From: an uncultured Gammaproteobacteria bacterium
GTDB taxonomy: Bacteria; Patescibacteriota; Microgenomatia; JAMCZE01
Assembly: GCA_964641255.1 (NCBI GenBank)
Contig: CAZXMM010000001.1
Location: 79,757-143,756 of the forward strand
Length of the DNA stretch: 64,000 nucleotides
Direction of reading: 5' to 3'
Shown here: positions 1 to 64,000 of the stretch, piece after piece
How the letters are laid out: each line of letters starts with the position of its first letter
Numbering within the stretch: the stretch's first letter is position 1
Notes under the pieces: generated by a model
What the model was told of the DNA's origin: nothing
Database searches by the model: none
What the model saw: the letters and a program-made list of their open reading frames with translations, nothing else
Made by a program: the position numbers and the translations under genes

Positions 1-951
1 GCCGTCGTTGCCTTAGGCTGGCACCTCTTAACGATTTTTGGCAACTTTCTGGGTTCCTTTGCCGACGTGTTGCTAGTTTTGGTGTTGTCTTGGATCCTCG
101 CTTTTATCCTGGAGCCACTAGTCACTAGGTTGAGTAAACAAAAAATTTCCCCAGTGGTAGCCGCCCTTACGGTCTACTCATTTTTGGCTGTTGGGGGGGT
201 TGTTTTAGTCTGGATCATTTTGCCCACAACCATTGTCCAGCTATCACAACTATCCGAGACACTGCCTAGTTTGATTCCCCAAAACTCGGTTTGGTCAAAT
301 CAACTAGAGACTTTTCTAACCAGCTCCTTAGCCAATTCTGTCCTGGTTGTATCCCAGGTGGCTTCAACTCTGACTTCGCTAATTCTGATTTTTATACTTT
401 CCTTTTATTTCTTAATTACCAAAAACGAGATCGCCAGTTTAATTTTAAAAATTATTCCCGATCAGTACGAAGAGGACTATCTTTTTTTGCAAAATGTCGT
501 CAGTGCTACTTTTGCTTCCTTTATCAGGATTCAGGTTTTTTTGGGATTGACCTTGGGGGTGGTTACTTACATAGTACTACTGCTCCTGGGAGTGGAATTC
601 GCTCTTTCCACTAGTCTTTTTGCTGGACTTCTTGCGATGGTACCCGTCGTTGGTCCGATTCTCTTTTTAGTACCCGCCATCATTGCCGCTCTTACTAAGT
701 CGCCGCAAACAGTTATCATTGTGGCCATAGTTTTAACTTTGGCCGCCCAGCTAGTCTATAACGTCTGGGCTCCCCGACTGATGGGCAAGGCTCTTAATAT
801 TCATCCCATTGTGGTTTTGATTTCTTTTATTGTGGGCTATAAGATAGGAGGGGTTTGGGGGGCCATTTTTGCTGTTCCCGTAATCGCCTCCCTCTCAATA
901 ATTGCCAAAGATTTACTACGTTATTGGTACGAGGAGGCAGATAAGAAGTGA
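1..951 (+). CDS. AI-2E family transporter (PerM/UPF0118-like), 5' partial; the reading frame is open to the window start
   Basis: Multi-TM hydrophobic protein with the AI-2E-like C-terminal half (GPILFLVPAIIAAL...VWAPRLMGKALNIHPIVVLIS). Frame 1 has no stop from nt 1, so the gene begins upstream of the window. Stop is TGA at 949-951. Confidence 0.65.
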   Translation, partial: AVVALGWHLLTIFGNFLGSFADVLLVLVLSWILAFILEPLVTRLSKQKISPVVAALTVYSFLAVGGVVLVWIILPTTIVQLSQLSETLPSLIPQNSVWSNQLETFLTSSLANSVLVVSQVASTLTSLILIFILSFYFLITKNEIASLILKIIPDQYEEDYLFLQNVVSATFASFIRIQVFLGLTLGVVTYIVLLLLGVEFALSTSLFAGLLAMVPVVGPILFLVPAIIAALTKSPQTVIIVAIVLTLAAQLVYNVWAPRLMGKALNIHPIVVLISFIVGYKIGGVWGAIFAVPVIASLSIIAKDLLRYWYEEADKK

Positions 952-952
952 C

Positions 953-1315
953 ATGAACATTCCCCCTAAATTCTCTACTATTTGCAAAGTGGCGGGCTTA
1001 AGCAGTGAAGAAATTGACAAGCAGTGGTTGGCGACTTGGCAAGATGGCCTTTTCTCGCTTTTTAAGTGGTTGGTTAACCAGGAAAGCTTAAATGATAATC
1101 AATTAGATAGGCTAACCGAACAAATGCAACAAGCTGTCCAATTAAACGAATGCCCCAACTATCTAGCGCTATTTAAATCTATTCTGACACCCCAGCAGTT
1201 TCAAGAAACGGCAGAGCAGTTAGATGTATGTATGTTTGAAGCAATTACCCAGCGGATAAATCTCATTAAAAAGGGTGTCGATTTTTCTACCCTCCAAGTT
1301 ATAAACAGCCTATGA
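953..1315 (+). CDS. hypothetical protein (about 120 aa), first of a translationally coupled pair
   Basis: ORF 902..1315. Preferred start is ATG 953 (MNIPPKF), just after the upstream stop, with GAGGAGG 16-22 nt upstream. Its stop overlaps the next start (ATGA at 1312). No recognisable motif. Confidence 0.45.
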   Translation: MNIPPKFSTICKVAGLSSEEIDKQWLATWQDGLFSLFKWLVNQESLNDNQLDRLTEQMQQAVQLNECPNYLALFKSILTPQQFQETAEQLDVCMFEAITQRINLIKKGVDFSTLQVINSL

Positions 1316-2079
1316 GTGGATTCAATGCAACGGAAGAAGCGATAAAAACTACACTTAGTCACGCTACCGACCTAAGTCGGGCAGCTGCTCTTGGACAGGG
1401 AGGAGATGAACGAAAAAACGTTGACCTCTTAGAAAAAGGGACTCGCGATCGCAAAGTTGAACGACTATTGGGTTTTTTCCACGATACTTTGGGATTATTT
1501 GGTAGCACAAATGAGGCCACGGTTAGAACAGAAATGGCAATGATAGCAAGGCGATCCCCAAAAATAATGAAGCAGCTATCTCAAAGGCCACCTGGGGAGA
1601 TTAAAAGATTCATGGACATATATGACCCCCAGAGCAAAAATGCCGCTATATGGGATACGCAGTCAAAAACCTGGGGGCAGATTCCTTTAAGAGACAGTTG
1701 CCAATTGGACCAGAGGATACGACTGGAATTAGCTCACCTTCGGCAAGCAAATTTTCCATCGGTTAAAGGAAGTCCTGATTCAATTGTCCTAGCAAACCAG
1801 CCCGTTAATTTAACAGGCGTACGGGCAGCATTTATGGGATATAAAATACCCGGCAGTGATACAATTTACTACCGACCAAATTGGGATCTAATCCCAAACG
1901 GCAACCCACCCAAATGGGAATGGCAAGTGACTATTTTTGTACCCGATGTAAATTATAATACCCAGAGTAAAATGAGAGTGTTTGTGCTTAACGAGAAACA
2001 GGCTAAAGACCTTTGGAATGCCGCTAATCCACCTGGCGCCAAAACATTACTGCGCAACGCATTTCCTAATAAACCATAG
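1312..2079 (+). CDS. hypothetical protein (255 aa), coupled to the upstream small ORF
   Basis: Clean 255-aa ORF with a 4-nt overlap to the previous ORF. No recognisable domain. Followed by a 350-nt non-coding spacer. Confidence 0.5.
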   Translation: MSGFNATEEAIKTTLSHATDLSRAAALGQGGDERKNVDLLEKGTRDRKVERLLGFFHDTLGLFGSTNEATVRTEMAMIARRSPKIMKQLSQRPPGEIKRFMDIYDPQSKNAAIWDTQSKTWGQIPLRDSCQLDQRIRLELAHLRQANFPSVKGSPDSIVLANQPVNLTGVRAAFMGYKIPGSDTIYYRPNWDLIPNGNPPKWEWQVTIFVPDVNYNTQSKMRVFVLNEKQAKDLWNAANPPGAKTLLRNAFPNKP

Positions 2080-2433
2080 GCAACCAAGTGTAGTATTACT
2101 ACTTCCTAGCTAAGGTGCCAGGGTGCCCTTCTAGCCTTTTGACTTAGAGCGGAAAAGGGCAGCTATACGAGAGAAGTGGGCTCCCCCCCCGGGCTTTCGC
2201 GTTTACACCCTCTTGGTTCTGAGTTAGATCTCTAATTTCCCTTCCCAAAGGCTTCATGCCTTAATTATAACTTAATTCAATAAATTTTCTCTGATCCTTC
2301 ATTATCTCAACTCCGCTTAGTAAATAATTGAGAGGATCATTGCTAGCTTAGAAGACCTATTACTGAATATAGGGAAGACCTTAGTGTTAAGTACGATCTG
2401 AGCTAGCCCTTATTAAAACTCGGTCACGACTAC

Positions 2434-3576
2434 CTAACTTACAGTCTTTATACCGTCTCGCTGGCTAATAAAACTGTTGTTACTTTGAATGCTAGACTCT
2501 ATCTGTCTTGATATAGTGCCCACCGTTGTCCCCAGCTTAGTCCTGATATCCTCGAACAGAGCTGTATATTTTTTCACCTCATCACTAGCTTCTAGATCTG
2601 AACAATAACCATGTAGCAGTAGTTCCAAACCAACCCCTTTAGTGATTACTAAATCGATTAAGGCGGCAACCTCCAATGGGTAGATATTAAGCTGGGATAA
2701 TTCGTCGACATATCCAGCCATGCTGTCTGCAGACACAGGACGCTTGTCAAGCAGACAAAGAGTTATAAATTCTGTTATTCCCTCATTAAGCCATCTAAGA
2801 GTGCTCAGCGATTCTCTTTTTTTCTTAATGACTCCTCCATACTCAACATAGGTTCTTCCGGCTAATAGCGCGTGTACCAATTCATGAAAAAGAGCATGTT
2901 GTTGAAACTCGGGAAAGGCTGCAATAATTATGTAGGGCATTCGAGCAAATTTACCCGACTCACCCTTCGACATCGCTGTTGTTTTGACATCAACCCATTT
3001 ACCTACTTCATAGTCAAAATCCAGCGGATCCACAAAACTAATATCTCCTATGTATTGAAGGCGCTCAGAAAGGAGACTGACAATCTCTTGCTGGCTTAAG
3101 TTAGGAAACAAGGCTGAACAAACACCAGGCGCGCTTTCAAAAAACTGGTCAATATATTTTTGTTTATTTTCTTTAAATTGTATTTCTGCACTCTTAACTC
3201 TCTCCCAGTGGGCTGGTAAAAGTTTTTTTATAGTGGCGTGGTCAATTAATTCCAACCTTTCAGCAAATTCCTCAACAGACCGGCTTGTTTTTAAGTTGGC
3301 TAAAAGCAGACTTTCCGCATCAGATAGATTAGTGGTGGCATCTCCACTTAGAAACGCCTCTGCCCAATGCCGTTTCCAGCCTATTGCCCAATTTTTTTTT
3401 AATTTATCGTCTATATTCTTTCTCTCGTCCTTTAGTGTCTGTTCAAACGATTCATCATCTGGCGTACCATAAAACAACATGCCAAGTCTCTGCCTAAAAT
3501 CGGGAATCAATGTAACCTGTTCCACTGGAGAATAAACCTCTCGGGCAAATTCAGCTCGCGGTACTAATTTTGGCAT
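2434..3576 (-). CDS. zinc metallopeptidase-like protein, MA clan / gluzincin-type motif (HExxH ... WLNEGxxE)
   Basis: HELVH followed 26 residues later by WLNEGITEF. This closely mirrors the M1-family HExxHxW...WLNEGFA gluzincin signature. No signal peptide is evident. Confidence 0.5.
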   Translation of the reverse strand: MPKLVPRAEFAREVYSPVEQVTLIPDFRQRLGMLFYGTPDDESFEQTLKDERKNIDDKLKKNWAIGWKRHWAEAFLSGDATTNLSDAESLLLANLKTSRSVEEFAERLELIDHATIKKLLPAHWERVKSAEIQFKENKQKYIDQFFESAPGVCSALFPNLSQQEIVSLLSERLQYIGDISFVDPLDFDYEVGKWVDVKTTAMSKGESGKFARMPYIIIAAFPEFQQHALFHELVHALLAGRTYVEYGGVIKKKRESLSTLRWLNEGITEFITLCLLDKRPVSADSMAGYVDELSQLNIYPLEVAALIDLVITKGVGLELLLHGYCSDLEASDEVKKYTALFEDIRTKLGTTVGTISRQIESSIQSNNSFISQRDGIKTVS

Positions 3577-3591
3577 GTAAGTAGTATCTCG

Positions 3592-4881
3592 TTATTGTGT
3601 CCCAATTCCATAATTGGGTAGCACCTGATCAAGGCCCGATTTAACGGTTTCGAGGGCTGCCTGGTAACCCCCACCCCGCTTGGTAGCGTTAATGGCATCC
3701 AGATAGTACTGACTCACTCGAGAGTTAATTCCGGTATCACCATCGTTCGTAAAAGAAGCTAAGTACCAGCTCTGGGCAGCGGGAGCGGCGCTAATTACCA
3801 CCCCAGCTCTGGGGTCGTCAGCTAGCAGTGAAGCCATATCTACCCTTGAGTACGGTTCCCCAAATCCCCGGATCGTGGTTTGAGCAGCATATAGCTTAGT
3901 AAGAACGTCCTTACTAGAGAGATATTTCAAAAAATCGAAGGCCGCTTTGGGGTGCTTACTTTTAGCCGAGACCCCCTCAGCCCAGTAAGTAGCAAAATTA
4001 ACAGGATCGCTGCCGGGCAGCTGAGGCACAGGAATCAGCTTAACTTTTAACTCGGGGTTTAGCGCCATAATGTCAAAGTAGCGCCAAGACGGTCCGAAAT
4101 ACATCGCTAGCTTGCCCTGGGAAAAAGCCAAAGTAGAGGGATCCATAGTCTCATCCCACACCCGGTCTACACTCATAAAAGTGGTGTAATACTCAAGCGC
4201 CTTCTGGGCGGCGTCACTACTGGGGTCCCGGTTTAAATCCACTCCCGCCTGAAGCATCATAAGGGCAAGAATGTCCTGCCAATGGTCAATATTGACGGCC
4301 GTACCCAAAGCAGCACCAGCCGTTTGGATCTTCCCCCCCTCACTAACGGTCAACTTTTTGGCCGTTTCTCGAAATTCGTCCCAGGTCGTCGGGTATGTGG
4401 CGTTACCCCGGGTAAAAATGTCTTCGTTAACAAACAACGTCAGGGTTTCAATTTCTAAGGGGATAGCCATTGGTCTATTTCCTAGAAACAGGTCGTTTCT
4501 AGCGGTGGGGTAAAAAGTGGACTGAAAACTACTTGGAGAATAGATATCCGTGGGCACTGGAGTGAGTAGGCTTCGCATCATGGGTACCCAGGTATTGTGA
4601 ATCCGAACAATATCCGGTCCATCTTCGCGGGTAAGCGCGTTATTTAGTCGGTCACGGTAATTAATTGGCGACTGTTTACTATATTTAATCGTCACCCCAG
4701 GATGAGTCCGCTCATAATCGGCTACCACTGTTGCAAACACCGAATCTGGCTCCCAAAGTCCCCAATAAGTCAGGCTGGCGGTCTCGGGTTTGCGGATAAA
4801 AAAAGTCAAGGCAATGACCCCACCGATAAGAATCAGAAGGAAAAGCGCTCCAACAACAATATAAAGGAACTTGCTGTTCAT
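3592..4881 (-). CDS. ABC transporter extracellular solute-binding protein (family 1, sugar-type), N-terminal membrane anchor
   Basis: N-terminal TM helix, then LTYWGLWEP...VVADYERTHPGVTIKY. Overall pattern and length are typical of carbohydrate SBPs. No permease or ATPase genes are adjacent, so it is an orphan. Confidence 0.65.
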   Translation of the reverse strand: MNSKFLYIVVGALFLLILIGGVIALTFFIRKPETASLTYWGLWEPDSVFATVVADYERTHPGVTIKYSKQSPINYRDRLNNALTREDGPDIVRIHNTWVPMMRSLLTPVPTDIYSPSSFQSTFYPTARNDLFLGNRPMAIPLEIETLTLFVNEDIFTRGNATYPTTWDEFRETAKKLTVSEGGKIQTAGAALGTAVNIDHWQDILALMMLQAGVDLNRDPSSDAAQKALEYYTTFMSVDRVWDETMDPSTLAFSQGKLAMYFGPSWRYFDIMALNPELKVKLIPVPQLPGSDPVNFATYWAEGVSAKSKHPKAAFDFLKYLSSKDVLTKLYAAQTTIRGFGEPYSRVDMASLLADDPRAGVVISAAPAAQSWYLASFTNDGDTGINSRVSQYYLDAINATKRGGGYQAALETVKSGLDQVLPNYGIGTQ

Positions 4882-4914
4882 AGGTCTAGCCCTTACAATT
4901 AAGCTACCAGATTA

Positions 4915-6348
4915 GTGATAGTGATGCAACGAGCACGACATTTTATCCACTTTCTTTTTTTCTTTTCCCTGGGCTTTAGTGCCACGGGGTTAGTTTTAGT
5001 AACCGCAGTTTACCTGGCTTTTTCTCTGCACTTTCAGGATCGCGTTTACCCTGGAGTCACCATCGCCGAAACAGAGGTGGGAGAAATGACCCCCAGTGAG
5101 ATCGAGTATTATTTTTCAAAAAAACAATTTACCAATCTTATTATTACTCTTGACTCCAGTGTCGGATCGGTTTCGGCTAAAGCGTCGGATCTGGAAATAA
5201 AACTAGATAGTCAGTTGATGGCCACCCGAGCCATGTCAGTGGGTCGGCAAACCAAAAATCCCTACTACAACTTCTTACAAATCCTCTCTGCCTGGCAGGG
5301 CGAGATCGATCTACCTCTAGAAATTAATTACAGTGAGGAGGCAATTGTGAAGTTACTTGCCCCCTTGGCTGGGAAAATTGAAATTGCCCCCAAAGACGCC
5401 GTCTACGCTTTTACTCCTGGCGCCGGGCCAGATAAACGGGGCCGAGTCGTTGCCTTTGAAAAATCCAACAACGGGCAAGCTATTGATTATGAGCGGCTCA
5501 CTAAGACGATAACTACTGAGGCCCGCGGCTACTATTTTTCTTCTGACCCAGAAGTAGAGCATCTCACCTTACTAGTTCCTACTAAGATTGTAACCCCAAT
5601 GGTTACTTCGACTGTCGCTAACGAGTTAGGTATTAATGACTTACTCGGCACCGGGGAATCTTTTTTTTACGATTCGATCCCAGGGCGGGTTTACAATATT
5701 GGCTTGGGTACCGAGAAAGTTAACGGCCGGCTAATTGCGCCCGGAGAAATATTCTCTTTTGCCGAAGCTATCGGTACTGTCTCGGCTGTTTTTGGCTTTC
5801 AAAAGGCCTACGCAATTGTCCAGGGTAAAACCGCCCTAGACGACGGCGGGGGCGTTTGTCAGGTCTCAACCACTCTTTATCGAGCAGTGCTTAACGCTGG
5901 ACTACCAGTGACCGAACGGGTAGGTCACTCCTATCGTGTTGGTTTTTATGAACAGGGTGGGTTTAAACCGGGAATGGATGCTACGGTTTATCCACCCAAA
6001 CCCGATTTCAGGTTTAAAAATGATACCGGGAAAACCATTCTTATTCAGGCTACTTTTGACAAAATTAACTACAAATTAACGTTTGAGCTATTTGGTACTT
6101 CTGATGGTCGACAAGCCACCATTGAGGGTCCGGTTATTGTCTCGACAATTGGGTCGGGTGAGCCAATATACCAGGATGACCCGAGTTTACCCTTGGGACA
6201 GCTAAAACAGGTTGAAACCGCCCATGCTGGAGCCAAAGTTTATTTTAAACGCACCGTTGTTAGGAATAACCGGACACTCATTAATGAAACGGTGTGGACC
6301 GATTATGTTCCCTGGCCCGCTCGCTACCTTCGAGGCACTAAAACATAA
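4915..6348 (+). CDS. VanW family protein (N-terminal TM anchor)
   Basis: C-terminal GGGVCQVSTTLYRAVLNAGLPVTERVGHSYRVGFYEQGGFKPGMDATVY matches the VanW domain signature. GTG 4915 and ATG 4924 are alternative starts. Confidence 0.7.
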   Translation: MIVMQRARHFIHFLFFFSLGFSATGLVLVTAVYLAFSLHFQDRVYPGVTIAETEVGEMTPSEIEYYFSKKQFTNLIITLDSSVGSVSAKASDLEIKLDSQLMATRAMSVGRQTKNPYYNFLQILSAWQGEIDLPLEINYSEEAIVKLLAPLAGKIEIAPKDAVYAFTPGAGPDKRGRVVAFEKSNNGQAIDYERLTKTITTEARGYYFSSDPEVEHLTLLVPTKIVTPMVTSTVANELGINDLLGTGESFFYDSIPGRVYNIGLGTEKVNGRLIAPGEIFSFAEAIGTVSAVFGFQKAYAIVQGKTALDDGGGVCQVSTTLYRAVLNAGLPVTERVGHSYRVGFYEQGGFKPGMDATVYPPKPDFRFKNDTGKTILIQATFDKINYKLTFELFGTSDGRQATIEGPVIVSTIGSGEPIYQDDPSLPLGQLKQVETAHAGAKVYFKRTVVRNNRTLINETVWTDYVPWPARYLRGTKT

Positions 6349-6359
6349 GTCTTAAAGCT

Positions 6360-7430
6360 ATGGTAATTCTCGGTATTGAAACTAGTTGTGATGAAACCGC
6401 TGCCGCAATTGTAAAGAATGGTTCAACAATTCTTTCTGATGTTAAAGCTACTAGTCTCGATGTTCATATTAAATATGGAGGAATCGTTCCTGATAAAGCT
6501 GCCAGAGAACAGCTCCAAGCAATTCTCCCCATTACTCAAGAAGCGGTTGCCACTCTCCCTGGTGGGTTAAAAGCCATCGACGCCATCGCTGTAACTTATG
6601 GTCCCGGTCTCATTGGTAGTTTACTCATTGGGGTGGAAACAGCTAAAACCCTCGCCTTAAGTCTAAATAAACCAATTATACCTGTTAATCATTTGGTCGG
6701 GCATATCTATGCCAACTGGCTAACCAAAAATACTAATAGTCAAACTTACACTTTTCCAACTACTCCTCCAGCTTTCCCCGCCTTAATACTCATTGTCAGC
6801 GGCGGACACTCTGAATTTGTTTTAATGAAAAATCACGGAAATTACCAGCTGTTAGGGTCGACAAGAGACGATGCTGCCGGGGAATGTTTTGACAAGTGTG
6901 GCAGACTACTTGGGCTACCTTATCCTTTTGGAATTTACGTCAGTCAGTTAGCGGCCCAGTGGAAAGAAGGAAATTCCTTTACTCCTAAGTTCCCACGACC
7001 TATGATCTATCAACACAATTTTGAAATGTCTTTTAGTGGACTAAAAACTGCGGTCCTTAACTATATGAAAACCAACAAGTCTCTGGCAACCACCGACAAC
7101 AAAATGGCACTCTTAAAAACCGCGGTCGCTCACGAAGTAGAAGAAGCCATCACTGATGTTTTAGTAAAGAAGTTTCTCCTGGCGGCAAAAGCAAACAGTG
7201 TTCAGTCCCTAGTTTTATGTGGCGGGGTAGCTGCTAATTTAAACCTTCGAGAAAAGTTAGCTAAAGCCCTTAAAAACTCTCCTTCGTCTGTTCCCCTAGT
7301 CATCCCCGATACCAAACTCTGCACCGATAATGCTGTTGCTATTGCTGCTGCCGCTTACTTTAACTATCATCCTACTCCCTGGCAAGAAGTAACCGCTGAC
7401 CCAGGAATACGTTTTGATGCAAACAATTAG
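6360..7430 (+). CDS. tsaD: tRNA N6-adenosine threonylcarbamoyltransferase TsaD (Kae1/Gcp family)
   Basis: MVILGIETSCDETAAAIV N-terminus, the GPGLIGSLLIG glycoprotease motif and the HxxGH region (NHLVGHIY). Confidence 0.9.
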   Translation: MVILGIETSCDETAAAIVKNGSTILSDVKATSLDVHIKYGGIVPDKAAREQLQAILPITQEAVATLPGGLKAIDAIAVTYGPGLIGSLLIGVETAKTLALSLNKPIIPVNHLVGHIYANWLTKNTNSQTYTFPTTPPAFPALILIVSGGHSEFVLMKNHGNYQLLGSTRDDAAGECFDKCGRLLGLPYPFGIYVSQLAAQWKEGNSFTPKFPRPMIYQHNFEMSFSGLKTAVLNYMKTNKSLATTDNKMALLKTAVAHEVEEAITDVLVKKFLLAAKANSVQSLVLCGGVAANLNLREKLAKALKNSPSSVPLVIPDTKLCTDNAVAIAAAAYFNYHPTPWQEVTADPGIRFDANN

Positions 7431-8055
7431 GATCGATCTTAACAATCCAGATCAAACGGTCTTGCAAAAAGCGGCCGTAATTATTGCAAACGGAGGAATT
7501 GTGGTGCACCCCACTGATACGGCCTATGGACTGGCCACTAACGCCTTAAGTAGTAAAGCGGCCAAAAAAATCTTTGCTCTTAAAGGTCGGGTGGAAAATA
7601 AGGGGCTAATTGTCGCAGTCAGAGACAAAGTCATGGCCGAAGAATTAGTTACCTTTACACCCTTAGGTTACGCCCTCTTTTCTGCTTTTCTCCCTGGCCC
7701 ACTCACTCTTCTTCTTAGTAAGAAAGCTCTGGTCCCTTCTGGGGTCAGCGGAGGAAGTGACAAGTTAGCTATTCGTATCCCCAATTGTCCCGTTACCCTG
7801 CTGCTCTCCAAGCTCTGTTTGGTTCCCTATACGACTACCTCTGCTAATCCTTCCGGGGGAAGGAACCCTTACAGTCTCGCTGATGTTACTTCTCAATTTT
7901 CAAACGAGCTTCTTAGTAGCTGTGACCTCTTTCTTGACTGTGGAGTGCTTTCCCCCACCCCCCCCGCCACGATCATTGATGCTACTAAAAGCGAACCCAC
8001 CATCATAAGACCCGGGCCAATTACTTTGGAGGAAATTCGTATGGCTCTTCAGTAA
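7417..8055 (+). CDS. tsaC: L-threonylcarbamoyladenylate synthase (YrdC/Sua5 domain, TsaC-type)
   Basis: VVHPTDTAYGLATNALSSKAAKKIFALKGR is the YrdC signature. Overlaps the tsaD stop by about 14 nt (TTG 7414 / ATG 7417). The tsaD-tsaC pairing is functionally coherent. Confidence 0.8.
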   Translation: MQTIRIDLNNPDQTVLQKAAVIIANGGIVVHPTDTAYGLATNALSSKAAKKIFALKGRVENKGLIVAVRDKVMAEELVTFTPLGYALFSAFLPGPLTLLLSKKALVPSGVSGGSDKLAIRIPNCPVTLLLSKLCLVPYTTTSANPSGGRNPYSLADVTSQFSNELLSSCDLFLDCGVLSPTPPATIIDATKSEPTIIRPGPITLEEIRMALQ

Positions 8056-8057
8056 AA

Positions 8058-9269
8058 CTACTTCGTGTAGCGTTTCTTTTTGGAGATCGCGATAGGGGCG
8101 GGATTGCTCGGTTCCAAAATCACAGGGTGACGATAAGCAAGAATCATACCCCCTAGAGCAAACAGTTGGATAAACAATTTGACCGCTGATCCTAACAAAG
8201 GAATTAGCCCAATTAAATAGATAAGCAGAAGTCCTACAAACAGTGCCCACCCCCGCCTCTCACCGAAGCGAGACAACAGAAGTGTTCTGCCAATAAAGAA
8301 CGCTGCTACAAACTTCGCTCCAAGTAGAATAATGTAGCCAAGAAGAAGTAGTACTCCTGAAACTGGTAAGCCGACAATTGTCAGGGCAAACAGTACCGCT
8401 ACTACCGGAAGGGCAATGAGCGTGAGTAGTCCCCAACCAAGAGCTGCATAGGGCTGTTTTTGCATGGCTACCACTGATTTTTCAAAACCCCTAGGGAAAA
8501 GCCCGAGCAAAATAAAGCCAATGAGCAAGGTAACGACAAACCCAAAGAGGTCTACCACTGGCTGCAGCCTCTGATATAAATCAAAGAGGGGCTTTATGCC
8601 AAAGAACCCCGGGTAGTTTTCGTTCTGGCTGGTGTTTTGATAAGCAATGGTTCCTCCCACCGTGGCTCCCGGTTCCATCTCTACCTGCTTCTCCCCGGTA
8701 TATTTAAGGTTGCCCGAAATCGAAGCAAGGGGCCCCAGTAAAAATTGTTTGTCAACCACCACAAAAGCTTCGTTAGCAATTTCCGAGTTGACGTAGAGTC
8801 TACTGCCAAAGAAACGAAAACCCCTGCCTATTCTTGCAGCTGACAATTCCAAATTACCCCCGGCTGTCAAAAAACTACCGCCAATTACGGCCTGTTTAGT
8901 GACAGTACAATTGCCACAAAGCAGGAGCACATTTCTCCCCACGGGCCCATTAATGGTTACATCACCAGCGAGCACTCTTATACTATTAGTGACTTCTCCA
9001 TTCACACTCACTTTCCCTCCCACTACAAACAAATCTCCGTCGATCTTGCCATTAATTGTGACCACCCCACCTGTTAAAAAGGTGTCCCCATGAATTTCCC
9101 CATCAATTTGAATTGACTGAGCGGCTCGTATATAGTCGGATTCAATTACCGCCCCGGCAGGCAAACGTTCGTATTCGTTATTAGCGAGTACCGGCTGGGG
9201 AAGAAGTGCCAAACTTATTAGACTCAGGAGTAGTACCGCCAGAAAAAAGCGAAAGCGCATTAAGATCAT
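8058..9269 (-). CDS. secreted beta-helical repeat protein (bactofilin/DUF4097-like repeats) with a C-terminal polytopic membrane domain
   Basis: Signal peptide MILMRFRFFLAVLLLSLISLALLPQPVLA, then repeated G-x-V-x-I-N-G-x-I-x-G-D segments, then about 4 TM helices. The ORF-track start at 9380 was rejected: internal ATGs at 9267 and 9258 immediately precede the signal peptide. Confidence 0.45.
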   Translation of the reverse strand: MILMRFRFFLAVLLLSLISLALLPQPVLANNEYERLPAGAVIESDYIRAAQSIQIDGEIHGDTFLTGGVVTINGKIDGDLFVVGGKVSVNGEVTNSIRVLAGDVTINGPVGRNVLLLCGNCTVTKQAVIGGSFLTAGGNLELSAARIGRGFRFFGSRLYVNSEIANEAFVVVDKQFLLGPLASISGNLKYTGEKQVEMEPGATVGGTIAYQNTSQNENYPGFFGIKPLFDLYQRLQPVVDLFGFVVTLLIGFILLGLFPRGFEKSVVAMQKQPYAALGWGLLTLIALPVVAVLFALTIVGLPVSGVLLLLGYIILLGAKFVAAFFIGRTLLLSRFGERRGWALFVGLLLIYLIGLIPLLGSAVKLFIQLFALGGMILAYRHPVILEPSNPAPIAISKKKRYTK

Positions 9270-9342
9270 ATGGCTTTGGAGATTAACTAAGAGGATAGTA
9301 GTTGAGCTCGTTTTCTTTGTCAAGGTAGTATAAAATAGAGCT
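9270..9342. promoter_or_regulatory. divergent promoter region between the beta-helix protein gene and valS
   Basis: 73-nt AT-rich spacer. It contains TTGAGC (9302-9307), an 18-nt spacer, then TAGTAT (9326-9331), about 11 nt before the valS ATG, giving a short-leader arrangement. Hexamers are weak matches only. Confidence 0.25.
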
Positions 9343-11628
9343 ATGGAACCAAAGTACGATCCTAACAGTGTCGAGAGCAAGATCTACCAGATGTGGGAGA
9401 CGGGCGGCTATTTTAAACCCGCTATTAACCCCAAAAAGAAGCCCTTTACAATTGTCCTTCCTCCACCCAATGCCAGCGGCAAAATGCACACCGGTAATGT
9501 TTTGATGATTGCTATTGAAGATCTTTTAGTCCGTTACCACCGAATGAAAGGTGATCCCACCTTGTGGGTACCGGGAACCGACCACGCTGGAACAGAAACG
9601 CAAATTACCTTTGAGCGAGAATTAAAGAAGCAGGGTCACTCTCGTTTTGAATATGACCGAGAAACACTTTACCAAATGATTTGGGATTTCGTAATGCAAA
9701 ACAAAACGCTAATTGAAAGCCAGGTTAGACAAATGGGAGCTAGTGTTGATTGGAGTCGCTATACTTTTACCCTCGATGACAGGGTGGTAAAGACTGTACG
9801 CCAAACCTTTGCCAAGATGGCCGCGGAAAACCTCGTCTACCGCGATGACTACATTGTTAATTACTGCCCGATTTGTGGTACCACTTATGCTGATATCGAA
9901 GTGGAAATGAAAGAGCGAGTGGACTCTCTCTATTATATGAAGTATGGTCCCTTTACAATTGCGACGGTTAGACCAGAAAGTAAATTTAGAGATACCGCCC
10001 TCGCCGTGAATCCTAAAGACAAACGCTACAAGAACTACTTGGGTCAAACGCTGGAAATTATGGGACTGCTTGGACCAATCTCAATGACCGTTATTCCCGA
10101 TCCCGAAGTGGACCCAAAGTTTGGTACCGGCATTATGAAGGTAACCCCCGCTCATGATCCCCACGACTTCGAGCTAGGTAAAAAGTTTAATTTGCCAGTC
10201 ACTCCCATTATCGATCTCCAAGGGAGAATGGATTTTTCCTGGTATCTAAAGACCACCGGACAATCAGCAAAGTACCGAGCTCGGGCCGAAAATTACCACG
10301 GTAAAAAAGTGGTTGAGGCCAGAAAAATCATGGTTGAGGACCTAAAAGCCGACGGCCTGCTCATTAAAGTTGATGAAGCTTATACCCACTCGGTGCCAGT
10401 TTGTAAAGCGGGCCACGACATTGAACCAACTATTTTGCCTAACTGGTTTATCAGGGTTGAGAGCCTGAAAAAACCGGCCACCAAAGCGGTCACCAGGGGG
10501 AAAATAAAGATTTATCCGCCCTGGAGAAAAATTACTTACACTCGGTGGATGGAAAACATGCACGATTGGGCCATTAGTCGACAAAACGTCTGGGGAATTC
10601 GCATTCCGGCCTGGTATGATGTTTCCCAAAACCCCCAGATTACTGTGTCTTTCTTAAGTAAAACCCACGAAGTCGTATCAGGAACCCTTTCAGAACTGCT
10701 AAAAAACTACTCGTTTGAGGAAATTGAATCCGGTCTCCAAAAACTTATGGCACCAAAAGACGCCCGCCATATTATTAGTGAAAATAAACCAGCTGGTCAG
10801 TTTCTTCAATCCACCGATACTTTTGACACCTGGTTTTCATCCGGCCAGTGGCCGCTTGTAACTCTTGGTTACCCTAATTCTCTTGACTTTAAGTATTTCT
10901 ACCCCACTAGTGTTTTGGAGACAGGCTGGGAAATTCTCTCCCGCTGGGTCTCAAGAATGATCATGTTTGGCATCTATTTAACTGGCGATGTGCCCTTTAC
11001 CTCGGTCTATCTTCATGGACTAGTACGAGCTCTGGATGGACGAAAAATGAGTAAGAGTCTGGGGAACGTCATTAATCCTGATGACTACATCAGAGAATTC
11101 GGGGTTGATGCTCTCAGAATGGGACTGATTGCTGGTACCGCTAATGGTAGAGATTTTAATTTTCCTAAAGACAAAATCATTGCTTACCGCAACTTTGCTA
11201 ATAAGCTTTGGAACATTGGTCGTTTTATACTTTTGAGCTTTGAAAATAAAGACGTTCCATTTTATGAACCAGGGATGAGGGGACTCACCGCAAGTGACAA
11301 AGCTATTCTTAAACAGTTAAGTAGTACCATCAAAAAGGTCGGGGTCAGTCTCGAAAAATTTCGTTTCGCTCAAGCCGCAGAAATCATTTATCAATTTACC
11401 TGGCATGAATTTGCCGATAAATATTTAGAGGCTTCCAAAGAGCGGATCAGAAATGGTGACTTCGTTGTTCTATCAATTCTTCGCCATGTTTATCTAAGCT
11501 GTCTTACACTGCTTCATCCCTTTATGCCCTTTGTCACTGAGGAAATCTGGGGTAAGATGCCAACCAAAAGTAAGATCCCCCTAATCATTTCTTCTTGGCC
11601 GAATTTAAAACACTCTTTGGCGACATGA
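9343..11628 (+). CDS. valS: valyl-tRNA synthetase (class I aaRS), compact form lacking a long C-terminal coiled coil
   Basis: N-terminus follows the ValS pattern (Y-P-xx-VE-x-Y-x-WE-x-GYFKP ... PPPNASGKMHTGN ... GTDHAGTETQ). KMSKS is present (RKMSKSLGNVINP). 761 aa. Confidence 0.75.
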   Translation: MEPKYDPNSVESKIYQMWETGGYFKPAINPKKKPFTIVLPPPNASGKMHTGNVLMIAIEDLLVRYHRMKGDPTLWVPGTDHAGTETQITFERELKKQGHSRFEYDRETLYQMIWDFVMQNKTLIESQVRQMGASVDWSRYTFTLDDRVVKTVRQTFAKMAAENLVYRDDYIVNYCPICGTTYADIEVEMKERVDSLYYMKYGPFTIATVRPESKFRDTALAVNPKDKRYKNYLGQTLEIMGLLGPISMTVIPDPEVDPKFGTGIMKVTPAHDPHDFELGKKFNLPVTPIIDLQGRMDFSWYLKTTGQSAKYRARAENYHGKKVVEARKIMVEDLKADGLLIKVDEAYTHSVPVCKAGHDIEPTILPNWFIRVESLKKPATKAVTRGKIKIYPPWRKITYTRWMENMHDWAISRQNVWGIRIPAWYDVSQNPQITVSFLSKTHEVVSGTLSELLKNYSFEEIESGLQKLMAPKDARHIISENKPAGQFLQSTDTFDTWFSSGQWPLVTLGYPNSLDFKYFYPTSVLETGWEILSRWVSRMIMFGIYLTGDVPFTSVYLHGLVRALDGRKMSKSLGNVINPDDYIREFGVDALRMGLIAGTANGRDFNFPKDKIIAYRNFANKLWNIGRFILLSFENKDVPFYEPGMRGLTASDKAILKQLSSTIKKVGVSLEKFRFAQAAEIIYQFTWHEFADKYLEASKERIRNGDFVVLSILRHVYLSCLTLLHPFMPFVTEEIWGKMPTKSKIPLIISSWPNLKHSLAT

Positions 11629-11842
11629 AACTACACTGATCGAATTTTGGATTTATTCCACGACTCTTTTCGGGCCTTTACTTTATTGATAGCTAGGCAG
11701 AAAAATACGAAAAAAAGGTACATTATGTTTCCAAAACTTGGCAATAAAGGCGACGCTTAGGGGCTATCTCTTGGGTCGCTAGTTTCATGTAGACTAGCTA
11801 CTAAGACTGTTCGCAGCCCAATAAATCTACTACAATAATTGG

Positions 11843-12361
11843 GTGAATCTAGTTAAACTTTTGGCCACACTACGAAATTATCGGCAACTTTTTTTAGTCG
11901 GGTTGACACTAATCAGTGTACTAGTTTTAGTCTTGAATTTTTTGCAACCCTTTTCTTCCTTTGACTATCACCGCCAACAAGTTTTACTAACTCCCCACTC
12001 TCCCTTTGCTCACCTGGCTTTAGCTGAAGACTTTCAAAGCCACAATCAAACCAAACTGGCTAAGCTGGAGCTAGCCTTTATTACTAGCTTACCGCCCAGC
12101 GAGACCGCCCTACTAACCGATAGCCTTCTAAGGCTAAAGCGGCAGACAAAAGATAAAGATGGTTTGATCCAAAAACTTAAATCCCAAAGTTTGGTTTATG
12201 ACCACTATCCAAATTACCGTGACCTAGCCATGCAACATGCGCTCTGGTGGTGGCAACTTAAAAACAACCAGGAGGCGTTCCGTTTTTTTAGGCAAGCCGA
12301 GTCTTTAGATCCCAACAATTCAAGTGTGCAATCTCTGAAGCGGCTAATCACTTCGCAGTAG
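11843..12361 (+). CDS. hypothetical membrane-anchored protein (172 aa), possibly a TPR-like helical repeat
   Basis: One N-terminal TM helix. No motif recognised. Confidence 0.4.
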   Translation: MNLVKLLATLRNYRQLFLVGLTLISVLVLVLNFLQPFSSFDYHRQQVLLTPHSPFAHLALAEDFQSHNQTKLAKLELAFITSLPPSETALLTDSLLRLKRQTKDKDGLIQKLKSQSLVYDHYPNYRDLAMQHALWWWQLKNNQEAFRFFRQAESLDPNNSSVQSLKRLITSQ

Positions 12362-12363
12362 TT

Positions 12364-13056
12364 TTAGGTGGCTGACCCAGGAGTATCAGTAGTAGTTTCA
12401 CCTGGAGGAGGAGTCACAGTCGCGCCTTGCCCCTCTGTTACCGCCGCCGCCTCCTCGACTTTAGCCGCCTCTTCCTCTGCTAATTCCTTCTGGGTTTCCT
12501 GTGATACTGCGGAGGCAACTGAAAGAACCACCTCATCGGCTCCAGTTAGAATGGTAACCCCCACAGGCGCCGTTAGGTCACCAACAACAATGCGTTGGTC
12601 AACCATAGTCAGAGAAGAAGTATCGACAACGATCGCTTCTGGAAGGTTAGTGGGCAAAGCCTCCACCTCTATCTCATTTAGGGTTTGCAGAATAATGCCC
12701 ACACTACTAGTTACCGCAGGGGACTCCCCGACCAGCTGAAGAGGAACACTCGCCCGGATTTTTTCAGTTAAGCTAACGACTTGGAATTCAACGTGGAGTG
12801 GTAAACGGGTGGTGGGGTGATACTGAACGTGCTTAATTAAGGTCGGGTGTTTCTCGGTAGCGTAAGATAGCTCTATTAGTCCCGTGGCCCCGGCCCGCTT
12901 ATAAAGCGCCAAAAACTCTGCTAGGGATAAAGACAAAGAACTGGATTTGATTTCCCGACCGTACACACTGGCAGGCAAAAGTCCACTTGCCCGTTCTTTT
13001 TTAACCTTTTTCCCAGTAATAACTCTTATGCTGGCCTTTAGTGGGATCGCTTTCAT
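12364..13056 (-). CDS. rplY: 50S ribosomal protein L25 / general stress protein Ctc, with an acidic Ala/Thr-rich C-terminal tail
   Basis: MKAIPLKASIRVITGKKVKKERASGLLPASVYGRE ... HVEFQVV matches L25/Ctc. The stop is 2 nt from the stop of the convergent upstream ORF. Confidence 0.8.
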   Translation of the reverse strand: MKAIPLKASIRVITGKKVKKERASGLLPASVYGREIKSSSLSLSLAEFLALYKRAGATGLIELSYATEKHPTLIKHVQYHPTTRLPLHVEFQVVSLTEKIRASVPLQLVGESPAVTSSVGIILQTLNEIEVEALPTNLPEAIVVDTSSLTMVDQRIVVGDLTAPVGVTILTGADEVVLSVASAVSQETQKELAEEEAAKVEEAAAVTEGQGATVTPPPGETTTDTPGSAT

Positions 13057-13064
13057 AAGCTTAG

Positions 13065-15707
13065 TTACTTCCTTAAAAATTCTATTTCTAATATTTGGTC
13101 ACTACCAAGATCTGTATTATAGAGAACTCGCTGCGGGAAGACAAGCGCTCCCGCTACAATCCCAGTGGTGTCTCTCACTTTTCCAGCTCCGGCGATTTTC
13201 TTCCAATTTTGGGGGAACTCGACAGAAATATCGAGTGGGTCGGCACTCGTTCCCCCTTGCTTTAAAATTACCTGCCGGTAGGCGACACTCGCTTGTCTTT
13301 TAGTTATTGGCAGTGTCCACCGGTAAGTAAGTGTAATCTCTCGACTGCTTTTAATCGGAACTAGTACTAGCATGCCTACACTCAGATAAGAGTTGGTAGT
13401 TGATAGCGCTAGCGCCCCACTGGCCTCTACTGAAGTATGAACTAAAAATTTATCGGGTGGTACTTTGGCTAAAACATCTGCTGACAAAGTCGAAGAGATA
13501 GTCGCTGTTTTATCACCACTCATTGTTACCCCCGTTAGACGAGCCTTGGCTGGTAGCAAAAATCGCAGATAATTTTTATAATCGCCCGCTGGCCAGGCAA
13601 GAGATGGTGATTCGTTTTTCAAGTGGACCACGACCTTGGTCTCGGTGTCTCCACCCTCACCAATTGTAGTACTGACCCGCATTGCCCGTTTTACAAAATA
13701 ATTAGCTTTGTTGGCACCAAAATTAGCTTCCACTAGCATTAAACAGTTGGAGATGGCTGTACCACAAGAATGTCTGGTGATACTCCCCGACCAGCTGTTG
13801 GCTTCGACCCGCTCCTGGGCGGTACGATTATTGAAGAACAACATAATATGTTGTTCTCGTAGTCCCCGCTCTAGCGCTTGGGCAACTGCCAGATTGTTGA
13901 CTTTAGGGTCGTGAAGTAGGGTTTGGAGTAAGCTTTGTCCCACTGCTCCCAAATAATCACGTTTTTTGGTGGATCCCGGGAAAAAATTAATTTCTGAGGC
14001 GAACTCGGCTTTTTGAAAAAAATTTTCCGCTGTCACCTGATCGGCAAAATCCACCAGTGGTAGAGGTCCGGTTGCTCTAAGCAAATACTGAACCGCCTGA
14101 AGGTCGATCGCGATTACCCCATCCACCCTTTGTCCTGTTTCTTTTTCTAAAAAAAACTCCAATCGTTTAGCCGTTAGGGGAAAGTCTGGAGAAAAGTTTG
14201 CGTCTCTTAAAAACCAAGAGTTTTGTCCTAAAAAGTGAACAATCTCTGCCGGCGGGACCACTCGACCCTGAAGCTGACCATCGGCAGAATAGACATCATG
14301 GAAAACCAAATCTTTTACCACCCCCTCCTCTATTGTCAAAATAGCAAACGACCCAATAAATCCGCCGGTCGGTCTCAGCTCGGCACTGTTCTGAAAAACG
14401 AGCAAGTAGGTTCGACTTTGTTTAGTGGTCTTGAGATTGCCAGGGGACGAAATGGCTAGTAGTTCTGGTAAAACAGTTAAGATCCGGTCGGCAGAAATTA
14501 ATAATCCCCTAGCTCTAGCAATATCATCTGGGGCCCTAGTGACCAATTGAACCGGAAAACCAAGCCAGCTAAAAATACTACCCAGTGTTTGGATTTCGTT
14601 TGCTTTGAGCAAACCCTGGGCTAGTCCTAGTTCGTGATTAAGAGCCAGTAACTCTGGGTGTAAAGTCGCTACCTGCTGGGGTAACTCCTCCCGGTTATTT
14701 CCCGAAAAGATATCTCGAGCCAAATCAGTTACGTTCTTTTGCAGAATAGCCCCACGCTTAACTACTCCAGCTATCCGACTGCCCGACTCTCCAATCTCTA
14801 CAACTGGAGCTAAAATTGTTTGTCCCCATAGGCTAAGAGCCGAGACTTCCGTAGTGACAAACTTACCCCGAAGAAACACTCGTTCCGCCTCACCAGCTTG
14901 GTATGATGCTTGAAGAAATTCCCCCCGCCCTAAGGCGATCCGAGCCTGCAAAAGATGACTCACCCCACCACCATAAGCTAGCAGCGCCACTAAAAATGGA
15001 AGTACCAGAAAAAACACAGTCATTAGGAGCACCGCCCGCCAGCCAAGAACCAATCTGCGCCTGCCCCAATTGAAGCGATTTGGCTTTTGCTGACTAGCTC
15101 TAACGGACTTTTGACTTTTTTCCAAAGAAGCCATAACACTTTGGGTATTATGTAATCCTCGCAAGCGCAGGAAGGCTTCCCAACTTTCGGCCTGCTGACG
15201 ATTTCCTCCATAATGGTGCCCCGGACCCCCGCGAACCACAATAGTTTGTCTTTTCTTGGTCCACTGACCAAAACTAGCGTTGATACAGTCCTGTAAAAAG
15301 GCTTTGGGGGCGACAAGCACATTTTCGATTTCGCCAGCAAGGACCAGTGTCAAAACCTCGACCCGTTCGCCACTTGCCAACCTTAATAGTCGCTGCTCAA
15401 TTTCACTAGATAGACCGAGGCAGAGAAAAACAACCTTGGTTTTGCTACGCCTCGCTAGTGGCAAAACTTCTTGCCAAATTTTTGCTACCAAAGCGAGGCG
15501 ATCTTTAGGACTAACCAGCAGATAACAATAGTGGGGGGTCTCTAGAGCGTGCCATTTCTCGCTGGAATGCTCTAATAGTAGGGTACGTAACCCAGAAGCT
15601 TTTAGCTGTTCATTAAGATTGTGGGCTAGAACTCCCTGTCCAACAATTACCGCTAGGGGGTGCTTTTCATCGCGCTCAAAACGGATTGTTGGCTGGGCAG
15701 ACTGCAT
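13065..15707 (-). CDS. DUF4012 domain protein (880 aa): cytoplasmic N-domain, TM helix, large extracytoplasmic DUF4012 region
   Basis: YLLVFQNSAELRPTGGFIGSFAIL carries the hallmark ELRPTGGFIGS motif of DUF4012. One TM segment (LMTVFFLVLPFLVALLAYGG). Confidence 0.65.
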   Translation of the reverse strand: MQSAQPTIRFERDEKHPLAVIVGQGVLAHNLNEQLKASGLRTLLLEHSSEKWHALETPHYCYLLVSPKDRLALVAKIWQEVLPLARRSKTKVVFLCLGLSSEIEQRLLRLASGERVEVLTLVLAGEIENVLVAPKAFLQDCINASFGQWTKKRQTIVVRGGPGHHYGGNRQQAESWEAFLRLRGLHNTQSVMASLEKSQKSVRASQQKPNRFNWGRRRLVLGWRAVLLMTVFFLVLPFLVALLAYGGGVSHLLQARIALGRGEFLQASYQAGEAERVFLRGKFVTTEVSALSLWGQTILAPVVEIGESGSRIAGVVKRGAILQKNVTDLARDIFSGNNREELPQQVATLHPELLALNHELGLAQGLLKANEIQTLGSIFSWLGFPVQLVTRAPDDIARARGLLISADRILTVLPELLAISSPGNLKTTKQSRTYLLVFQNSAELRPTGGFIGSFAILTIEEGVVKDLVFHDVYSADGQLQGRVVPPAEIVHFLGQNSWFLRDANFSPDFPLTAKRLEFFLEKETGQRVDGVIAIDLQAVQYLLRATGPLPLVDFADQVTAENFFQKAEFASEINFFPGSTKKRDYLGAVGQSLLQTLLHDPKVNNLAVAQALERGLREQHIMLFFNNRTAQERVEANSWSGSITRHSCGTAISNCLMLVEANFGANKANYFVKRAMRVSTTIGEGGDTETKVVVHLKNESPSLAWPAGDYKNYLRFLLPAKARLTGVTMSGDKTATISSTLSADVLAKVPPDKFLVHTSVEASGALALSTTNSYLSVGMLVLVPIKSSREITLTYRWTLPITKRQASVAYRQVILKQGGTSADPLDISVEFPQNWKKIAGAGKVRDTTGIVAGALVFPQRVLYNTDLGSDQILEIEFLRK

Positions 15708-15740
15708 TCTTTTATTCTAACACCCACCATACAGACTTTA

Positions 15741-16181
15741 TTACTGGTAACTATCTAGTGTTTCGTTGACTAGTAGATCGGCCCGCTGGTTTTTCCCCCG
15801 TAATACATGGGAAAAAGAGTAGGAAGAAACGCTGCCGCTCACAACCAAGCTCTCAAGTCTGGCTTGTACTTGCCGCACTAGCTCTCGCAGTCGTGGTTCT
15901 TTCACTTTAAACACCCCACTAATTTGGTTAACCACTAGTAGGGAGTCAAGAAAAAACCTCAGGCTCGGTTTTCCTAACAATACCTGGACGGACAGCCAAT
16001 CAAGTGCTTTAATCACCGCGTAATATTCGGCCTCGTTGTTTGTGCCGATGCCTAAATATTTCCCGCATTTATACTGCAAATTTTCCGCGTGGTCGAAGAC
16101 CACAAAAGCGCAGGCCGCCGGGCCGGGATTACCCCTGGCCCCGCCGTCACAGTAGATGGTTAGGCTATTGGTCGTGGTCAT
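15741..16181 (-). CDS. rnhA: ribonuclease HI
   Basis: IYCDGGARGNPGPAACAFVV ... GIGTNNEAEYYAVIKAL gives the RNase H type-1 catalytic motifs (D, E..N). Confidence 0.8.
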   Translation of the reverse strand: MTTTNSLTIYCDGGARGNPGPAACAFVVFDHAENLQYKCGKYLGIGTNNEAEYYAVIKALDWLSVQVLLGKPSLRFFLDSLLVVNQISGVFKVKEPRLRELVRQVQARLESLVVSGSVSSYSFSHVLRGKNQRADLLVNETLDSYQ

Positions 16182-17484
16182 TAAAAACCTGGCCCCTTTT
16201 CGCTATAAACTCCCTAACTAAACTGACAAACTCCTTAGGACTGGGTAGAACGCTGCCCCCAACAAAACGGGAGACAACCGCTAGACTGAGGATAACAATT
16301 ACAGCTTCGGTAGTAAATGTTATTAGCGCGGCCCCAGCGTAAGAATACGAGGGAATCACTAAAAAGTTAAGGCTCACATTAAAAATCAGAGCGATAACCG
16401 CAATCGCGAATGAGTGCCACTGCTTACCTAGGGCGATAATAGTATAGCCATTTAGGTGGTTAAAGTAGGAAACCACTAGGGCCAGGGACAAAATTCGTAG
16501 GGGAGTAACGCTGGGGGCAAACTGACTACCCACCGTAATATAAATCGCTAGGGGAGAGAGCACAAAGTTAACAATTGCCACTCCAATACCCAAAAAGGTC
16601 AACACTACAAATGAACGCTTATAAAAATCTCGGACCCGGTGGGGCTCGGTATGGGCTAGGCGCGACAAGGTGGGCAACACCGCATTAGCAAAATAGGCCG
16701 CCCCCAAAACCAGTACTTCATAAATTCGGTAGGCCGCCCCATAATAACCCACTGCTTCTTGACCCTTATAAAGAGATAGAATCACCGTATCTACGCGATT
16801 ATAAATTGTAAATACAGCGAGGATCCCCCCCATTGGCAAAGCCTCGATAACTAACGCTCTGGTTGTCGAGTGAATTAGACTTGGCTTAAGAGCAATAATT
16901 CGTCGGGCAAGAATAGCAGCGACAGTAGCCGCCACAATGTCGCCAGCTAAAAAGGCGAGAATAATCGCCGGCAAACCAGCTTGCAAAAAAACTAGTGGGA
17001 CGAGAATAATTAGCACCGTGGCGTTAGCACTAATTTCTGAAATTGCAGAGTTATGCAGTTTCAAATGCACCTGGAAAACAATTTGGAAGGATGTTTTCAG
17101 CGATAGAGCGATGAGATAGAGCGAGGCCAGACTGGTGAGGAATTTAATCGGCCCACTGTAGGGGAGAAGGTGGATACTGATAATAGCGGCGGTAGCTGCC
17201 AGAGTGGCTAGCCCCAGTCGGATAACCAGCACGTTACCGATAATTTCCGCGGCTTTACCCAAATTCCGACTCGCCTCGCGAACCGTAATGAGGGTTAACC
17301 CCCAATCACCAACTGCCCCAAAGAGAGTTACAAATACCAGAACAAAGGTGTAGGTGCCCAAACCCTCTGGACCCAGGTACCGTCCCAAAATAGCGGAAAT
17401 GACTATCCCGAGTCCGGTAGTACCCACTTTACCTAGGAGTTGGGCAAGCGTGTTGAGAGCAATCTTGTTTGATAGACTAGCCAT
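16165..17484 (-). CDS. polysaccharide/oligosaccharide flippase (MOP superfamily, Wzx/MurJ-like)
   Basis: About 12 TM helices and 439 aa. N-terminal pattern is typical of Wzx-type exporters. Overlaps the rnhA start by 17 nt and the upstream ligase gene by 8 nt. Confidence 0.65.
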   Translation of the reverse strand: MASLSNKIALNTLAQLLGKVGTTGLGIVISAILGRYLGPEGLGTYTFVLVFVTLFGAVGDWGLTLITVREASRNLGKAAEIIGNVLVIRLGLATLAATAAIISIHLLPYSGPIKFLTSLASLYLIALSLKTSFQIVFQVHLKLHNSAISEISANATVLIILVPLVFLQAGLPAIILAFLAGDIVAATVAAILARRIIALKPSLIHSTTRALVIEALPMGGILAVFTIYNRVDTVILSLYKGQEAVGYYGAAYRIYEVLVLGAAYFANAVLPTLSRLAHTEPHRVRDFYKRSFVVLTFLGIGVAIVNFVLSPLAIYITVGSQFAPSVTPLRILSLALVVSYFNHLNGYTIIALGKQWHSFAIAVIALIFNVSLNFLVIPSYSYAGAALITFTTEAVIVILSLAVVSRFVGGSVLPSPKEFVSLVREFIAKRGQVFNDHDQ

Positions 17485-18769
17485 GCCCGTATTGTATCTT
17501 TTTGGATTGGCGGTAGGCTAGGCCTAAGACAAGAGCCAAGAGAAGCTGTGCCTGCTGAATGGTTAAAAAATAGTGATCATTTAGACCCAGCACTAGAATT
17601 ACCCCGAGGCTACAAAGAATGGGCACGCGGGTAGGAGAGACCAGTACGGTTTTAACCCCCCAGTGCACCACTATTAAAAACGCCGCCAGCCCCACGAGCC
17701 CTATTTCCGAGACCAGCAAAAAATAAATATTATGCACGGGCTGATAAAAGAGGGCCAGATTAGCAATTTTAGCGGAAGATTGGGCTGTGATAAGAGGAGC
17801 TGTGCCGAGTCCGTGTCCCCATACTGGAGCTGCTACGATTGCCTGGCTACTGGTAGCTAGCAAACTGGCTCGAATGGTCCAGGCCTCGCTATCCTGCAAA
17901 GGGGAAATGGACAAAAGACTAAAAGCCCCCACGGTAAGAAAAAAACCCGGTACTAGCCAAACGAGGTGACGCTTTTTTTGTTTTAGAGCCACAATGGTGA
18001 GTAGTAGACCAACTGTACCTACCAATATGGCAGTACGGGAAAAAGACATACAGAGCGTACCAAAAGCGCAAACAAGAGCAAGAGTGATGATTTTTCCTCG
18101 TGCGGCAATATTGCGGGAATTATGCAAGAATTCGTATAGAAAGAAGGGAAGAAGACACGCAATAAAGCCCCCCAGCACATTAGGGTGGGGGAATAGCCCG
18201 TAAGGACGCAGGATTAAAGCACCACTAGAGAGGGTAGTATTGGCAATGCCGAGAGTGGCAGCGCTAAAAGTTCTCTCACCCAGAAAATACCATAGCCCAC
18301 CCACAGAAGCTTGACGGAAAAACTGTAACATCGTAAGAGTTGATAACACCATGATGGGAATAGCTAAAAGAAACGTAAGTTTTGATAAAGTAAAGAAATC
18401 GGGAAGTCGTTTGGCTACAAAATAACCAAACCACATTAGTTCCCCAGCTTTGATCCACTTATACAAAGACACCATAGGGGAGAGGGAGGTTAAAATATTA
18501 ATGGCGATAAATCCCCCTACTATTAATAGTGGGGTAACAACTCTAGCCTTCCCTAGGTATCGGGGGAAGTACCCCTTACTTCGGATAATTTCTGCAGTCA
18601 CCAGACAAAGAATAAGAGCGTCAGTAACAAAGAGGGTAGGAGCAAAGTAGTCAACCCTAACTCCACCAATGTAAGCCCATTGTGGCCAAAAGTGTAGCCC
18701 TGCTTGAGTGGGGAGAAGAAGGACAAGAGCGACTAAAACGAACGACTCGATTTTTTTAATCCTGTTCAC
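17477..18769 (-). CDS. O-antigen ligase/polymerase family membrane protein (Wzy_C-like)
   Basis: Polytopic membrane protein with RPYGLFPHPNVLGGF ... SRTAIL ... GHGLGT ... HNIYFLLVSEIGLVG, characteristic of the O-antigen ligase domain. Confidence 0.6.
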   Translation of the reverse strand: MNRIKKIESFVLVALVLLLPTQAGLHFWPQWAYIGGVRVDYFAPTLFVTDALILCLVTAEIIRSKGYFPRYLGKARVVTPLLIVGGFIAINILTSLSPMVSLYKWIKAGELMWFGYFVAKRLPDFFTLSKLTFLLAIPIMVLSTLTMLQFFRQASVGGLWYFLGERTFSAATLGIANTTLSSGALILRPYGLFPHPNVLGGFIACLLPFFLYEFLHNSRNIAARGKIITLALVCAFGTLCMSFSRTAILVGTVGLLLTIVALKQKKRHLVWLVPGFFLTVGAFSLLSISPLQDSEAWTIRASLLATSSQAIVAAPVWGHGLGTAPLITAQSSAKIANLALFYQPVHNIYFLLVSEIGLVGLAAFLIVVHWGVKTVLVSPTRVPILCSLGVILVLGLNDHYFLTIQQAQLLLALVLGLAYRQSKKIQYGHG

Positions 18770-18781
18770 GCCCTAATACTA

Positions 18782-19297
18782 CTACACCGGCTGCACCTTT
18801 GGTTTGACAACCACTCGCCGTTGCCGACCCTCACCCTCTGATTCCGTCATTACGTCACTTCGGGCCTCAAGGGCCAAATGGATAATCCGCCGTTCCACTG
18901 GAGGTAGAAAGGGGAGATAGACCGGCTGACCAGTGGACAGCGCCTGCCGGGCGTAGCCCTCGGCCATAGCCTGCAACTGTTCTTGGCGACGAGCACGATA
19001 GTCGCCCACCTCGACTAGGAGCCTGGCCCACTCGCCAGATTGCCTAAAGACAAGTAGCCCAAGAATCATTTGGAAGGAGGACAGGGTCTCTCCGTGGTAC
19101 CCAATAAGTAGTCCAGATTCATCAGTATGGACCACAACTTGATAGATTCCGTCTTCCGAAAGTTCCACAGTAACAGCGGCAGGGATTTCTAAATTGTGGA
19201 GTAGTTGCTCAGCAGAACTCTTTACGACTTCAGAAATATCTTCTTTAGCCTGAGTGATTGTTTTAGTAGTTTTGGTAGTTTTGGTAGCTTTTGGCAT
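18782..19297 (-). CDS. jag: Jag/KhpB-type RNA-binding protein (KH plus R3H domains)
   Basis: R3H motif RRIIHLAL. Sits immediately downstream of yidC, as in the conserved rnpA-yidC-jag arrangement. Confidence 0.75.
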   Translation of the reverse strand: MPKATKTTKTTKTITQAKEDISEVVKSSAEQLLHNLEIPAAVTVELSEDGIYQVVVHTDESGLLIGYHGETLSSFQMILGLLVFRQSGEWARLLVEVGDYRARRQEQLQAMAEGYARQALSTGQPVYLPFLPPVERRIIHLALEARSDVMTESEGEGRQRRVVVKPKVQPV

Positions 19298-19310
19298 ACG
19301 CTTTTTGGAT

Positions 19311-20093
19311 TTATCTTTTAACTAAGCCCCGCAATTGTACCATGGTACTAGCTAATGACCCAAGTCCCGTTAAGCGGTACTGCTGAACTATAGCTATCAA
19401 ACTACTAACAGACCAATAAAGCGCTAGCCCAGCGGGGAAATTGGGCTGAGTACCAAGGAATAGAAAGAACAGGGGAAACATCCAGGCCATTGACCCCTGG
19501 GCCTCAGCAAATTCTTCCATAAAGCCCGGCTCCTTTTTTACTTCGCCCTTGGCTGGGGCTTTGGAAGGGACTGGAACGGTCGCTTTGGCAGGCATCATCA
19601 TCTTGGTTTGGACAAACTGGGTTAAAGCCGCCACAATAACTAGAATTCCCGGAAGATTAAAAGGAATGTTCGGCAAGCGAAACACGTCGGGCTTACCCAT
19701 ATCCCAGATAATGAACTGGCGGTTATAGTTGCCCCGAAGAATTGTGCCCATAGCCGAATAAAGACCAATGATTACAACTAGCTGAACCAGGGCGGGGACA
19801 CAGCCGCCGGCGGGGTTGACCCCGTGCTCTTTAAACAGTTCCATCTGCGCCGCGGCAAAAGCCTGTTGATTGCCTTTATGCTTTTCCTTAAGGGCACTCA
19901 GGTGGGGCTGGATCTCGGCCATTTTTTTCGTGTGGTGGGCCTGTTGCTTAATAAAGGGGTAGAAAATCAGGCGAGTAAGAATGGCTATTTCGACAATCGC
20001 TAAACCCAAATTGCTAAGACCAATGGTGTTGTAAACAAGCAAAATGATTTGGAAAAAGGTGTTACCAAAAAGGCTAAGAAATTCAAGATTCAT
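19311..20093 (-). CDS. yidC: membrane protein insertase YidC/Oxa1 family (short form)
   Basis: FYPFIKQQAHHTKKMAEIQPHLSALKEKHKGNQQ ... GCVPALVQLVVIIGLY matches the YidC core. Conserved synteny. Confidence 0.85.
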   Translation of the reverse strand: MNLEFLSLFGNTFFQIILLVYNTIGLSNLGLAIVEIAILTRLIFYPFIKQQAHHTKKMAEIQPHLSALKEKHKGNQQAFAAAQMELFKEHGVNPAGGCVPALVQLVVIIGLYSAMGTILRGNYNRQFIIWDMGKPDVFRLPNIPFNLPGILVIVAALTQFVQTKMMMPAKATVPVPSKAPAKGEVKKEPGFMEEFAEAQGSMAWMFPLFFLFLGTQPNFPAGLALYWSVSSLIAIVQQYRLTGLGSLASTMVQLRGLVKR

Positions 20094-20097
20094 AGGT

Positions 20098-20334
20098 CTA
20101 TTTTAACTCATCCACTCCGCCACCATTCCAAGGGTTACAGCGGATAATGCGTCTGACTCCTAAATAAAGTCCAGTGATTGTACCATAGCGCTCTACTGCT
20201 TGATACGTATACTCACTGCAGCGCGGAGTGAAACGGCAAGTCTGTCTGGCTAAAAACAGCCATTTTAAAAGTCCGGTGTCAAAAGACAGGAACTTTTGGT
20301 AAAAGCGAATAGAAAGAAGCACTAGCTGTTTCAT
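20098..20334 (-). CDS. yidD: membrane protein insertion efficiency factor YidD
   Basis: CRFTPRCSEYTYQAVERYG ... RCNPWNGGGVDE is the YidD signature. Confidence 0.85.
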   Translation of the reverse strand: MKQLVLLSIRFYQKFLSFDTGLLKWLFLARQTCRFTPRCSEYTYQAVERYGTITGLYLGVRRIIRCNPWNGGGVDELK

Positions 20335-20339
20335 GACTG

Positions 20340-20687
20340 TTAGAAAAGATTAGCCTTCTTTAAGACCAGTTCAATTTCAGCTTTTAGTTCGGATACCTGT
20401 CTCGTAGTGGCGACCGTCTTTGCAAAGAAGATGAGATCAAGATTGCTGGGCAGAGAGGAAAGCAGGGGAGCCAAAGCGTGGACTAGCTTTCGTTTTACCC
20501 TGTGACGTACCACTGATCGAGAGTCTATCTTTTTAGTAACAATGAAGGCGGCTTGGGCAGCGTCACCCACTCTTGTAGGATTAACTCTGAAAGTCAGTCC
20601 AAAAGAGACAGAGTCAATCCTCTGGCCATTTTTTTGCACCTGAAGAAATTCTTGGCGAAGAGGGAGGCGGTTCTTTCTTGGGAGCAT
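20340..20687 (-). CDS. rnpA: ribonuclease P protein component
   Basis: MLPRKNRLPLRQEF ... basic RNR-like region. Lies directly downstream of rpmH. Confidence 0.85.
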   Translation of the reverse strand: MLPRKNRLPLRQEFLQVQKNGQRIDSVSFGLTFRVNPTRVGDAAQAAFIVTKKIDSRSVVRHRVKRKLVHALAPLLSSLPSNLDLIFFAKTVATTRQVSELKAEIELVLKKANLF

Positions 20688-20694
20688 GGTACAA

Positions 20695-20850
20695 CTATTT
20701 TTTACCGGCCCGTTTGACAGTGAGCGTCTTGCGACCTCTCAGAATCCGGCGCTTTAGGACCTTTTTGCCACCGGCTGTCGCCGTGCGCGCCCGATACCCG
20801 TGCTTGCGCATTCGTTTAAGTTTCTTTGGCTGATAAACTCTCTTTGGCAT
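20695..20850 (-). CDS. rpmH: 50S ribosomal protein L34
   Basis: Not in the ORF track because it is under 60 aa. Reverse-strand translation gives [51 protein letters not shown], which matches the L34 consensus. Confidence 0.9.
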
Positions 20851-20859
20851 AGTTGGACT

Positions 20860-20889
20860 ATTATCTCAGTAAGAGGTCACTTTTCCAAG
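20860..20889 (-). promoter_or_regulatory. putative sigma70-type promoter of the rpmH operon
   Basis: On the minus strand: TTGGAA, a 17-nt spacer, then GATAAT, ending about 9 nt before the rpmH ATG. Hexamers found by eye only. Confidence 0.3.
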
Positions 20890-20907
20890 TCGGTAAATGT
20901 AGTCCTA

Positions 20908-23070
20908 TCACTTTAGGCTCTCCAGCTCTGTAGCTAAGGCCTGAAAGAGGTTTTTATAAAAACGTAGTGCTCGATAATCACTGCTGCTACGAATCAATCC
21001 GCCAAAAAGCCGAGAAATACTCTCGGGCATATTACGATTATCTGTTCGCGCTAGCCCAGACTCACACACCTCAACAAATTCCGGTAGAATACTTGCTACC
21101 CAACTTTGGTTTCCGTCTAAAAAACCCCTTAGCCCGGGGCTAAGGGTAGACATTAGACGGTCTCGTGCTTCTTTTACTGGGTACAGTTGTTCTAGTCGTT
21201 TTGCCACGTTTTGGGGTATTTCTATAGCCAAATTGGGCTGGGCTAGAATTCGATTTCGCGTCACCGCGAGGGGGATTCTGGGATAAATCATGTTATCTAG
21301 TTGGTCATTAATGTCCCTCTTTCGCTTGGTCCCCCATAATACCGCTAGTTTTCGATGCAGCTCACTCAAGATCTCTTTTTGTTGGACTCCCCCCAGAGTG
21401 CCGAGTGCAATCTTAGCTAATGCTAATTGAAACTCCCCATTGCTTAGGTCCTCTCCACCCCAAGCCACTGCACCATCAGTAAAAAAATTACTTATCTGTT
21501 TTTTTGATTTTGGAGTTAATAACCCCCAGACCCTCAAAGCCTCGGCTTCCCAATTAGTGGTAGCCAGTAGTCGCTCGGTAAAAGGGTGGTCTGCATCGGT
21601 TATAACTAGTGAGGTACGAAGGGTACTTTTGTTAAAGGCGGATACCCCAATATTTCCCGAACTGGGTAATTCCTCAAGCGTCACTAGTCCATGGTCTGGC
21701 CCCACCGCGTCAGCAAGTCTAGTTGAACCGGCACCTAAAGTCACAAAATCTGCAATGGTTTGCTGGGTTTCCTGAGAAATTTCACCAACACGAACTTCCA
21801 GCTGGGCCACCTGATTAGGATCCTCGCCCAACTGCTTATCGGTAAGAACCACTAGGTCGGTCCTAGCTTCGTCAGGCTTGATTAATACAATTTCATCCCT
21901 CTGCATTACTTCTTTAACCTTTTTCTCACCTTCCTGAATCAAAATTTGGGTTATTGTTGTAGCCCGAAGTCTATTTCTGGCATTAAATCTGGCTACCAGT
22001 TCCGACTCTTGATCTGCCCTGTCTTGACCGCCTAGGTTAAAATCATTCTCTCCGGTTCGCAATCGCTCGGAAATTTGAGAGTCTAACGCTCGCAGCAACT
22101 CTTGAAAGTCCTCCTCGACGCCACCAACGTGTTCGGGTATAAAATTTCTCGCTAACCACATCGGGTCGGCCCCAAGCTCCCAAAGCATTGCCAACCGATC
22201 GGTTATTTGCTGGGCCGCAAACTGGGGATCAATTTTTCCGCCCAAACAATCAATCACATCAGAATGATTGGCTAGTGAGTGAGCAATTGTTTGATTGATT
22301 TCTCTGGATATGTAGCTCGTACCGGCATAGGCAAGCGCTTCAATATAGAGCGTGGCTGCATTGTTTTCATGAAGTTTCTTCAGCGGTGCCTCTTTAGCTG
22401 CTAAAGATCTTTGGTAAAAATAATTAATTGCAGCTCCAGCCAAAGACCACCCTCCCAGAGTCACAAGCGCATAGGCTAGTCTCAGTACAGGATTGGCATT
22501 TTGTCGCATCCACCATTTAGCAGCGTTTTCAAGCACCAGTGTAGCCTCTGCAGTATCTGCTGCCTGACCAAGATGGACTTGTTCGTGAAACAATGTGTCA
22601 ATATCTTCCCCGGGGACTAATCTTCGAAACCAATCTTTTAGTCCTAAATTGTCCAGCTGCGTTGAAACTAAAATAACATTGTTCCACCAATCAGCTAAAC
22701 CAAGCGCAGAAGCCCCGTCGCTTTTTCTTTGAATTAAGCCTTTCTTTGTTTCAACCCTTGGTCCGTCACCGCCGAGATTAGCCGCCTTAATTGATAAGGC
22801 AAATGGATCAAAGCCCAACCAGTTAACTTCCAAATCCGTCTTTTGCCCAACAGCCTGCACCACCTGGTCGTGTAGCCCTATCCAATCATCAGAACCGAGC
22901 CGGTCAATAACTGCATAATAGGGAGAGAAGTGGATGAGTTTGTCATTAGTTTCTGCCTCCAATCTAGAGGCGACCTCACTTAACCGATCCGCGTTTATAG
23001 AATGGGAGGTCAACTCCTCACCTTCCGCGTCTGCACCCACTTCATAATCACCAATTTTTTCATCAGCCAT
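20908..23070 (-). CDS. large hypothetical protein (720 aa) with one HExxH motif, located between rpmH and dnaA
   Basis: Long clean ORF. Acidic N-terminus, FHEQVHLGQ (HExxH), no TM helix or signal peptide, no other recognisable domain. Confidence 0.5.
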   Translation of the reverse strand: MADEKIGDYEVGADAEGEELTSHSINADRLSEVASRLEAETNDKLIHFSPYYAVIDRLGSDDWIGLHDQVVQAVGQKTDLEVNWLGFDPFALSIKAANLGGDGPRVETKKGLIQRKSDGASALGLADWWNNVILVSTQLDNLGLKDWFRRLVPGEDIDTLFHEQVHLGQAADTAEATLVLENAAKWWMRQNANPVLRLAYALVTLGGWSLAGAAINYFYQRSLAAKEAPLKKLHENNAATLYIEALAYAGTSYISREINQTIAHSLANHSDVIDCLGGKIDPQFAAQQITDRLAMLWELGADPMWLARNFIPEHVGGVEEDFQELLRALDSQISERLRTGENDFNLGGQDRADQESELVARFNARNRLRATTITQILIQEGEKKVKEVMQRDEIVLIKPDEARTDLVVLTDKQLGEDPNQVAQLEVRVGEISQETQQTIADFVTLGAGSTRLADAVGPDHGLVTLEELPSSGNIGVSAFNKSTLRTSLVITDADHPFTERLLATTNWEAEALRVWGLLTPKSKKQISNFFTDGAVAWGGEDLSNGEFQLALAKIALGTLGGVQQKEILSELHRKLAVLWGTKRKRDINDQLDNMIYPRIPLAVTRNRILAQPNLAIEIPQNVAKRLEQLYPVKEARDRLMSTLSPGLRGFLDGNQSWVASILPEFVEVCESGLARTDNRNMPESISRLFGGLIRSSSDYRALRFYKNLFQALATELESLK

Positions 23071-23165
23071 TGTGACAATTATATAGCCTAGCTAATAAAC
23101 AAAATAATACGGACTCAAAAAAAGCTAAAATTTTCGCTGACCCGCTCATTACCTCCTTGCTTTTT

Positions 23166-23174
23166 TGTGGATAA
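23166..23174 (-). promoter_or_regulatory. DnaA box (TTATCCACA on the minus strand) in the dnaA promoter region
   Basis: Perfect 9-mer tgtggataa, 21 nt upstream of the dnaA ATG. Consistent with DnaA autoregulation. Confidence 0.5.
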
Positions 23175-23194
23175 CTTTTTAAGATGCCGGTACT

Positions 23195-24604
23195 ATGGCT
23201 ACTAATGACGAGCTTAGCAAAATCTGGCATATTGTTCTTGGGGAACTAGAAGTAGAGCTGGGTAAAAGCAACTTCTCCCTCTATCTTAAAAACTCTGCTC
23301 TCCTAGCTCTTTCTGATGGGATAGCTACAATTGGTTTTCCCAGTAAGATTACGGGTGACCAGGCCAGCTCCAGATATTACGCCTTAATCCAAAATACTTT
23401 ACAAAAAATTAGCAAGGTGTCTCCTCTTAGTCTGATCTTCGAGGTTGATAGCAGCCTAGGGACCAAAAACCAGCACCCAGACAACAGTGACAGTTTTGGT
23501 CCCATTTTTAGTCTGCCCAAGGACGACTCCACCGCCTATACCGAGGCGGTTAAACGCTCTAGGTTGCGCCAAGATTTCAGCTTTGACGAATTTTGTGTCA
23601 GCACCAGTAACCAGCTCGCTTTTGCGGCCGCCCAGTCGGTGGGGAAAAATCCCGGCAAAAACTATAACCCGCTTTTCCTTTGGGGAGGTGTTGGGGTGGG
23701 AAAGACCCACTTAATGCAGGCAATTGGCCATGAGATTTTGCGCAAGAACCCCCGAGCTAGAGTCGTGTACGCTCCTGGTGAACAATTCACTAACGAAATA
23801 ATTGAGGGGATTAGGACCAAAAACACTCGGGAGTTTAAGGAAAAGTACCGAAGCGCTGACGCTCTACTGATTGATGATATCCAGTTTCTCTCGGGAAAAG
23901 ATACCGCGCAGGAAGAATTTTTCCATACTTTTAACGCCCTGCAGCAAAATGAAAAACAGGTGGTCCTTACTTCGGACCGCAAACCGGTAGATATCAAATT
24001 TATCGAAGATCGTCTCAGAAGTCGTTTTGAGGGTGGTCTAGTAGCGGACATATCCACACCAGACTCAGAACTCAAAACCGCTATCTGTATATCAAAAGCC
24101 CATAAACGAGGAATAGAGCTATCCAGTACCTTGGCTGCAGCCATTACTAATAATGTAGATAATATTCGAAGCCTGGAGGGTACCCTCCAACGGGTAGTCA
24201 CTGAGTCAGAAATCAGAAACACCCCCATTACCGAAGACCTTATTGTTCGGGTCCTGGGTCTTCCAGAAAATTTGAGTCAGGGTAATGGTGGAGTGGGAAA
24301 CCGACTGGACAGTCGACTAGTTTTAGATACGGTCTGTGCCTTTTATAATCTCCCAATCAAATTAATTAAGGGCGAAAAACGGGATAAACCCATTGCTCAG
24401 CCACGCCAAATCATTATGTACCTGCTCAAAAAAAACACTGGAATGACTCTTGAGGAAATAGCTGATTTTTTGGGAGGCCGTGACCACACCACCATCATGC
24501 ACGGAGTTAAAAGGGTAGAGGGACTACTACAAAACAACGACCGAATTCGAGGCGAGATCAGCCAACTAGAAAACCGTCTTCATTTGTTACACCAAACCTC
24601 CTGA
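23195..24604 (+). CDS. dnaA: chromosomal replication initiator protein DnaA
   Basis: Walker A GGVGVGKTHLM, the AAA+ box and the C-terminal helix-turn-helix DNA-binding domain (IAQPRQIIMYLLKKNTGMTLEEIADFLGGRDHTTIMHGV). Confidence 0.95.
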   Translation: MATNDELSKIWHIVLGELEVELGKSNFSLYLKNSALLALSDGIATIGFPSKITGDQASSRYYALIQNTLQKISKVSPLSLIFEVDSSLGTKNQHPDNSDSFGPIFSLPKDDSTAYTEAVKRSRLRQDFSFDEFCVSTSNQLAFAAAQSVGKNPGKNYNPLFLWGGVGVGKTHLMQAIGHEILRKNPRARVVYAPGEQFTNEIIEGIRTKNTREFKEKYRSADALLIDDIQFLSGKDTAQEEFFHTFNALQQNEKQVVLTSDRKPVDIKFIEDRLRSRFEGGLVADISTPDSELKTAICISKAHKRGIELSSTLAAAITNNVDNIRSLEGTLQRVVTESEIRNTPITEDLIVRVLGLPENLSQGNGGVGNRLDSRLVLDTVCAFYNLPIKLIKGEKRDKPIAQPRQIIMYLLKKNTGMTLEEIADFLGGRDHTTIMHGVKRVEGLLQNNDRIRGEISQLENRLHLLHQTS

Positions 24605-24622
24605 TATCCTTTTGACCTTTCC

Positions 24623-24860
24623 TGGGGATTACCTGTGCATAAATTATTCATCGTTGGGGATATGTGAACAATTTTTGGTGACTATCAACATATCCCCATT
24701 TTAGGTCAATTTATCCCCAAAATTATCCACAATAGTCTCTCCAAGTTATCCACAACGAAAACTACCCATATGTTAGGGCCGTCAACAAGCCGCAATTCAA
24801 ATCTCTACACAAATCCCCACTGCCTACTACTATTACTACTAATAAGAAACTACTAAACCT
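24623..24860. promoter_or_regulatory. candidate oriC: DnaA-box cluster plus an AT-rich unwinding element between dnaA and dnaN
   Basis: Two perfect TTATCCACA boxes (24723-24731, 24746-24754), TTATCCCCA (24711-24719) and a TATCCCCA partial (24691-24698). On the opposite strand, TAATCCCCA (24623-24631) and ATATCCCCA (24655-24663). An AT-rich tract follows (actactattactactaataagaaactactaaa, about 24820-24860). Confidence 0.55.
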
Positions 24861-24913
24861 TCGGTTGCAAATAACCTTGTAAGACAATAAGATGTGACTA
24901 CTTTGTAATCGTT

Positions 24914-26059
24914 ATGGAAATTGAAATACTCCAGGAAAATTTAGCCACTGCCCTTAGTAAAGTTTGTCGCTTGATCACCTCTCGGCCGCCGATTCCTATT
25001 CTTACCCACGTATTCCTCGAAGCTAAAAGCGGCCAATTAACCCTTATTGCTTCGAACACAGAGACTACGGTTACTGCCCAAATTGGGGCCAAAGTAGTTA
25101 GTGAGGGGGCGTTTACCTTGCCAGCCAAGATTTTGTTCGAGTTGGTATCTTCCCTGCCTGCAGACAAGCTGCTTTTAAAAGTGGCAGAGGCTCAACTCGA
25201 GATTAAGGCCAAAAGTTTTCGGGGCAAGCTAAGTGGGACTAGTGGGGAAGAGTTTCCTAAACTTATTCCTCTGGACGATCAAAAAAAAGGAACCATGCAG
25301 CTTAGACGAGAGGATTTTGAAGGCATGATTTCTCATACCGTCTTTGCTGCTGCTACTGATGAGAGTAGGGCAGTCCTAACTGGTGTCCTGGTGCGGCTTT
25401 CTAAAGACACGGTTACTCTTGCCGCAACAGACGGGTTTCGTCTGTCACAGGTTACACTTAGTGATGTAAAAACTGTGGGTTTAGAAAACGAAACATTTAT
25501 TATCCCCGCCCATTCTTTATCAGAAATGCTGCGTTTTCTTGCTGATGGAACAGAAAAAGAGACGGCCCAGATCTCCCTGGATATTTATGGTGACAGTCAG
25601 GTTGCACTGTCTTTTGGTGACTCAAAAATTTATTCACGCCTGATTGCGGGTAAGTTTCCTAATTTTGAGTCAATTATCCCGACTTCCTTTGAGGGGAAAT
25701 TTACCCTAGAGAGCGAGGCGTTTAGTAAGACCCTTCGGCTTGCGGCAATTTTTGCCCGAGAAAGTGCCAATATTGTCAAACTGACCCTAACTCCAAAAAC
25801 TTCGGTGGTGTCGTTGTCAGCTAACGCCGCCCAAGTAGGGGAAAATGAAACCACGACAGAAATTGTGTGGGACAAGACTCCGTCTGAAGCTCTCACCATT
25901 GCCTTTAACTACCGCTATCTTTTGGATTTTGTCGGTAACATGGGCAAGGATAAAGAGCTGACATTTGAACATACCGGGCCACTAGCTCCGGGAGTGTTTA
26001 GGGTCAAAGGCAACGCTAATTATTTCCACGTAGTAATGCCGGTTCGGGTGCAAGGCTAG
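24914..26059 (+). CDS. dnaN: DNA polymerase III subunit beta (sliding clamp)
   Basis: N-terminus MEIEILQENLATALSKV. Three-domain, roughly 380-aa clamp pattern. Conserved dnaA-dnaN synteny. Confidence 0.9.
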   Translation: MEIEILQENLATALSKVCRLITSRPPIPILTHVFLEAKSGQLTLIASNTETTVTAQIGAKVVSEGAFTLPAKILFELVSSLPADKLLLKVAEAQLEIKAKSFRGKLSGTSGEEFPKLIPLDDQKKGTMQLRREDFEGMISHTVFAAATDESRAVLTGVLVRLSKDTVTLAATDGFRLSQVTLSDVKTVGLENETFIIPAHSLSEMLRFLADGTEKETAQISLDIYGDSQVALSFGDSKIYSRLIAGKFPNFESIIPTSFEGKFTLESEAFSKTLRLAAIFARESANIVKLTLTPKTSVVSLSANAAQVGENETTTEIVWDKTPSEALTIAFNYRYLLDFVGNMGKDKELTFEHTGPLAPGVFRVKGNANYFHVVMPVRVQG

Positions 26060-26070
26060 AATGGCTGACT

Positions 26071-26856
26071 ATGGATGTCTTAACCTCGACCAATAACCCC
26101 CTCGTTAAACGCATTAAAAAGCTGTTACTTGATCGGGTATATCGCTATGAAGAGGGAGCCTTTTGGTGTGATGGGGTGAATTTCGTTAGTCAGGCAATTG
26201 ATAATGGTTGGGAAATAGACACTCTTGTGTTTGTTCCCCAAAAAATAGACAGCGACTTTAAAAGAGCGGTTTGGACTAAGGCGTTGGGTGTCAAAAAAGT
26301 AGCTGTTTCTGAATCTGTCTACCAGGCACTCTCGAGTAAAAAAGACATTCAAGGTGTGGGGGCGATTATTAAGATGAAAACGGGCGACACTCTTGAGCGG
26401 GGATTAGGAGTAGTTCTTGAACATCTCCAAACACCCGGTAATCTCGGTACCATTATGCGAACTTGTTTGGCGTTTGATATTAAATGCCTCTATCTTATTG
26501 CTCCAAGTGTAGATCCCTTTAATCCCGATACGGTAAGGGCATCAATGGGGGCGCTGTTTGGATTAAAAATTGTAGTGATTGCTGACTTTGCAGGTTTTGC
26601 CAGTCAAATTAAGAAGAACCTGCGTTACTGCATCGGTACCTCACTTCAGGAAGCAACGCTCCTGTCTAATTACTCAAGACAGCTAGAGGGAACGGAACTT
26701 ATTTGGTTTGGTAATGAGGCCAAGGGACTATCAATAGAAGCTAGGCGGTTATGCCAGGATAGTCTTAAAGTGCCGATTAGTCCCATAGTAGATTCTTTAA
26801 ACGTTGCCGAGTGTGCCGCCATCATTCTTTACACCCTGCTCCACGGGAGTAGATGA
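26071..26856 (+). CDS. SpoU/TrmH-family RNA 2'-O-methyltransferase
   Basis: LEHLQTPGNLGTIMRTCLAFD ... VDPFNPDTVRASMGALF ... LNVAECAAIILY are SPOUT class motifs. The 3' end overlaps the convergent VirB4-like gene by 60 nt. Confidence 0.8.
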   Translation: MDVLTSTNNPLVKRIKKLLLDRVYRYEEGAFWCDGVNFVSQAIDNGWEIDTLVFVPQKIDSDFKRAVWTKALGVKKVAVSESVYQALSSKKDIQGVGAIIKMKTGDTLERGLGVVLEHLQTPGNLGTIMRTCLAFDIKCLYLIAPSVDPFNPDTVRASMGALFGLKIVVIADFAGFASQIKKNLRYCIGTSLQEATLLSNYSRQLEGTELIWFGNEAKGLSIEARRLCQDSLKVPISPIVDSLNVAECAAIILYTLLHGSR

Positions 26857-28872
26857 CGACGCCGCAGTAGGCGTAGTATCGACCTGTGCGGAGGGGGTGG
26901 GGCCATCTGGATTAATCATTGGTACTTCGGGATTATTGTCTACACTCGCTTCGGAAGCGGCCCGCTCTGCCGCTTCTCTTTTTTGAGCTAAGTCACGAGG
27001 ATTAGTACTGATAAGATTGTACTCTTCTGGCGAAGCAACAACTCGCATGGCAACGTGGGAGGATCCGGCAAAAAATAGTCCTTCGCCAACGTTTGAGGAG
27101 AGGAGAAGGCTTTTCTCTCCCTCGGATAGATAAAATACCTCTGAAACTTTATCAATCGCCGCGGGAGACTGTTTCATTAAAATTTGAATCGAGCTATTAG
27201 TCACCACAGTTTTACCAAGGTCTGTTGCCAAAAAGTCCTCGATATCTTGGGTAATCGTTGTCAGGCCAAGATAATATTTTCTGGCTCGCTTGGCAAAGTT
27301 CCATAAGAATTCAGCTGAGGCTTGGTTTTTCATCAGGTACCAGGCCTCATCCACGATTAGGATACGCCGATGTAAATCTTTCTTAACGGAGTTCCATACA
27401 AAGTCCATGATGATAAAGATAGCGAGACTTCTTAATTGGTCCTCGAGATTCTTAAACGAGAAGACTGTAAAGGGGTTATTAAGTTGTAGGTTGCTTCGTT
27501 GATTAAAAATTGTGCCAAAGCTTCCTTTGACGAATTTTTCGAGACGCAGAGCAATATTTTGGGCTTTTTCTGTTTCCATTCCCACCAAAACTTTATAGAA
27601 GTCTTCCAAAATTGGCGGTTCCTTGCTGTGGGTTTTTATATCATAGGTGATTCCCTTTTCGTGATAGGTAAGCTCTAGGGCGTTATGGATAATGGCGTCT
27701 TCCTCGGCCGTAGTGTCACCGACCATGATTTTAATAAGTCGCGTGAGAGTGAAGCCAATTTTATATTGCAAGTCATTTTCTTGGGGATCGTCGTTGGTAC
27801 CAGCCAAATCAAAGGGGTTGATATGGGTATTACTACTAAAGGAGAAAGAAATATAATCACCACCCACTGATCTGGCTAGAGTTTCGTACTCTTCTTCCGG
27901 ATCAATAATGATGACTCTCGTGTCAAACATTAAGGCTCGCAGGGCTTCGAGTTTCACTAAGAAACTTTTCCCTCCGCCGGATTTACCCAAAACTACTTCG
28001 TTAGCATTTTCCAGACTAAAACGGTCGAAGATGATGAGTGACTCATTATGTTCATTGATACCGTAGAGCACCCCCTCATTAGCTGTCAGCTCTGAGGAGG
28101 TAAAAGGAAAGGTAGTGGCAAGGGAAGTAGTGTCCATGTTCCGGGTGATCATGAGATTGTCCTGACAAAGGGGCTGGGTAGTTTTAAAGCCGTCCTCCAT
28201 TTGCAGAGTGGCCTTTTTGCCATTAAGAAGGAGTGATCCTAGAGTAGAGGCTACTTGCTTACTGATTTGGTCGAGGTCGGCTACTGAAGTAGCTGAAATA
28301 GTGAAGTAGAGACCAAACTGAAAGAACCGCTCCGCTCCTTTAGCTAATTGTTCCTGCAAAGCCAGGGCATCGTCTAGAGCTACTTGAACACCAGGATCAA
28401 TGACTCGTCCCCGTTTAATATCACTTTCGATGGTCGCTTCCATCTCGGCAATTTTTCGTTTTAGGTCGGACAAAATATCCCGAGATTCAACTGGATAGAT
28501 AAACATGCCAATATCAATCGAGGAGTCAAAATCAATAATGGGGTCTAACCAGTTGGCAGCAACAAAGCGGGGATAGCCAGCGATAAAAAGTGTTCTTAGA
28601 TAAGTATCACCTATTTTGATGTGGTCAAAGTCCACCTCGATCTTTTCTGGAGCGATTAAGTCTACAACCGACTCAAAAGCTTCACTTGGTTTCATAGTGG
28701 CAGGATCTGGTTTCGTAGTGACCAAAGACGCGTCACTCGTAGGAATCCCAGCGATGGGTTCCCACTCGGGTTCGGCTTTTGGGACATCGCTAACTTTTGC
28801 TCGCCCTGGTTTTGCTAAATCGGCAGCAATTTTAGCAACCGGTGCTTTCTTTTTTAAAAAGGGTAGATTCAT
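26797..28872 (-). CDS. VirB4/TraC/TrbE-family T4SS ATPase, middle and ATPase domains
   Basis: GYPRFVAANWLDPII (VirB4 middle-domain motif), Walker A LGKSGGGKSFLV and Walker B RILIVDEAWYLM. A low-complexity Pro/Thr/Ser C-terminal tail follows. Confidence 0.8.
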   Translation of the reverse strand: MNLPFLKKKAPVAKIAADLAKPGRAKVSDVPKAEPEWEPIAGIPTSDASLVTTKPDPATMKPSEAFESVVDLIAPEKIEVDFDHIKIGDTYLRTLFIAGYPRFVAANWLDPIIDFDSSIDIGMFIYPVESRDILSDLKRKIAEMEATIESDIKRGRVIDPGVQVALDDALALQEQLAKGAERFFQFGLYFTISATSVADLDQISKQVASTLGSLLLNGKKATLQMEDGFKTTQPLCQDNLMITRNMDTTSLATTFPFTSSELTANEGVLYGINEHNESLIIFDRFSLENANEVVLGKSGGGKSFLVKLEALRALMFDTRVIIIDPEEEYETLARSVGGDYISFSFSSNTHINPFDLAGTNDDPQENDLQYKIGFTLTRLIKIMVGDTTAEEDAIIHNALELTYHEKGITYDIKTHSKEPPILEDFYKVLVGMETEKAQNIALRLEKFVKGSFGTIFNQRSNLQLNNPFTVFSFKNLEDQLRSLAIFIIMDFVWNSVKKDLHRRILIVDEAWYLMKNQASAEFLWNFAKRARKYYLGLTTITQDIEDFLATDLGKTVVTNSSIQILMKQSPAAIDKVSEVFYLSEGEKSLLLSSNVGEGLFFAGSSHVAMRVVASPEEYNLISTNPRDLAQKREAAERAASEASVDNNPEVPMINPDGPTPSAQVDTTPTAASSSTPVEQGVKNDGGTLGNV

Positions 28873-28879
28873 ATTATTG

Positions 28880-29563
28880 CTATGACGCGGTACTGTTACT
28901 ATTACTTGTCTTCGTAGTCACGGGGGGTGGGGTAGGACTAGCAGCGGTGCGGTGATTGTAGATATCATGAAACAGGTCGATTAATTCCACAGTAGTTAGT
29001 TGTCTAGCCCGAAGCCCCAGTCGTCCGAGCTGTCTTAAAATATGATCCCGCTTGGGTAGTAGTGCGGTTTTAGCTTTTTCGACAATAGTTTCGGCCGGGA
29101 GTGGAAGACCGGTCGTTTTTTTCTTAAATAGTCCGCCGGCGCTGGAAGCCACCCCAAGCTCCAAAAAGCTAAAAGGAATGGCAATGTAAAATTTTTTATC
29201 GAGCACGTTGTTATTTTTTACTGTATTTGCAATGAAATCGCGATATTTTGCGATCTGATCAGCCAGGAGAGGATTTTTTTGTTTTTCTCGAGCCTCTTCA
29301 AGGAGAGCCATATAGGCTGAAACATCCTTTTGTTGGCTACGTACCACAATTTGAATGGAAAAATTGAGCGAGTTTAATAGACCAGCGTAAGCGTAGATAA
29401 TCGACTCCTGTTCTTGTTCTGACAGCAGGCCAAAATTAACCGCCGACACGGCAATTATTAGAGCCACCGAGCCGTCTTTGATGATAACCAGGTCGTCAAC
29501 AATATCCGCCACCTGCAGATGATCTTGTGTAGTTCCTTTAATAGCTATTTTAGTTACATCCAT
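28880..29563 (-). CDS. VirB4-family N-terminal domain, encoded as a separate 227-aa ORF
   Basis: TTQDHLQVADIVDDLVIIKDGSVALIIAVSAVNFGLLSEQEQESIIYAYAGLLNSLNFSIQIVVRS follows the conserved N-terminal pattern of Gram-positive-type VirB4 homologues (PrgJ/TcpF/ConE). Its stop at 28880-28882 lies 7 nt upstream of the ATPase ORF start at 28872, in a different frame. Confidence 0.6.
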   Translation of the reverse strand: MDVTKIAIKGTTQDHLQVADIVDDLVIIKDGSVALIIAVSAVNFGLLSEQEQESIIYAYAGLLNSLNFSIQIVVRSQQKDVSAYMALLEEAREKQKNPLLADQIAKYRDFIANTVKNNNVLDKKFYIAIPFSFLELGVASSAGGLFKKKTTGLPLPAETIVEKAKTALLPKRDHILRQLGRLGLRARQLTTVELIDLFHDIYNHRTAASPTPPPVTTKTSNSNSTAS

Positions 29564-29577
29564 ATGCGCTAGCGTTA

Positions 29578-30834
29578 CTAGGTTACCGCTATCTTGGGTT
29601 TGATTTCTAGTGGTGGCATGACCCCACCACTGAGAGTAATTTCCAACAGATCAAAATTAAAATTCTGTTTTTCCAGCTCTAAATAGTAGGTACCATTCTC
29701 TAGGGGAGTGCTCCCGATAAACTGGCCGACCTTGTTAGCTTTAAGTGCCCGAATCGAATTGCCGGCTTTGTCTTTGATGATAATGATGGTTCCGTCAATT
29801 GGGTTATTGTTTTGGTCGAGGACCACCCCGTTTATGACATTAGGTATTTCTGTAAGAGTGATGGGGGTAGGAGGCTTGATCACCTTATCGACTACCCGAA
29901 TCTGAGGTGGGCGGCGTTCAATAACTGGCATTTGATAGGCAGTAGTAGTTAGTGGGGCAACTCGCTGGCTGGTAATTTGCGACCGAAGGTTGGTTATTTG
30001 GCTGCTCAGTTTGCTCTTTTCTAGAGTCAAGGCGTCTAATTTTTCTTGCTCTCGGGGCGATAGTTTACCTACCAAAACCAGACTGTTTTTAAGCTCGTCA
30101 ATTTGCATCATCAGCGCCTTGCTTTGGTTGACAAGCTCGTCAACTAGCGCCTCGTTCTTAGTCAGTTCTGAGGCGTTCTTCTCGAGTTTTTCCGCCGAGG
30201 TGGCACGACGTCTTGCCTCCAAAGCGTCAATTGTCACCACCTCCTTAGGGGGAATGTTGTCCTTTGGCTCATTTAATTTTTCCTGACGGATTTTTTCTAG
30301 GGCATCGATAGACACAATGGTTTGTCTCGACAAGTCCTCTTGAACCGGTGGGGTTACTGGGGTGGTATCAGTAAGAGGTAGGGTCGTGCGGTTGGCCATT
30401 AATTGTTGTACGTTGATTTCTCCACCACCCTCAGGTGGTTTTGGGGCGCTAGTGTTTTGTGGTTGGGCCATAGTAATCGGTGTAAAGTTTAATTGCGGGG
30501 CGCTGGGTAATGATTTTTTTTCAGTTGGAGCTGCTGTTTTGGAACCTTGTCGTTTCCAAATATAGACAGTTGGTTTATAGATAGCTCTAAAAAAATTAAC
30601 CAACCAAATGTCTAGTGGCCTTTCTTCGATGGGCAAAAAGGCCAGAGCGACCCCAAAGAGGGCAAAAAAGATGGCGAAGGGATACTTAAGAACCGGATGC
30701 CAATTGGCAATATAGAAAACATAAGCCAGTATGGCCCCACCAGCTAGTTCTCCAAACTGTTTGAGGGTCATGTCACCGACCAGTTTGAACTTAAATCCAG
30801 TAATGTCTTGGGGGACAGCGTGTTGTTCCATCAA
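29578..30834 (-). CDS. PrgI/VirB3-like T4SS membrane protein fused to a coiled coil and a C-terminal carboxypeptidase-regulatory-like beta-sandwich domain
   Basis: N-terminus VPQDITGFKFKLVGDMTLKQFGELAGGAILAYVFY resembles the PrgI family (VPKDIR.YE.KF.GPFT.K.F..IAGG). Next come two TM helices, a Pro/Thr linker, a roughly 150-aa heptad-rich coiled coil (ELKNSLVLVGKLSPREQEKLDALTLEKSKLSSQITNLRSQ), then NGVVLDQNNNPIDGTIIIIKDKAGNSIRALKANKVGQFIGSTPLENGTYYLELEKQNFNF. Confidence 0.55.
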   Translation of the reverse strand: MMEQHAVPQDITGFKFKLVGDMTLKQFGELAGGAILAYVFYIANWHPVLKYPFAIFFALFGVALAFLPIEERPLDIWLVNFFRAIYKPTVYIWKRQGSKTAAPTEKKSLPSAPQLNFTPITMAQPQNTSAPKPPEGGGEINVQQLMANRTTLPLTDTTPVTPPVQEDLSRQTIVSIDALEKIRQEKLNEPKDNIPPKEVVTIDALEARRRATSAEKLEKNASELTKNEALVDELVNQSKALMMQIDELKNSLVLVGKLSPREQEKLDALTLEKSKLSSQITNLRSQITSQRVAPLTTTAYQMPVIERRPPQIRVVDKVIKPPTPITLTEIPNVINGVVLDQNNNPIDGTIIIIKDKAGNSIRALKANKVGQFIGSTPLENGTYYLELEKQNFNFDLLEITLSGGVMPPLEIKPKIAVT

Positions 30835-30931
30835 TAATTACCCGAACGATGATTCTCCCTCAGGCGAAGAAATACAGTGGTCGGGCAGTACTAAAATATC
30901 GTTATTCTTAGACTATCCTAACAACCCAAAT

Positions 30932-31423
30932 ATGAAAAACAAGGGGCGGAGATTTTCACAAAGTAATATAATACCTTTATCGATGAACGAAGACTGTTTC
31001 CACCTGGGCGTAAAAGCGTTAATTAGGAACTTGTCTGGGAAGATCCTCCTGTTGAAGGTTAACCCGGCTCAGTTAAAAAATTATTCGGGGGAAGCCTATT
31101 GGGACATTCCAGGAGGCAGAGTCCAAAGAGGGGCGTCAGTGGAAGAAACTTTAAGACGCGAGGTTGAAGAAGAAACTGGGATTACCAACATTAAAGCCAC
31201 CAAACTCGTAGCTACCATACTTTCAAATATAAGGATTCCGGTACAAAACGGTGACGTGGGACTTCTCCTTTCTGTTTATAGTTGTCAGTTGAGCGAAGAG
31301 CCAAGTACAATTAGGTTAAGCGGCGAACACACTGAAGCGGGGTGGTTTTTCCCGAAAGAGGCGTCGGAGCTATTAAAAGTGAAATACCCCGAGGAGTTTA
31401 CCGATATGGTTGCCATTTTATAA
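30932..31423 (+). CDS. NUDIX hydrolase
   Basis: Nudix box GGRVQRGASVEETLRREVEEETGI (GX5EX7REUXEEXGU). The ORF-track start at 30731 was rejected because it overlaps the divergent PrgI-like gene. ATG 30932 is preferred, with ATG 30983 possible. Confidence 0.7.
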   Translation: MKNKGRRFSQSNIIPLSMNEDCFHLGVKALIRNLSGKILLLKVNPAQLKNYSGEAYWDIPGGRVQRGASVEETLRREVEEETGITNIKATKLVATILSNIRIPVQNGDVGLLLSVYSCQLSEEPSTIRLSGEHTEAGWFFPKEASELLKVKYPEEFTDMVAIL

Positions 31424-31466
31424 TCATTCGGTGGGAACGCTTCGGGTGTGGGACTATTAGCCCGAC

Positions 31467-32696
31467 TTAATTAACCAAAAAGATGGCAATTGCCCCGGTT
31501 GCCATTATGACGAGAGCAACTACGGTAAGCAGGTTAGTCCACAACCCATTTTTGTAAGTTCCCATAATTTTTGAATTATTGGCTATTAAAAGCAGGAGTG
31601 CGATCATAACGGGGGACACTAGCCCATTTAAAACCGCCGAGTAAAAGAGATAGGTGATGGGGGAGATACCAATCAGATTGAGAAGAAAACCCAGTAGTGT
31701 TGAGCTAATAATAATGATGTAAAACCCTGGCGCCTGCTTAAACTTCTTATTGAGTCCTTCATGAAAGCCAAAGGTTTCTGATAAGGCGTAACTTGCTGAT
31801 CCCGCCAGAACCGGGATAGCGAGCATTCCCGTCCCCACAATTCCCACCGCAAACAGGACAAAGGCGAGGTCTCCGGCTAGTGGACGAAGGGCGGCGGCGG
31901 CGTCAGCCGCTGAGGTAATGGTATGTTGACCAGCTGCAAAAAGAGTAGCAGCGGTGGTGGCGATGATGAAATACATAATGAGATTGGAAATGAACATACC
32001 AATAACCGTGTCCTTTTGTTCGGCTCGAATCCCCATCCTGGTGACGTGTCTATGTTGGAATATTTCCGTTTGGGCTTCGTCGCTAGTCTGCCAGAAAAAT
32101 AAGTAAGGAGAAATGGTGGTGCCAAAGATGGCAAGTACAGTAAGGACAAAGTCTCTATTTGGGGTGAGGGTTGGTAAAAGTGTACTGGTAATAATCGCTC
32201 CATAGTCATGGTTGATAAGGAAAAAAGTGACCACATAGGCAAAGAGAGCCAGGGTGAGCCACTTAAAGACCACCACAATTTTTCCGTACTGGAGCTTGAT
32301 AATAAGATAGATGATAAGACAGGAAAGCACTAGAGTTACTGGGAGAATGGGTAGGGGGACGAGGAGATTAATGGCGGCTGCCATGCCTGACAAATTGGCT
32401 CCAATGTTAAAAGTGTTGGCCACAAACAAGAGTCCACTCAAGACTATGACTATAGGTTTGGGGTAGTGGTCCTTGGCGATTTGGGCCAGCCCTTTTTTAG
32501 TAACGAGTCCAATTCGACCACAGGTTTCTTGAACCGCCGCCATGAGGGGGAAAGTAAAAATAGCCGTCCATAAAAACCCATAGCCAAACCGGGCTCCGGT
32601 TATAGAGTATGTGGCTATCCCTGAGGGGTCGTCATCAGCTGCTCCGGTAATTAGTCCCGGTCCCAGACGCGCTAGGAATTTTTTTAGACCTTTCAT
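31467..32696 (-). CDS. mntH: NRAMP-family divalent metal (Mn2+/Fe2+) transporter
   Basis: GPGLITGAADDDPSGIATYSITGARFGYGFLW ... MAAVQETCGRIGLVTKKGLAQ are NRAMP consensus motifs. Polytopic, 409 aa. Confidence 0.8.
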   Translation of the reverse strand: MKGLKKFLARLGPGLITGAADDDPSGIATYSITGARFGYGFLWTAIFTFPLMAAVQETCGRIGLVTKKGLAQIAKDHYPKPIVIVLSGLLFVANTFNIGANLSGMAAAINLLVPLPILPVTLVLSCLIIYLIIKLQYGKIVVVFKWLTLALFAYVVTFFLINHDYGAIITSTLLPTLTPNRDFVLTVLAIFGTTISPYLFFWQTSDEAQTEIFQHRHVTRMGIRAEQKDTVIGMFISNLIMYFIIATTAATLFAAGQHTITSAADAAAALRPLAGDLAFVLFAVGIVGTGMLAIPVLAGSASYALSETFGFHEGLNKKFKQAPGFYIIIISSTLLGFLLNLIGISPITYLFYSAVLNGLVSPVMIALLLLIANNSKIMGTYKNGLWTNLLTVVALVIMATGAIAIFLVN

Positions 32697-32710
32697 TATA
32701 AGAAATAATT

Positions 32711-33745
32711 CTACTGTACCCTAGGATCACTAGCCAGGGGTTGGGCATTTTCCCAATCGGCGGCAAATTGTTCTACCATGATTAAAACAGCGCTAACATC
32801 ACGGAAAATAATTCCCAGCTCTCTATTTTCGTCCAAACTATTAGTGGTCATGTTAATAGATCCAAGATAGGCCCGCTCCCCATCGATAATGGCTGCCTTG
32901 GCGTGGAGGTAGGGCTTAGTAAAAGTTCGGACTTCCACCCCTGCGTTTACTAATTCATAAGCACTTCGACTGTTAGCTGGGATCTGCTCTAAGCTTGGAA
33001 GTAAGACTCTCACAGAAGTCTCCTTGTGTTTAGCTTGGAGAATAGTCATTATCTGAGGATCATCGATGACCTCAGTAACAAGATCGATACTTTGGCCGGC
33101 GGAATTAAAAAGTAATTCTAGCTTGGCTCGAGAGTTAATCGGGCTAAGTAGTAGATCACTGTTGTCAGTCGCGTCATAATTATTCCCAGTCCAGTCAGCG
33201 GTAAAAACGGCAGTGGCCTCTCTTAGACTACTAGCGTCAATTAGGCAGAGGTTGTATTCGCGGTTACTGATAAAGGCACTTTTTGTTAGGTTTTGGTTGA
33301 GGATACAGAGAATCTGACCATCAATTATTAGTGTCTTTTGGTGAGTAAAAGGAAAATCTTTACCCCCCCATTTAACTTCGATGTTAGCTTTTTCAAGTTC
33401 TGGTTTGATTTTACGGTTAAGATTACTCCCCCCAAAGGGATGTTCTTCGAGAATAACTTTAACATCCACTCCTCGACTGTCGGCTTCCTTTAGAGCGGCT
33501 ACAATTTCTGGATCGGATAATAAATACATAGTCATCCAGACGGATTGTTTAGCTGAGTGGACGTAGTCAAGTAGTGGTGAGGGGTCACTATCTGGTTCAA
33601 TAAATAGGTCTACTGGAGAAGCTAAGCCAAGAACATCACTCTGACTGTAGTGATAGTGTTTTTCGACTGGATAAGCCAAGGCCGCTACCACACTAAGAAT
33701 TCCGAAGAAGAAGAGATATAGAGCCATTTTTAGCTGGCGAGACAT
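32711..33745 (-). CDS. phospholipase D family protein with two HKD motifs (cardiolipin-synthase/PLD-nuclease superfamily), N-terminal signal/anchor
   Basis: HKD motif 1 FTHQKTLIIDGQ and HKD motif 2 YLHAKAAIIDGERAYLGSINMT. N-terminal hydrophobic segment. Confidence 0.7.
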   Translation of the reverse strand: MSRQLKMALYLFFFGILSVVAALAYPVEKHYHYSQSDVLGLASPVDLFIEPDSDPSPLLDYVHSAKQSVWMTMYLLSDPEIVAALKEADSRGVDVKVILEEHPFGGSNLNRKIKPELEKANIEVKWGGKDFPFTHQKTLIIDGQILCILNQNLTKSAFISNREYNLCLIDASSLREATAVFTADWTGNNYDATDNSDLLLSPINSRAKLELLFNSAGQSIDLVTEVIDDPQIMTILQAKHKETSVRVLLPSLEQIPANSRSAYELVNAGVEVRTFTKPYLHAKAAIIDGERAYLGSINMTTNSLDENRELGIIFRDVSAVLIMVEQFAADWENAQPLASDPRVQ

Positions 33746-33768
33746 ACCTGATGATACAATAGATTGCT

Positions 33769-34797
33769 ATGATTTTAAGTAGGCTCCACTCGCTTTTAAA
33801 ACGCCACTTCAAAAAGGTGGTTATTTTACTGGTTTGTCTTCTTGTGGGATTCTTCGGAGTGCGTCATTTTACCAAAGCTGCCGACCAAGCTATTTTAACG
33901 ACTAAAGTTAGTCGGGAAGACCTTAAAGAAACTTTGGTTCTGTCGGGCGAAGTCAGCGCTGAGCAGCAGGTGGTGCTGCGTTTTCAAACCTCTGGTTACT
34001 TGAGTTGGGTGGGGGTCAAAGAGGGAGACCCTGTCAAGAAATGGCAAGCCCTCGCTTCATTAGATCGGCGAGGGGTGGAGATGCAGTTAAAAAAGGACCT
34101 AAACGACTATTTGAGTGAGCGCTGGGATTTAGACCAGACTCGAGAGGACAATAGGGACAATGTTTATACCGATTCAGTCAAACGCCTTATTGATCAGGCT
34201 CAGTTTGGGGTTAATAACTCTGTTTTGGATGTACAAATCCAGGATCTGGCTTTACAATTTTCTAGTCTTTGGAGTCCAATTGACGGCATTGTTACCAAAA
34301 TGGCGGCTCCCTTTGCCGGGGTGAATGTTACTCCCAGCCAATCTGAGATCCAAGTCGTTAACCCGGCCACTCTTTACTTTTCGGCACTAGTTGACCAGAC
34401 CGAGCTTACAAGCCTAGCGGCTAGTATGGCTGGCGAACTCACTTTAGACGCGTTTCCCAACGAAGTAGTTAGGGGTAATATTTATGCTATTGCGTTTTCT
34501 CCAAAAGCTGGCGAAAGCGACACGGTTTACGAAGTTAAATTTTCCTTACCCCAAAGTGGGGCGGCTCAACACTACCGCTTGGGAATGACTGGGGACTTGA
34601 GTTTTGAGATTGCCAGTAAGACAGGTGTTTTGGTGGTTCCCCCGAAATTTATCAAATCAGAGAAAGGTAAAAAATATTTACTGGTTCTGCGGGGAGACCA
34701 AAAGACTAAGGTTTTTGTTGAGCTAGGAATGGAAACTGACGAGGCCACGGAGGTTACTGGTGGTATATTTGAGGGCGACACTATCTACGAAAACTAA
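33769..34797 (+). CDS. HlyD-family periplasmic adaptor (MacA-like membrane fusion protein)
   Basis: N-terminal TM anchor, coiled-coil/lipoyl-like segments and a typical efflux-adaptor layout. Directly upstream of a MacB-like ABC ATPase and FtsX permease. Confidence 0.65.
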   Translation: MILSRLHSLLKRHFKKVVILLVCLLVGFFGVRHFTKAADQAILTTKVSREDLKETLVLSGEVSAEQQVVLRFQTSGYLSWVGVKEGDPVKKWQALASLDRRGVEMQLKKDLNDYLSERWDLDQTREDNRDNVYTDSVKRLIDQAQFGVNNSVLDVQIQDLALQFSSLWSPIDGIVTKMAAPFAGVNVTPSQSEIQVVNPATLYFSALVDQTELTSLAASMAGELTLDAFPNEVVRGNIYAIAFSPKAGESDTVYEVKFSLPQSGAAQHYRLGMTGDLSFEIASKTGVLVVPPKFIKSEKGKKYLLVLRGDQKTKVFVELGMETDEATEVTGGIFEGDTIYEN

Positions 34798-35471
34798 TGA
34801 TTCGTTTACAAAATGTTTACAAAACTTATAAATTGGAGGGCGAAGATTTTAGCGCTCTGAAAAACATTACACTAGAAATCAAAGAGCGGGAGTTTAGTGC
34901 TATTGTTGGTCCTTCTGGGTCGGGCAAGTCTACCCTAATGCACATTATTGGGTTGTTGGATCAGCCCTCATCGGGTAAAGTGGTAATGGCGGACAAAGAC
35001 GTCTCGACACTGTCTGATGACGAACTTTCTCGGGTACGCAACGAGTATGTTGGTTTTGTCTTCCAGCAGTTTAATCTTATCAATAAGCTCACCGTATTAG
35101 AAAATGTATTGCTCCCCACTATCTACCACCGTCAAGGAAGTGGTGGCGATTTTACTACCAGAGCAGTAGAACTATTGACCCGTTTTGGGATTGCTTCTAA
35201 AGCTAAGTCGTACCCCAACAAAATTTCCGGCGGCCAGCAACAGCGAGTGGCTATAGCCCGGGCTCTCATAATGAACCCTAAATTAATTTTGGCCGACGAG
35301 CCTACAGGTAATTTGGATACTAAAACTGGTGATACCATAATCGCTTTACTGGAGGAGCTAAACAAAACTGAAAAAGTTACCGTGGTTATTGTAACCCACG
35401 AGCTAGACGTTGCTCGGCGAACCAAAAGACAAATTTATGTTAGGGATGGCCAAATTGTTAGCACCCCATGA
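34797..35471 (+). CDS. ABC transporter ATP-binding protein (MacB/LolD-like)
   Basis: Walker [19 protein letters not shown] signature [15 protein letters not shown] and Walker [12 protein letters not shown]. Confidence 0.85.
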
Positions 35472-36670
35472 ACTATCTTTTGTTTGTTATTAGGTCGGCT
35501 GTCGAAGATTTTCGTCGCAACAAAGTGCGTACCGCCCTGACGTCGCTGGGAATCTTAATCGGGGTAGCCTCAGTTGTTTTGTTGCTCGCTTTTGGTTTAG
35601 GATTAAAAAAATATATTCAAAACCAATTTGAGAGTCTAGGAACCAATTTAATCTATGTTCTTCCTGGTGGGGTGTTTCAAAATGGCGGTTTTAATGCCGA
35701 CGCTACGTTTGAATCGACTTTTGATGAAAAAGACGTCCGTAGCCTAGAGCGCTTGCCAAGCGTTAATTATATTGCCCCGGTCTATCAAAAAAATAGTTCA
35801 GTTTCCTATGGAGCCGAAGAAAAGTTTACCCCGGTTTTTCTGGCGACAGCAAAAGTGTTTACTGCTCTTAACCTGGAACCAACTGCTGGTAGGGTTTTTT
35901 CTGAGGTGGATTTAAACAAGCGGGCCAAAGTAGCGGTTATTGGTCCAACTCTGGCTACCGAGTTATTTGGCGATACGGAGACGGGAGTTGGCAAAACTAT
36001 TCAGGTGGGAGAGCAGGGTTTTAAGGTGGTAGGAGTCCTAAAAGCTAAAGGAGGAGGAGGGTTTGGAGGACCCAGTTTCGATACCTATGTTTACGTTCCT
36101 TACAAATCTGCGCCCAGTTTAAACCCAGCTAAAAAATTTCTCTCGATTTATGCTCAGGCAGTGGACAGTGATTCCATCAGTCAAGCCAAAGCGGAAATAA
36201 GTGAAGCACTTCTTAAGCGCTACGACAAAGACGACTTTTCAGTTATCGAATCAACGGAATTTTTGAATGCGATCAGTTCTATTTTTGGGGTGCTGAATTT
36301 GGTGTTAGTAGCCATCGCCGCCATCTCTCTTATTGTTGGGGGAATTGGTATCATGAATATCATGTACGTCTCGGTGATAGAGCGCATTCGGGAAATTGGT
36401 ATCCGGCGAGCCATTGGGGCTACTAGAAGAGACATCCTTTACCAGTTCTTAGCAGAATCGGTTATTTTATCCCTGCTTGGGGGACTACTTGGCCTGCTTC
36501 TTTCGTTTGGGGTGGTAGCCGCAATTCAACCATTTTTCCCTGCCTACATTGATGGTCTATCGGTGGCCATTGCCCTGGGGGTTTCCTCGGCCATAGGTAT
36601 TGTTTTTGGGGTGTTCCCGGCTCGCAAGGCCTCAGAGCTAAGTCCAATCGAGGCCATCAGGTATGAATAA
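35468..36670 (+). CDS. ABC transporter permease, FtsX/MacB-type
   Basis: N-terminal TM helix, large extracytoplasmic domain and three C-terminal TM helices (FtsX fold). Overlaps the ATPase stop by 4 nt. Confidence 0.8.
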   Translation: MNYLLFVIRSAVEDFRRNKVRTALTSLGILIGVASVVLLLAFGLGLKKYIQNQFESLGTNLIYVLPGGVFQNGGFNADATFESTFDEKDVRSLERLPSVNYIAPVYQKNSSVSYGAEEKFTPVFLATAKVFTALNLEPTAGRVFSEVDLNKRAKVAVIGPTLATELFGDTETGVGKTIQVGEQGFKVVGVLKAKGGGGFGGPSFDTYVYVPYKSAPSLNPAKKFLSIYAQAVDSDSISQAKAEISEALLKRYDKDDFSVIESTEFLNAISSIFGVLNLVLVAIAAISLIVGGIGIMNIMYVSVIERIREIGIRRAIGATRRDILYQFLAESVILSLLGGLLGLLLSFGVVAAIQPFFPAYIDGLSVAIALGVSSAIGIVFGVFPARKASELSPIEAIRYE

Positions 36671-36704
36671 TCTAAGTAAGATATAAAATTTTGCTGAAAA
36701 GTAG

Positions 36705-38066
36705 ATGGCTAAGATTGCTTTCATTCATTATCGTTCGGGTGAGCGAGACGGCGTTTCGCTAGAGATTGAAAAGCGAAAAAAGGTTTTAGAGGAACTAGGG
36801 CACGAGGTGCTTCTTATCAGTGGTTTTGACCCCCGCTTTACTAAAGACGGAGCAGAGGGAATTTACTGCATCCCCAATTTAGATATCAAAAAGAGACTGG
36901 CAGCCTTTTTGCGAGAAACCTGTTTTCAGGAAAAAATCCTGGATAACACTCTTGCTTGGTTGTTGTTTCATTTTGAAGAAGGGTATATCTACGAACGATT
37001 GAGTAGGATCCTTCAGAAGACAAAACCGGATTTAGTCTTTGTTCATAATATTTTCAGTCACGCTTTCCACCTCCCGGCTACTCGGGCGCTTGTCGCTGCC
37101 TTTGAAACTCATTCGACAAAAGTTGTGGCTGTCCACCATGATTTTTTCTGGGAACGGTTCTTTTTCAATCGCCCCAAATATCGGTTTATAGCTGATATTA
37201 TTGCCAATTTGCCGCCTAAAAAAGACTTTATTGTCGAAGATCAGGTTATCAATTCACTAGCTAAAGAGGAGTTTGAAAAGCGACGGGGCGTAAAAACTCA
37301 CCAAATCCAAGACTACTTTGATTTTTCCCAACCACTTCCTGAAAAAGACGCTTTTAACGGTGACTTACCAGAAAAGATTGGAGCCGGTCCAAACGACCTA
37401 ATCATTCTTCAGGCCACCAGGATTACTGAGCGAAAGACCATCGAGAACGCTATTTTATTTGCCAGCGAGTTACAAAAGGCGATCGCTGGGTTGCGAGATG
37501 GGTTTGCGTTTTCGGATAAAGAAATCTCTTGTACTAGCAAGGTTTTTTTGCTGCTCCCCAATTTTATTGAGGCGGAGGCTATCCCCTATTTCCGTAAGCT
37601 CAAGCTGCTGGCCGAAGATCTAGAGGTTAACTTTGTTTGGCTAGGTGAGCAGTTTTCTCTCAATCGGCACAAAACCCCCGAAACTAAGCTCTATTCGTTT
37701 TGGGATGCCTACACTTATGCCGACCTAGTGACCTATACATCAGCCCTCGAAGGTTATGGCAACCAACTTCTGGAAGCGATGTGGGCCAAAAAACTCTTAG
37801 TTAACTTCGAATACCCCGTCTTCACTAAAGATATTAAGGCGCTGGGTCTTAAGTTAGTATCGCTAGGTAACAAAATGGTTCGCCGTAACGGTCTATCTTT
37901 TGTTCCTGGCCAAACAATTGCCAGAGCTGCCAGCGAGACTCTTACACTCTTGCGAGACGAAGATAGGCTTAAAAGCTGGACCGAGTTTAATTTTCAGTTG
38001 GCCAAGAAAAACAACGACATTTCCTTATTAAGAGAGGACCTAGAAAGACTACTCCTGCGGGCATAG
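36705..38066 (+). CDS. glycosyltransferase family 4 (retaining GT-B); donor and acceptor unknown
   Basis: GT4 E-x7-E motif EGYGNQLLEAM in the C-terminal half. 453 aa. Convergent with the amylosucrase-like gene, overlapping by 18 nt. Confidence 0.5.
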   Translation: MAKIAFIHYRSGERDGVSLEIEKRKKVLEELGHEVLLISGFDPRFTKDGAEGIYCIPNLDIKKRLAAFLRETCFQEKILDNTLAWLLFHFEEGYIYERLSRILQKTKPDLVFVHNIFSHAFHLPATRALVAAFETHSTKVVAVHHDFFWERFFFNRPKYRFIADIIANLPPKKDFIVEDQVINSLAKEEFEKRRGVKTHQIQDYFDFSQPLPEKDAFNGDLPEKIGAGPNDLIILQATRITERKTIENAILFASELQKAIAGLRDGFAFSDKEISCTSKVFLLLPNFIEAEAIPYFRKLKLLAEDLEVNFVWLGEQFSLNRHKTPETKLYSFWDAYTYADLVTYTSALEGYGNQLLEAMWAKKLLVNFEYPVFTKDIKALGLKLVSLGNKMVRRNGLSFVPGQTIARAASETLTLLRDEDRLKSWTEFNFQLAKKNNDISLLREDLERLLLRA

Positions 38067-40046
38067 CCATACGATAGCAAACGGTTTTAAGGTCAACGAC
38101 AGTTGGCCATTGGTTACTAGGTAGGTTTGTTTAGAAATCACGTCATAGACTTTGACAGCGGCTATTTTTAGTTTCAACGACTGGGTATGAGAAGAAATAT
38201 TGTGCAAGGCAATAATAGTTTCCGAGTTGTCTGGGGCAGTGCGGGTGAGGCCAAAAATATGACGGTTGGCAGTCACCAGCATTACCTGTTTACCACCCGG
38301 ATGAAAAGCCTGGTGGGCTGACCGAACTGTCAACAAATGGAGAATGTCGGGAAGAATCTGATTAATAAGCGACTGTGGTCTTGCCAGTTGCTCGTTTAAA
38401 TCTTCCACAAAGAGTCTGCCCCGATTTAATTCACGGGGGTTGCCGGTTTGGAGATAAAACCTAAAATCATTAAAAGCCCCAAACGGGCCAGTGAGATAGA
38501 GAAATGGAATACCTTTAAGTGGTAGCCCTAAAGCAAAGGCCGCCACGATTTTTTTGGCATTACCTTTCCAGACGCTTGTATAGGTGGAAATGGTTTCGTA
38601 GACCACCGTTTTTTCTCCGTCCGTACTATGGATAGATTTTAAATTGACAAATCGAGGCTCTTCTTTATGCAAAGACTTAAAATCTTTAAGAAACGTGGTC
38701 GGCAGAGCTAGTGGGTCGGAATGCGGCAATTGCATCCGCTTTTGCAACTCGGCTTTACCACTCTTACTGTAATAATTGGCAATAGCGGTAATTTCCCTCT
38801 CAGTTAGCGCCGCCTTGCCTTTAATACTTTTGGGAGCGCGGCAGGGGTTAAGGGAAGTTCCATCGTGGGTCATGCCACATACCACGGCTTGGACTGTTTC
38901 AAAAGATGGGGTTTGAAAATGGTCTAGAGCTTGAGAAAAGGTGGTGGCGTCTTCAGAAATGAGGGTGTGAGGTATCAGCCCGCAGGGTAAAAAGTTATAA
39001 CACATTTGAGCTTTTTGGTCGCCAGCGCTACTTAGGTAGCGAGCGCTGTCTTGGGGGGGCTCCATGCTTTCCGCCAGTAGTTTGACCGAGGGTGAAAGAA
39101 GGACAGCCAGCAAACTAAACAATTCAACAATCTTATGGGTTTTGGGATGATGGGCACAACTTGTTCCCCATTCTTTCCAAACATAGGGAATAGCGTCAAG
39201 ACGTAGAGTGCTAGCTCCCTGAAGAATATAAAAGAACAATATTTCCACCATTTTTAAAAACACCGTGGGATTTTGATAATTTACATCGGGTTGATGGTTG
39301 GAAAAGGTCATATAGACCCAAGAAAAACTACCATTGTCTTTTCTGACTCTAATGAAGGGATCATGGGCTCGCGGGCGATAGATAAGGTGCTGATATTTCT
39401 TGCGAATTTCCGTCAGCTTAGCCATATCGCTTTGGTCGTCCTCACTAAAGGCAATGAAAAAATCTGCAAATTGGGGGTCATTAGCAAGAAACTTCTGAAA
39501 CCAGACAGAATCCTTGGAGAGGTGATTGATGACAAAATCGAGAGCAAAGTTAAACCGCTTGGCGATGTCAGCAACGTCGTCCCAATTTCCCATGGCAGGG
39601 TTAACAGCAAATGGGTCAGCAACGTCAAAGCCACCATCCCTTTGGGGGGAAGTATAAATGGGCAACAAATGAACCGTGAGATTTGAGGCGACCGCTTGGT
39701 AGTGCTGGTCTAAGAATTGTCGCAGCACTTGGAGTGGATAAATCTCAGGATTTTTACTTTTGAGATGGTCACCGTAACAGATTAAATAAAAAGTCTTTTC
39801 TGACCAACTCGCCCCAGTTCCCAGTTGCTGATCACGCTTCATGAGTTGGGGCGACTTACGTTTTTGCGCTTCGGTTAAAATTGTTTCCAAATCAGCTAAG
39901 ATTTTTGGGGTTTGGGCTAATCCCCAGACTTCACTAAGTAGTTTTTCTACCTTAGTTTTTACCTTAGGATCAAAAGTGGGTACTGAAGTGGCGAATAGAG
40001 GCAGATTGCGAAGTGGTAGCTCAAGATTGTACTTTGGGCTTTCCAT
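38049..40046 (-). CDS. GH13 alpha-amylase-family enzyme, amylosucrase/sucrose-hydrolase-like
   Basis: GH13 region I DFVINHLS. Region II LRLDAIPYVWKEWGTSCAHHPKTHKIV closely mirrors amylosucrase [25 protein letters not shown]. 665 aa. Confidence 0.65.
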   Translation of the reverse strand: MESPKYNLELPLRNLPLFATSVPTFDPKVKTKVEKLLSEVWGLAQTPKILADLETILTEAQKRKSPQLMKRDQQLGTGASWSEKTFYLICYGDHLKSKNPEIYPLQVLRQFLDQHYQAVASNLTVHLLPIYTSPQRDGGFDVADPFAVNPAMGNWDDVADIAKRFNFALDFVINHLSKDSVWFQKFLANDPQFADFFIAFSEDDQSDMAKLTEIRKKYQHLIYRPRAHDPFIRVRKDNGSFSWVYMTFSNHQPDVNYQNPTVFLKMVEILFFYILQGASTLRLDAIPYVWKEWGTSCAHHPKTHKIVELFSLLAVLLSPSVKLLAESMEPPQDSARYLSSAGDQKAQMCYNFLPCGLIPHTLISEDATTFSQALDHFQTPSFETVQAVVCGMTHDGTSLNPCRAPKSIKGKAALTEREITAIANYYSKSGKAELQKRMQLPHSDPLALPTTFLKDFKSLHKEEPRFVNLKSIHSTDGEKTVVYETISTYTSVWKGNAKKIVAAFALGLPLKGIPFLYLTGPFGAFNDFRFYLQTGNPRELNRGRLFVEDLNEQLARPQSLINQILPDILHLLTVRSAHQAFHPGGKQVMLVTANRHIFGLTRTAPDNSETIIALHNISSHTQSLKLKIAAVKVYDVISKQTYLVTNGQLSLTLKPFAIVWLCPQE

Positions 40047-40114
40047 GTAGCCCTATCTTAGGGCCTTTTTTGACACTTAACAAGGGCTGAGGAACAGTAT
40101 AAGATGGGGTCGCA

Positions 40115-41398
40115 ATGTCACTTTTTAGCAACGCCCTTATTCAGCTAAAAAACGCCTCAACCCCAATCGCTACCGACCGAACCCTCGACAATGTTTTGGC
40201 CAGTCTGACCAGTCCCAAAAGGGTGATTACTGTTACCTTTCCAATAATCATGGATAGTGGTGAGAGGATAGTTCTGACTGGCTACCGGGTACAGTACGAT
40301 GATTGTCTTGGTCCTTATAAGGGCGGGATCCGTTTTAGTCCCCATGTCTCTCTGGACGAAGTGCAAGCATTGGCCTTCTGGATGACGTTTAAAAATGCGG
40401 TAGCCGGCAATCCTTTTGGTGGAGGCAAGGGAGCGGTAATTGTCGACCCCAAAAAATTATCGGCGGCAGAACTAGAGCAAGTGTCTCGGGGTTATTGCCG
40501 GGCACTAGTCCCTTGCGTTGGATCTTTCATTGACGTCCCCGGCCCGGACCTTGGCACTAACGAAACAGTCATGGATTTTTTTGCCAAAGAGTACGGCCGG
40601 CTCATGAAGGACTTAACAAAAGAGGAAAGACTAGCGGTGGTAACTGGTAAGTCTTTAAATTACCACGGTAGTTGGGGGCGCACCGAGTCAACTGGTTTTG
40701 GTGGGGCGTATGTTCTAGAGCAGGCACTAGAGTTAATAGGCAAGGACATTTTTCCTCGAGGTAAAAAACTCACCGTAGCGATTCAGGGTATGGGTAATGT
40801 CGGATTCTTCTTAGCCAAGAAACTTGACCCGGATAAATTTTCTCTCCTAGCCATCTCTGACTCTACGGCCGGAATTAAAGCCTCGGGTAATGGTTTAGAT
40901 CTTGCTAAGGTCCAGTCACTCAAAGGGAAATTTGGCACCCTTAGCCAAGTTAAGGAGGCGGGCTACGACGTTATCTCTAATCGTGAGCTACTGGCTCTAC
41001 CAGTGGATATTTTAATTCCGGCTGCGCTGGAAAATCAGATTACACCCGATAACGCTAACGAAATAAAAGCCAGGTTAATTTTAGAAATGGCCAATGGCCC
41101 CACTACTCCAGAAGCGGAGTCGGTTTTAGAAAAAAATGGAGTGATAATTATCCCCGACATTTTAGCTAATAGCGGCGGGGTATCGGTTTCTTATTTTGAG
41201 TGGCTACAAAACATAAGGGGCGAGCGATGGGCGTTTAGCAAGGTTGATAGTTTACTTAAGAAAAAAATGCGTCGAGCCACCAGGGCAGTCTTAGCGACCA
41301 GTAAGCGCTATGGGACGTCAATGAGATCGGGAGCTTTTATCTTTGCAATTGAGACAATTAAAAAAAAGGCCTCGCCCGACCGGGCCACTTGTACTTGA
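40115..41398 (+). CDS. gdhA: glutamate dehydrogenase (Glu/Leu/Phe/Val dehydrogenase family)
   Basis: GGGKGAVIVDPKKLS catalytic-lysine motif. Rossmann motif IQGMGNVG. Confidence 0.85.
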   Translation: MSLFSNALIQLKNASTPIATDRTLDNVLASLTSPKRVITVTFPIIMDSGERIVLTGYRVQYDDCLGPYKGGIRFSPHVSLDEVQALAFWMTFKNAVAGNPFGGGKGAVIVDPKKLSAAELEQVSRGYCRALVPCVGSFIDVPGPDLGTNETVMDFFAKEYGRLMKDLTKEERLAVVTGKSLNYHGSWGRTESTGFGGAYVLEQALELIGKDIFPRGKKLTVAIQGMGNVGFFLAKKLDPDKFSLLAISDSTAGIKASGNGLDLAKVQSLKGKFGTLSQVKEAGYDVISNRELLALPVDILIPAALENQITPDNANEIKARLILEMANGPTTPEAESVLEKNGVIIIPDILANSGGVSVSYFEWLQNIRGERWAFSKVDSLLKKKMRRATRAVLATSKRYGTSMRSGAFIFAIETIKKKASPDRATCT

Positions 41399-41441
41399 TG
41401 GGAGATTTGCTAAAATTAGTTCTAACTCCTGCCTCGAAAGT

Positions 41442-41756
41442 ATGATAGTTGCACTTCTTGTTTTACTAGTGGCCCTGTGGTTCTTGGGTTTTATCAGTTT
41501 GCCTATGTTTCCCATCAGCAACTTTGTTCTTTTTACTCTTTTTGGCGTTGCTATTACTTTGTATCAAGTAATTATTTTTTTGATTATTCTTTGGTTAATC
41601 GATCTCTTGCCAGGCTTTTTTAAATATCTTGCTGGAGTACTACTACTTCTCTGGGTGCTGTCTGTGTTCGGAGTGATTACTATTATCAACTTTCCTCACA
41701 TCATAGTTTTGACAATTATTTTTGGACTAGTGTACTTTCTAATTGCCGGCCCTTAG
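41442..41756 (+). CDS. small polytopic membrane protein (about 104 aa), hypothetical
   Basis: Strongly hydrophobic (MIVALLVLLVALWFLGF...). The ORF-track start at 41343 overlaps gdh and was rejected. Confidence 0.35.
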   Translation: MIVALLVLLVALWFLGFISLPMFPISNFVLFTLFGVAITLYQVIIFLIILWLIDLLPGFFKYLAGVLLLLWVLSVFGVITIINFPHIIVLTIIFGLVYFLIAGP

Positions 41757-42878
41757 TCAAATCTCTTGGCTCGCCTTTAACATTTCGGTAAGAATTTGTA
41801 GTTTTTTAGCGCCCTCCAAAAAATAGGGTTGGCCAAAATCAACAATTTCTATTGGGAAATATTCCACATCCACCAGCTCACCTTCATAGAAGGTGTACTT
41901 TCCCACCACACCTTCTTTGGTTTTTTGCGACCACTCCTGGTCAAAAATGAAATTGCCATGACCGTAGGTGATAAGCTTCCCTTGATAAAATTCGATTGGT
42001 TTTATCCAGTGGGGGTGGTTACCAATGATTAGGTCTGCCCCGAAATCGATTGCTAGTTGACCAAGTTCTCTTTGTCTTTCTTCCGGGGGGGTAACATATT
42101 CGGTGCCCCAATGAAACTCGACAATAATAATGTCAGCCCCTTTGTCAGCTTCTTTAATTTCTCGTTCCATCCGGGCGATATCTACCTCCTCTGGTACTGG
42201 CTGTGACCAGGGGATATCGTTATAACCCAAAAAGGCCAAGGTTTTACCCTTAGCGGTGAGATACTTTGGATTTTTGATTCCAAACGGTATGATACCCGCA
42301 CTCCGTAAGGTTTGATCGGTGCTTGCTAAGCCGCGCTCGCCAAAGTTCCCGGTGTGATTATTCGCTAGGGAGGCAACGTCGACTCCGGCGAATGTTAGGC
42401 CGCTAACAAAATCAGAGTGTCCGCAGAATATCATCCCCTCTTTTCTTACTGGACAGTCAGCAAGAAGGGGAGCTTCTAGGTCGATTAAAGTAATATCTCC
42501 ACTCCTTAAAAATTCGGCAGTTTTGGCAAAGGTCCATTTGGGATCTTTGTACTGCACCATAGTTTTAAAATTAGTCATTCGGGCCGGTATTACGTCCCCA
42601 GTAGCAATGAGGGTGAGAGTTTTTTCTGCCGCCAGAGTCGCTACCCAGGAATGATCGGAGGCAAAAATTTCCCCAAGTGACAAGTGGGGTAGAATCTTTG
42701 TCGAGACTTCAGAAGGAATTGTTTTTTGAGTTTGGACTAAAGAGTCGGGGGGGCGCAAAGTAGTCTGCCCAAAAAACACTAAGACACTAACAAAAACAAG
42801 GATCAGGGCAATAAACATGAACCTATTGTACCCCTTTTGGCAAAGTGGACTTTGAGGGAAAACGGTAATTGTGTACAA
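41757..42878 (-). CDS. CapA family protein (poly-gamma-glutamate-synthesis-type metallophosphatase fold), N-terminal TM anchor
   Basis: GNHPHWIKPIEFYQGKLITYGHGNFIFD and VVEFHWGTEY are CapA/PGA_cap signatures. Confidence 0.7.
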   Translation of the reverse strand: MYTITVFPQSPLCQKGYNRFMFIALILVFVSVLVFFGQTTLRPPDSLVQTQKTIPSEVSTKILPHLSLGEIFASDHSWVATLAAEKTLTLIATGDVIPARMTNFKTMVQYKDPKWTFAKTAEFLRSGDITLIDLEAPLLADCPVRKEGMIFCGHSDFVSGLTFAGVDVASLANNHTGNFGERGLASTDQTLRSAGIIPFGIKNPKYLTAKGKTLAFLGYNDIPWSQPVPEEVDIARMEREIKEADKGADIIIVEFHWGTEYVTPPEERQRELGQLAIDFGADLIIGNHPHWIKPIEFYQGKLITYGHGNFIFDQEWSQKTKEGVVGKYTFYEGELVDVEYFPIEIVDFGQPYFLEGAKKLQILTEMLKASQEI

Positions 42879-43576
42879 TGGGTCAGATGAAAAGAGTTGT
42901 TCCCATTGCTATCCTTGTCATTATTTTACTAGTCTTGGCCTCTTTGTTTTTTCGAAGAGGTCCACAAATGCAGGAGCAGCTGGGACTAAAACAAACCAGC
43001 GAGGCGCTACCACCCAAGAGTGCTGGGATGGTAGACAAGAGTTATGTTTCTGGAGATAATCTGACTTACAATAACAGTATCCCTATGAATATTGACACCA
43101 ATAAGACTTATCAAGCAGTACTTCATACTACGGAAGGGGACATTGTTGTCTCTCTTAACGCCCAAGCAACCCCGATTACTGTCAATAATTTTGTTACCCT
43201 GGCGGAGAAAAATTTTTACAACAATACCATTTTTCACCGGGTGATTAAGGGCTTTATGATCCAGGGTGGCGACCCCAAAGGAGACGGCACTGGTGATCCT
43301 GGATATAAATTTGCTGACGAGCCGTTTACGGGTGATTACACTCGGGGGACGGTAGCCATGGCTAATTCTGGACCAGACACCAATGGTAGCCAGTTTTTTA
43401 TCATGCATGCTGACGCCGAACTTCCTAAAAATTATGTCATTTTTGGCACCGTCACTTCTGGTTTAGAAGTAGTCGATAAAATAGCCGAAGCTCCGGTTGA
43501 AATTAGCCGTTCTGGTGAACGGTCTCAGCCAGTAACTCCGGTTAGGGTAACTTCGGTGACCATCGAAGAAAAGTAG
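42869..43576 (+). CDS. peptidyl-prolyl cis-trans isomerase, cyclophilin type, membrane-anchored
   Basis: FHRVIKGFMIQGGDPKGDGTG ... GTVAMANSGPDTNGSQFFI is the cyclophilin signature. N-terminal TM helix. Confidence 0.85.
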   Translation: MCTMGQMKRVVPIAILVIILLVLASLFFRRGPQMQEQLGLKQTSEALPPKSAGMVDKSYVSGDNLTYNNSIPMNIDTNKTYQAVLHTTEGDIVVSLNAQATPITVNNFVTLAEKNFYNNTIFHRVIKGFMIQGGDPKGDGTGDPGYKFADEPFTGDYTRGTVAMANSGPDTNGSQFFIMHADAELPKNYVIFGTVTSGLEVVDKIAEAPVEISRSGERSQPVTPVRVTSVTIEEK

Positions 43577-43584
43577 GTAACATA

Positions 43585-44277
43585 ATGAAAAAGGTTGTTT
43601 TTATAACAGGTGCCTCCAGGGGTATTGGCTTTGCCTCCGTTACAAGATTTGTAGCTGAGGGTTGGCAAGTGGCCGGCTTCTATAAAAATGCTCCGGGCCC
43701 ACAAATGGCAGGGGTGAAGTGGTATCAGGTAGATATTAGACAGTCGCAATCGATCAAAGACTCTTTCGCCACAGCCATGAGTGATTTCGGTCAAATTGAT
43801 TGTCTGGTGAACAGTGCCGGTGTAATGCTTTACAAACAGCTTACTGACTATGATGATGAGTCACTCGAAGAAGTAGTGAGTATCAACGAAAAGGGTACCT
43901 ATCTTTTTACTCAAGCAACGCTTGGGCATATGCGTCAGGGCTCAATCATAAATTTAAGCTCAACGGTCGCCCACGTTGGCAGTAGCGATCCAATCTATGC
44001 CGCAACCAAAGGAGCCATTCTTTCCTTCACTAAGGCGATGGCCAAGGCACTAGCTCCCAATATTCGCGTTAACTCGGTTGCTCCGGGGGCGACGATGACA
44101 GATATGATGAAAAATCATGACCCCAAACGACTAGAAGAGCTAAAAGAAGCCTCGCTCTTAAAAAAAATAGCTCAACCCGAAGAAATAGCGGCTGGGATCT
44201 ATTTCCTAGCGTCAGAGGACGCCTCTCATATTACTGGTATCTGCTTAGACATCAATGCTGGCTATGTTCTTCGTTAA
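43585..44277 (+). CDS. SDR-family oxidoreductase (FabG-like)
   Basis: TGASRGIG cofactor motif and the YAATK catalytic tetrad region. Confidence 0.85.
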   Translation: MKKVVFITGASRGIGFASVTRFVAEGWQVAGFYKNAPGPQMAGVKWYQVDIRQSQSIKDSFATAMSDFGQIDCLVNSAGVMLYKQLTDYDDESLEEVVSINEKGTYLFTQATLGHMRQGSIINLSSTVAHVGSSDPIYAATKGAILSFTKAMAKALAPNIRVNSVAPGATMTDMMKNHDPKRLEELKEASLLKKIAQPEEIAAGIYFLASEDASHITGICLDINAGYVLR

Positions 44278-44349
44278 TTTCTTTTCTTCTTCGAACAAAT
44301 ATGTGTACAATGATAGGACTTACACAAGAAAGAGGAGGTGAATTGATAT

Positions 44350-44586
44350 ATGGCAAAAGATAATAAAGCGGGACTATTTGCGCTCGGCGCTGTTGGAGCC
44401 CTCGCGGGTGCCGCCGCCGCCCTGTTTATGCGCAAGAAAGAAAATCGACAAAAAGTAGAAAAAGCTTTGGGTACTATTGAAAAAAGAGGTGGGGAAATGG
44501 TAAAAATGGCGGAAAAGGAGATGGCCAAAATGCAAAAAGGAATCAAATCCACGAGTAAAAAGTCAAAAAAAAGTAAAAAGCGCTGA
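44350..44586 (+). CDS. YtxH-like small protein (Gly/Ala-rich N-terminal helix, Lys-rich tail)
   Basis: GLFALGAVGALAGAAAALFMRKKENRQKVEKA resembles the YtxH/DUF948 family. GGAGG RBS lies 8 nt upstream. Confidence 0.45.
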   Translation: MAKDNKAGLFALGAVGALAGAAAALFMRKKENRQKVEKALGTIEKRGGEMVKMAEKEMAKMQKGIKSTSKKSKKSKKR

Positions 44587-44617
44587 CTTGCATTATGGTC
44601 TCTTGAGATAAACAAAA

Positions 44618-44643
44618 TCCTGCCTTGGGGCAGGAATTTGTTT
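44618..44643 (+). terminator. rho-independent terminator-like hairpin
   Basis: tcctgcc-ttgg-ggcagga stem-loop followed by a tttgttt T-rich tract, 32 nt after the stop of the YtxH-like gene. Confidence 0.5.
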
Positions 44644-44654
44644 GGAGGGAAGTT

Positions 44655-44942
44655 ATGACTAAAAACGAAGAGTATTTTCAAAACATGCTGCGCCTGAATA
44701 AGGAACAGTTTGCAAATTTTACTGCCATTCATCAAGCCTACACCCTGGATCCAAGAAGTAACCAGGAAAAGTTTAATGAGGTGGGAAGAGATATCCTGGA
44801 TATCATTCGGGACTGGGAAGACAAGTTGTGCAATCATTCCGAAAGTGGTAAATATGCCAAGTTTTCGGCCCAGTTGTCGGATAAGTTTTGGGGTCTTATC
44901 AGAGAGAAGTTCCCCAAAATTGACTACGTTGGAGTAAAGTAG
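44655..44942 (+). CDS. hypothetical protein (about 95 aa)
   Basis: ORF 44625..44942. ATG 44655 (MTKNEEYF) is preferred, with GGAGGG 8 nt upstream. No motif recognised. Confidence 0.4.
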   Translation: MTKNEEYFQNMLRLNKEQFANFTAIHQAYTLDPRSNQEKFNEVGRDILDIIRDWEDKLCNHSESGKYAKFSAQLSDKFWGLIREKFPKIDYVGVK

Positions 44943-44951
44943 TAGCTACTA

Positions 44952-45635
44952 ATGAGATCAATTAAGCACCCCAAACAGGTAAGTTGGTTAAGAGATGTAA
45001 TTTTGGGAGGCCAAGACGGACTCGTTAATGTTTTTGGTGTTATCTTGGGGGTGACGGCCGCTAGTGGTGACCAGCGAATTTTGATTGCTGCTAGTCTGGC
45101 GGCCGCATTCGCTGAGGCCATTTCTTTAGGTGCAGTAGCTTACACCTCGGCCATGGCGCAGCGGGATTACTATCAAAAAGAACTAGAATTGCAACGACAA
45201 GAAATAGAGTCTAAGCCTGGTGAGGAACAAGCAAAAGTAAGAGTAATTTATGAAGCCAAAGGGTTTAGCGGCGACATTCTTGAGCGGGTAGTAGCGACCA
45301 TCACAAGTAATAAACAGATTTGGACCCTAGTTCTTCTTGAGGAGGAACATGGTCTTTCTCCTCTAGATACCGAACGAATTGTGGTTTCCGCTTGCGTAGT
45401 TGGGCTAGCCGCTTTTATTGGTTCACTTATTCCTCTGGGCCCATTTGTCTTTCTCGCTCGGGAGAGTGCGGTGCCAATGGCAGTATTAGTCTGTTCGCTT
45501 GCATTATTTATCCTTGGGGTCTCTGAATCGAAACTCTACGTAGGTAAATGGTGGAAAAATGGACTTAGGATAATGATTATTGGTATGGGTGCCGCCGCCG
45601 CCGGCTATTTGGTGGGCAAAATTTTTAGTGTATAG
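44952..45635 (+). CDS. VIT1/CCC1-family iron/manganese transporter
   Basis: LRDVILGGQDGLVNVFGVILGV at the N-terminus, an acidic central loop (EEEHG) and C-terminal TM helices, as in the VIT family. Confidence 0.7.
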   Translation: MRSIKHPKQVSWLRDVILGGQDGLVNVFGVILGVTAASGDQRILIAASLAAAFAEAISLGAVAYTSAMAQRDYYQKELELQRQEIESKPGEEQAKVRVIYEAKGFSGDILERVVATITSNKQIWTLVLLEEEHGLSPLDTERIVVSACVVGLAAFIGSLIPLGPFVFLARESAVPMAVLVCSLALFILGVSESKLYVGKWWKNGLRIMIIGMGAAAAGYLVGKIFSV

Positions 45636-45644
45636 TTAGCCTCT

Positions 45645-46253
45645 ATGTTTGAAACAATTTTTGATTTGGAAACTAAAAAGTTTTTTGACGATATTGGCGA
45701 GTCTGATCCCAGCAAACTGGGTGTTTCCATTGTGTCACTCTATTTTCGAGAATTGGATGGTGACTTTAAAGAAATAAGTGGTACCATGATGAGCTTTTGG
45801 GAGAGCGAATTTAATCAGATGTGGAAATATTTTTATGATTCCCAGCGAATAATAGGATTTAATACTGTTCGCTTTGACGTTCCAGCCCTAAGGCCCTATG
45901 CCCCAAAAGATTTTGCCAGGTTGCCTCACTTTGATATTTTAGAGAAACTTAAGCTGGAATCGGGACACCGCGCTTCATTAAATAAGATTGCCATCGATAC
46001 CTTAGGGGACTCTAAGATCGATCACGGAGCCAACGCTATTGAATATTGGAACAAGGGAGATGAAGTTAGCTTAGGACTGTTAAAAAAATACTGCGAGTAT
46101 GATGTTGTTTTGACGAAGAACATTTACGACTTCGGAAGTCAAAATAAATATCTTAAATTTACTGACCACTGGAATAATCCAAGAACCGTGACTATCGATT
46201 TTTCTTATCCTACTGATTTTGCTCCTGAAGCTAAACAAACTAGCCTATTTTGA
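45645..46253 (+). CDS. DEDDy-type 3'-5' exonuclease domain protein
   Basis: Exo I IFDLETKK (D-x-E), Exo II GFNTVRFDVP (D), Exo III YCEYDVVLTKNIY (Y-x3-D). Confidence 0.55.
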   Translation: MFETIFDLETKKFFDDIGESDPSKLGVSIVSLYFRELDGDFKEISGTMMSFWESEFNQMWKYFYDSQRIIGFNTVRFDVPALRPYAPKDFARLPHFDILEKLKLESGHRASLNKIAIDTLGDSKIDHGANAIEYWNKGDEVSLGLLKKYCEYDVVLTKNIYDFGSQNKYLKFTDHWNNPRTVTIDFSYPTDFAPEAKQTSLF

Positions 46254-46265
46254 TACAATGGGCCT

Positions 46266-46790
46266 ATGTTAAAGCGCCAGTTTCCACCACCGACTCTTTA
46301 TTATGGTTCGGTCTACTTTGACAATAATTATGTTTTGGTGCCAAATATTTTTGTTCGACCCAGTATCGACGAAGTGTTCGCTCTAGCCAACTCTATTGTC
46401 TTACTTAATGCTCCTAGGTACCAAAAGATTCGGGCTAGAAAGCTCGAGTATGTTGACAGCTTTGTAATAGATGACGACTTTTACCATCCGGTTCCCCAAG
46501 AAAACCAAAAAGAATGGACACCGGAATTTAACCGAGAGCAAGTTGTTGGCGGCGAAGCCGCCATCCCTAACGCCCTGGTCACAATTTTGATTGGCAAAAT
46601 TACCAATAAGCGAGATAAAAAGTTTTTCCCCAAAGGAGACGCTTTCTTCCTTGATGAGTGGTATCATACTTCTGATCCAAAAGAGGCTCGTGAGTTGATG
46701 AAAAAGTCAGACCTGCCACTTTTTATTCCCGCTCAGTGGGCCCACCTTTATAAGCCAACCGAAGAAGTGATTTGGAGCGGATGGAACTAA
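46266..46790 (+). CDS. hypothetical protein (174 aa)
   Basis: No motif recognised. Lies between the two nuclease genes. The downstream gene overlaps by 19 nt or starts 3 nt after it. Confidence 0.4.
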   Translation: MLKRQFPPPTLYYGSVYFDNNYVLVPNIFVRPSIDEVFALANSIVLLNAPRYQKIRARKLEYVDSFVIDDDFYHPVPQENQKEWTPEFNREQVVGGEAAIPNALVTILIGKITNKRDKKFFPKGDAFFLDEWYHTSDPKEARELMKKSDLPLFIPAQWAHLYKPTEEVIWSGWN

Positions 46791-47653
46791 CTATGGCTAA
46801 AGATAAATTTTCTGCCACCTGGGTATCCCACTCTTCAATCACAGACTTTTTGAATTGTCCTCGGGCCTATTATCTCAAAAACATGTGGAAACGCCCCGAG
46901 ACTAAACACAAAGTGCAAATTGTCACCCCCGCGTTATCTTTAGGCTCAGCCATTCATGAGGTGGTGGAGGCACTGTCCATTTTGCCAACAGACCGGCGCT
47001 TTGACGAAGGTCTCATTCCCAAGTTTGAGCAAGTTTGGGTTAGCTATAGTGGTAAGGTGGGAGGGTTTTTGGATGCCGATACCGAACACCACTATAAGGA
47101 GCGGGGACTAGCGATGTTGAGGCGAGTAACAAAGCACCCGGGACCACTTAAAAATTTGGCTGTCAAAATCAACATGGAACTGCCCCATTTTTGGTTATCG
47201 GAAGAAGAAAATATTATCCTCTGTGGCAAAATTGATTGGCTGGAGTACTTTAAAGAACAAAATGCGGTCAGAATCATCGATTTTAAAACTAGCAAAAGTG
47301 AAGAAAGGAAAAGCTCGCTCCAGCTGCCAGTGTACATGCTACTGGCTACCAATTGCCAAACGAGGAGGGTGGCGGGGGCAGCCTATTGGTATTTAGAATC
47401 TAGCGATGAAATTACCGAAAAAGTACTGCCACAGTATGACAGCGCTTTGGGAGAAGTCCTCAAGATTGCACGGTCAGTTAAGTTAGCTCGCAGCTTGGCC
47501 AGATTGACCTGTGCCACTAATGGCTGCCACTTTTGTGAACCGCTGGAAAAAATTTTCCGTGGCGAAGCACAGTTTGTTGGACAAAATGCTTTTGGTCAGG
47601 ATTTGTTTCTAATTCCCGAAGTTACCAAAGAAATGGCAGACACCATTTTATAA
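46772..47653 (+). CDS. PD-(D/E)XK nuclease, RecB-family / Cas4-like, with a four-Cys Fe-S cluster signature
   Basis: N-terminal Cys (FLNCPRAYYL), GKIDWLE ... IIDFKTSK (D ... D/E-x-K), LQLPVYMLL (QxxxY) and C-terminal CATNGCHFC. The start could alternatively be ATG 46793 (MAKDKF). Confidence 0.6.
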   Translation: MERMELTMAKDKFSATWVSHSSITDFLNCPRAYYLKNMWKRPETKHKVQIVTPALSLGSAIHEVVEALSILPTDRRFDEGLIPKFEQVWVSYSGKVGGFLDADTEHHYKERGLAMLRRVTKHPGPLKNLAVKINMELPHFWLSEEENIILCGKIDWLEYFKEQNAVRIIDFKTSKSEERKSSLQLPVYMLLATNCQTRRVAGAAYWYLESSDEITEKVLPQYDSALGEVLKIARSVKLARSLARLTCATNGCHFCEPLEKIFRGEAQFVGQNAFGQDLFLIPEVTKEMADTIL

Positions 47654-47689
47654 AATTCTCTTGCAATCTTGTGCTACAATCGTTAGTAG

Positions 47690-48328
47690 ATGAATAAAAA
47701 TTTAATTTACGTGTTGGTCACAATTGTTCTTCTTGTTCTTCTTGGCGGAGCGGGTTACCTGTTTTTAACTAACACTACTACTCCAGCGGCAATGATGGCA
47801 GACAAGCCCCAGGTAGTGGTAGATACTCCTCAAACACTCACAGATTTACTTGCTCTTGGTGAGTCACAAAAATGCAGCTATCAGGATCAAACCGAAAAAA
47901 CAAATGTGAGGGGAGTAACCTATATTGCCGCTGGTAAAATCCGCAGTGATTTTATCACTAGTGTCTCTGGTCAGGAGACCGGGGGGCACATGCTGCTAAC
48001 TAATAGTGTCGCTAATGTTTGGATGGATGGCCAAAAAACTGGTTTTAAGATGGCCCTGGATACTATCGGTGACACAACCGTCAACACTGAAGCTAGTAAA
48101 ACAGTAGACTTAAATAAAGCCATGAATTTTAAGTGTGAACCGTGGACCGTGGATGAAAAAGTATTTACCCTTCCCGGCGGTGTGAGTTTTTCTGAGCTAC
48201 CGACTTCAAAAATGTCGCCAGACGACAAAGAGTCCGCGTCCGGGGCTGCCAATAGCCAGTGTGTCGCCTGTAGCTATCTTACCGGTGAGGAGAAAGCTCA
48301 GTGCCTGGTCGCACTTAAATGTAATTAG
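47690..48328 (+). CDS. secreted/membrane-anchored hypothetical protein with a Cys-rich C-terminus
   Basis: N-terminal TM helix or signal anchor. C-terminus reads CVACSYLTGEEKAQCLVALKCN. Confidence 0.45.
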   Translation: MNKNLIYVLVTIVLLVLLGGAGYLFLTNTTTPAAMMADKPQVVVDTPQTLTDLLALGESQKCSYQDQTEKTNVRGVTYIAAGKIRSDFITSVSGQETGGHMLLTNSVANVWMDGQKTGFKMALDTIGDTTVNTEASKTVDLNKAMNFKCEPWTVDEKVFTLPGGVSFSELPTSKMSPDDKESASGAANSQCVACSYLTGEEKAQCLVALKCN

Positions 48329-48369
48329 TTGTCCCCCGTTCTTCTTCTCTTGTGTTAGCATAGCAATGA

Positions 48370-49683
48370 GTGAAAAAAATCAACACCATTTTTATTGCCA
48401 ATTTGTCAGAAATTTCTCTAAACCTGGTGCACTTTATGCATCCCCAGGAGGTCGAAGCGGAGATTTCCGAAGACCATGACTTGTGTGATCGCTTTCTTTT
48501 TTCCCTGCCAAATAATTCGTTACTCCTGACTCCCTATCTGCTGGATCAAGACTTTTTTACAGATAGCTGCACACTTCTGCGACTAAGAAATATTATTAAT
48601 TTGGCTCCCAAAACCATTGGTCAGTCCATTTGTGAGGCCATAAATGCCGATGCCGATCTTTTTGAAAAGTTAGTCGTAACCATTAAAAATAATCCGGGAG
48701 TGGCTATTGTCTCCTACGCTGCCACCAGTGAGTTTCTAGCGCTAGTGGAGCAGCTACGTAAAAGACAACTGGTGTTTACCACTCCCGAAGCTCCAAGTGC
48801 TCAGGGCCACTGGGTTTATGATTTTTTTGGTTCCAAGTGCGGCTTTCGTCAGGCTAAAATGCCGGCTCCCCCGGGGTTCATCTGTTCTAATAGAGAAGAA
48901 CTACTGGGTTGGAGCGAATATTTTTTAAAGGAAACTGCCGGGTGTGTCATTAAAACCAATCGGGGATTAGCTGGGGCTGGACTACGAATTATTAGAAAAA
49001 CCGAAGTCGGCAAAAGCCCACGGGAATTTGTGGCCCAGATTTTAGACTCTGAAAATTACTGGCAAGATTTCCCATTAGTAGTTGAAGAATTTCTCCCGCC
49101 TGATATCACAATATGTGGGGGGGCACCCAACATCGAGCTAAAGATACAAGGTGGTCGAGTGACTCCACTTTACGTATGCAGTATGCGAATCAGTAACGAG
49201 GGAGTATTTCAAGGAATCGAATTTGGCAAGGATAGTGTCCCGGTGATCATAGCCAGGCAACTGCGGGTCTTTGGTTTAGAATATGGGCAAATACTTAAGC
49301 AGTATAACTATCGGGGGTTCTTTGAAATGGACTTTGTCTGGACTAGGGGCCAAAGGCTAGTTCCTATAGAGAGTAACTTGCGTCGGACTGGTGGAACTCA
49401 CGCTTTCGAGTTAGCCAGGCGACTGTTAGGAAATGACTTTTATCGCCATTTTTATCTTACTACTAACAACCGTTCTCCGATCCCTGCTTTAAAAAAACTT
49501 TCCTATCATGAGGTGCGTTCTAGGGTTGCCCCCCTGCTGTTCCCAATCGCTACAAGCAAGACAGGGGTAGTTCTTACTGTAACTAAGGGTATTGGTCACG
49601 GGCGGCTGGGTTATGTCGTCATTGGCAAAACGCGGCAGCAAGCCCACCAAATAGAAACGGCGCTACTTAGCTTACTCACATGA
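48370..49683 (+). CDS. ATP-grasp fold enzyme (ligase), substrate unknown
   Basis: GCVIKTNRGLAGAGLRII (Lys/Gly-rich loop), VVEEFLPPD and GFFEMDFVWTRGQRLVPIESNLRRTGG (E-x-N-x-R, Mg-binding motif of ATP-grasp enzymes). Confidence 0.5.
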   Translation: MKKINTIFIANLSEISLNLVHFMHPQEVEAEISEDHDLCDRFLFSLPNNSLLLTPYLLDQDFFTDSCTLLRLRNIINLAPKTIGQSICEAINADADLFEKLVVTIKNNPGVAIVSYAATSEFLALVEQLRKRQLVFTTPEAPSAQGHWVYDFFGSKCGFRQAKMPAPPGFICSNREELLGWSEYFLKETAGCVIKTNRGLAGAGLRIIRKTEVGKSPREFVAQILDSENYWQDFPLVVEEFLPPDITICGGAPNIELKIQGGRVTPLYVCSMRISNEGVFQGIEFGKDSVPVIIARQLRVFGLEYGQILKQYNYRGFFEMDFVWTRGQRLVPIESNLRRTGGTHAFELARRLLGNDFYRHFYLTTNNRSPIPALKKLSYHEVRSRVAPLLFPIATSKTGVVLTVTKGIGHGRLGYVVIGKTRQQAHQIETALLSLLT

Positions 49684-50890
49684 ATTTAGCTTTTGCACTT
49701 CGTCCCCGAACTCTGGATGAATTTTTTGGACAAACCCACTTGGTGGGTCAGGGAAAGATTATTAACAGGCTAATTACTGGGGGACAACTCTTTTCAATGA
49801 TTTTGTGGGGGCCACCCGGAAGTGGAAAGACGACTTTAGCAAAAATAATTGTCCAGTCACTTAAGACTGAATTTTTTGAACTATCGGGTGTTACTGCTGG
49901 GAAAGAGGAATTGTTGAAAGTGATTGCTCTGGCTAAGGAAAATCAAAAACAGGGTAAATCCACTATTCTTTTCATCGATGAAATCCACCGCTGGAACAAG
50001 TCCCAACAAGATGCCCTTCTCCCTTATGTAGAAAATGGTCTACTCACTCTTATTGGCGCGACAACCGAAAACCCCTCGTTTGAAGTTATTAGTCCACTTC
50101 TTTCAAGAGCAGGGTATTTGTTTTAGAGGGGCTAGCCGCAAGAGACTTAGAAAGAATTATTGACCAGGCTCTAAGTGACAAAGAAAGGGGGCTGGGAAAA
50201 TTAAACAAAAAAATAAACCAAGCTGGAAAGGAGCTCATTGTTCGGCTCTCGGGTGGGGATGCCCGCATTGTTCTTAATGCTCTAGAGATGGCAGCGACTG
50301 CTTATGATGAGAAGGTGATTACAGAAGGCATCATTCAAGAGATTTTCCAGACAAAATCAGCTGGTCTTTACGACAAAAAAGCGGATGAGCATTACAATGT
50401 AATTTCTGCTTACATCAAAAGTGTTCGGGGATCTGATCCTGACGCCGCCCTCTACTATCTGGCCCGAATGTTGGCAAGCGGAGAAGACCCAAAGTTTATC
50501 GCCAGACGCATGATCATTCTGGCCTCCGAGGATATTGGTTTGGCTGATCGGGGGGCACTAATTCAGGCAAATGCGTGCTTTGAAGCGGTCAGTAAAATTG
50601 GTATGCCGGAAGCCCAACTTACTCTTGCCCACGGAACACTTTATTTGGCTACTGCCAAAAAATCCCGAGGGGTGGCTAACGCTCTGGAAAAAGCTAAAGA
50701 AGTGGTGGTGCAATTTCCCAGCGAACCTATCCCGCTTTTCCTGCGTAATGCCCCGACCAAGCTAATGAAAAATCTGGGTTATGGTAAGGAGTATCGTTGG
50801 GGAGAAGATTATGTAGGTCCCACGGTCAAACGGTCTTTTTTACCAGATAGGATAAAAGATAAGAAATTTTACGAAGAAGCATCCAAATAG
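49680..50890 (+). pseudogene. rarA: replication-associated recombination protein A (MgsA/RarA, AAA+), disrupted by a frameshift near 50110-50115
   Basis: ORF 49680..50126 holds Walker A GPPGSGKTTLAKI, Walker B ILFIDEIHRWNK and ends ...LLSRAGYLF*. The RarA consensus continues in the next frame from about 50104 (RVFVLEGLAARDLERIIDQAL ... GDARIVLNALE) into ORF 50288..50890. A missing A in gcagggtat relative to gcaAgggtat explains the break. Confidence 0.7.
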
Positions 50891-50912
50891 TATTTTTGAC
50901 AGCTAAGGTATT

Positions 50913-51398
50913 TTGTCATACACTAGCTCTAACTTGAAAAACTTTCTTGTTATAGGGATCGTTTTTATCCTTGTTCTTATTGGCGGAGTGGTCTTTACTC
51001 TTAACCGCTACGGCTCTAATTTAAGAATAAGTCAACCGCAGACTACAAAAACGCCAACTATTACTGATTCAAAGACCCCAAACCCGACCCTCTCCAACCC
51101 GGCCTCAGAAAATTGTCTTGCCAAGGGGGGAACCTTAACTATGCAACAGCGAGGAGATGGGGGAGAGTATGGACTGTGTAATTTTGAAGATGCCTATGCC
51201 TGTGAAGAGTGGGCTCTTATGAGAGGTGATTGTCCGGTGGAAGGAGTAAAAACTACCGGTTTTGATACAGTGGCTCAAAAATATTGTGCTTGGGTCGGAG
51301 GACACACTCTGGCGGAGCCAAATGCCAAATGCACTTTTAAGGACGGCAAGGTTTGTCTCAATGACGACCTCTATAGTGGCAAGTGTTTGCCCAACTAA
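50913..51398 (+). CDS. DUF333-like secreted protein (putative-hemolysin-type Cys motif), N-terminal TM anchor
   Basis: NPASENCLAKGGTLTMQQRGDGGEYGLCNFEDAYACEEWALMRGDCP matches the DUF333 pattern (NPASVYC..GG ... G.C.F.DGS.CEEWA..RGEC). A second degenerate copy follows. Confidence 0.55.
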   Translation: MSYTSSNLKNFLVIGIVFILVLIGGVVFTLNRYGSNLRISQPQTTKTPTITDSKTPNPTLSNPASENCLAKGGTLTMQQRGDGGEYGLCNFEDAYACEEWALMRGDCPVEGVKTTGFDTVAQKYCAWVGGHTLAEPNAKCTFKDGKVCLNDDLYSGKCLPN

Positions 51399-51973
51399 AC
51401 TTCTTCCTCAGTTACTTCATTAGGAAATAGTAAGCGAAAAGGGTAGCCCACGTAGTTTCTCTTAATTATCCCACAGTCAAATTTCTTTAGAAAAGCCACC
51501 ATCTCACTCGTTATTTCCGCTGGTGCTTTTCCCTTGCTGTCCGCCTTAAGTTCAATTTCCAAAAAGTCCCCCAAGCCTTTAACCGAGTCAATCGCAATTT
51601 CAAGACCTTGATAGAGCCAAATGCTTCGGACTTTATCAACAACAGTGAGAGATTTCAAATTAAGAGCTGTAAAAATATTCTTAAGCTGCTTAATGTCCCC
51701 AATAGAAGATTCATACTCGTCGCAATGGTGACAGCGACCATTTTTGTCGATGTGCCAATTTTTGTAATTGATGGAAAAATTACCTGATGAGTTTCGCAAC
51801 CTTAGCCATTCTTTTGTGGGTCGTGTTCCTAAGAAGTTGCGGTGCGCCGGAGTGAAATATTGATCAACTTGGTGTTTTTTACCCACAAATTTGCCGTTCT
51901 TTTTTAGGAATTGAATTAATCTTTTGGTTCTTTCAACGCGAACTTGAATTTCGATTTCAATCGAACTAGCCAT
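51395..51973 (-). CDS. CYTH-domain protein (class IV adenylate cyclase / triphosphatase fold)
   Basis: N-terminal SIEIEIQVRV (the ExExK-type motif) and typical 190-aa size. Overlaps the convergent DUF333 gene by 4 nt. Confidence 0.65.
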   Translation of the reverse strand: MASSIEIEIQVRVERTKRLIQFLKKNGKFVGKKHQVDQYFTPAHRNFLGTRPTKEWLRLRNSSGNFSINYKNWHIDKNGRCHHCDEYESSIGDIKQLKNIFTALNLKSLTVVDKVRSIWLYQGLEIAIDSVKGLGDFLEIELKADSKGKAPAEITSEMVAFLKKFDCGIIKRNYVGYPFRLLFPNEVTEEEV

Positions 51974-52268
51974 GGTCGTTTTAAAACTTTATCCAATAAT
52001 TTACCACGCCCACTATCATGACAATGGTGAGAACTACGGTGGTTATAAAAAACCAATTTGCCCCGCTCCCCGGTAAGATTTCCAAGCTGAATAAACCCAA
52101 AAGGGCTAAACCATTAGATTAATAATTAGTGCCCACTCTGGATACTTAGCCGCCAGAGCAATGTTAGCGGCAATTGTAAACGTAGGAAGGATAAACTGGG
52201 TGGCAACATCAACTGAGCTCCTTTTAATTGTCATAGAAATTGACTCTACCACTACGACCTTGATGCTA

Positions 52269-52988
52269 CTAGAGTGGATAAGGTGTCCCATCAAACCTTA
52301 GAAATCTTCCATTAAAAGCTTCGTTCCAGTTATTAGTTATATCGACAATCATTCTTGCTTGATCAAAGGGCAGCGATTTGCCAGCGGGATTCATATCGGT
52401 TTTTACACTTCCTGGGTGGACAGTAAAAGTCCTGACATTTTTAGGTAGATCGAAGACTGAACAAAAAGTGAGCATATTTAGAGCGGTTTTGCTGGCTCGA
52501 TAGCCATAGTTTCCATTTGTGTTTTCGTTCTCGTCATGATACGAGGCTCTACCACTAGAAATATTGATCACATAACTAGGGTCGCAAGACAATAAGGGTA
52601 GGAAATTTTTTAAAACCATCATGGGAGAAATCGTATTAATATCGAAAATTTTTTGCAGTGTTTGGCGGTCCAGTGAGGTTAGATTGCAGACTAATTCCTT
52701 GTGGCCGCCAGTAACTGAGTCTTTGTTCGCCCCTGCATTATTTATTAGAAAATCGATTTTGTTTGCTACGACAAGGACACTTTGCACCGCATCTTTTATT
52801 GACTTGTCGTCTGACACCTCGATAAGAATGGGGATTACTTTTGGATTTTTCTTGAGTTGAGGATCGAAATCTTGTAAGTTTCTGACCCCCGCAAACACTG
52901 TAAAGTCCTGGGTTGAAAAATAGTCTACAAATCCTCTTCCGAGCCCGCGGTTGCTCCCAGTTATAAAAACCGTTTTCATAAAGCGCAA
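52269..52988 (-). CDS. SDR-family oxidoreductase
   Basis: VFITGSNRGLGRGF cofactor motif and YRASK active-site region. Confidence 0.8.
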   Translation of the reverse strand: MRFMKTVFITGSNRGLGRGFVDYFSTQDFTVFAGVRNLQDFDPQLKKNPKVIPILIEVSDDKSIKDAVQSVLVVANKIDFLINNAGANKDSVTGGHKELVCNLTSLDRQTLQKIFDINTISPMMVLKNFLPLLSCDPSYVINISSGRASYHDENENTNGNYGYRASKTALNMLTFCSVFDLPKNVRTFTVHPGSVKTDMNPAGKSLPFDQARMIVDITNNWNEAFNGRFLRFDGTPYPL

Positions 52989-53012
52989 AGAGCCATCAGT
53001 AACAAAAGCTGG

Positions 53013-53399
53013 TTAACTTGTTTTTTCCTTGCTCTCCCACAGGCCAATGATATTGCCTTCGGTGTCCAGAGCCTTGGCATAGTAGCCCATGTCAGCTACT
53101 TGCTGTTTGGCCATGACTTCTTTGCCGCCGGCAGCGACCACTTTTTTCATCGCTTCTTCAATCGAGTCAACATTCATCACGACCACAGTTGCTTTGGAAG
53201 TGTCGTCCCTGGCGGTTATGGCGCCATTAATCGCTCCAGGAGCGCTGGGTCCTGTTTCTCCAGTCGGAGTGGTTACTGCCATGGCGTATTGACCAGGTGT
53301 CCCATAGTCGGTAAGTTGCCAACCAAACACGTCTTGGTAAAACTTTTTGGCTCGTGCCATGTCATCGGCGGGGATTTCAAAGTGTACGACTCCGTTCAT
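53013..53399 (-). CDS. VOC-family protein (glyoxalase/bleomycin-resistance fold)
   Basis: MNGVVHFEIPADDMARAKKFYQDVFGW is the VOC beta-alpha-beta-beta-beta start. 128 aa. Confidence 0.7.
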   Translation of the reverse strand: MNGVVHFEIPADDMARAKKFYQDVFGWQLTDYGTPGQYAMAVTTPTGETGPSAPGAINGAITARDDTSKATVVVMNVDSIEEAMKKVVAAGGKEVMAKQQVADMGYYAKALDTEGNIIGLWESKEKTS

Positions 53400-53438
53400 A
53401 GAATAGCCCGTTTCTAATCAGCCCGTGTAATTATCTAA

Positions 53439-54398
53439 TTAGGCTGAGAATAAATGATCCTGCAAAGAGTGGATGCTGTCAAGGTCGTGAATAGACACGG
53501 GGATAATAACTCGTTTAAGTTTCCGAAGTTGTTTAATTTTTTCTTTTAAAACCGCGCCTGAGACCAAATCAGTCTTTGTCAGAATGATAAGCTCTTTTTT
53601 CATTAGAAGTGTCTGACTAAATTTTTCCAGTTCCGCTCTGACCGTTTTGTAATCAGCAATAACATCTTCCGATTCGCAAGAGACACAGTGGGCAAGTACT
53701 TTAACTTTTTCAATGTGTTTTAAGAAGCGAATTCCCAGGCCCCTTCCCTCAGCTGCTCCCTCAATCAGTCCTGGTAGATCGGCAAGGATCAGACGTCTGC
53801 CATCGGGGAGGTCGGTCGTTCCCAAGTTGGGTTCTAGAGTAGTAAATGGATAAGCTCCGACCTTAGCCCTGGCAGCGGTTAGTTCATTAAGAAGACTACT
53901 CTTGCCCGTACTCGGTAGGCCAATAAACCCGACGTCAGCAATCAGACGGAGAATTGCTTTAAGAGTTTTTTCTTCTCCTGGGAGCCCGCTTTGGGCTTTT
54001 TCTGGGGTAGTATTACGAGCCGATTTTAGGTCGTTATTTCCCAGTCCACCAATGCCCCCTTTACAGATTAAGATACGCTCACCAACTGTAGTAACCTCAG
54101 TCACTTCTCCGGTTTCTTCGTTAGTGAGCTGGGTGCCTACAGGGATAAGCAGGGTCAGGTCTTTGCCACTTTCTCCTGCCTTTTGGTTAGCCCCCCCCGG
54201 TCCCCCGTCTTGGGCTTCAAACTTGGGTTGATGGGAAAAGCGCTCCAGAGCGGTCAGATCAGACGTACCCACGAGATAGACGTTCCCTCCGCTGCCCCCA
54301 TTGCCGCCGTCAGGCCCCCGGCGGTAATGATAAAAGGAGACTTTTCCGGCTCCACCGTGTCCGGCTTTGAGAGTGATTGTGACCTCATCAACTAGCAT
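53439..54398 (-). CDS. obg: GTPase Obg/CgtA
   Basis: MLVDEVTITLKAGHGGAGKVSFYHYRRGPDGGNGGSGGNVYL (Obg fold). G-domain motifs GLPSTGKSSLL and DLPG. Start moved to the internal ATG at 54398, because the ORF-track start at 54485 adds a non-conserved extension. Confidence 0.85.
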   Translation of the reverse strand: MLVDEVTITLKAGHGGAGKVSFYHYRRGPDGGNGGSGGNVYLVGTSDLTALERFSHQPKFEAQDGGPGGANQKAGESGKDLTLLIPVGTQLTNEETGEVTEVTTVGERILICKGGIGGLGNNDLKSARNTTPEKAQSGLPGEEKTLKAILRLIADVGFIGLPSTGKSSLLNELTAARAKVGAYPFTTLEPNLGTTDLPDGRRLILADLPGLIEGAAEGRGLGIRFLKHIEKVKVLAHCVSCESEDVIADYKTVRAELEKFSQTLLMKKELIILTKTDLVSGAVLKEKIKQLRKLKRVIIPVSIHDLDSIHSLQDHLFSA

Positions 54399-54473
54399 GA
54401 GGTCATTATAGTCCTTTAAGCTTAAAAAGGGTTCGTCGTAATTTGGCGGCTTTTTTGCTATAATAGGAACACT

Positions 54474-54794
54474 TTGAAAGCACAAATTATCCTCTCAGCC
54501 GCTAATATTTGTACTCGTTGTGGCAAACCTCGTGTTGTAGCAAGAACCTGGATCGAAGAGATCGAAACTTACAATGGTAAATCTAAGGTTACCCACACCC
54601 AAACGGTCTGTCCCGATCCTACTTGCCAAAAAATTGTTGAAGAACGGTTGGCGGAACGGATAGAAAGTAGCGCAAAAGCCGAAAAAGAAAGAGCGGAGCG
54701 TAAAGAGCTGAGTAATAAAAACGCTACTCCCAAAAACCGCGTACACATTAATTTATCTAGTGGTAGTAAAAAGTCCAAAGCAAAGAAGAAATAA
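54474..54794 (+). CDS. small Cys-containing (CxxC ... CxxxxC, zinc-ribbon-like) basic protein
   Basis: CTRCGKPRV ... CPDPTCQK, then a Lys/Glu-rich basic tail. Immediately upstream of the DUF2130-like gene. Confidence 0.4.
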   Translation: MKAQIILSAANICTRCGKPRVVARTWIEEIETYNGKSKVTHTQTVCPDPTCQKIVEERLAERIESSAKAEKERAERKELSNKNATPKNRVHINLSSGSKKSKAKKK

Positions 54795-54808
54795 CCTAGG
54801 ACTTCTTC

Positions 54809-55945
54809 ATGACCGATCAAACTTTTCTTTGTCCCCACTGTCAAAAAGAGATTGCCCTGACAGAAGCGCTTTCGCACCAATTGCAAGACCGGTTACAAAA
54901 AGACTACGACCTTAAATTAGAAGAGCAAACCGCTGTAATCGCTAAAAAAGCCGAAGACAAATTACGAACGCAAGTCGAAACCGAGCTCAGAGATAAAGCC
55001 AATCAACTGGCTGAGCTGCGAGAGCAGAGCAAACGCGACCGAGCCCAAGTTTTAGAGTTAATGAAACTAACTCGAGAATTAAAGAAACAAGGCGAAGATC
55101 AAGAACTCGAGTTTCAAAAAAAACTAGCTGCAGGTGAGGAGGCCATTCGGCAGCAAGCGCGTAAAAGAGCCGACGAAGAATATCGACTAAAAGAGCTCGA
55201 GTTTCAAAAAAAACTAGCTGATGTTACCGCAGTAAATGATGAATTAAGGCGCAAGCTCGAGCAGGGTTCCCAGCAAACGCAAGGAGAAATTCTCGAATTG
55301 GACCTGGAAACAACGCTTCGGAATACTTTCTTAAATGATGTAATTGCCCCGGTTGAAAAGGGGGTGCGCGGCGCTGACGTCCAGCAAATTGTTAAAAGCC
55401 CTAAGGGGTTTATTTGTGGAACTATTCTTTGGGAATTTAAAAACACTAAGGCGTGGACGGACAGTTGGACCGCCAAGTTACTGGAAGACATGCGTAGTAC
55501 AAAAGCTGTTGTGGGAATAATTATTACGACTACCCTACCAAAAGATAGTAAGTCAGAGATGGAAGAGCGTAATGGGATTTGGGTGTGTACTCCTAAACTA
55601 GTATTGCCTCTAGCCACTCTGATTCGGCAAAAGATATTAGACGTTGCCTTCCAAAAAGCCATATCTGTGAATAAGGCTAGTAGGGCAGAACAACTCTATG
55701 AGTATGTAATGAGTATTGAGTTTAAGCAGCAAGTAGAAGCGATTGTTGGGGCAACCAGTCAAATGCAAAGTCAAATTGCCAATGAGCGGCGAGCTATGGA
55801 AAAGATTTGGAAAGAGCGTGAGGCTCAATTGACTCGGATAATCAGTTCAACAGCGGGTGTCTACGGTAGTATCCAGGGCAAAGTCGGTTCGTCCCTCCCC
55901 CCAATTCGTAGTCTTGAATTGCTTCCCGGTGGAGATGATAATTAA
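54809..55945 (+). CDS. DUF2130-like protein (N-terminal CxxC, long coiled coil, conserved C-terminal domain)
   Basis: FLCPHCQKEIALTE, an extended coiled coil, then GEILELDLETTLRNTFLNDVIAPVEKGVRGADVQQIV, resembling the DUF2130 core. Confidence 0.55.
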   Translation: MTDQTFLCPHCQKEIALTEALSHQLQDRLQKDYDLKLEEQTAVIAKKAEDKLRTQVETELRDKANQLAELREQSKRDRAQVLELMKLTRELKKQGEDQELEFQKKLAAGEEAIRQQARKRADEEYRLKELEFQKKLADVTAVNDELRRKLEQGSQQTQGEILELDLETTLRNTFLNDVIAPVEKGVRGADVQQIVKSPKGFICGTILWEFKNTKAWTDSWTAKLLEDMRSTKAVVGIIITTTLPKDSKSEMEERNGIWVCTPKLVLPLATLIRQKILDVAFQKAISVNKASRAEQLYEYVMSIEFKQQVEAIVGATSQMQSQIANERRAMEKIWKEREAQLTRIISSTAGVYGSIQGKVGSSLPPIRSLELLPGGDDN

Positions 55946-55949
55946 ATCT

Positions 55950-57008
55950 ATGTTTAGCCAAAGAGGCAACCTACTCGTTGTTATTTTTGTTGCGGTTATC
56001 ATCGCTGTCACTCTTCTGACTGCTAGCCGCCTTGTTTACCAGTATTACAGCACTGGACAAAAGGAATCGAAAACCCGGAGCTTAAATTTAAGACCCACTC
56101 CTTTAGTGACCGGGATAGACAAAGATCAAAAAATTGAAAACTGGAAAACCTATTCAAATTCGCAGTATGCCTTTTCATTTTCCTACCCACCAGAATTAGT
56201 TTTCCAAGAAACTGTTGGTGATGCTACTTTGTTGCAAGTCATGTTCAATGATTCAGCAAAAAGTGGCCTGCCCCCGCTTTCAATTGAAGTGCGTGATGCA
56301 AAAAGTCTTGAGGAGGAGGTTGATTATCGACGCTGGAGAGTTATTGGGCACCTTGCTGACAAGATCGACTACCAAGAGAGTGTTACTGTTTCTAGCCAGC
56401 AGGGCATCAAGCTTGGTTATCAATTACTTTCCCCCAAAGAGACAAGACTATATGACGTTAGTGTAATTGTACCTTTTGGTGGACACTTTTATACTATCAG
56501 TGGGGAAAGTATGCTGGTACAGCAAATCATCACTACATTTTCCTTTACCGATCAGCAGAAAGCATCGGCACCAACGACGACACTAAACATTTTTTTCAAT
56601 AATAGTAAACTGAACAACGATCCTAATTTTTTGGAGTGCGGACGGGTCTACCCAGTTAGCAGAACCGTTCCCAAAACCAAAGCTGTTGCGACAGCCGCTC
56701 TACATGCCTGGCTTGCGGGGCCAACAGAAAAAGAGATCGCTGATGGTTATTCTGGGGGAACCCACGGTGATGTAACCCTTCGATCGGTAGCGGTTACAGG
56801 TGGGGTGGCCACGGCTGATTTTCATTTTGCATCCTCGCCAGAGTTTGATGGGCCACCAATCAGTCGATATATCCAAGGAACCTGTGGGACGGAATCGTTT
56901 GTGTCCCAAGTCACCACTACTCTTAAACAATTTCCTACTATAAAGGAGGTGCACTTAGCGGTAGATGGTAGTACCAACGAATTTTCCACTTGGGCAGGCA
57001 GTCCCTAG
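55950..57008 (+). CDS. membrane-anchored protein with a C-terminal GerMN (germane) domain
   Basis: TM helix near the N-terminus. C-terminus reads AVATAALHAWLAGPTEKEIADGYSGG ... ATADFHFASSPEF ... TLKQFPTIKEVHLAVDGS, a GerMN-like pattern. The start was set to ATG 55950, just after the DUF2130 stop. Confidence 0.55.
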   Translation: MFSQRGNLLVVIFVAVIIAVTLLTASRLVYQYYSTGQKESKTRSLNLRPTPLVTGIDKDQKIENWKTYSNSQYAFSFSYPPELVFQETVGDATLLQVMFNDSAKSGLPPLSIEVRDAKSLEEEVDYRRWRVIGHLADKIDYQESVTVSSQQGIKLGYQLLSPKETRLYDVSVIVPFGGHFYTISGESMLVQQIITTFSFTDQQKASAPTTTLNIFFNNSKLNNDPNFLECGRVYPVSRTVPKTKAVATAALHAWLAGPTEKEIADGYSGGTHGDVTLRSVAVTGGVATADFHFASSPEFDGPPISRYIQGTCGTESFVSQVTTTLKQFPTIKEVHLAVDGSTNEFSTWAGSP

Positions 57009-57017
57009 ACAGTAAAA

Positions 57018-57053
57018 AGCCAGCGAGGTTTTTTAAAATACCAGTCGCTGGCT
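57018..57053. terminator. bidirectional terminator-like hairpin between convergent genes
   Basis: agccagcga - ggttttttaaaatacca - tcgctggct: a perfect 9-bp stem with a T/A-rich loop and flanks. Confidence 0.5.
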
Positions 57054-57062
57054 CGAAATTTC

Positions 57063-57290
57063 CTACACGGATGGAGTCATATTTTCCTCTCCCGCCTCAA
57101 CCTCTGTGACCATAGTCATAACAACCGCTTTCATTTCTTCTGGTGTTTTACCGGCCATTTCCGGATGAGCTTCCATCACGTGGGCTTGAACATCGGCGTG
57201 ACCCATAAAAGCGTCTACCGCACTGTTCATATCCTCCGCTTGCAGTGTAGTTGTAAAACCGTCTGGACAAGTGAGTTTAAAGTTTTTCAA
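57063..57290 (-). CDS. DUF1059-like small protein
   Basis: MKNFKLTCPDGFTTTLQAEDMNSAVDAFMGHADVQAHVMEAH resembles DUF1059 (MK.F.C.D.G..C.F ... H.H). Confidence 0.5.
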   Translation of the reverse strand: MKNFKLTCPDGFTTTLQAEDMNSAVDAFMGHADVQAHVMEAHPEMAGKTPEEMKAVVMTMVTEVEAGEENMTPSV

Positions 57291-57310
57291 TAGTATTCAC
57301 CTCCTTTAGC

Positions 57311-59200
57311 TTAGTCTGCTCCTCCTCCACCCCCGCCTCCTCCTCCACCCCCGCCTCCTCCGCCACTCGAAAAACTTCCCCCTCCACCACTGCTCATTGT
57401 CGTACCTACAGAGGCAGTAAGGTTAGACATACTTTGGGTAAGGGCGGTTCCAAAATCGAGTCCAAGTCCTGAGGCGCCTGAGGTGAAATCAACCTCAGTT
57501 CCTTTGCTACTATACACATGATACCAGGTGGGAATATAGGTAGTGGCTCCCTCTTGTCCCAGAATGAGGGGAAGATATTTAGAAACCTGTTTGGCAACAC
57601 CAAGGGCGGTACCGTAGACAAGCATTTCTTCCCAGATAACAAGAGCGTGGGGTAACTCATCTTTAAAGTGGGAAAAGTCTCGTAGAAAATTTCTAAAGCC
57701 CTCCCACCGTTTCGCTTCCAGAGAAGCCTCTTTGGTCCAACGGTAAAATACTCTGCCCCAAAAGGCAAAGAGAAACGCCCCACCAATTACTGCCCAGATA
57801 GCGAGGGCCATAAAAGCAATATCGGTCATAATCATAAACAGGATGGAGAGAAGGGAAACTACCAATACATTACTGATCACAAAACGAGTGCGCCATTTCT
57901 TGCCTCCTGGTTCCAAAAATTTCTGGCTATCTGCCATGTCCTTAACCGTTTCCATCCAGCCAGTCCAAAAAGCTCTTGTGGTGGTGGGGCTCTTTTTCAT
58001 TTGAGATTTTAAATCGTCAAGGGAAATTTCATCTTCTGTTGTCAGGCTAAAGACAAAATCAAAAAGTTCTTGCTCATAGCTATTGAGGGGGCCATTGGGT
58101 TTATAGCGAGAATCTCCTTTAACGATAAAGTAATCAAAGTCCCGTTTACTGCCGATCCCCAAGATCCCTTTAGTATATTTTTGTCGGCTGTCAATACGAA
58201 TGTGGTGACGTCTGGCTAGGTCCAAAAGCGTAGCTGAGAAGGAGTTGGTGGATACTAAATGATTTTGAGAAACGAGTGCTTCTACCAAAGCGGGTGGGCG
58301 AGTGCTGGGGGGATTATGAATATACTGCGGAACTGAAACATCATACTCTCTTCCGTGTCTTACCCAGATAAGAGTCCAAAACCCGATCCAGCCCAAAATA
58401 CCAAGAAGGACCCCAACGGCGGTAAACTGGGCCACGGTGTGCCAAAAGAGAGTGTCTTGTCTGAAGCGGTCTTCTTCAGCTTTAATGCTAGCTAGATCTT
58501 TGCCAGAAACGCTAGGTCCAGTAATAACACTGGCGGGGAAAACAAATCTGGTTTCCACCATTTGCTTTTTGTCGAGATTATTAACAGTAAACTCTACACT
58601 TTTCCCGTCAAGAATAGCCGAGTTTCCTTGAAGGGGGCCATGACCCCACACGTAGAGATTTTCTTTGCCTACGTCCGTGGGAAGAGATATACGGATTAAC
58701 ACTTTGTCTGTACGAGCGTCCCAGTCCGGGCCGATCATTTTCCAATAAAATTCAGCGACGTCTTGATACTTCGTTACCCCACCCAGAAGAGTGTAAGAAA
58801 GGGTAAAGGTTTTTTCTTCGTTCGCTGAGGAGTGGTAAGCCTCGATGTGTTCGACAGCTCCGTTTCGTTCTGCCGCAAATTTATGAGTTGGCCTGGCGGA
58901 GTTTGCGGTAGGAATAGCTTCGTAAGGAATTACTACCCCGTTGCCAGTCTCACTAAAGGACACCCCATTAATAACTTGCGACTGGGTCAGGGGAATATCC
59001 CAAAACACTCTACTAAAGCTGCCGTCAAAGCTAAAGGTGCGCGCCTCGGTAATATCGACACTGCCATCAGCACTAATAGTTGCGTCAATAACCACCGAGG
59101 GGAAGAAAAAGGTTTTGTTAGCGGCCAAAGCGGCCCCTGGGAAAAGAAAACCTAGTGTTAGAAGCAGAAGGGCAAAGAAAAGTGCAAAGAGAGTTTTCAT
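57311..59200 (-). CDS. DUF2207-family membrane protein with a C-terminal poly-Gly tail
   Basis: Signal peptide MKTLFALFFALLLLTLGFLFPGAALA, a large extracytoplasmic domain, three TM helices and a terminal SSGGGGSFSSGGGGGGGGGGGGGGGAD. Confidence 0.65.
   Translation of the reverse strand: MKTLFALFFALLLLTLGFLFPGAALAANKTFFFPSVVIDATISADGSVDITEARTFSFDGSFSRVFWDIPLTQSQVINGVSFSETGNGVVIPYEAIPTANSARPTHKFAAERNGAVEHIEAYHSSANEEKTFTLSYTLLGGVTKYQDVAEFYWKMIGPDWDARTDKVLIRISLPTDVGKENLYVWGHGPLQGNSAILDGKSVEFTVNNLDKKQMVETRFVFPASVITGPSVSGKDLASIKAEEDRFRQDTLFWHTVAQFTAVGVLLGILGWIGFWTLIWVRHGREYDVSVPQYIHNPPSTRPPALVEALVSQNHLVSTNSFSATLLDLARRHHIRIDSRQKYTKGILGIGSKRDFDYFIVKGDSRYKPNGPLNSYEQELFDFVFSLTTEDEISLDDLKSQMKKSPTTTRAFWTGWMETVKDMADSQKFLEPGGKKWRTRFVISNVLVVSLLSILFMIMTDIAFMALAIWAVIGGAFLFAFWGRVFYRWTKEASLEAKRWEGFRNFLRDFSHFKDELPHALVIWEEMLVYGTALGVAKQVSKYLPLILGQEGATTYIPTWYHVYSSKGTEVDFTSGASGLGLDFGTALTQSMSNLTASVGTTMSSGGGGSFSSGGGGGGGGGGGGGGGAD
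57321..57364 (-). repeat. tandem 18-nt repeat (cctcctccacccccgcct x2 plus partial) encoding the Gly15 run
   Basis: Direct tandem duplication visible in the plus-strand sequence, inside the 3' end of the DUF2207 gene. Confidence 0.7.
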
Positions 59201-59258
59201 TACTCAATATTCTATCTCACTGAAGACAAAAACCGCTACCGCCTGTTACAATGAGCTG

Positions 59259-60032
59259 GTGAATATCCTGCAGACACTCATTCTCGCAGTTGTTGAAGGA
59301 ATAACAGAGTTTCTCCCTATCTCCTCAACCGGTCACCTTATTCTCACCAGCGATCTCTTGAAAATAGTCCAAACCGATTTTTTTAAAAGCTTCGAAATTG
59401 CTATTCAGCTTGGTGCAGTTCTCTCAGTTGTAGCGCTGTATGCTAGAACACTCCTGAGGGAGAGACAGGTCTGGAGAAATATCTTTGTAGCGTTTATTCC
59501 TACCGGAGTTCTGGGACTGCTTCTTTACAAAGTGGTTAAAACATATCTACTGGGTAACGAACTCGTTGTCGTTATTTCCCTATTGGTTGGTGGGGCTTTC
59601 CTTATTTTTGTTGAAAAAGTAGTTAAGTTTGAAAAGCACCACATTACTGATATTGGGAAACTTGGCTTGCGTGATTCGTTTGTCTTGGGTCTTTGTCAAA
59701 GCCTTGCCATGATCCCGGGGGTGTCTCGCTCGGCAGCCACCATTGTGGGGGGAATGTTTTTGGGAATGAGTCGCACTGCAGCCGCAGAGTTTTCCTTTTT
59801 GCTCGCTATTCCTACTATGGCTGCAGCGACTATGCTTGATCTAGTGCAAAGTAGCTGGGCTTTTACAAATGAGGAATACTTTCTCTTAGCCCTTGGTTTT
59901 GTTGGTTCGTTCTTTACTGCCCTCATTGCGGTCCGACTCTTTATTCGTTACGTTCAGACGCATAACTTTGTCATTTTTGGAGTTTACCGTATTGTTCTCG
60001 CTATAGTAGCTTACTTTATTTTAGTACGGTGA
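59259..60032 (+). CDS. uppP: undecaprenyl-diphosphate phosphatase (UppP/BacA)
   Basis: ILAVVEGITEFLPISSTGHLIL and the PGVSRSAATIVGGMFLGMSR motifs. The ORF-track N-terminal extension (58941) overlaps the DUF2207 gene and was rejected. GTG 59259 is the likely start. Confidence 0.85.
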   Translation: MNILQTLILAVVEGITEFLPISSTGHLILTSDLLKIVQTDFFKSFEIAIQLGAVLSVVALYARTLLRERQVWRNIFVAFIPTGVLGLLLYKVVKTYLLGNELVVVISLLVGGAFLIFVEKVVKFEKHHITDIGKLGLRDSFVLGLCQSLAMIPGVSRSAATIVGGMFLGMSRTAAAEFSFLLAIPTMAAATMLDLVQSSWAFTNEEYFLLALGFVGSFFTALIAVRLFIRYVQTHNFVIFGVYRIVLAIVAYFILVR

Positions 60033-60490
60033 ACAGAGTCCTCGTCTATAGTTTCTTTGCCCCCTCAAATAAAAGCTTCAAAATACTACGCGACCTAAAA
60101 CTAATTAATGGCGACAAGTATTACATTGGCAGTCTTAAGACTCTTATCAAAATGATTAGCAGGGAAAACTATGATTACATTCTGGGGTTGGGAGACTATA
60201 ACAAATTGGCAAAGCAGATAAGAGTCGAGACAATATTTGTTAATAGATATGGCAAAGAGGTAATTGATTCTTTGGGGCGAGAAAAGTGCTACCCCTCTTG
60301 GAGTCTATCCCATGAATCACTAAGAGTTTCTGATAAGGAAACAAATGGGAACTGCAACCGGGCAGCATATTGCGTTGAGAGTGCATTGAAACAAAATGCT
60401 TTACCCAGTAAACATGCCTTTCTCCATATTCCCAGCAGTTTTGACCTAATGGCTGCGACTGGTATGATAGGGGAACTATGGCCGAAATAA
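60029..60490 (+). CDS. pyroglutamyl-peptidase I-like (peptidase C15 fold), minimal 153-aa form
   Basis: VLVYSFFAPSNKSF (compare Pcp VLVTGFEPFGGEK), RVETIF (catalytic-Glu region), NGNCNRAAYCV (Cys-Asn nucleophile region) and AFLHIPSS (His region). Confidence 0.4.
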   Translation: MNRVLVYSFFAPSNKSFKILRDLKLINGDKYYIGSLKTLIKMISRENYDYILGLGDYNKLAKQIRVETIFVNRYGKEVIDSLGREKCYPSWSLSHESLRVSDKETNGNCNRAAYCVESALKQNALPSKHAFLHIPSSFDLMAATGMIGELWPK

Positions 60491-61077
60491 TTCCTTCAGA
60501 TTCAAAATACCTTCCCTTGACTCAGCAAAAATACAGTTGTGTTCCTACCTGTATCCAGATGGTAATGCTTCGACACAATATTCCCCTGATGCCCGCTGAA
60601 CTTATTGGCTATGAGCTGGGGCTGGTAGTTCCCCAGATGGATGCCAAGCTGTTTTGGAAACCAAGGACTGGAGCGAGGCCAGCGGCGGGATACGGCACCC
60701 AACTAAGTAAAAAGGAATACGGACCAAACTTGGTATTTAGAAAACTGGGAATTCCTTTAGCCATGAATTGGTCTCTTGTTAATTCCTTCAGGTCACTGGA
60801 GAGCTTTAAGGAATATTTGGGTAAGTTCGAAAATTCACAAAAAGATATTTTGCTTTGCTTTGATTGGGGAGATTTGCACGGGGATAGGACCTACCATAAT
60901 GGACACGTGTGTTTACTGGATAAAGTAGAAGGGGATCAAATTAGAATAGTAGATCCTGATCCCTTTTCTCCCAAGTGGCAAACTTGGAGCCAAGAAGAAA
61001 TGCTTAGTGCAATGAGATATCATGGGGTGGACAAAATGGCTGGATGCTGGGAGATTACTGACCTTTCTGGGAAATAG
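60478..61077 (+). CDS. papain-like cysteine peptidase domain protein (C39-like)
   Basis: QQKYSCVPTCIQMVMLRH (Gln/Cys region) and YHNGHVCLLDKVEGDQIRIVDPD (His ... Asp region) match the C39-like order of catalytic residues. Overlaps the previous gene by 13 nt. Confidence 0.4.
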   Translation: MAEIIPSDSKYLPLTQQKYSCVPTCIQMVMLRHNIPLMPAELIGYELGLVVPQMDAKLFWKPRTGARPAAGYGTQLSKKEYGPNLVFRKLGIPLAMNWSLVNSFRSLESFKEYLGKFENSQKDILLCFDWGDLHGDRTYHNGHVCLLDKVEGDQIRIVDPDPFSPKWQTWSQEEMLSAMRYHGVDKMAGCWEITDLSGK

Positions 61078-61603
61078 CTTCGTCTAAAAGAACCCCGTTT
61101 AAGTAAATGGTTACCGTAGTCATAGCGGGAAATTGCAGTGCGGTCTGGGTGATTTGTTCTTTTAGTCTTGGTTCATCGCATGCTCCACCCAGTTGTATCG
61201 ATCCGGTGAGATACACATCTCCGTGTTTTTCTGTTTGAATAACTTTATCAACACTAAGATCTGAATTCGACAAAGAATTGTAGTAGCCAAGCTCTTCCGG
61301 CGACTTCTCCTTTAAGGAAAAGAGTCCGTCCAATCCTCCACGAATAAGATCCTTGGTGGGACCAATTTCTACTATGATAGGGACTAAGCTATCGCCACAG
61401 CCCACAAGTTTGCCAAGCTTGCCGTTATCTCCTGTAGCTATGACGTAGGCTTTAACTTTCATTTTAGGAAACCCGGTTTCGGTAAGATTGTCCTTGGGCC
61501 GGACAGTTCTAGTGGGGTTAGTAGTTCTGAGCAAAAAGAAGCTAACAGCGGCACCGCTGCCTAAAAAAAGGAGAGTAATAAATATAAAAAATGGGTATCT
61601 CAT
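61055..61603 (-). CDS. secreted GerMN-like domain protein
   Basis: Signal anchor, then KAYVIATGDNGKLGKLVGCGDSLVPIIVEIGP ... ALQFPAMTTVTIYLNGVLLDE, a GerMN-like pattern. Confidence 0.45.
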   Translation of the reverse strand: MRYPFFIFITLLFLGSGAAVSFFLLRTTNPTRTVRPKDNLTETGFPKMKVKAYVIATGDNGKLGKLVGCGDSLVPIIVEIGPTKDLIRGGLDGLFSLKEKSPEELGYYNSLSNSDLSVDKVIQTEKHGDVYLTGSIQLGGACDEPRLKEQITQTALQFPAMTTVTIYLNGVLLDEAISQKGQ

Positions 61604-61620
61604 AGGAAAACCCTGGTCAG

Positions 61621-62421
61621 TTAAATTAAATTTAGGTCTGGGTTTATGATGGGCGTAAGCGTCTCGAAGGGAATGTTTACATGTCTTACTCCTGCTGAGT
61701 AGGGAGCCACCTGAGACGGATCAAAAATGAGGATCAAGTCAGATTCACCGATGTTAAATTTGGTGAAGTTTTTAGCACTGGGAGAAGCACCGCTAGCGAC
61801 CAAAGAGGTTATTCCCGGGTCGGGACCGAGTTGGGTATTAAGCTCCGCAATAGCAAGGTCAGATAAAACTTGCGCAAAATTTGCTTTGTCTGCAAACATA
61901 TCCGCAATTTGTAGTTCTTTTTTAAGCACCAGACTGTAGGTGATAGTAGTGTGCACAGTATCAGGGTGAGCCATGTGGTAGTAGTACTGAGAAATGGTGA
62001 AGTCTAAAGAGATAAAGGAACTATCAACACGGTTGGCTAGGTAGCTAATAAAAAGCTGATTGGCGGGGTCGCTTCCCGTTGTCTCTTTGCTTTGCTCATT
62101 GGCCTCTTTTTTAAATTCGGTCACGGTTGAATCTACCAAGGTCTGAATGCGGGTGTTAATCTCTTTTTCTAAAACAGAGTCAAAAACTCCGGCTACTTGG
62201 GGGTAGGCAAGTTTAACAGTCCAGGTATTATTTGGATCAGTTTCCTCACTCGTAGTTTCCAGGATGTGAACGTCAGTAGCGGTGGGCAGACCAACCCGGG
62301 AAACCTGGGGAGCGTTTTTTGTTGCCTGGACCGTGTAGAGAATAAGAAAGATAGTAAAGGCTATTACGACAAAGGCAACGAACAGTTTCTTAGCTAGCCT
62401 GTTGGGTATAGCTTTTTTCAT
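61621..62421 (-). CDS. secreted hypothetical protein, possibly a DUF3298/DUF4163 (RsiV-like) fold
   Basis: N-terminal TM anchor. Pattern VKLAYPQVAGVFDSVLEKEINTRIQTLVD ... ISLDFTISQYYYHMAHP. The family assignment is tentative. Confidence 0.35.
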   Translation of the reverse strand: MKKAIPNRLAKKLFVAFVVIAFTIFLILYTVQATKNAPQVSRVGLPTATDVHILETTSEETDPNNTWTVKLAYPQVAGVFDSVLEKEINTRIQTLVDSTVTEFKKEANEQSKETTGSDPANQLFISYLANRVDSSFISLDFTISQYYYHMAHPDTVHTTITYSLVLKKELQIADMFADKANFAQVLSDLAIAELNTQLGPDPGITSLVASGASPSAKNFTKFNIGESDLILIFDPSQVAPYSAGVRHVNIPFETLTPIINPDLNLI

Positions 62422-62447
62422 CGCCGGCTAAGTATACCAAATGAGCA

Positions 62448-62666
62448 CTACTTTTTAATTATCTTTCCCCAGTGAATTGAGTTCCAAATTCTCTCGTGGA
62501 GAAAATACAAAATAGTGGCGATGATATTGGAGATACTGACTATCGAAACCGTAGTAACAATATCACGCGTAATAAACTGCACAATAATTGACTGACTAAC
62601 AATGATCGTCAGTCGGTAAGTAATGGTTTTTACCAATGAGCGTGATGTCTTTTCGTGCAGTTTCAT
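62448..62666 (-). CDS. DUF2061-like small membrane protein
   Basis: SRSLVKTITYRLTIIV ... LYFLHERIWNSIHWG matches the DUF2061 pattern (R.I.KaitwR ... YY.HERiW). Confidence 0.5.
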   Translation of the reverse strand: MKLHEKTSRSLVKTITYRLTIIVSQSIIVQFITRDIVTTVSIVSISNIIATILYFLHERIWNSIHWGKIIKK

Positions 62667-63617
62667 TTAACTAACTATATTTTTGGGATCCCCCCTAATA
62701 TATGACTCGATATTACCGATAATAATGTCCGGGAGGTTGTGAAGAGAATCGTTTGTTAACCAACCCAAATGAGGAGTCAAGACGACACTTGGGAGCTGTA
62801 AAAGGGGGTTTGTCCTTTCCCACTTTACGATAACATCCAGTCCCGCCCCAGCTATTTTTTTATCTTTCAAGACTTCATAAAGCGCTAATTCGTCAACCAC
62901 CCCTCCTCTAGACGTGTTAATTAATATTGCAGATGGTTTCATGAGCCCTAACAGTTCCTTAGAAATTAGTCCATTAGTCTCTTTGTTTAAAGCAAGGTTT
63001 ATTGAAATTACGTCGCTTAGCTTAAATAGATCTTTAAGATCCGCCGGTGTGACATCCTTAACCTTTTTATATTTTCTATCCCAGCCAACAACTTTCATGT
63101 CCAATCCATTTCCCATTTTGGCTACCCGCTGGCCTATAGCTCCTAATCCTATTACCCCCAAGGTCTTTCCCTGGAGATCAAAACCGCTGTAACTATTAAC
63201 GTGATCGGTATTGCCTGGATCGGTTTCAAAAGGGCGATCGCGCATAGCGGAGTTTCCTAGGGGGATCTTTCTGTTGACCGCAAAGATTAAACCAATGGCC
63301 AATTCGGCTACTGACTGGGTAGCAAATCCGGGAACATTAGATACCACAATTGACTTATTTTTTGCTGCAACCAAGTCAATGCCATTATAGCCGGTGCTGT
63401 TAAGACTGATGAACTTTAAATTCTTGGTCGATTCCAAAACCCTTTGTCCAAGCGGAGCTATAAAACAATCGACAATTGCAATGTCTGCGTTTTGTAATCT
63501 TTTGATCGCTGTTTCCTCGTCACTGGTATTATCAAAAACCTCAAGCTCACCCAGTGACCGGAGCTTAGAAATATGTGTTTCCGTCAGGAATGATTGATTG
63601 AGAACGACAATCTTCAT
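62667..63617 (-). CDS. D-isomer-specific 2-hydroxyacid dehydrogenase (glycerate/phosphoglycerate dehydrogenase-like)
   Basis: NAD-binding GKTLGVIGLGAIGQRVAKM. Catalytic region SRGGVVDE ... HLGWLT. Confidence 0.8.
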   Translation of the reverse strand: MKIVVLNQSFLTETHISKLRSLGELEVFDNTSDEETAIKRLQNADIAIVDCFIAPLGQRVLESTKNLKFISLNSTGYNGIDLVAAKNKSIVVSNVPGFATQSVAELAIGLIFAVNRKIPLGNSAMRDRPFETDPGNTDHVNSYSGFDLQGKTLGVIGLGAIGQRVAKMGNGLDMKVVGWDRKYKKVKDVTPADLKDLFKLSDVISINLALNKETNGLISKELLGLMKPSAILINTSRGGVVDELALYEVLKDKKIAGAGLDVIVKWERTNPLLQLPSVVLTPHLGWLTNDSLHNLPDIIIGNIESYIRGDPKNIVS

Positions 63618-63678
63618 TTGCTAATTATAGCAACTACTCCAGCTACCGACGGGTAGTAGCTTAACAAATCGTGACCAA

Positions 63679-64000
63679 TTAACTCCCGACCCTAATTCTG
63701 CTTGGGGTAATTTCGATACTATCATTTGCTCGGTTGAAAATAATTTTGAAGTTGTCAAAAAAACCCTCTTGGCCAAGAAGACCACGAACGTTGGCCCCCT
63801 TCATAAAGCCAACTGGGATAGTGACTGAGTGATTAGTTCCTATCACCTCAACAGCAATTTTTGTTAGATAAACAGTCACGGTGTCCTTGCCAATTCCTCC
63901 AAATTGTTGTTTGGACACTTTCCTGAGATCAACCCCCACTGCTTTAGCAATCTCAATGTCGAAAAGAGACATATCTGCCCCAGAATCAATGAGAGCTTCA
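63679..64000 (-). CDS. retropepsin-like (clan AA) aspartic peptidase domain protein, 5' partial because it continues past the window end
   Basis: Reverse translation of the last 30 nt gives ...EALIDSGADMSLFDIEIAKAVG, with the D-S-G-A catalytic motif. The rest matches bacterial single-domain retropepsin-like proteins. No stop before the window end. Confidence 0.5.
   Translation of the reverse strand, partial: EALIDSGADMSLFDIEIAKAVGVDLRKVSKQQFGGIGKDTVTVYLTKIAVEVIGTNHSVTIPVGFMKGANVRGLLGQEGFFDNFKIIFNRANDSIEITPSRIRVGS

Follow-up and report, generated by a model that had tools for sequence, protein, structure and literature searches.

Functions linked to T4SS have been shown to be essential for episymbiosis in the Candidate Phyla Radiation (CPR), and most of the proteins behind this lifestyle are unknown. 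In the HExxH motif of zincins the first x is mostly hydrophobic and Gln is atypical there; zincins also need a beta-sheet before the helix that carries the motif. In the gluzincins of clan MA(E), such as M48 (HtpX/Ste24) and M41 (FtsH), HExxH lies on one helix and a Glu on a later helix. In Patescibacteria, T4SS genes near dnaA, dnaN, rpmH and rnpA are a published pattern (Quinonero-Coronel et al., 2025; PMC12102498), and origin-proximal accessory genes have been described there together with T4SS genes of an MPF-FATA-like type (PMC12102498).

ORF720 lies in a 64,000-nucleotide stretch (the window: the whole of the DNA analysed here) from a small genome (~0.95 Mb contig) of an undersampled lineage (Patescibacteria, CPR). 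It opens with ATG and encodes 720 amino acids (Table 1). It is, with near certainty, a genuine protein-coding gene, since an open frame of 720 codons in DNA of 46% GC is impossible by chance, and since a protein-level homologue, P0002, exists in an unrelated contig. Its codon usage and GC3 are inside the range of the neighbouring genes. We give next to no credence to a decaying or spurious frame devoid of function. The orphan status of the protein and the apparent frameshift in at least one other gene of the window (rarA/mgsA) would agree with such a frame, but the 720 codons are uninterrupted, P0002 is a full-length homologue of similar size with significant similarity, the gene shows native codon usage, and at the genome-typical distance stands a promoter-like -10 box. 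A contig from a second assembly (Logan contig L082) is 100% identical to the window across 11.4 kb, and so offers no within-species polymorphism for dN/dS.

Table 1. Features of the ORF720 locus (positions within the window; aa residues refer to ORF720)
Feature	Position	Strand	Basis or remark
rpmH (ribosomal protein L34), downstream neighbour	20695..20850	-	ORF call; tblastn matches in 55+ loci
Promoter-like element (TTGGAA-17-GATAAT, with TG) in the 57-nt spacer	20860..20888	-	sequence
ORF720, orphan protein; acidic, soluble, non-repetitive	20908..23070	-	ORF call, composition, family and repeat searches
C-terminal half (residues 406-720), mostly helical by prediction	20908..21855	-	weak P0002 similarity; predicted secondary structure
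N-terminal domain (residues 64-405), conserved and clearly shared with P0002	21856..22881	-	BLASTP, Smith-Waterman, tblastn
EALAY (residues 244-248); E244 candidate third metal ligand	22327..22341	-	alignment; helix in AlphaFold2 secondary structure
HEQVH (residues 162-166), candidate metal-binding and catalytic motif	22573..22587	-	alignment; helix in both low-confidence AlphaFold2 models
GFDPFA (residues 86-91), longest identity run with P0002	22798..22815	-	alignment
Divergent control region, 124 nt, common to ORF720 and dnaA	23071..23194	.	sequence
Perfect TATAAT, ends 7 nt before ORF720 ATG	23078..23083	-	sequence
Perfect DnaA box (TTATCCACA)	23166..23174	-	~20 nt upstream of dnaA ATG, 96 nt from ORF720 ATG
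dnaA, divergent neighbour	23195..24604	+	Bac_DnaA 9e-66
DnaA-box cluster in dnaA-dnaN spacer (2 perfect boxes, 2 with one mismatch); likely oriC	24634..24754	.	box search
T4SS-like genes (VirB4/TraG P-loop, TraC-like, PrgI)	26797..30834	-	Pfam; context only

The protein has the character that a first-pass annotation had given it. It is acidic (pI 5.0), its highest Kyte-Doolittle mean of just 1.33 (19-residue window) indicates that there is no TM helix, its acidic N-terminus is not a signal peptide, and self-comparison finds no internal repeats (z below 1). As also claimed there, HExxH occurs once, as HEQVH. No P-loop was found by motif inspection, and there are no paralogues within the window. 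Relaxase, coupling-protein, HD-domain, HEPN, Fic and di-iron readings were rejected, the motifs that they need (P-loop, HD, Rx4-6H, paired ExxH) being absent or not conserved.

The absence of any recognisable domain, noted at the outset from the sequence, stood up to profile searches: ORF720 has no domain match in Pfam, NCBIfam, PHROGs or PADLOC (E up to 10), nor among PDB sequences. P0002 likewise gives nothing meaningful in the same four profile libraries at that threshold; the best profile match, that of P0002 to PADLOC RmrA (E = 0.0012, 15.9 bits), is not shared by ORF720. At HEQVH no peptidase in Pfam, NCBIfam or the PDB matches (E up to 10). Whether the PDB was queried with the whole protein, with the profile or with the regions around the motifs, the result was noise (FICD, STAT1, and ACE2 away from its active site). 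Among ~15 billion proteins the sole relative of ORF720 is P0002 (730 aa, 24% identity), recovered as one homologue among 1.84 billion cluster representatives (library search E = 4e-5). Word-indexed homologue searches returned ORF720 itself and nothing else, genome, metagenome and viral collections scanned with the ORF720 alignment held no confirmed relative, and none was found by tblastn of plasmids and phages or in the IMG/VR viral collection. A two-motif DNA pattern (FDPFA...HEQxH) had one match in viral contigs, which was rejected as chance: the contig has high GC, and the match is on the strand opposite a RecT-like gene. ORF720 is, near-certainly, a true orphan in a family with two known members, itself and P0002. 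The DnaA of the window is at best 41% identical to the matches listed among 185,579 species representatives, and no close relatives were found in metagenomes with the DnaA N-terminus as probe. ORF720 resembles other lineage-specific "hypothetical" proteins of CPR/Patescibacteria in having no homologues outside a tiny clade; it differs from them in its unusually large size, its unusual placement between rpmH and dnaA, and a metal-site-like motif kept at ~24% identity.

The comparison with P0002 gives the clearest view of what is conserved. BLASTP aligns the two proteins over residues 64-405 (E = 8e-14), the N-terminal region reaches a Smith-Waterman z of 29 against shuffles, and tblastn with P0002 matches the window at 22881-21976. 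Similarity of the C-terminal halves is weak (z = 5.1), at a score that none of 300 shuffles reached. Overall identity is 24.6%, against which four of the seven His residues are conserved. The H, E, Q and H of HEQVH are invariant in P0002 (HEQNH, residues 151-155), and EALAY has the counterpart ESLAY, with E244 invariant (E221 in P0002). The two motifs form islands of identity, their flanks being otherwise ~0-25% identical. The spacing from H162 to E244 is 82 residues in ORF720 and 70 in P0002, far longer than in M1/M4 and comparable with M48 and M41. Conservation of these motifs, seen in two sequences, is suggestive. The view that HExxH is the only lead to function is upheld and strengthened, since the sole remote homologue keeps it; together HEQxH and E[AS]LAY point, weakly, to a metal site of the gluzincin kind.

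We favour, at a probability of roughly 0.35, the reading of ORF720 as a soluble zincin-like (gluzincin-type) metal-dependent hydrolase, in which both metal binding and hydrolase chemistry are inferred. The shared core of residues 64-405 would present the invariant H-E-Q-x-H on a predicted helix and the invariant Glu of E[AS]LAY on a later one, so that a zinc ion could be held by the two His and the distal Glu, with E163 activating water; the helical C-terminal half may serve in binding of a substrate or partner. The proposed arrangement is like that of M48 and M41 in the placing of HExxH and Glu on successive (predicted) helices, and the Glu sits in an ExxA context that recalls the gluzincin motifs NExxSD and EGxA. 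Unlike HtpX, Ste24 and FtsH, ORF720 is soluble without TM helices. It also differs from M48 and M41 in lacking detectable sequence or profile similarity to them, in the Gln that follows the catalytic Glu, in the absence of a predicted beta-sheet before the motif (in models that are themselves untrustworthy), and in being much larger, with an unrelated C-terminal half of 300 aa.

It is nearly as probable that ORF720 is instead a helical protein without enzymatic activity, whose conserved His and Glu have a structural role or contact a partner, and which serves as a scaffold, adaptor, chaperone or translocated substrate of the T4SS/pilus apparatus that Patescibacteria use in episymbiosis. AlphaFold2 gave pLDDT values of 33 for the full-length protein and 44.5 for residues 64-396, both unusable, and Foldseek with these low-confidence models found generic helical bundles at TM-scores of 0.2 or less. 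As secondary structure, and at low confidence, HEQVH and EALAY are helical in both runs; the same models, which are not trustworthy, have almost no beta-sheet before the HExxH helix. A mainly helical prediction with no beta-sheet near HExxH would suit a non-enzymatic protein, as do the lack of similarity to any hydrolase family and the departure of HEQxH from the usual zincin motif. The absence of signal peptide and TM helix is compatible with a substrate that does not use Sec. An H-E-x-x-H with a distal Glu, kept as isolated islands at 24% identity, is nonetheless easier to account for if the residues form a metal or catalytic site.

The part of the non-enzymatic reading that concerns T4SS draws on gene neighbourhoods. 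The window has the layout known from Patescibacteria, with virB4, traC-like and prgI near dnaN, dnaA, rpmH and rnpA; virB4 is 3.7 kb from ORF720, and the same block occurs in CPR relatives. P0002 in turn adjoins four T4SS_pilin (VirB2-like) genes. Both family members are thus less than 4 kb from T4SS genes, in a sample of two loci from genomes where such genes are common, so that their co-occurrence is weak evidence. Three housekeeping genes intervene between ORF720 and the T4SS genes of the window, and ORF720, unlike the components of these systems, matches no T4SS profile in Pfam (VirB4, TrsD, PrgI/VirB3, VirB6, VirB2, VirB1) and has no homology to known T4SS components. It is absent from the 16 other CPR panel loci with virB4 near dnaA, and its absence from loci of the same layout indicates that it is not a core part of the T4SS. 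The link to T4SS, inferred from two loci, is weak. A bolder form of the hydrolase reading, which we hold to be unlikely, would make ORF720 and P0002 the first members of a Patescibacteria-specific family of soluble HEQxH...E metallohydrolases tied to the T4SS/pilus apparatus of episymbionts (perhaps as a processing enzyme, or as an effector that is passed into the host bacterium), ORF720 here being co-expressed with dnaA from a divergent promoter that contains a DnaA box. If the HEQxH...E site is catalytic, the CPR would have gained a new metallohydrolase family of very narrow distribution. For now, ORF720 joins the other CPR orphans as one whose motif is suggestive; structural genomics could usefully take it up, and no current concept is challenged by it.

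The first-pass annotation drew attention to the position of the gene, co-directional with rpmH and 124 nt from the dnaA start, which the coordinates confirm; the spacer to rpmH is 57 nt. Comparison was made with 55 panel loci that have a divergent rpmH-dnaA pair, the gap being taken from start to start. Its median is 438 bp (range 88-5441), as against 2344 bp in the window, and an ORF of at least 100 aa occurs between the two genes in one of the 55 (Paenibacillus, L046), so that the placement is as unusual as had been supposed. It is not conserved. No relative of ORF720 was found in 80 panel loci by tblastn and HMM. Neither the syntenic Levybacteria locus (L002) nor the other syntenic CPR loci (L007, L011, L054) that share virB4, traC, prgI and DUF4012 with the window have the gene, and it is missing as well from two that have part of this set (L004 with virB4, traC and prgI; L010 with virB4 and DUF4012). 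P0002 (locus L001) has as its neighbours a secreted protein of 1025 aa and the T4SS-pilin genes, and no dnaA, rpmH or DnaA-box cluster lies near it. With the sole homologue away from dnaA/rpmH and the closest syntenic relatives without the gene, the origin-proximal conservation on which the first-pass annotation made its interest depend was not found. The position of ORF720 is, almost beyond doubt, rare and not conserved. We regard ORF720 as a lineage-specific accessory gene whose position is incidental, and a function at the origin is not supported.

ORF720 is best explained as an independently transcribed, lineage-restricted addition to an otherwise conserved Patescibacteria origin-proximal block (DUF4012 ... 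jag-yidC-yidD-rnpA-rpmH / dnaA-dnaN ... virB4-traC-prgI). Its placement beside dnaA is most likely a lineage-specific accident, an insertion where Patescibacteria accumulate accessory and T4SS genes. That it is an insertion relative to conserved synteny, with a patchy distribution of two members, could also mean that a mobile element, or toxin or defence cargo, recently entered the rpmH-dnaA spacer. We consider this improbable: the gene does not stand out from the genome in GC, GC3 or codon usage, no direct or inverted repeats flank it, the window is free of tRNA genes throughout, a Pfam scan of 20 neighbouring gene products (11.8-40 kb) gave no integrase- or transposase-like domain, and ORF720 has neither a PADLOC or PHROG match nor a relative in the plasmid, phage and IMG/VR collections.

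Still less probable is a replication-linked factor that would share regulation with dnaA by way of the 124-nt region between them and the DnaA box in it, and would influence initiation, for instance by degrading or regulating DnaA. The common divergent promoter region with a perfect box inside it, and a position rare among bacteria, speak for such a factor. In the usual autoregulatory arrangement, however, dnaA has one DnaA box a short way upstream, and the box here stands ~96 nt from the ORF720 start; it probably serves dnaA autoregulation and possibly co-regulation of ORF720. The sole homologue, moreover, is not beside dnaA, rpmH or DnaA boxes, all syntenic relatives are without the gene, and dnaA most likely lies between the gene and oriC. 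Both the DnaA-box cluster and the minimum of the cumulative GC skew, at about 24-26 kb, place oriC most likely in the dnaA-dnaN spacer, so that the gene is not, in the strict sense, at the origin. The locus also shows the near-universal adjacency of rpmH and dnaA broken by an accessory gene without displacement of oriC. The argument from highest dosage is also weak, since CPR bacteria are slow-growing and it is mainly in fast growers that gene dosage linked to replication has an effect of importance (Couturier and Rocha, 2006, as cited in PMC12102498).

The control region suggests how the gene may be expressed. There is no Shine-Dalgarno sequence ahead of ORF720, and an SD-like sequence of any kind precedes just 8 of 45 genes. 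A TATAAT-type hexamer stands 4-12 nt before the start in 16 of the 45, as against 4.3% at random positions, and the perfect TATAAT before ORF720 is probably the -10 box of a leaderless transcript. Downstream, the promoter-like element in the 57-nt spacer implies that rpmH probably keeps a promoter of its own.

The first-pass annotation had described a 720-aa open reading frame between rpmH and dnaA, co-directional with rpmH, and the ORF listing together with Pfam confirms this arrangement and its coordinates (see table). The presence of the gene, here called ORF720, at this position is therefore real. Its product is as acidic as had been described, with a pI of 5.0 and an acidic N-terminus, and contains a single HExxH motif, HEQVH, at residues 162-166. 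The highest 19-residue hydropathy mean is 1.33, which indicates no TM helix, and scans for a signal peptide, a P-loop or an internal repeat found none.

Features around dnaA in the window (nt)
Feature	Position	Strand	Remarks
rpmH	20695-20850	-	57 nt past ORF720; Pfam-confirmed
rnpA, yidD, yidC, jag		-	in this order after rpmH; Pfam-confirmed
ORF720	20908-23070	-	720 aa, ATG start
TATAAT	23078-23083	-	perfect; ends 7 nt before ORF720 ATG
dnaA	23195-24604	+	divergent from ORF720, 124 nt off; followed by dnaN; Pfam-confirmed
T4SS-like block	26797-30834		VirB4/TraG P-loop, TraC-like, PrgI; adjoins dnaN-SpoU

The rarity of the position was assessed in a panel of 80 dnaA loci fetched from GTDB species representatives, with rpmH placed in each by tblastn. 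rpmH is divergent from and upstream of dnaA in 55 loci, with a median start-to-start gap of 438 bp (range 88-5441) vs 2344 bp in the window. Only one of the 55 (L046, from Paenibacillus) carries ORFs of 100 aa or more between the two genes, which bears out the claim that the position is unusual. The best syntenic comparator, a Levybacteria locus (L002), has the order and orientation of the window (DUF4012 ... jag-yidC-rnpA-dnaA-dnaN ... virB4-traC-prgI) and no inserted gene upstream of dnaA; ORF720 is thus an addition to a conserved block. A recent mobile insertion was considered and rejected, as there are no flanking repeats, no tRNA and no foreign composition. GC, GC3 and codon usage of ORF720 fall inside the range of 29 neighbouring genes, and searches of plasmids, phages and IMG/VR returned no relatives. 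We regard the position as lineage-specific and incidental.

The 64-kb window has three perfect DnaA boxes. One, at 23166-23174, precedes the dnaA ATG by about 20 nt and resembles the autoregulatory site typical of dnaA genes; its proximity to ORF720 could impose co-regulation with dnaA. The other two (24723 and 24746) belong to a cluster at 24634-24754 in the 309-nt dnaA-dnaN spacer, together with one-mismatch boxes at 24634 and 24711. This cluster coincides with the lowest cumulative GC skew, found at about 24-26 kb. Because both signals lie there, oriC is most likely located downstream of dnaA, in the dnaA-dnaN spacer, and not upstream. ORF720, which had been placed at the origin, is then most likely adjacent to it, on the opposite side of dnaA, and not within it. 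The accompanying argument from highest gene dosage is weak, as it carries little for slow-growing CPR bacteria.

SD-like sequences, loosely defined as GGAG, GAGG or AGGA no more than 25 nt from the start, precede 8 of the 45 genes in the window, and TAnnAT-like -10 hexamers, e.g. at 23078-23083 (-) and 20860-20865 (-), end 4-12 nt before the start codon in 16 of the 45, vs 4.3% of random positions. The rarity of the former and the strong enrichment of the latter suggest that leaderless or short-leader mRNAs are widespread in this genome. Since ORF720 has its own TATAAT, and rpmH keeps a promoter-like element in the spacer between them, ORF720 is probably an independent transcription unit. AAGGAGG occurs at seven sites in the window, one of them on the minus strand of the dnaA-ORF720 spacer (about 23158). 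The ATG that follows it, at a spacing of merely about 2-3 nt, opens a 28-codon hydrophobic ORF (23063-23160, -; MSGSAKILAFFESVLFCLLARLYNCHNG); the stop of this ORF and the start of ORF720 overlap (ATGGCTGA).

ORF720 is a true orphan. Pfam, NCBIfam, PHROG, PADLOC families and PDB sequences gave no match at E up to 10, in agreement with the earlier statement that no domain is recognisable, and a search of 5.8 billion clusters returned only the protein itself. Among 1.84 billion cluster representatives, scanned in full with HMMER, there is one other protein, P0002 (730 aa, E=4e-5); pairwise BLASTP aligns the two over residues 64-405 at 24% identity (E=8e-14). Each is a singleton in its own 90% cluster. 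Similarity exceeds that of shuffles in the N-terminal part (z=29) and in the C-terminal halves (z=5.1), so the two are probably homologous over their whole length. An alignment of the pair found no relative in genome, metagenome and viral collections, and the HMM built from it matched none of 2468 panel-locus ORFs and nothing further in the window. ORF720-derived patterns did not retrieve the source genome itself from the GTDB species representatives. The closest panel DnaA, among the matches listed from GTDB species representatives, is 41% identical, and a DnaA N-terminus probe of JGI metagenomes found no close relative; the host lineage appears unrepresented or very undersampled. A second assembly, from Logan (SRR14932609), matches the window at 100% identity over 11.4 kb and thus reveals no polymorphism there.

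P0002 is encoded on a contig from SRR22388270 (L001), and its gene is divergent from that of a secreted protein of 1025 aa and from four T4SS_pilin genes. This locus has no dnaA, rpmH, DnaA-box cluster or any other gene in common with the window. It follows that the family has no fixed link to the origin, an outcome that the first-pass annotation had itself named as counting against its view. The 1025-aa neighbour (L001 6851-9928, -) is Cys-rich, has no Pfam match on record and contains an HLGNEPN motif, which is reminiscent of clan GH-A glycoside hydrolases.

The two proteins share the motifs GFDPFA (86/82, ORF720/P0002 residues), HEQxH (162/151), E[AS]LAY (244/221), GVExD (317/295) and RFxAR (361/346). 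HEQxH and E[AS]LAY are identity islands amid unconserved surroundings, and the aligned region has seven His residues, four of them invariant, vs 24.6% overall identity. Both motifs fall in helices in each of two low-confidence AlphaFold2 runs, a layout that would resemble a gluzincin-type metal site, in which one helix carries two His and a subsequent helix a Glu. We tentatively read ORF720 as a putative zincin-like metallohydrolase, soluble and belonging to a new family of two members, with a probability of about one in three. Against this are the absence of profile similarity to any peptidase family, the atypical Gln after the candidate catalytic Glu, the lack of a predicted beta-sheet ahead of HEQVH in the low-confidence models, and the long spacer (70-82 residues) from HEQxH to the Glu. 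A spacer of this length is like that of M48 and M41, and unlike that of M1 or M4. AlphaFold2, given the two-sequence alignment, reached a mean pLDDT of 33 for full-length ORF720 and 44.5 for residues 64-396; with these low-confidence models as query, Foldseek retrieved from PDB only generic or designed helical bundles (TM-score at most 0.2, E at least 0.13), to which we attach no weight.

In the main rival reading, ORF720 would be a helical protein without enzymatic activity that is associated with the T4SS; we consider this only slightly less probable. ORF720 and P0002 each have T4SS genes within 4 kb, a lead only at n=2. In Patescibacteria, above all in Microgenomatia and Paceibacteria, T4SS genes are commonly near dnaA, dnaN, rpmH and rnpA, and gene dosage has been discussed as a possible reason for their proximity to dnaA (Quinonero-Coronel et al., 2025, PMC12102498). 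The window, with virB4 at 26797-28872, and 17 panel loci follow this layout; a T4SS block is close to dnaA in many CPR loci of the panel (L002, L004, L007, L010, L011 and L054), with virB4 at most 62% identical. ORF720 matches no T4SS component family and is missing from the 17 loci with virB4 near dnaA, which argues against a place among the core components. That ORF720 and P0002 form a new T4SS-linked family of metallohydrolases or effectors in episymbiotic Patescibacteria seems improbable.

In the window, virB4 converges with the SpoU methylase gene, and the two share 60 nt (26797-26856). Elsewhere, rarA/mgsA (49680-50890) occurs as two separate ORFs, of which one (49680-50126) encodes the AAA part and the other (50288-50890) the MgsA_C part. 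Read backwards, the frame of the latter stays open to 50102 at least, which places a single frameshift between the parts, near 50100-50126; the gene is either a pseudogene or the product of an assembly error.

Follow-up and report, generated by a model that had tools for sequence, protein, structure and literature searches.

Three tightly packed, co-oriented genes on a Microgenomatia (Patescibacteria/CPR) chromosome very probably encode the cytoplasmic-membrane energising core of a chromosomal, MPF-FATA-derived T4SS of the type typical of Patescibacteria. The genes lie within a 64-kb window, by which we mean the whole stretch of DNA analysed, and encode a PrgI/VirB3-like membrane protein, a probable TrsD-family protein and a VirB4 ATPase. 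All three open reading frames are real: independent gene calls agree on products of 417, 227 and 691 aa and on the positions and shared minus-strand orientation given in the preliminary description. The genes constitute a single operon, with intergenic gaps of 14 and 7 nt, the latter between the TrsD gene and virB4. The locus and its surroundings comprise the following features:

24605..24913: probable oriC, dnaA-dnaN intergenic region (context only, outside the machine)
26071-26856: SpoU gene, convergent, overlapping virB4 by 60 nt
26797..28872, minus strand: ATPase of the VirB4 family, 691 aa, with disordered tails at both ends (NF045971, PF19044, 4AG5)
27340..27357, minus strand: Walker B IVDEAW, VirB4 residue 506 (hhDEAW kept in relatives)
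27964..27987, minus strand: Walker A GKSGGGKS, VirB4 residue 296 (xKxGxGKS kept in relatives)
28561-28578, minus strand: GYPRFV motif, VirB4 residue 99 (from translation)
28880..29563, minus strand: probable TrsD/TraD-family protein of 227 aa, similar to the extreme VirB4 N-terminus
29578..30834, minus strand: PrgI/VirB3-like membrane protein, long extension at the C-terminus (PF12666, AF2)
29602..29832, minus strand: C-terminal transthyretin/CnaB-like beta-sandwich (CarboxypepD_reg-like)
29947..30231, minus strand: long antiparallel coiled-coil hairpin in the PrgI extension (AF2 helices)
30571..30816, minus strand: PrgI domain, with conserved N-terminal motif, predicted two-helix membrane hairpin and third amphipathic helix
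30835..30931: intergenic region between the divergent PrgI-like and NUDIX genes, presumed operon promoter region (gene map)
30932-31423: NUDIX gene, divergent from the PrgI-like gene (gene map)

Protein families and domain architecture

The 691-aa product scores 393.7 bits with NF045971 (VirB4-like CD1110 family; cutoff 325) and 115.6 bits with PF19044 (threshold 25.8), and it matches the solved VirB4 ATPase domain 4AG5 (E = 4.9e-45); translation bears out all three motifs previously listed for it. The NF045971 match spans model positions 186-735, leaving the N-terminal domain incomplete on this polypeptide, and the late start of the match indicates that the first part of that domain resides on a separate polypeptide, TrsD. 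This small protein, encoded directly upstream of virB4, covers NF045971 positions 4-117, also aligns with the N-terminal part of two VirB4 equivalog models, and yields a structural model whose closest neighbour is TrwK/VirB4. NF041427 (TrsD/TraD) is matched with an E value of 7.6e-8 but at 32.4 bits against a cutoff of 200, and a precomputed match to PF26593 (TraC-like) is present on the protein and on all 120 of the homologues listed. The middle gene had earlier been read as a VirB4 N-terminal domain, a reading that is refined here: the protein has 2,347 homologues and represents a conserved family that stands alone, and the gene is not a fragment split off from virB4.

The PrgI-like protein is 418 aa long from a TTG start, or 417 aa from the annotated ATG at 30831. 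Residues 7-88 match PF12666 (PrgI) at 28.6 bits, a margin of only 1.6 bits over the gathering score of 27, and many of the 120 listed among its 483 homologues carry PF12666 and/or PF13620. Together with the NF045971 and PF19044 scores, this match agrees with the PrgI-like and VirB4 assignments first made from the sequence alone. In the AF2 model (mean pLDDT 76) the hairpin helices occupy residues ~23-41 and 46-65 with pLDDT >90, followed by the amphipathic helix at 72-97; a simple hydropathy scan finds the second hairpin helix alone to be strongly hydrophobic in most homologues. The N-terminal motif residues of the PrgI domain are invariant across 44 aligned homologues.

At 418 aa the protein far exceeds the ~90-120 aa of PrgI/VirB3, with a coiled coil (helices 201-254 and 259-295, pLDDT >90) and a beta-sandwich following the PrgI domain. 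The C-terminal module as a whole consists of a disordered linker, the long coiled-coil hairpin and the transthyretin/CnaB-like beta-sandwich, and a literature search returned no description of such a PrgI extension. We put forward only as a conjecture, and a rather unlikely one, that in Microgenomatia this module contributes to the working of the machine as a part specific to the lineage. The topology of canonical VirB3 predicts a cytoplasmic placement. A cytoplasmic module could be a substrate receptor replacing the missing coupling protein, while an extracellular one could be a stalk or adhesin replacing the missing VirB8 or surface adhesin; either role, if true, would represent a new way to build a T4SS inner-membrane complex.

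Chromosomal setting, conservation and missing partners

Two perfect and two imperfect DnaA-box matches lie at 24634-24754 in the dnaA-dnaN intergenic region, and the cumulative GC-skew minimum falls at 24-26 kb of the window, which places the end of the operon ~2 kb from oriC. The divergent NUDIX gene, convergent SpoU gene and nearby dnaN of the preliminary description all appear in the gene map, with 738 nt separating the stop codons of virB4 and dnaN. Housekeeping genes flank the locus, dnaN/SpoU on one side and NUDIX/Nramp on the other. GC content is flat at 0.44-0.46 over the whole window.

A species-level set of relatives was compiled by keeping 80 of 215 matches, with VirB4 identities of 52-84%, and every kept relative bearing a specific CPR name falls within Patescibacteria or Microgenomates; many record titles are mislabelled. 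Most of these 80 genomes share the order PrgI-TrsD-VirB4, with the trio converging on dnaN/dnaA. TrsD is adjacent to VirB4 in 57 of 63 related loci, and the strict trio is found in 52 of the 63. Within 8 kb, 46 of 48 loci have dnaN, which is convergent in 43. The distance of ~2 kb to oriC is a conserved trait of the class. Substitution patterns (pN of 0.11-0.16 for VirB4, 0.20-0.22 for TrsD and 0.33-0.36 for PrgI, with pS saturated at 0.77-0.90) indicate that all three genes are under purifying selection. A co-oriented gene follows virB4 in 47 relatives, in ~21 of which it has a cell-wall hydrolase domain; the window and its closest relatives, which form this sub-lineage, have neither the co-oriented gene nor the hydrolase at that position. 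The three-gene form is also kept in several distinct species (L001, L003, L005, L009 and L012), and in two relatives (L037 and L032) a T4CP adjoins the locus.

Pfam scans of essentially all window ORFs of at least 110 aa (precomputed Pfam was used for 62667-63617, and an ABC/FtsX pair was taken from independent gene annotation) found no T4CP (VirD4), relaxase, VirB6, VirB1 or integrase in the 64 kb, as had been supposed at the outset. Nor did the 10 kb beyond either window end, where a relaxase or integrase would have overturned the chromosomal reading, contain a relaxase, coupling protein, integrase, VirB6, VirB1 or pilin array. The window plus flanks (~84 kb) contained no VirB2-like pilins, VirB6, channel or hydrolase partner, so that within this scope the source genome shows the core of a machine rather than a complete one. 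The initial view of a minimal, stand-alone module stands for these ~84 kb; among relatives, ~21 of the 47 with a co-oriented gene after virB4 have a hydrolase domain there, and two have an adjacent T4CP.

Comparison with known systems and proposed mechanism

The Gram-positive conjugative plasmids pGO1 and pIP501 (MPF-FATA) carry, in the order TrsC-TrsD-TrsE or TraC-TraD-TraE, a VirB3-like protein, a small VirB4-N-terminal-like protein and a VirB4 ATPase. The present trio shares this order, and the NCBIfam TrsD/TraD model matches its middle protein. Unlike those plasmid loci, whose VirB3-like protein is short and which are accompanied by oriT, a T4CP, a relaxase and additional Tra genes, the locus described here is chromosomal, sits at oriC and is without DNA-processing genes. 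The best-scoring curated family, matched above its cutoff, is that of the CD1110 VirB4 of CTn2-type ICEs of Clostridioides difficile, from which the present system differs in having the N-terminal domain split onto TrsD and no ICE context. The VirB3-VirB4 complex of R388/Agrobacterium (PDB 7O41) comes from a diderm system with an outer-membrane core complex, VirB11 and VirD4, and sequence identity to it is very low.

The closest likeness is to the Patescibacteria-clade T4SS (Quinonero-Coronel et al. 2025), which in Microgenomatia and Paceibacteria combines VirB4, TrsD and PrgI near dnaA/dnaN with no relaxase (PMC12102498). The present locus likewise has VirB4 with adjacent TrsD and PrgI/VirB3 on the chromosome of a CPR genome, lies by dnaA/dnaN and is relaxase-free in the ~84 kb searched; judged only by its nearest relatives, which all appear to be Patescibacteria, it probably belongs to that clade. 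It differs in having no VirB2-like pilin array, VirB6, VirB1-type hydrolase or T4CP at or near the locus, and in the coiled-coil and beta-sandwich extension of PrgI, which is absent from the main text of the published study (PMC12102498). The PrgI fusion gene adjoins virB4 in most loci examined here, whereas only 22.6% of Microgenomatia VirB3 matches were VirB4-associated in that study (PMC12102498).

By homology to VirB3/VirB4 and solved T4SSs, in which VirB3 is a two-TM anchor of the VirB4 hexamer (PMC12624023), we posit that the PrgI/VirB3-like hairpin would tether a hexameric VirB4 in the single cell membrane, with TrsD probably supplying the first part of the split N-terminal domain, as the tiling of the HMM alignments suggests. 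ATP hydrolysis by VirB4 would then serve a structure that spans the envelope, driving its assembly and/or the transport through it; the remaining parts of this structure (VirB2-like pilins, a VirB6-like channel and a cell-wall hydrolase) may be encoded elsewhere or be too divergent to recognise. Since neither a relaxase nor a coupling protein is present in the ~84 kb searched, the machine is probably not a conjugation apparatus. Macromolecule exchange or host-cell contact appears its most likely function, given the gene content and the situation in Saccharibacteria, where S. epibionticum, the only species for which this has been shown, requires its T4SS (SEML1_0006-0019) to grow as an epibiont; no coupling or relaxase protein is recognisable in that system (Wang et al. 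2023; PMC10633639).

Alternative readings and significance

A possible though doubtful elaboration is that the T4SS core imports host DNA, RNA or other macromolecules, like ComB of H. pylori or archaeal Ced, and so feeds a cell unable to make nucleotides; this is a sub-hypothesis on the direction of transport rather than on gene identity. It accords with published speculation on Patescibacteria (PMC12102498; PMC11665869; bioRxiv 10.64898/2026.06.21.733656), with the finding of no relaxase or T4CP for DNA export in the window, and with weak, sub-threshold matches of VirB4 to two ATPases of archaeal DNA import, CedB (E = 9.4e-14) and CedD. The scores, however, are 50.9 bits against a cutoff of 700 for CedB, from which we conclude that VirB4 is not a Ced orthologue, and 21.6 bits against 600 for CedD. 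The window contains no partner specific to ComB or Ced, transport direction is not readable from sequence, and protein export has been suggested instead for S. epibionticum (PMC10633639).

We consider it unlikely that the trio serves a partner other than a T4SS, for instance type IV pili or a different machine of the envelope, as a stand-alone membrane ATPase module. Hybrids of VirB4 with T4P or T7SS are known elsewhere (PMC12857230), VirB6 is reported to be scarce in Microgenomatia (PMC12102498), and other T4SS components were not found in ~84 kb; this absence, however, may reflect divergence or distant location, VirB2-like arrays are reported to be abundant in Microgenomatia (PMC12102498), and relatives keep hydrolase and occasionally T4CP genes by the trio, as in true T4SS loci.

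Decay of a once complete T4SS into a non-functional remnant, after loss of the hydrolase and other genes, is very improbable: the co-oriented gene found after virB4 in 47 other loci is indeed missing here and in the closest relatives, and neither a pilin nor a VirB6 gene was found nearby, but the ORFs are intact, the Walker motifs are both intact and conserved, purifying selection is strong with synonymous sites saturated, and several species maintain the three-gene form. Least credible of all, and already disfavoured, is an ordinary ICE or integrated plasmid with a relaxase and an integrase just beyond the region in view. Gram-positive conjugative plasmids and ICEs do carry homologues of the trio, TrsC-TrsD-TrsE/PrgI-PrgJ, and a T4CP adjoins the locus in two relatives. 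The locus, however, is embedded at oriC between the same neighbours in many species and shows no compositional island, relaxase, coupling protein or integrase over ~84 kb and no tRNA in the window, and among Patescibacteria relaxases occur in only 103 of 3,035 genomes (PMC12102498).

The preliminary proposal of a chromosomal apparatus, perhaps for uptake or host contact, rather than a classical ICE is thus supported by the oriC and housekeeping setting, flat GC, conserved synteny, purifying selection and lack of mobile-element genes in the ~84 kb searched. This reading is not new, having also been reached in the literature for Patescibacteria generally (PMC12102498; PMC10633639). Papers from 2023-2025 describe a chromosomal T4SS beside the replication origin in most ultrasmall Patescibacteria, and the find is therefore correct but ordinary, with the conserved PrgI C-terminal module and the absence of a hydrolase gene after virB4 in this sub-lineage as small additions.

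The locus does not represent a new kind of system; it shows the Microgenomatia form at its most reduced, cleanly and on one contiguous stretch, with three genes and no adjacent hydrolase, pilins or coupling protein, and in it the conserved PrgI extension is a candidate contact or receptor element. Patescibacteria account for much of bacterial diversity and are apparently host-dependent; few machines have been shown to be essential for that way of life, and the oriC-proximal T4SS is one of them.

A PrgI–TrsD–VirB4 operon

This analysis establishes the gene identities, the operon structure and a split VirB4 on the minus strand between positions 26797 and 30834, where three ORFs of 418, 227 and 691 aa are separated by gaps of 14 and 7 nt.

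Genes of the operon
29578-30834, minus strand: PrgI-like protein
28880-29563, minus strand: TrsD
26797-28872, minus strand: VirB4

Independent gene calls on the public contig gave 417, 227 and 691 aa, and identical proteins are encoded on a contig of 950,062 bp at NCBI as well as on Logan contigs of SRR14932608 and SRR14932609. The preliminary description had read the three ORFs as PrgI-like, VirB4-N-terminal-like and VirB4 ATPase proteins, an assignment borne out by Pfam and NCBIfam profiles and by a match to the solved VirB4 ATPase domain 4AG5. The first protein aligns with PrgI (PF12666) over residues 7-88 at 28.6 bits, barely exceeding the gathering score of 27, and has a CarboxypepD_reg match near its C-terminus that falls below threshold. 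The second weakly matches the NCBIfam TrsD/TraD model (E 7.6e-8), also aligns to N-terminal positions of two VirB4 equivalog models, and carries a precomputed match to PF26593 (‘TraC-like’); single-sequence and profile searches of PDB sequences returned no significant match to it, and PHROGs gave a weak, probably spurious terminase match alone. The third, at 393.7 bits, exceeds the cutoff of 325 set for the CD1110-family VirB4 model; it scores 115.6 bits against PF19044, and its residues 286-620 correspond to 4AG5 (E 4.9e-45). All the motifs quoted earlier for this protein occur in it (GYPRFV, residue 99; GKSGGGKS, residue 296; IVDEAW, residue 506) and are conserved in relatives. A virB4 gene broken by frameshift or assembly error is rejected, as 57 of 63 related loci encode TrsD in an ORF of its own and 2,347 of its homologues stand alone. 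Promoter and terminator consensus matches were no more numerous than in shuffled sequence.

A search with the PrgI-like protein returned 483 homologues; PF12666 and PF13620 occur together in many of the 120 listed. An AlphaFold model of this protein (44-sequence alignment, pLDDT 76) predicts a conserved N-terminal motif, three helices (23-41, 46-65 and 72-97), disorder in a Pro/Thr/Ala-rich region (98-170), and a coiled-coil hairpin (201-295) and a beta-sandwich (334-410) that are both modelled confidently.

Conservation and gene content of related loci

The operon belongs to the chromosome, is conserved and under selection, and is neither an island nor a relic. VirB4 relatives retained for comparison (80 of 215 hits, 52–84% identity) derive from Patescibacteria MAGs, and those with informative names are Shapiro-, Gottesman-, Levy-, Chisholm-, Davies- or Woesebacteria, or Microgenomates. 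Many of the closest, among them related loci L001, L002 and L004, are titled as ‘uncultured Gammaproteobacteria’ or ‘uncultured Pseudomonadales’ MAGs; since both the genes they carry and the named relatives nearest to them clearly belong to Patescibacteria/Microgenomates, these record titles look mislabelled. The synteny comparison named in the preliminary description, performed by tblastn of window proteins against the 80 loci, favours its reading: the three genes are adjacent and co-oriented in 52 of the 63 loci with enough upstream sequence, and several of the other 11 have a longer PrgI extension that exceeds the distance filter. In 46 of 48 loci dnaN follows downstream at a distance of at most 8 kb, and in 43 its orientation is convergent. 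Comparison with four close relatives shows saturation at synonymous sites (pS 0.77–0.90), with pN of 0.11–0.16 for VirB4, 0.20–0.22 for TrsD and 0.33–0.36 for the PrgI fusion. Conserved motifs and pN well below pS reject a decayed remnant.

Pfam annotation covered essentially all window ORFs of at least 110 aa, partly as precomputed Pfam, and precomputed annotations extended this to 10 kb beyond each window end. No coupling protein, relaxase, integrase, VirB6 or VirB1 was found in these ORFs or flanks, in line with the claim that no VirD4, relaxase, VirB6, VirB1 or integrase homologue is recognisable in the 64 kb. A small-ORF scan of the window for VirB2-like pilin arrays detected no cluster of small two-TM ORFs, and neither the T4CP of a relative nor the downstream hydrolase proteins had a tblastn match in the window. 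An ICE or plasmid is rejected because these annotated ORFs and the 10-kb flanks gave no relaxase, T4CP or integrase, tRNA genes and Rfam matches are lacking in the window, and GC content is flat.

Directly 3' of virB4, 47 related loci have a co-oriented gene of 250–1,400 aa, and about 21 of these genes encode a peptidoglycan-hydrolase domain, which is a VirB1-type function.

Hydrolase domains encoded after virB4 in related loci
Peptidase_M23: 10
CHAP: 3
SLT: 2
Amidase_3, M15_4, Glucosaminidase, M74, C39_2 and SLT_3: 1 each

The domain is C-terminal and its type varies (M23, CHAP, SLT, amidase and others). The gene resembles a VirB1 equivalent with repeated replacement of the catalytic domain. 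It is large, and both examples read (L018, 11761-14754; L037, 11849-14278) contain a Gly/Ala-rich hydrophobic stretch. No such gene is present in the window or its closest relatives (L001, L003, L005, L009, L012), in which virB4 runs straight into dnaN or SpoU, and a T4CP adjoins the locus in L037 and L032 only. The window thus presents the Microgenomatia locus in its most reduced form.

Setting beside the putative replication origin

On its dnaN side the operon is accompanied by rnpA, yidD, yidC, jag/KhpB, a 720-aa orphan gene, dnaA, dnaN and a SpoU methyltransferase gene, and on the other by genes for NUDIX, Nramp and PLD-like proteins and an ABC/HlyD set. All three perfect DnaA boxes in the window are beside dnaA: two cluster with two one-mismatch boxes in the dnaA–dnaN spacer (24634-24754) and the third is upstream of dnaA (23166-23174). 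As this cluster coincides with the cumulative GC-skew minimum at 24–26 kb, the spacer is probably oriC, which would place the virB4 stop codon about 2 kb from it. Operon transcription runs towards oriC, head-on to replication. virB4 overlaps the convergent SpoU gene by 60 nt, and a terminator-like hairpin on the plus strand (26953-26977; 9-bp stem followed by a T-run) falls within the sequence coding for the low-complexity C-terminal tail of VirB4.

The 720-aa ORF (20908-23070, minus strand), between dnaA and rpmH/rnpA, is essentially an orphan: it has no Pfam, NCBIfam, PHROG or PDB sequence match, the 80 related loci encode no homologue, and a search of 5.8 billion protein clusters retrieved the protein itself and nothing else. 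A search of 1.84 billion representatives gave a single distant relative, P0242 (27% identity, E 4e-5), and an HEQxH (HExxH-like) motif occurs in both. In L003 the dnaA–rnpA slot (14500-18100) holds, judged by eye, an apparent IS30-type transposase gene and repeat-rich FG-GAP-like secreted proteins, which suggests that this slot beside oriC is a variable insertion site in the lineage.

Elsewhere in the window, mgsA/rarA is split on the plus strand into an AAA N-terminal ORF (49680-50126) and an MgsA_C ORF (50288-50890) about 160 nt apart, which probably reflects either a frameshift in a pseudogene or a mistake in assembly. An 880-aa DUF4012 protein (13065-15707, minus strand) adjoins polysaccharide-synthesis genes (Wzx-like, Wzy-like), and DUF4012 proteins directly follow virB4 in two of the 47 related loci. 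Searches of the window found no tRNA genes or Rfam families, and a look-up of the gene at 1312-2079 gave no record.

Relation to known systems and inferred function

The finding is real, was correctly read and is already known. In a survey of 3,035 Patescibacteria genomes, VirB4 occurred in 2,417, almost always within a single clade nested in MPF-FATA; its most abundant partner was TrsD, PrgI/VirB3 homologues were common, relaxases were found in 103 genomes only, and dnaA, dnaN and rnpA were among the commonest virB4 neighbours in Microgenomatia and Paceibacteria (Quinonero-Coronel et al. 2025, PMC12102498). Tn-seq showed that S. epibionticum requires its T4SS cluster SEML1_0006-0019, which has no recognisable coupling or relaxase proteins, for epibiotic growth (Wang et al. 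2023, PMC10633639). The window operon is conserved, under selection and origin-proximal, and DNA-processing genes are absent nearby. It agrees with these published systems point by point. The earlier proposal of a chromosomal apparatus rather than an ICE, with uptake or host contact as a possible role, is the published view. Only the conserved module at the C-terminus of PrgI and the three-gene variant without a hydrolase gene are not evidently described in the literature.

Reviews call the role of the S. epibionticum T4SS ‘completely unknown’ and consider delivery of effectors or import of macromolecules from the host. By analogy with homologous systems, the predicted PrgI hairpin would anchor a hexamer of VirB4 that TrsD completes, and ATP hydrolysis would power assembly of, or transport through, an envelope structure. 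Gene content and Saccharibacteria genetics suggest that such a machine would serve host interaction rather than conjugation.

Follow-up and report, generated by a model that had tools for sequence, protein, structure and literature searches.

A VirB3/PrgI-family protein fused to a coiled-coil and beta-sandwich module heads the origin-proximal type IV secretion operon of a Microgenomatia bacterium

Canonical VirB3 is a protein of 10-15 kDa, and PrgI of pCF10 has 117 aa (PMC12857230). The locus studied here raises the question of what a PrgI-like protein of 417 aa, with a coiled coil and a beta-sandwich behind its membrane part, does in a type IV secretion system (T4SS). The gene lies in a window of 64,000 nt, that is, the whole stretch of DNA analysed. 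A sequence-only reading had reported an ORF of 418 aa from a TTG at 29578..30834 on the minus strand, and we found this ORF as described. Its second codon is ATG (30831), one codon downstream of the TTG at 30834; this is where the identical protein in the database (P0001, 417 aa) and every homologue begin, with M-E/K-Q-H. The TTG is therefore probably not the start codon, and the real CDS is the complete 29578..30831 (minus strand, 417 aa, stop codon 29578-29580), so that the earlier residue numbers are one too high. The same ORF was present on three independently assembled contigs, one of them of 950 kb, and many of the homologues listed aligned across 97-100% of the window protein. No NCBIfam profile and no PHROGs phage family matched the fused protein. 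A tblastn search of the PLSDB plasmids with the window protein also gave no match, indicating that no classical conjugative plasmid carries it.

All features described below lie on the minus strand. Residues 1-95 (30547..30831) were assigned to a PrgI/VirB3 domain on the basis of Pfam, AlphaFold2 models, hydropathy and K+R counts. Residues 7-88 matched profile positions 2-86 of 91 of PF12666 (E 2.2e-6) with 28.6 bits, narrowly passing the gathering score of 27, which places the protein in the PrgI family; most relatives scored 27-47 bits and a few fell under the cutoff. Behind a nearly invariant N-terminal tail (residues 1-22), AlphaFold2 modelled TM helix 1 (residues 23-41, 30709-30765) and TM helix 2 (residues 46-65, 30637-30696) as a hairpin with a 4-residue loop, and then a post-TM helix (residues 72-95/98; 30547-30618), with pLDDT up to 97. 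This is the arrangement expected of VirB3, in which two TM helices are followed by a C-terminal alpha-helix. The mean Kyte-Doolittle hydropathy was 2.13 for TM2 and 1.22 (family mean) for TM1, which is moderately hydrophobic. Across the family, the PrgI region showed 71% mean identity to the window protein. The protein is, as the sequence-only reading had remarked, unusually long for this family: about 320 residues follow the VirB3 part, where VirB3 proteins carry short cytoplasmic extensions. It is a protein with a VirB3 domain rather than a canonical VirB3.

The VirB3 part is followed by a Pro/Thr-rich disordered linker (residues 96-200, 30232..30546), delimited by pLDDT and composition. Residues 96-174 were predicted to be disordered (AlphaFold2 pLDDT <50), and the linker contained 16% Pro and 10% Thr across the family. 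A short helix motif occurs twice in this region, as SIDALEKIR (174-182) and TIDALEARR (200-208). We then found a helical hairpin or coiled coil at residues 201-295 (29947..30231). AlphaFold2 modelled helices 201-254 and 259-295 as an antiparallel hairpin with pLDDT >90, and in a crude, home-made heptad scan residues 221-257 and 260-292 exceeded the 95th percentile of shuffles, so that long helices with hydrophobic heptad periodicity are present. A coiled coil of about 150 residues had been proposed; its presence holds, but its length is about 70-95 residues. The same crude scan detected a coiled coil in 54 of 81 relatives, indicating that it is not universal. A PDB sequence-profile search returned only matches of coiled-coil composition (best E 6e-4, a designed protein) and no T4SS protein. 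A second short Pro-rich linker (residues 296-328, 29848..29946) ends in a conserved lead-in, ..PNVINGxV, to the C-terminal domain. Altogether, the length of the spacer that separates the two end domains varies greatly among relatives, from 125 to 477 aa.

The C-terminal domain (residues 329-412, 29596..29847) was identified by Pfam, AlphaFold2 and Foldseek as a transthyretin-like beta-sandwich of the CarboxypepD_reg type. The Pfam profile PF13620 matched residues 334-393 with an E-value of 4.4e-4 and 21 bits, below its gathering score of 32.3; two relatives, P0094 (38.1 bits) and P0141 (38.5 bits), passed this cutoff. AlphaFold2 placed strands over residues 331-410 with pLDDT >90, and together with Foldseek the model showed a prealbumin-like seven-stranded beta-sandwich. 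Foldseek against the PDB retrieved the transthyretin-like domain of carboxypeptidase N/D (2nsm, E 1.3e-5), and further neighbours were 3mn8, 1qmu, CnaB2 8bdw (target-normalised TM-score 0.67-0.69), the BcpA pilin, SdrD-B and transthyretin. The 50 PDB structural neighbours listed included no T4SS or TonB protein. The beta-domain lay at the extreme C-terminus in all relatives, was present at all 81 genome loci, and is one of the two most conserved parts of the family: its mean identity to the window protein was 60%, against 19-31% between the end domains (19% in the linkers), and G335, R361, A362, G369, F371, T375, Y382 and F393 were invariant. Taken together, these results bear out the four-part architecture that had been read from the sequence, and the AlphaFold prediction that the same reading had suggested modelled the hairpin, the coiled-coil helices and the beta-sandwich.

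We identified the fused gene as the head of a prgI-trsD-virB4 operon beside dnaN and dnaA, with all three genes on one strand and the VirB3-like gene thus in the virB4 neighbourhood expected of VirB3. The second gene (28880..29563), which starts 14 nt past the stop of the fused gene, encodes a TrsD-like protein of 227 aa. It matched Pfam TraC_F_IV (weakly) and PF26593 (TraC-like), and NCBIfam TrsD with an E-value of 7.6e-8, below that family's cutoff; it also covers positions 4-117 of the CD1110-type VirB4 model of NCBIfam, which correspond to the N-terminal part of the VirB4 N-terminal domain. After a gap of 7 nt, the third gene (26797..28872) encodes a VirB4 ATPase of 691 aa, which matched Pfam P-loop_TraG (2.8e-33) and NCBIfam conju_CD1110 at model positions 186-735 of 752 with 393.7 bits (cutoff 325). 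The genes dnaN and dnaA are at most 4.3 kb away and rnpA about 6 kb, yidC and jag also lie alongside, and the cumulative GC-skew minimum of the window was found at 24-26 kb. With a monoderm-type VirB4, TrsD alongside and an origin-proximal position, the locus has the features of the Patescibacteria chromosomal T4SS (MPF-FATA-like), and the system is this one, already present in the literature. No VirB6, VirB2 or T4CP was found among the 34 larger ORFs of the window that were scanned. A 720-aa ORF adjoining dnaA had no TM segment and no family match.

The Patescibacteria T4SS described by Quinonero-Coronel et al. 2025 (PMC12102498) shares with this locus the MPF-FATA-like VirB4, the adjoining TrsD and PrgI/VirB3, and the dnaA/dnaN/rnpA location. 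The coiled-coil/beta-sandwich module is absent from that account, in whose text the words 'carboxypeptidase' and 'coiled' have 0 occurrences. The literature searched gave no link of PrgI to a beta-sandwich domain, and that census never mentions the module, in agreement with the earlier opinion that this is not a described T4SS component. According to the census, only 22.6% of the Microgenomatia VirB3 homologues are near virB4, VirB6 is scarce in Microgenomatia, and VirB8 is found in few members across the phylum and is nearly confined to class ABY1 (PMC12102498). In Gottesmanbacteria GW2011_GWC1_43_10 we found the fused gene directly upstream of trsD, where the table of PMC12102498 gives no VirB3. 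The published census missed the fused VirB3 in at least one genome.

Relatives of the fused protein formed at least 483 homologue clusters and occurred in 285 of the species genomes scanned. A search for the same fusion in related genomes, as the sequence-only reading had advised, gave a complete fused ORF with both end domains at 81 of 81 genome loci, with TrsD downstream at 79 and VirB4 at 76 of them. Similarly, in a TrsD-anchored metagenome sample the fused gene was directly upstream at all 54 loci with enough upstream DNA, and 14 further truncated metagenome contigs carried the beta-domain immediately before trsD. Fused relatives reached 656 aa at the genome loci and 937 aa among database representatives. 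We also considered PrgI proteins of only 95-157 aa, close relatives of the fused N-domain, as stand-alone forms, and rejected them as fragments: they came from very small contigs or from a contig of 2x coverage in which frameshifts had split several genes.

We further found, as our main new result, a separate gene for this module between prgI and trsD in other Microgenomates-type lineages. An exhaustive search with residues 300-417 gave 983 matches at E<=1e-10, and 38 among the top representatives were full-length proteins without the PrgI domain. Their beta-domains were 45-53% identical to that of the window protein (E 1e-20 to 1e-24). At the four split loci that were looked up, the gene order was prgI (161-227 aa), module (440-1000 aa), trsD, virB4 and dnaN/dnaA. 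One split module gene carried an AAGGAGG Shine-Dalgarno sequence 7 nt 5' of its ATG, and two other split loci showed 4-nt out-of-frame gene overlaps, indicating that the split modules are genuine separate genes. As judged by hydropathy only, the split-form proteins had no TM segment and no signal peptide: the maximum 12-residue Kyte-Doolittle value of their first ~50 aa had a median of 0.35 and a maximum of 1.45. The split-form proteins bear a conserved N-terminal region of about 110 aa that is missing from the fused proteins. No PDB match to this region was found, and the best Pfam match, seen in one of 12 members searched, had a non-significant E-value of 0.033. By eye, a motif of this region (..HRFxPTE.., ..FxPVxT..) seemed to recur in the window linker; an HMM search of 201 fused proteins found nothing (best E 0.31). 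In a neighbour-joining tree of the beta-domains the split forms fell in at least three groups; with 88 residues the tree was poorly resolved, and it was not relied on for counts of fusion or fission.

These results bear on the side of the membrane on which the module works. Both ends of canonical VirB3 lie in the cytoplasm, and in some systems the protein is joined to the cytoplasmic VirB4 as a fusion (PMC12857230, PMC12624023). The K+R counts in the fused family (2.7 in the N-tail, 1.0 in the loop and 4.6 after TM2) favour an N-in/C-in orientation, and we infer that the hairpin inserts in this way, like canonical VirB3. Given the moderate hydrophobicity of TM1, a single-span N-in/C-out arrangement is less likely but conceivable. 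No TM segment was found past residue ~120 in any of 120 homologues. The Pro-rich linker is no sign of an extracellular location, since the cytoplasmic TrsD and VirB4 at these loci also bear Pro-rich tails. We think it reasonably likely that the fused protein is the VirB3 (PrgI-family) inner-membrane subunit of the origin-proximal T4SS joined to a second conserved operon component, and that this module is cytoplasmic and close to the ATPase. Because the split form carries no signal, VirB3 lies N-in/C-in and further TM segments are missing, the module probably works inside the cell beside the secretion ATPase, and not as a surface adhesin. Two further points count against the cytoplasmic location: the proteins that resemble the beta-sandwich in structure come mostly from outside the cytoplasm (carboxypeptidase D/N, CnaB, pilins, SdrD-B), and the order of anchor, Pro-rich region, coiled coil and beta-domain resembles that of wall-spanning surface proteins.

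We propose that the post-TM helix and the invariant N-tail would bind the VirB4 N-terminal domain, here split off as the TrsD-like protein. With an N-in/C-in hairpin bound to this domain, the tethered module would hang on the cytoplasmic face of the machine. There, the conserved beta-sandwich could dock a conserved partner, for which the candidates are the TrsD/VirB4 ATPase ring (in a stator- or scaffold-like role), the substrate or a coupling factor. Within a presumed VirB3 hexamer, adjacent subunits may be paired by their coiled coils. The fusion would replace a non-covalent docking that is presumably provided by the extra N-terminal region of the split proteins.

An architecture of this kind can also be read as an extracytoplasmic stalk or adhesin, as was first suggested for it, with the PrgI part as no more than a membrane anchor, the Pro-rich linker passing through the cell wall and the coiled coil holding the beta-sandwich out from the cell. 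We regard this as unlikely, and think it similarly doubtful that such a stalk would attach to a host cell, to peptidoglycan or to pilus components and perhaps stand in for a VirB8/VirB10-type envelope scaffold. In its favour, stalk or binding domains from outside the cell prevail among the structures closest to the beta-sandwich, the hydrophobicity of TM1 is only moderate, and some relatives have Pro/Glu/Lys-rich linkers of up to ~450 aa, which we take to resemble TonB-like spacers. An envelope scaffold would also suit the scarcity of VirB6 in Microgenomatia, the few VirB8 proteins, nearly all in ABY1, and monoderm systems in which no VirB10 homologue is known. However, an outward projection requires an N-out/C-out or single-span topology, against that of VirB3 and the K+R distribution, and an extra TM segment occurs in none of the 120 homologues. 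The split-form proteins have neither a signal peptide nor a TM segment, the window protein has no signal peptide, no LPXTG motif and no C-terminal anchor, and a spacer range of 125-477 aa does not fit a fixed envelope span. The strong conservation of the beta-domain argues against an adhesin for a variable host receptor and fits a conserved internal partner better. On these grounds we do not favour the proposal of a binding domain projected from the membrane.

The missing Sec signals and the extracellular flavour of the fold would be reconciled if the module were made in the cytoplasm, threaded or secreted via the T4SS channel and ended outside in a pilus or contact structure. We consider this very improbable. 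The split form would then be a substrate and the fused form, no less improbably, a tethered substrate, with a long disordered linker (125-477 aa) that could span the channel; the conserved N-terminal region of the split forms can be counted on the same side. However, six tethered chains would block the channel, the sequences give no specific support for export, and a conserved, obligatory operon position suits a structural subunit more than cargo. Furthermore, we know of no precedent for a VirB3-tethered substrate. The sequence-only reading had also named a chimera of two genes as an outcome that would overturn it, namely prgI and an accessory gene joined through a stop codon that was overlooked or through an error of frame. 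Both parts are truly separate genes in some lineages, and the low-coverage contig L082 shows frameshift-split genes. Against this stand the identical 417-aa ORF on three independent contigs and the complete fused ORFs at 81/81 genome and 54/54 metagenome loci. Moreover, the ~110-aa region with which the split proteins typically begin is missing from the fused ones, which are thus no simple read-throughs of the split arrangement. An artefact is effectively refuted, and the ORF is a genuine evolutionary gene fusion.

We then compared the cytoplasmic, ATPase-proximal arrangement with known systems. VirB10 and TonB-type proteins have the element order of membrane anchor, Pro-rich extended region, helical segment and C-terminal beta domain; they cross the membrane with one TM helix, N-in/C-out, and work in the periplasm. 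The likeness in order is superficial, since the window protein has a two-helix hairpin anchor and a transthyretin-like C-terminal fold, and the split form has no anchor at all. In FliH/SctL and the peripheral stalks of V/A-ATPases, a coiled coil with a C-terminal globular head is linked to the membrane and adjoins a hexameric ATPase. They provide a 'works like' model for the cytoplasmic reading by analogy only, no sequence or fold relationship having been found, and a rigid stator is unlikely with so long and disordered a tether. The traC-traD-traE genes of pIP501 run in the order VirB3-like, TraD and VirB4. The same order, with TrsD, is found in trsC-trsD-trsE of pGO1 (PMC12857230), and the middle gene of the operon studied here gave the NCBIfam TrsD/TraD match, but neither plasmid system has a coiled-coil/beta-sandwich module between or fused to these genes. 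PrgI of pCF10 and VirB3 (TrwM of R388, Agrobacterium VirB3) share with the window protein the Pfam PrgI match, two TM helices with a C-terminal helix, and a gene directly upstream of the virB4 region; they would also share the N-in/C-in topology and a VirB4-anchoring role, while the window protein adds the linker, coiled coil and beta-sandwich after the VirB3 part. Natural VirB3-VirB4 fusions occur, for example, on Campylobacter plasmids (cited in PMC12624023, PMC12102498). In both kinds of fusion the VirB3 C-terminus is covalently joined to a cytoplasmic-side partner of the same machine, but here the partner is an accessory module and not the ATPase, and VirB4 and its split-off, TrsD-like N-domain stay separate genes.

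A wider proposal, which we put forward tentatively and hold to be possible rather than likely, is that the module, either as part of VirB3 or as the product of a gene lying between prgI and trsD, belongs to the core subunits of the Microgenomates-type T4SS and has so far gone unrecognised. It might do the job of missing or undetectable parts, either of the VirB8/VirB10 tails that hold the VirB4 ring or of a coupling-protein-like substrate receptor. The proposal in its boldest form would have the module threaded through the machine into a cell-cell contact structure needed by obligate epibionts.

The T4SS is reported to be essential for epibiotic growth in the one Patescibacterium that was genetically tested (summarised in PMC12102498, PMC12857230). 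The Patescibacteria machine is stripped-down and relaxase-less. The fusion described here is real and conserved, and its accessory module is new with respect to the literature searched. The gene upstream of trsD-virB4 in these Microgenomatia genomes is VirB3, which gives an annotation rule for VirB3 proteins that were missed. The same gene carries, or elsewhere precedes, an obligatory extra module of the machine, that is, a new conserved component, and the natural pair of fusion and fission tells which proteins work together.

The minus-strand ORF at 29578..30834 was found in the window as the sequence-only reading had described it. It opens with TTG, directly followed by ATG. The identical public protein (P0001, 417 aa, carried by one NCBI contig of 950 kb and by two from Logan) starts at the ATG with M-E/K-Q-H, as do all homologues, and we therefore set the CDS at 29578..30831. 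Pfam identified a PrgI domain (PF12666) at residues 7-88 (28.6 bits; gathering score 27) and CarboxypepD_reg (PF13620) at residues 334-393 (21 bits, under the cutoff of 32.3). The AlphaFold2 model, built on an alignment of 86 sequences (mean pLDDT 76.9), predicted that residues 23-41 and 46-65 form a helical hairpin and 72-95 a further helix, that 96-174 are disordered, that 201-254 and 259-295 are long helices doubling back on one another, and that 331-410 form a beta-sandwich; pLDDT was >90 for the long helices and the sandwich. In a Foldseek search against the PDB, the sandwich matched the carboxypeptidase N/D transthyretin-like domain (E 1.3e-5) and also CnaB2, BcpA pilin, SdrD-B and transthyretin. 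The Pfam PrgI match, the modelled helices and the Foldseek-matched sandwich bear out the proposed architecture of a PrgI/VirB3-like N-terminus, a coiled coil and a carboxypeptidase-regulatory-like C-terminus. The coiled coil is present, and a crude heptad scan detected coiled-coil character in about 70 residues (221-257 and 260-292), so that the earlier estimate of about 150 residues was too high.

We also noticed that a short helix motif occurs twice in the protein, as SIDALEKIR at residues 174-182 and TIDALEARR at 200-208 (window about 30208-30312). In an alignment of 86 relatives, conservation is at least 90% at L178, R182 and L204; the strict motif was found in 12 of 81 wider loci and in 0/31 proteins in which the C-terminal part is encoded separately (the split form). 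The PDB chain 8qox_B, a 475-aa 'conserved membrane protein' with CarboxypepD_reg-like repeats and a long coiled coil, matched the family profile weakly (E 0.004), and the likeness lies in architecture only. A divergent NUDIX gene, as the mechanical ORF 30731-31423 (+), enters the 5′ end of the CDS by about 100 nt; there is no real overlap, because the NUDIX domain begins at residue 91 of that ORF and the gene as called in public data spans no more than 163 aa.

Downstream of the fused gene, and on its own strand, come a TrsD-like gene (227 aa, 28880-29563) after 14 nt and, 7 nt further, a VirB4 ATPase gene (691 aa, 26797-28872). The VirB4 belongs to the CD1110 (monoderm conjugation) family by NCBIfam (393.7 bits, cutoff 325) and covers only positions 186-735 of the 752 in the model, and the TrsD-like protein aligns to positions 4-117 of the same CD1110-type model. 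Hence the N-terminal domain of VirB4 appears to be divided over the two genes. The operon is adjoined by dnaN (24914-26059), dnaA (23195-24604), rnpA, yidC and jag, and the cumulative GC skew is lowest at 24000-26000, beside dnaA and dnaN, consistent with a chromosomal replication origin within the window. Chromosomal T4SSs of Patescibacteria with VirB4, TrsD and PrgI/VirB3 near dnaA have been described (Quinonero-Coronel et al. 2025, PMC12102498), and the window operon is such an origin-proximal T4SS. Between rnpA and dnaA lies a 720-aa ORF (20908-23070, minus strand) that lacks TM segments and matches neither Pfam nor NCBIfam; among the 81 related loci it occurs only in the one identical to the window. 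Subsets of related loci (13 and 12) encode after virB4 a protein of 717-928 aa for which 2-3 TM segments are predicted (for example L010 11989-14142 (+) and L041 11614-14400 (+)), in whose place the window carries a SpoU methyltransferase; this protein could be a further T4SS component without counterpart in the window.

The same fusion was sought in related genomes and was found. A word-indexed search returned at least 483 homologue clusters, many with both Pfam domains and many aligned over 97-100% of the query, and 285 of the GTDB species genomes scanned encode a relative; source names include Microgenomates, Gottesman-, Davies-, Woese- and Beckwithbacteria and WWE3. In 81/81 loci one complete ORF begins with the PrgI domain and ends, at its very C-terminus, with the beta-sandwich domain (beta-domain); it is 310-656 aa in total, with 125-477 aa between the two. 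TrsD lies downstream in 79 and VirB4 in 76 of the 81, with dnaN nearby in 55 and dnaA in 49. Among metagenome loci collected independently with TrsD as the anchor, the fused gene was directly upstream of trsD in all 54 with enough upstream DNA; 14 truncated contigs had the beta-domain right before trsD, and 12 with <560 nt upstream were uninformative. These results indicate that the fusion is conserved and rule out a chimeric or artefactual ORF. Mean identity to the window protein was 71% in the PrgI part, 60% in the beta-domain and 19-31% in the regions between. The crude heptad scan detected a coiled coil in 54/81 relatives, suggesting that this element is common but dispensable. At L082, a low-coverage ENA contig (ctg31261_2x_l), PrgI, the beta-domain, VirB4 and DnaA of the same operon are each in pieces, and this locus is one source of spurious 'short PrgI' database entries. 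Public records give many of the contigs of L002-L081 the title 'uncultured Gammaproteobacteria' or 'Pseudomonadales bacterium'; these titles look wrong, since the same operon and dnaA/dnaN synteny place the contigs in Patescibacteria.

The sequence-only reading did not recognise the protein as a described T4SS component. The census of Quinonero-Coronel et al. (PMC12102498) is silent on the C-terminal module (linker, coiled coil and beta-domain), with 0 occurrences of "carboxypeptidase" and "coiled", and no paper linking PrgI with CarboxypepD_reg was found in the literature searched. In that census only 22.6% of the VirB3 homologues in Microgenomatia were near virB4, and its Table S3 enters VirB4, TrsD, T4CP and VirB2 for Gottesmanbacteria GW2011_GWC1_43_10, with no VirB3. 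In that genome (LCEX01000017.1) we identified a 440-aa fused protein at 2979-4301 (+), directly upstream of trsD, with a PrgI PF12666 match of 31 bits. Because a PrgI-matching gene precedes trsD there, yet no VirB3 is entered, the long fused VirB3 seems to have escaped detection in this genome, and across Microgenomatia such long fusions seem to go systematically unnoticed. The protein is a new architectural variant of a known subunit of a known T4SS.

The key new result came from an exhaustive search of 1.84 billion representative proteins with residues 300-417 as the query, which gave 1666 matches at E<=1e-3 and 983 at E<=1e-10. The beta-domain was at the extreme C-terminus in nearly all of the best 150, and about half of the new representatives lacked a PrgI domain. 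Thirty-eight PrgI-less representatives were full-length, with a Met start and 364-1878 aa. The beta-domain was the single C-terminal domain in all but one of them; none had a hydrophobic N-terminus, and all but one (maximum 1.69) lacked a 19-residue window at the KD threshold of 1.6. Many split-form proteins (L083-L088; P0183, P0187, P0241, P0141 and others) have in common a conserved stretch of about 110 aa in their N-terminal part (..YPGKPLxHRFxPTE..ASEVxFxPVxT..DKNxYVxPVxN..), for which Pfam gave no significant match and the PDB none, and which was undetectable in fused proteins.

All four split-form proteins that we looked up lie in the order prgI, split-form gene, trsD, virB4, with a prgI of 161-227 aa (PF12666, 39-47 bits) and a split-form protein of 440-1000 aa. 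Their beta-domains are 45-53% identical to that of the window (E 1e-20 to 1e-24), and named relatives are Woykebacteria and "Patescibacteria group". After virB4, two lineages (L084 and L087/L088) carry recF, dnaN, dnaA, rnpA, yidC and jag; L086 carries other genes, and the L083 contig is too short to tell. These are genuine separate genes, as reflected by a perfect AAGGAGG 7 nt before the ATG in L083, 4-nt overlaps in different frames in L084 and L086, and ORFs that are not extendable upstream. Given that the same module is a separate gene between prgI and trsD elsewhere, the window gene arose in evolution by the fusion of two adjacent genes of the T4SS operon, or else the split forms arose from it by fission. 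Fusion/fission pairs are classical evidence that two parts act together.

We then considered on which side of the membrane the module lies. Canonical VirB3, whose two ends are both cytoplasmic, touches the N-terminal domain of the inner-ring VirB4 subunits and ties that hexamer to the membrane; some systems encode it as a fusion with VirB4 (PMC12857230; PMC12624023). The sequence-only reading had suggested that the architecture could project a binding domain away from the membrane, as a stalk would, in agreement with the mostly extracytoplasmic structural neighbours of the sandwich (Foldseek), an only moderately hydrophobic TM1 (KD 1.22) and an order of elements like that of wall-spanning proteins. 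However, none of 120 homologues has a hydrophobic segment past residue ~120, and the split-form module, judged by hydropathy, lacks an export signal of any kind. Moreover, K+R counts fall from 2.7 ahead of TM1 to 1.0 within the 5-residue loop and rise to 4.6 past TM2, which is the pattern of an N-in/C-in hairpin. Nor does the Pro-rich linker mark the site as extracellular, since TrsD and VirB4, which are cytoplasmic, have similar Pro/Ser/Thr-rich tails at these loci. Weighing VirB3 topology, the missing segment, the K+R pattern and the signal-less split form against the points for a stalk, we favour a cytoplasmic, ATPase-proximal accessory role as the probable one. An outward stalk is unlikely, and export of the module through the T4SS machine itself would be highly improbable. 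The original observation and architecture held; the interpretation was borne out in part and failed on the side of the membrane.

Altogether, our data establish a VirB3-type membrane hairpin in operon partnership with TrsD and VirB4, with an obligatory module that occurs fused or split and whose beta-sandwich is strongly conserved. For the cytoplasmic role, we propose that the hairpin and flanking conserved segments would secure the TrsD/VirB4 N-domain to the membrane. The module would reach the machine by its flexible linker tether or, in split lineages, docked by its own N-terminal region; since fused proteins lack that region, it fits a docking element made unnecessary by covalent fusion. 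At the machine's base the beta-sandwich would bind a conserved partner, with the ATPase ring, a coupling factor or a substrate as candidates, and the coiled coil may pair neighbouring subunits. The fused protein reveals an undescribed conserved accessory component of the T4SS.
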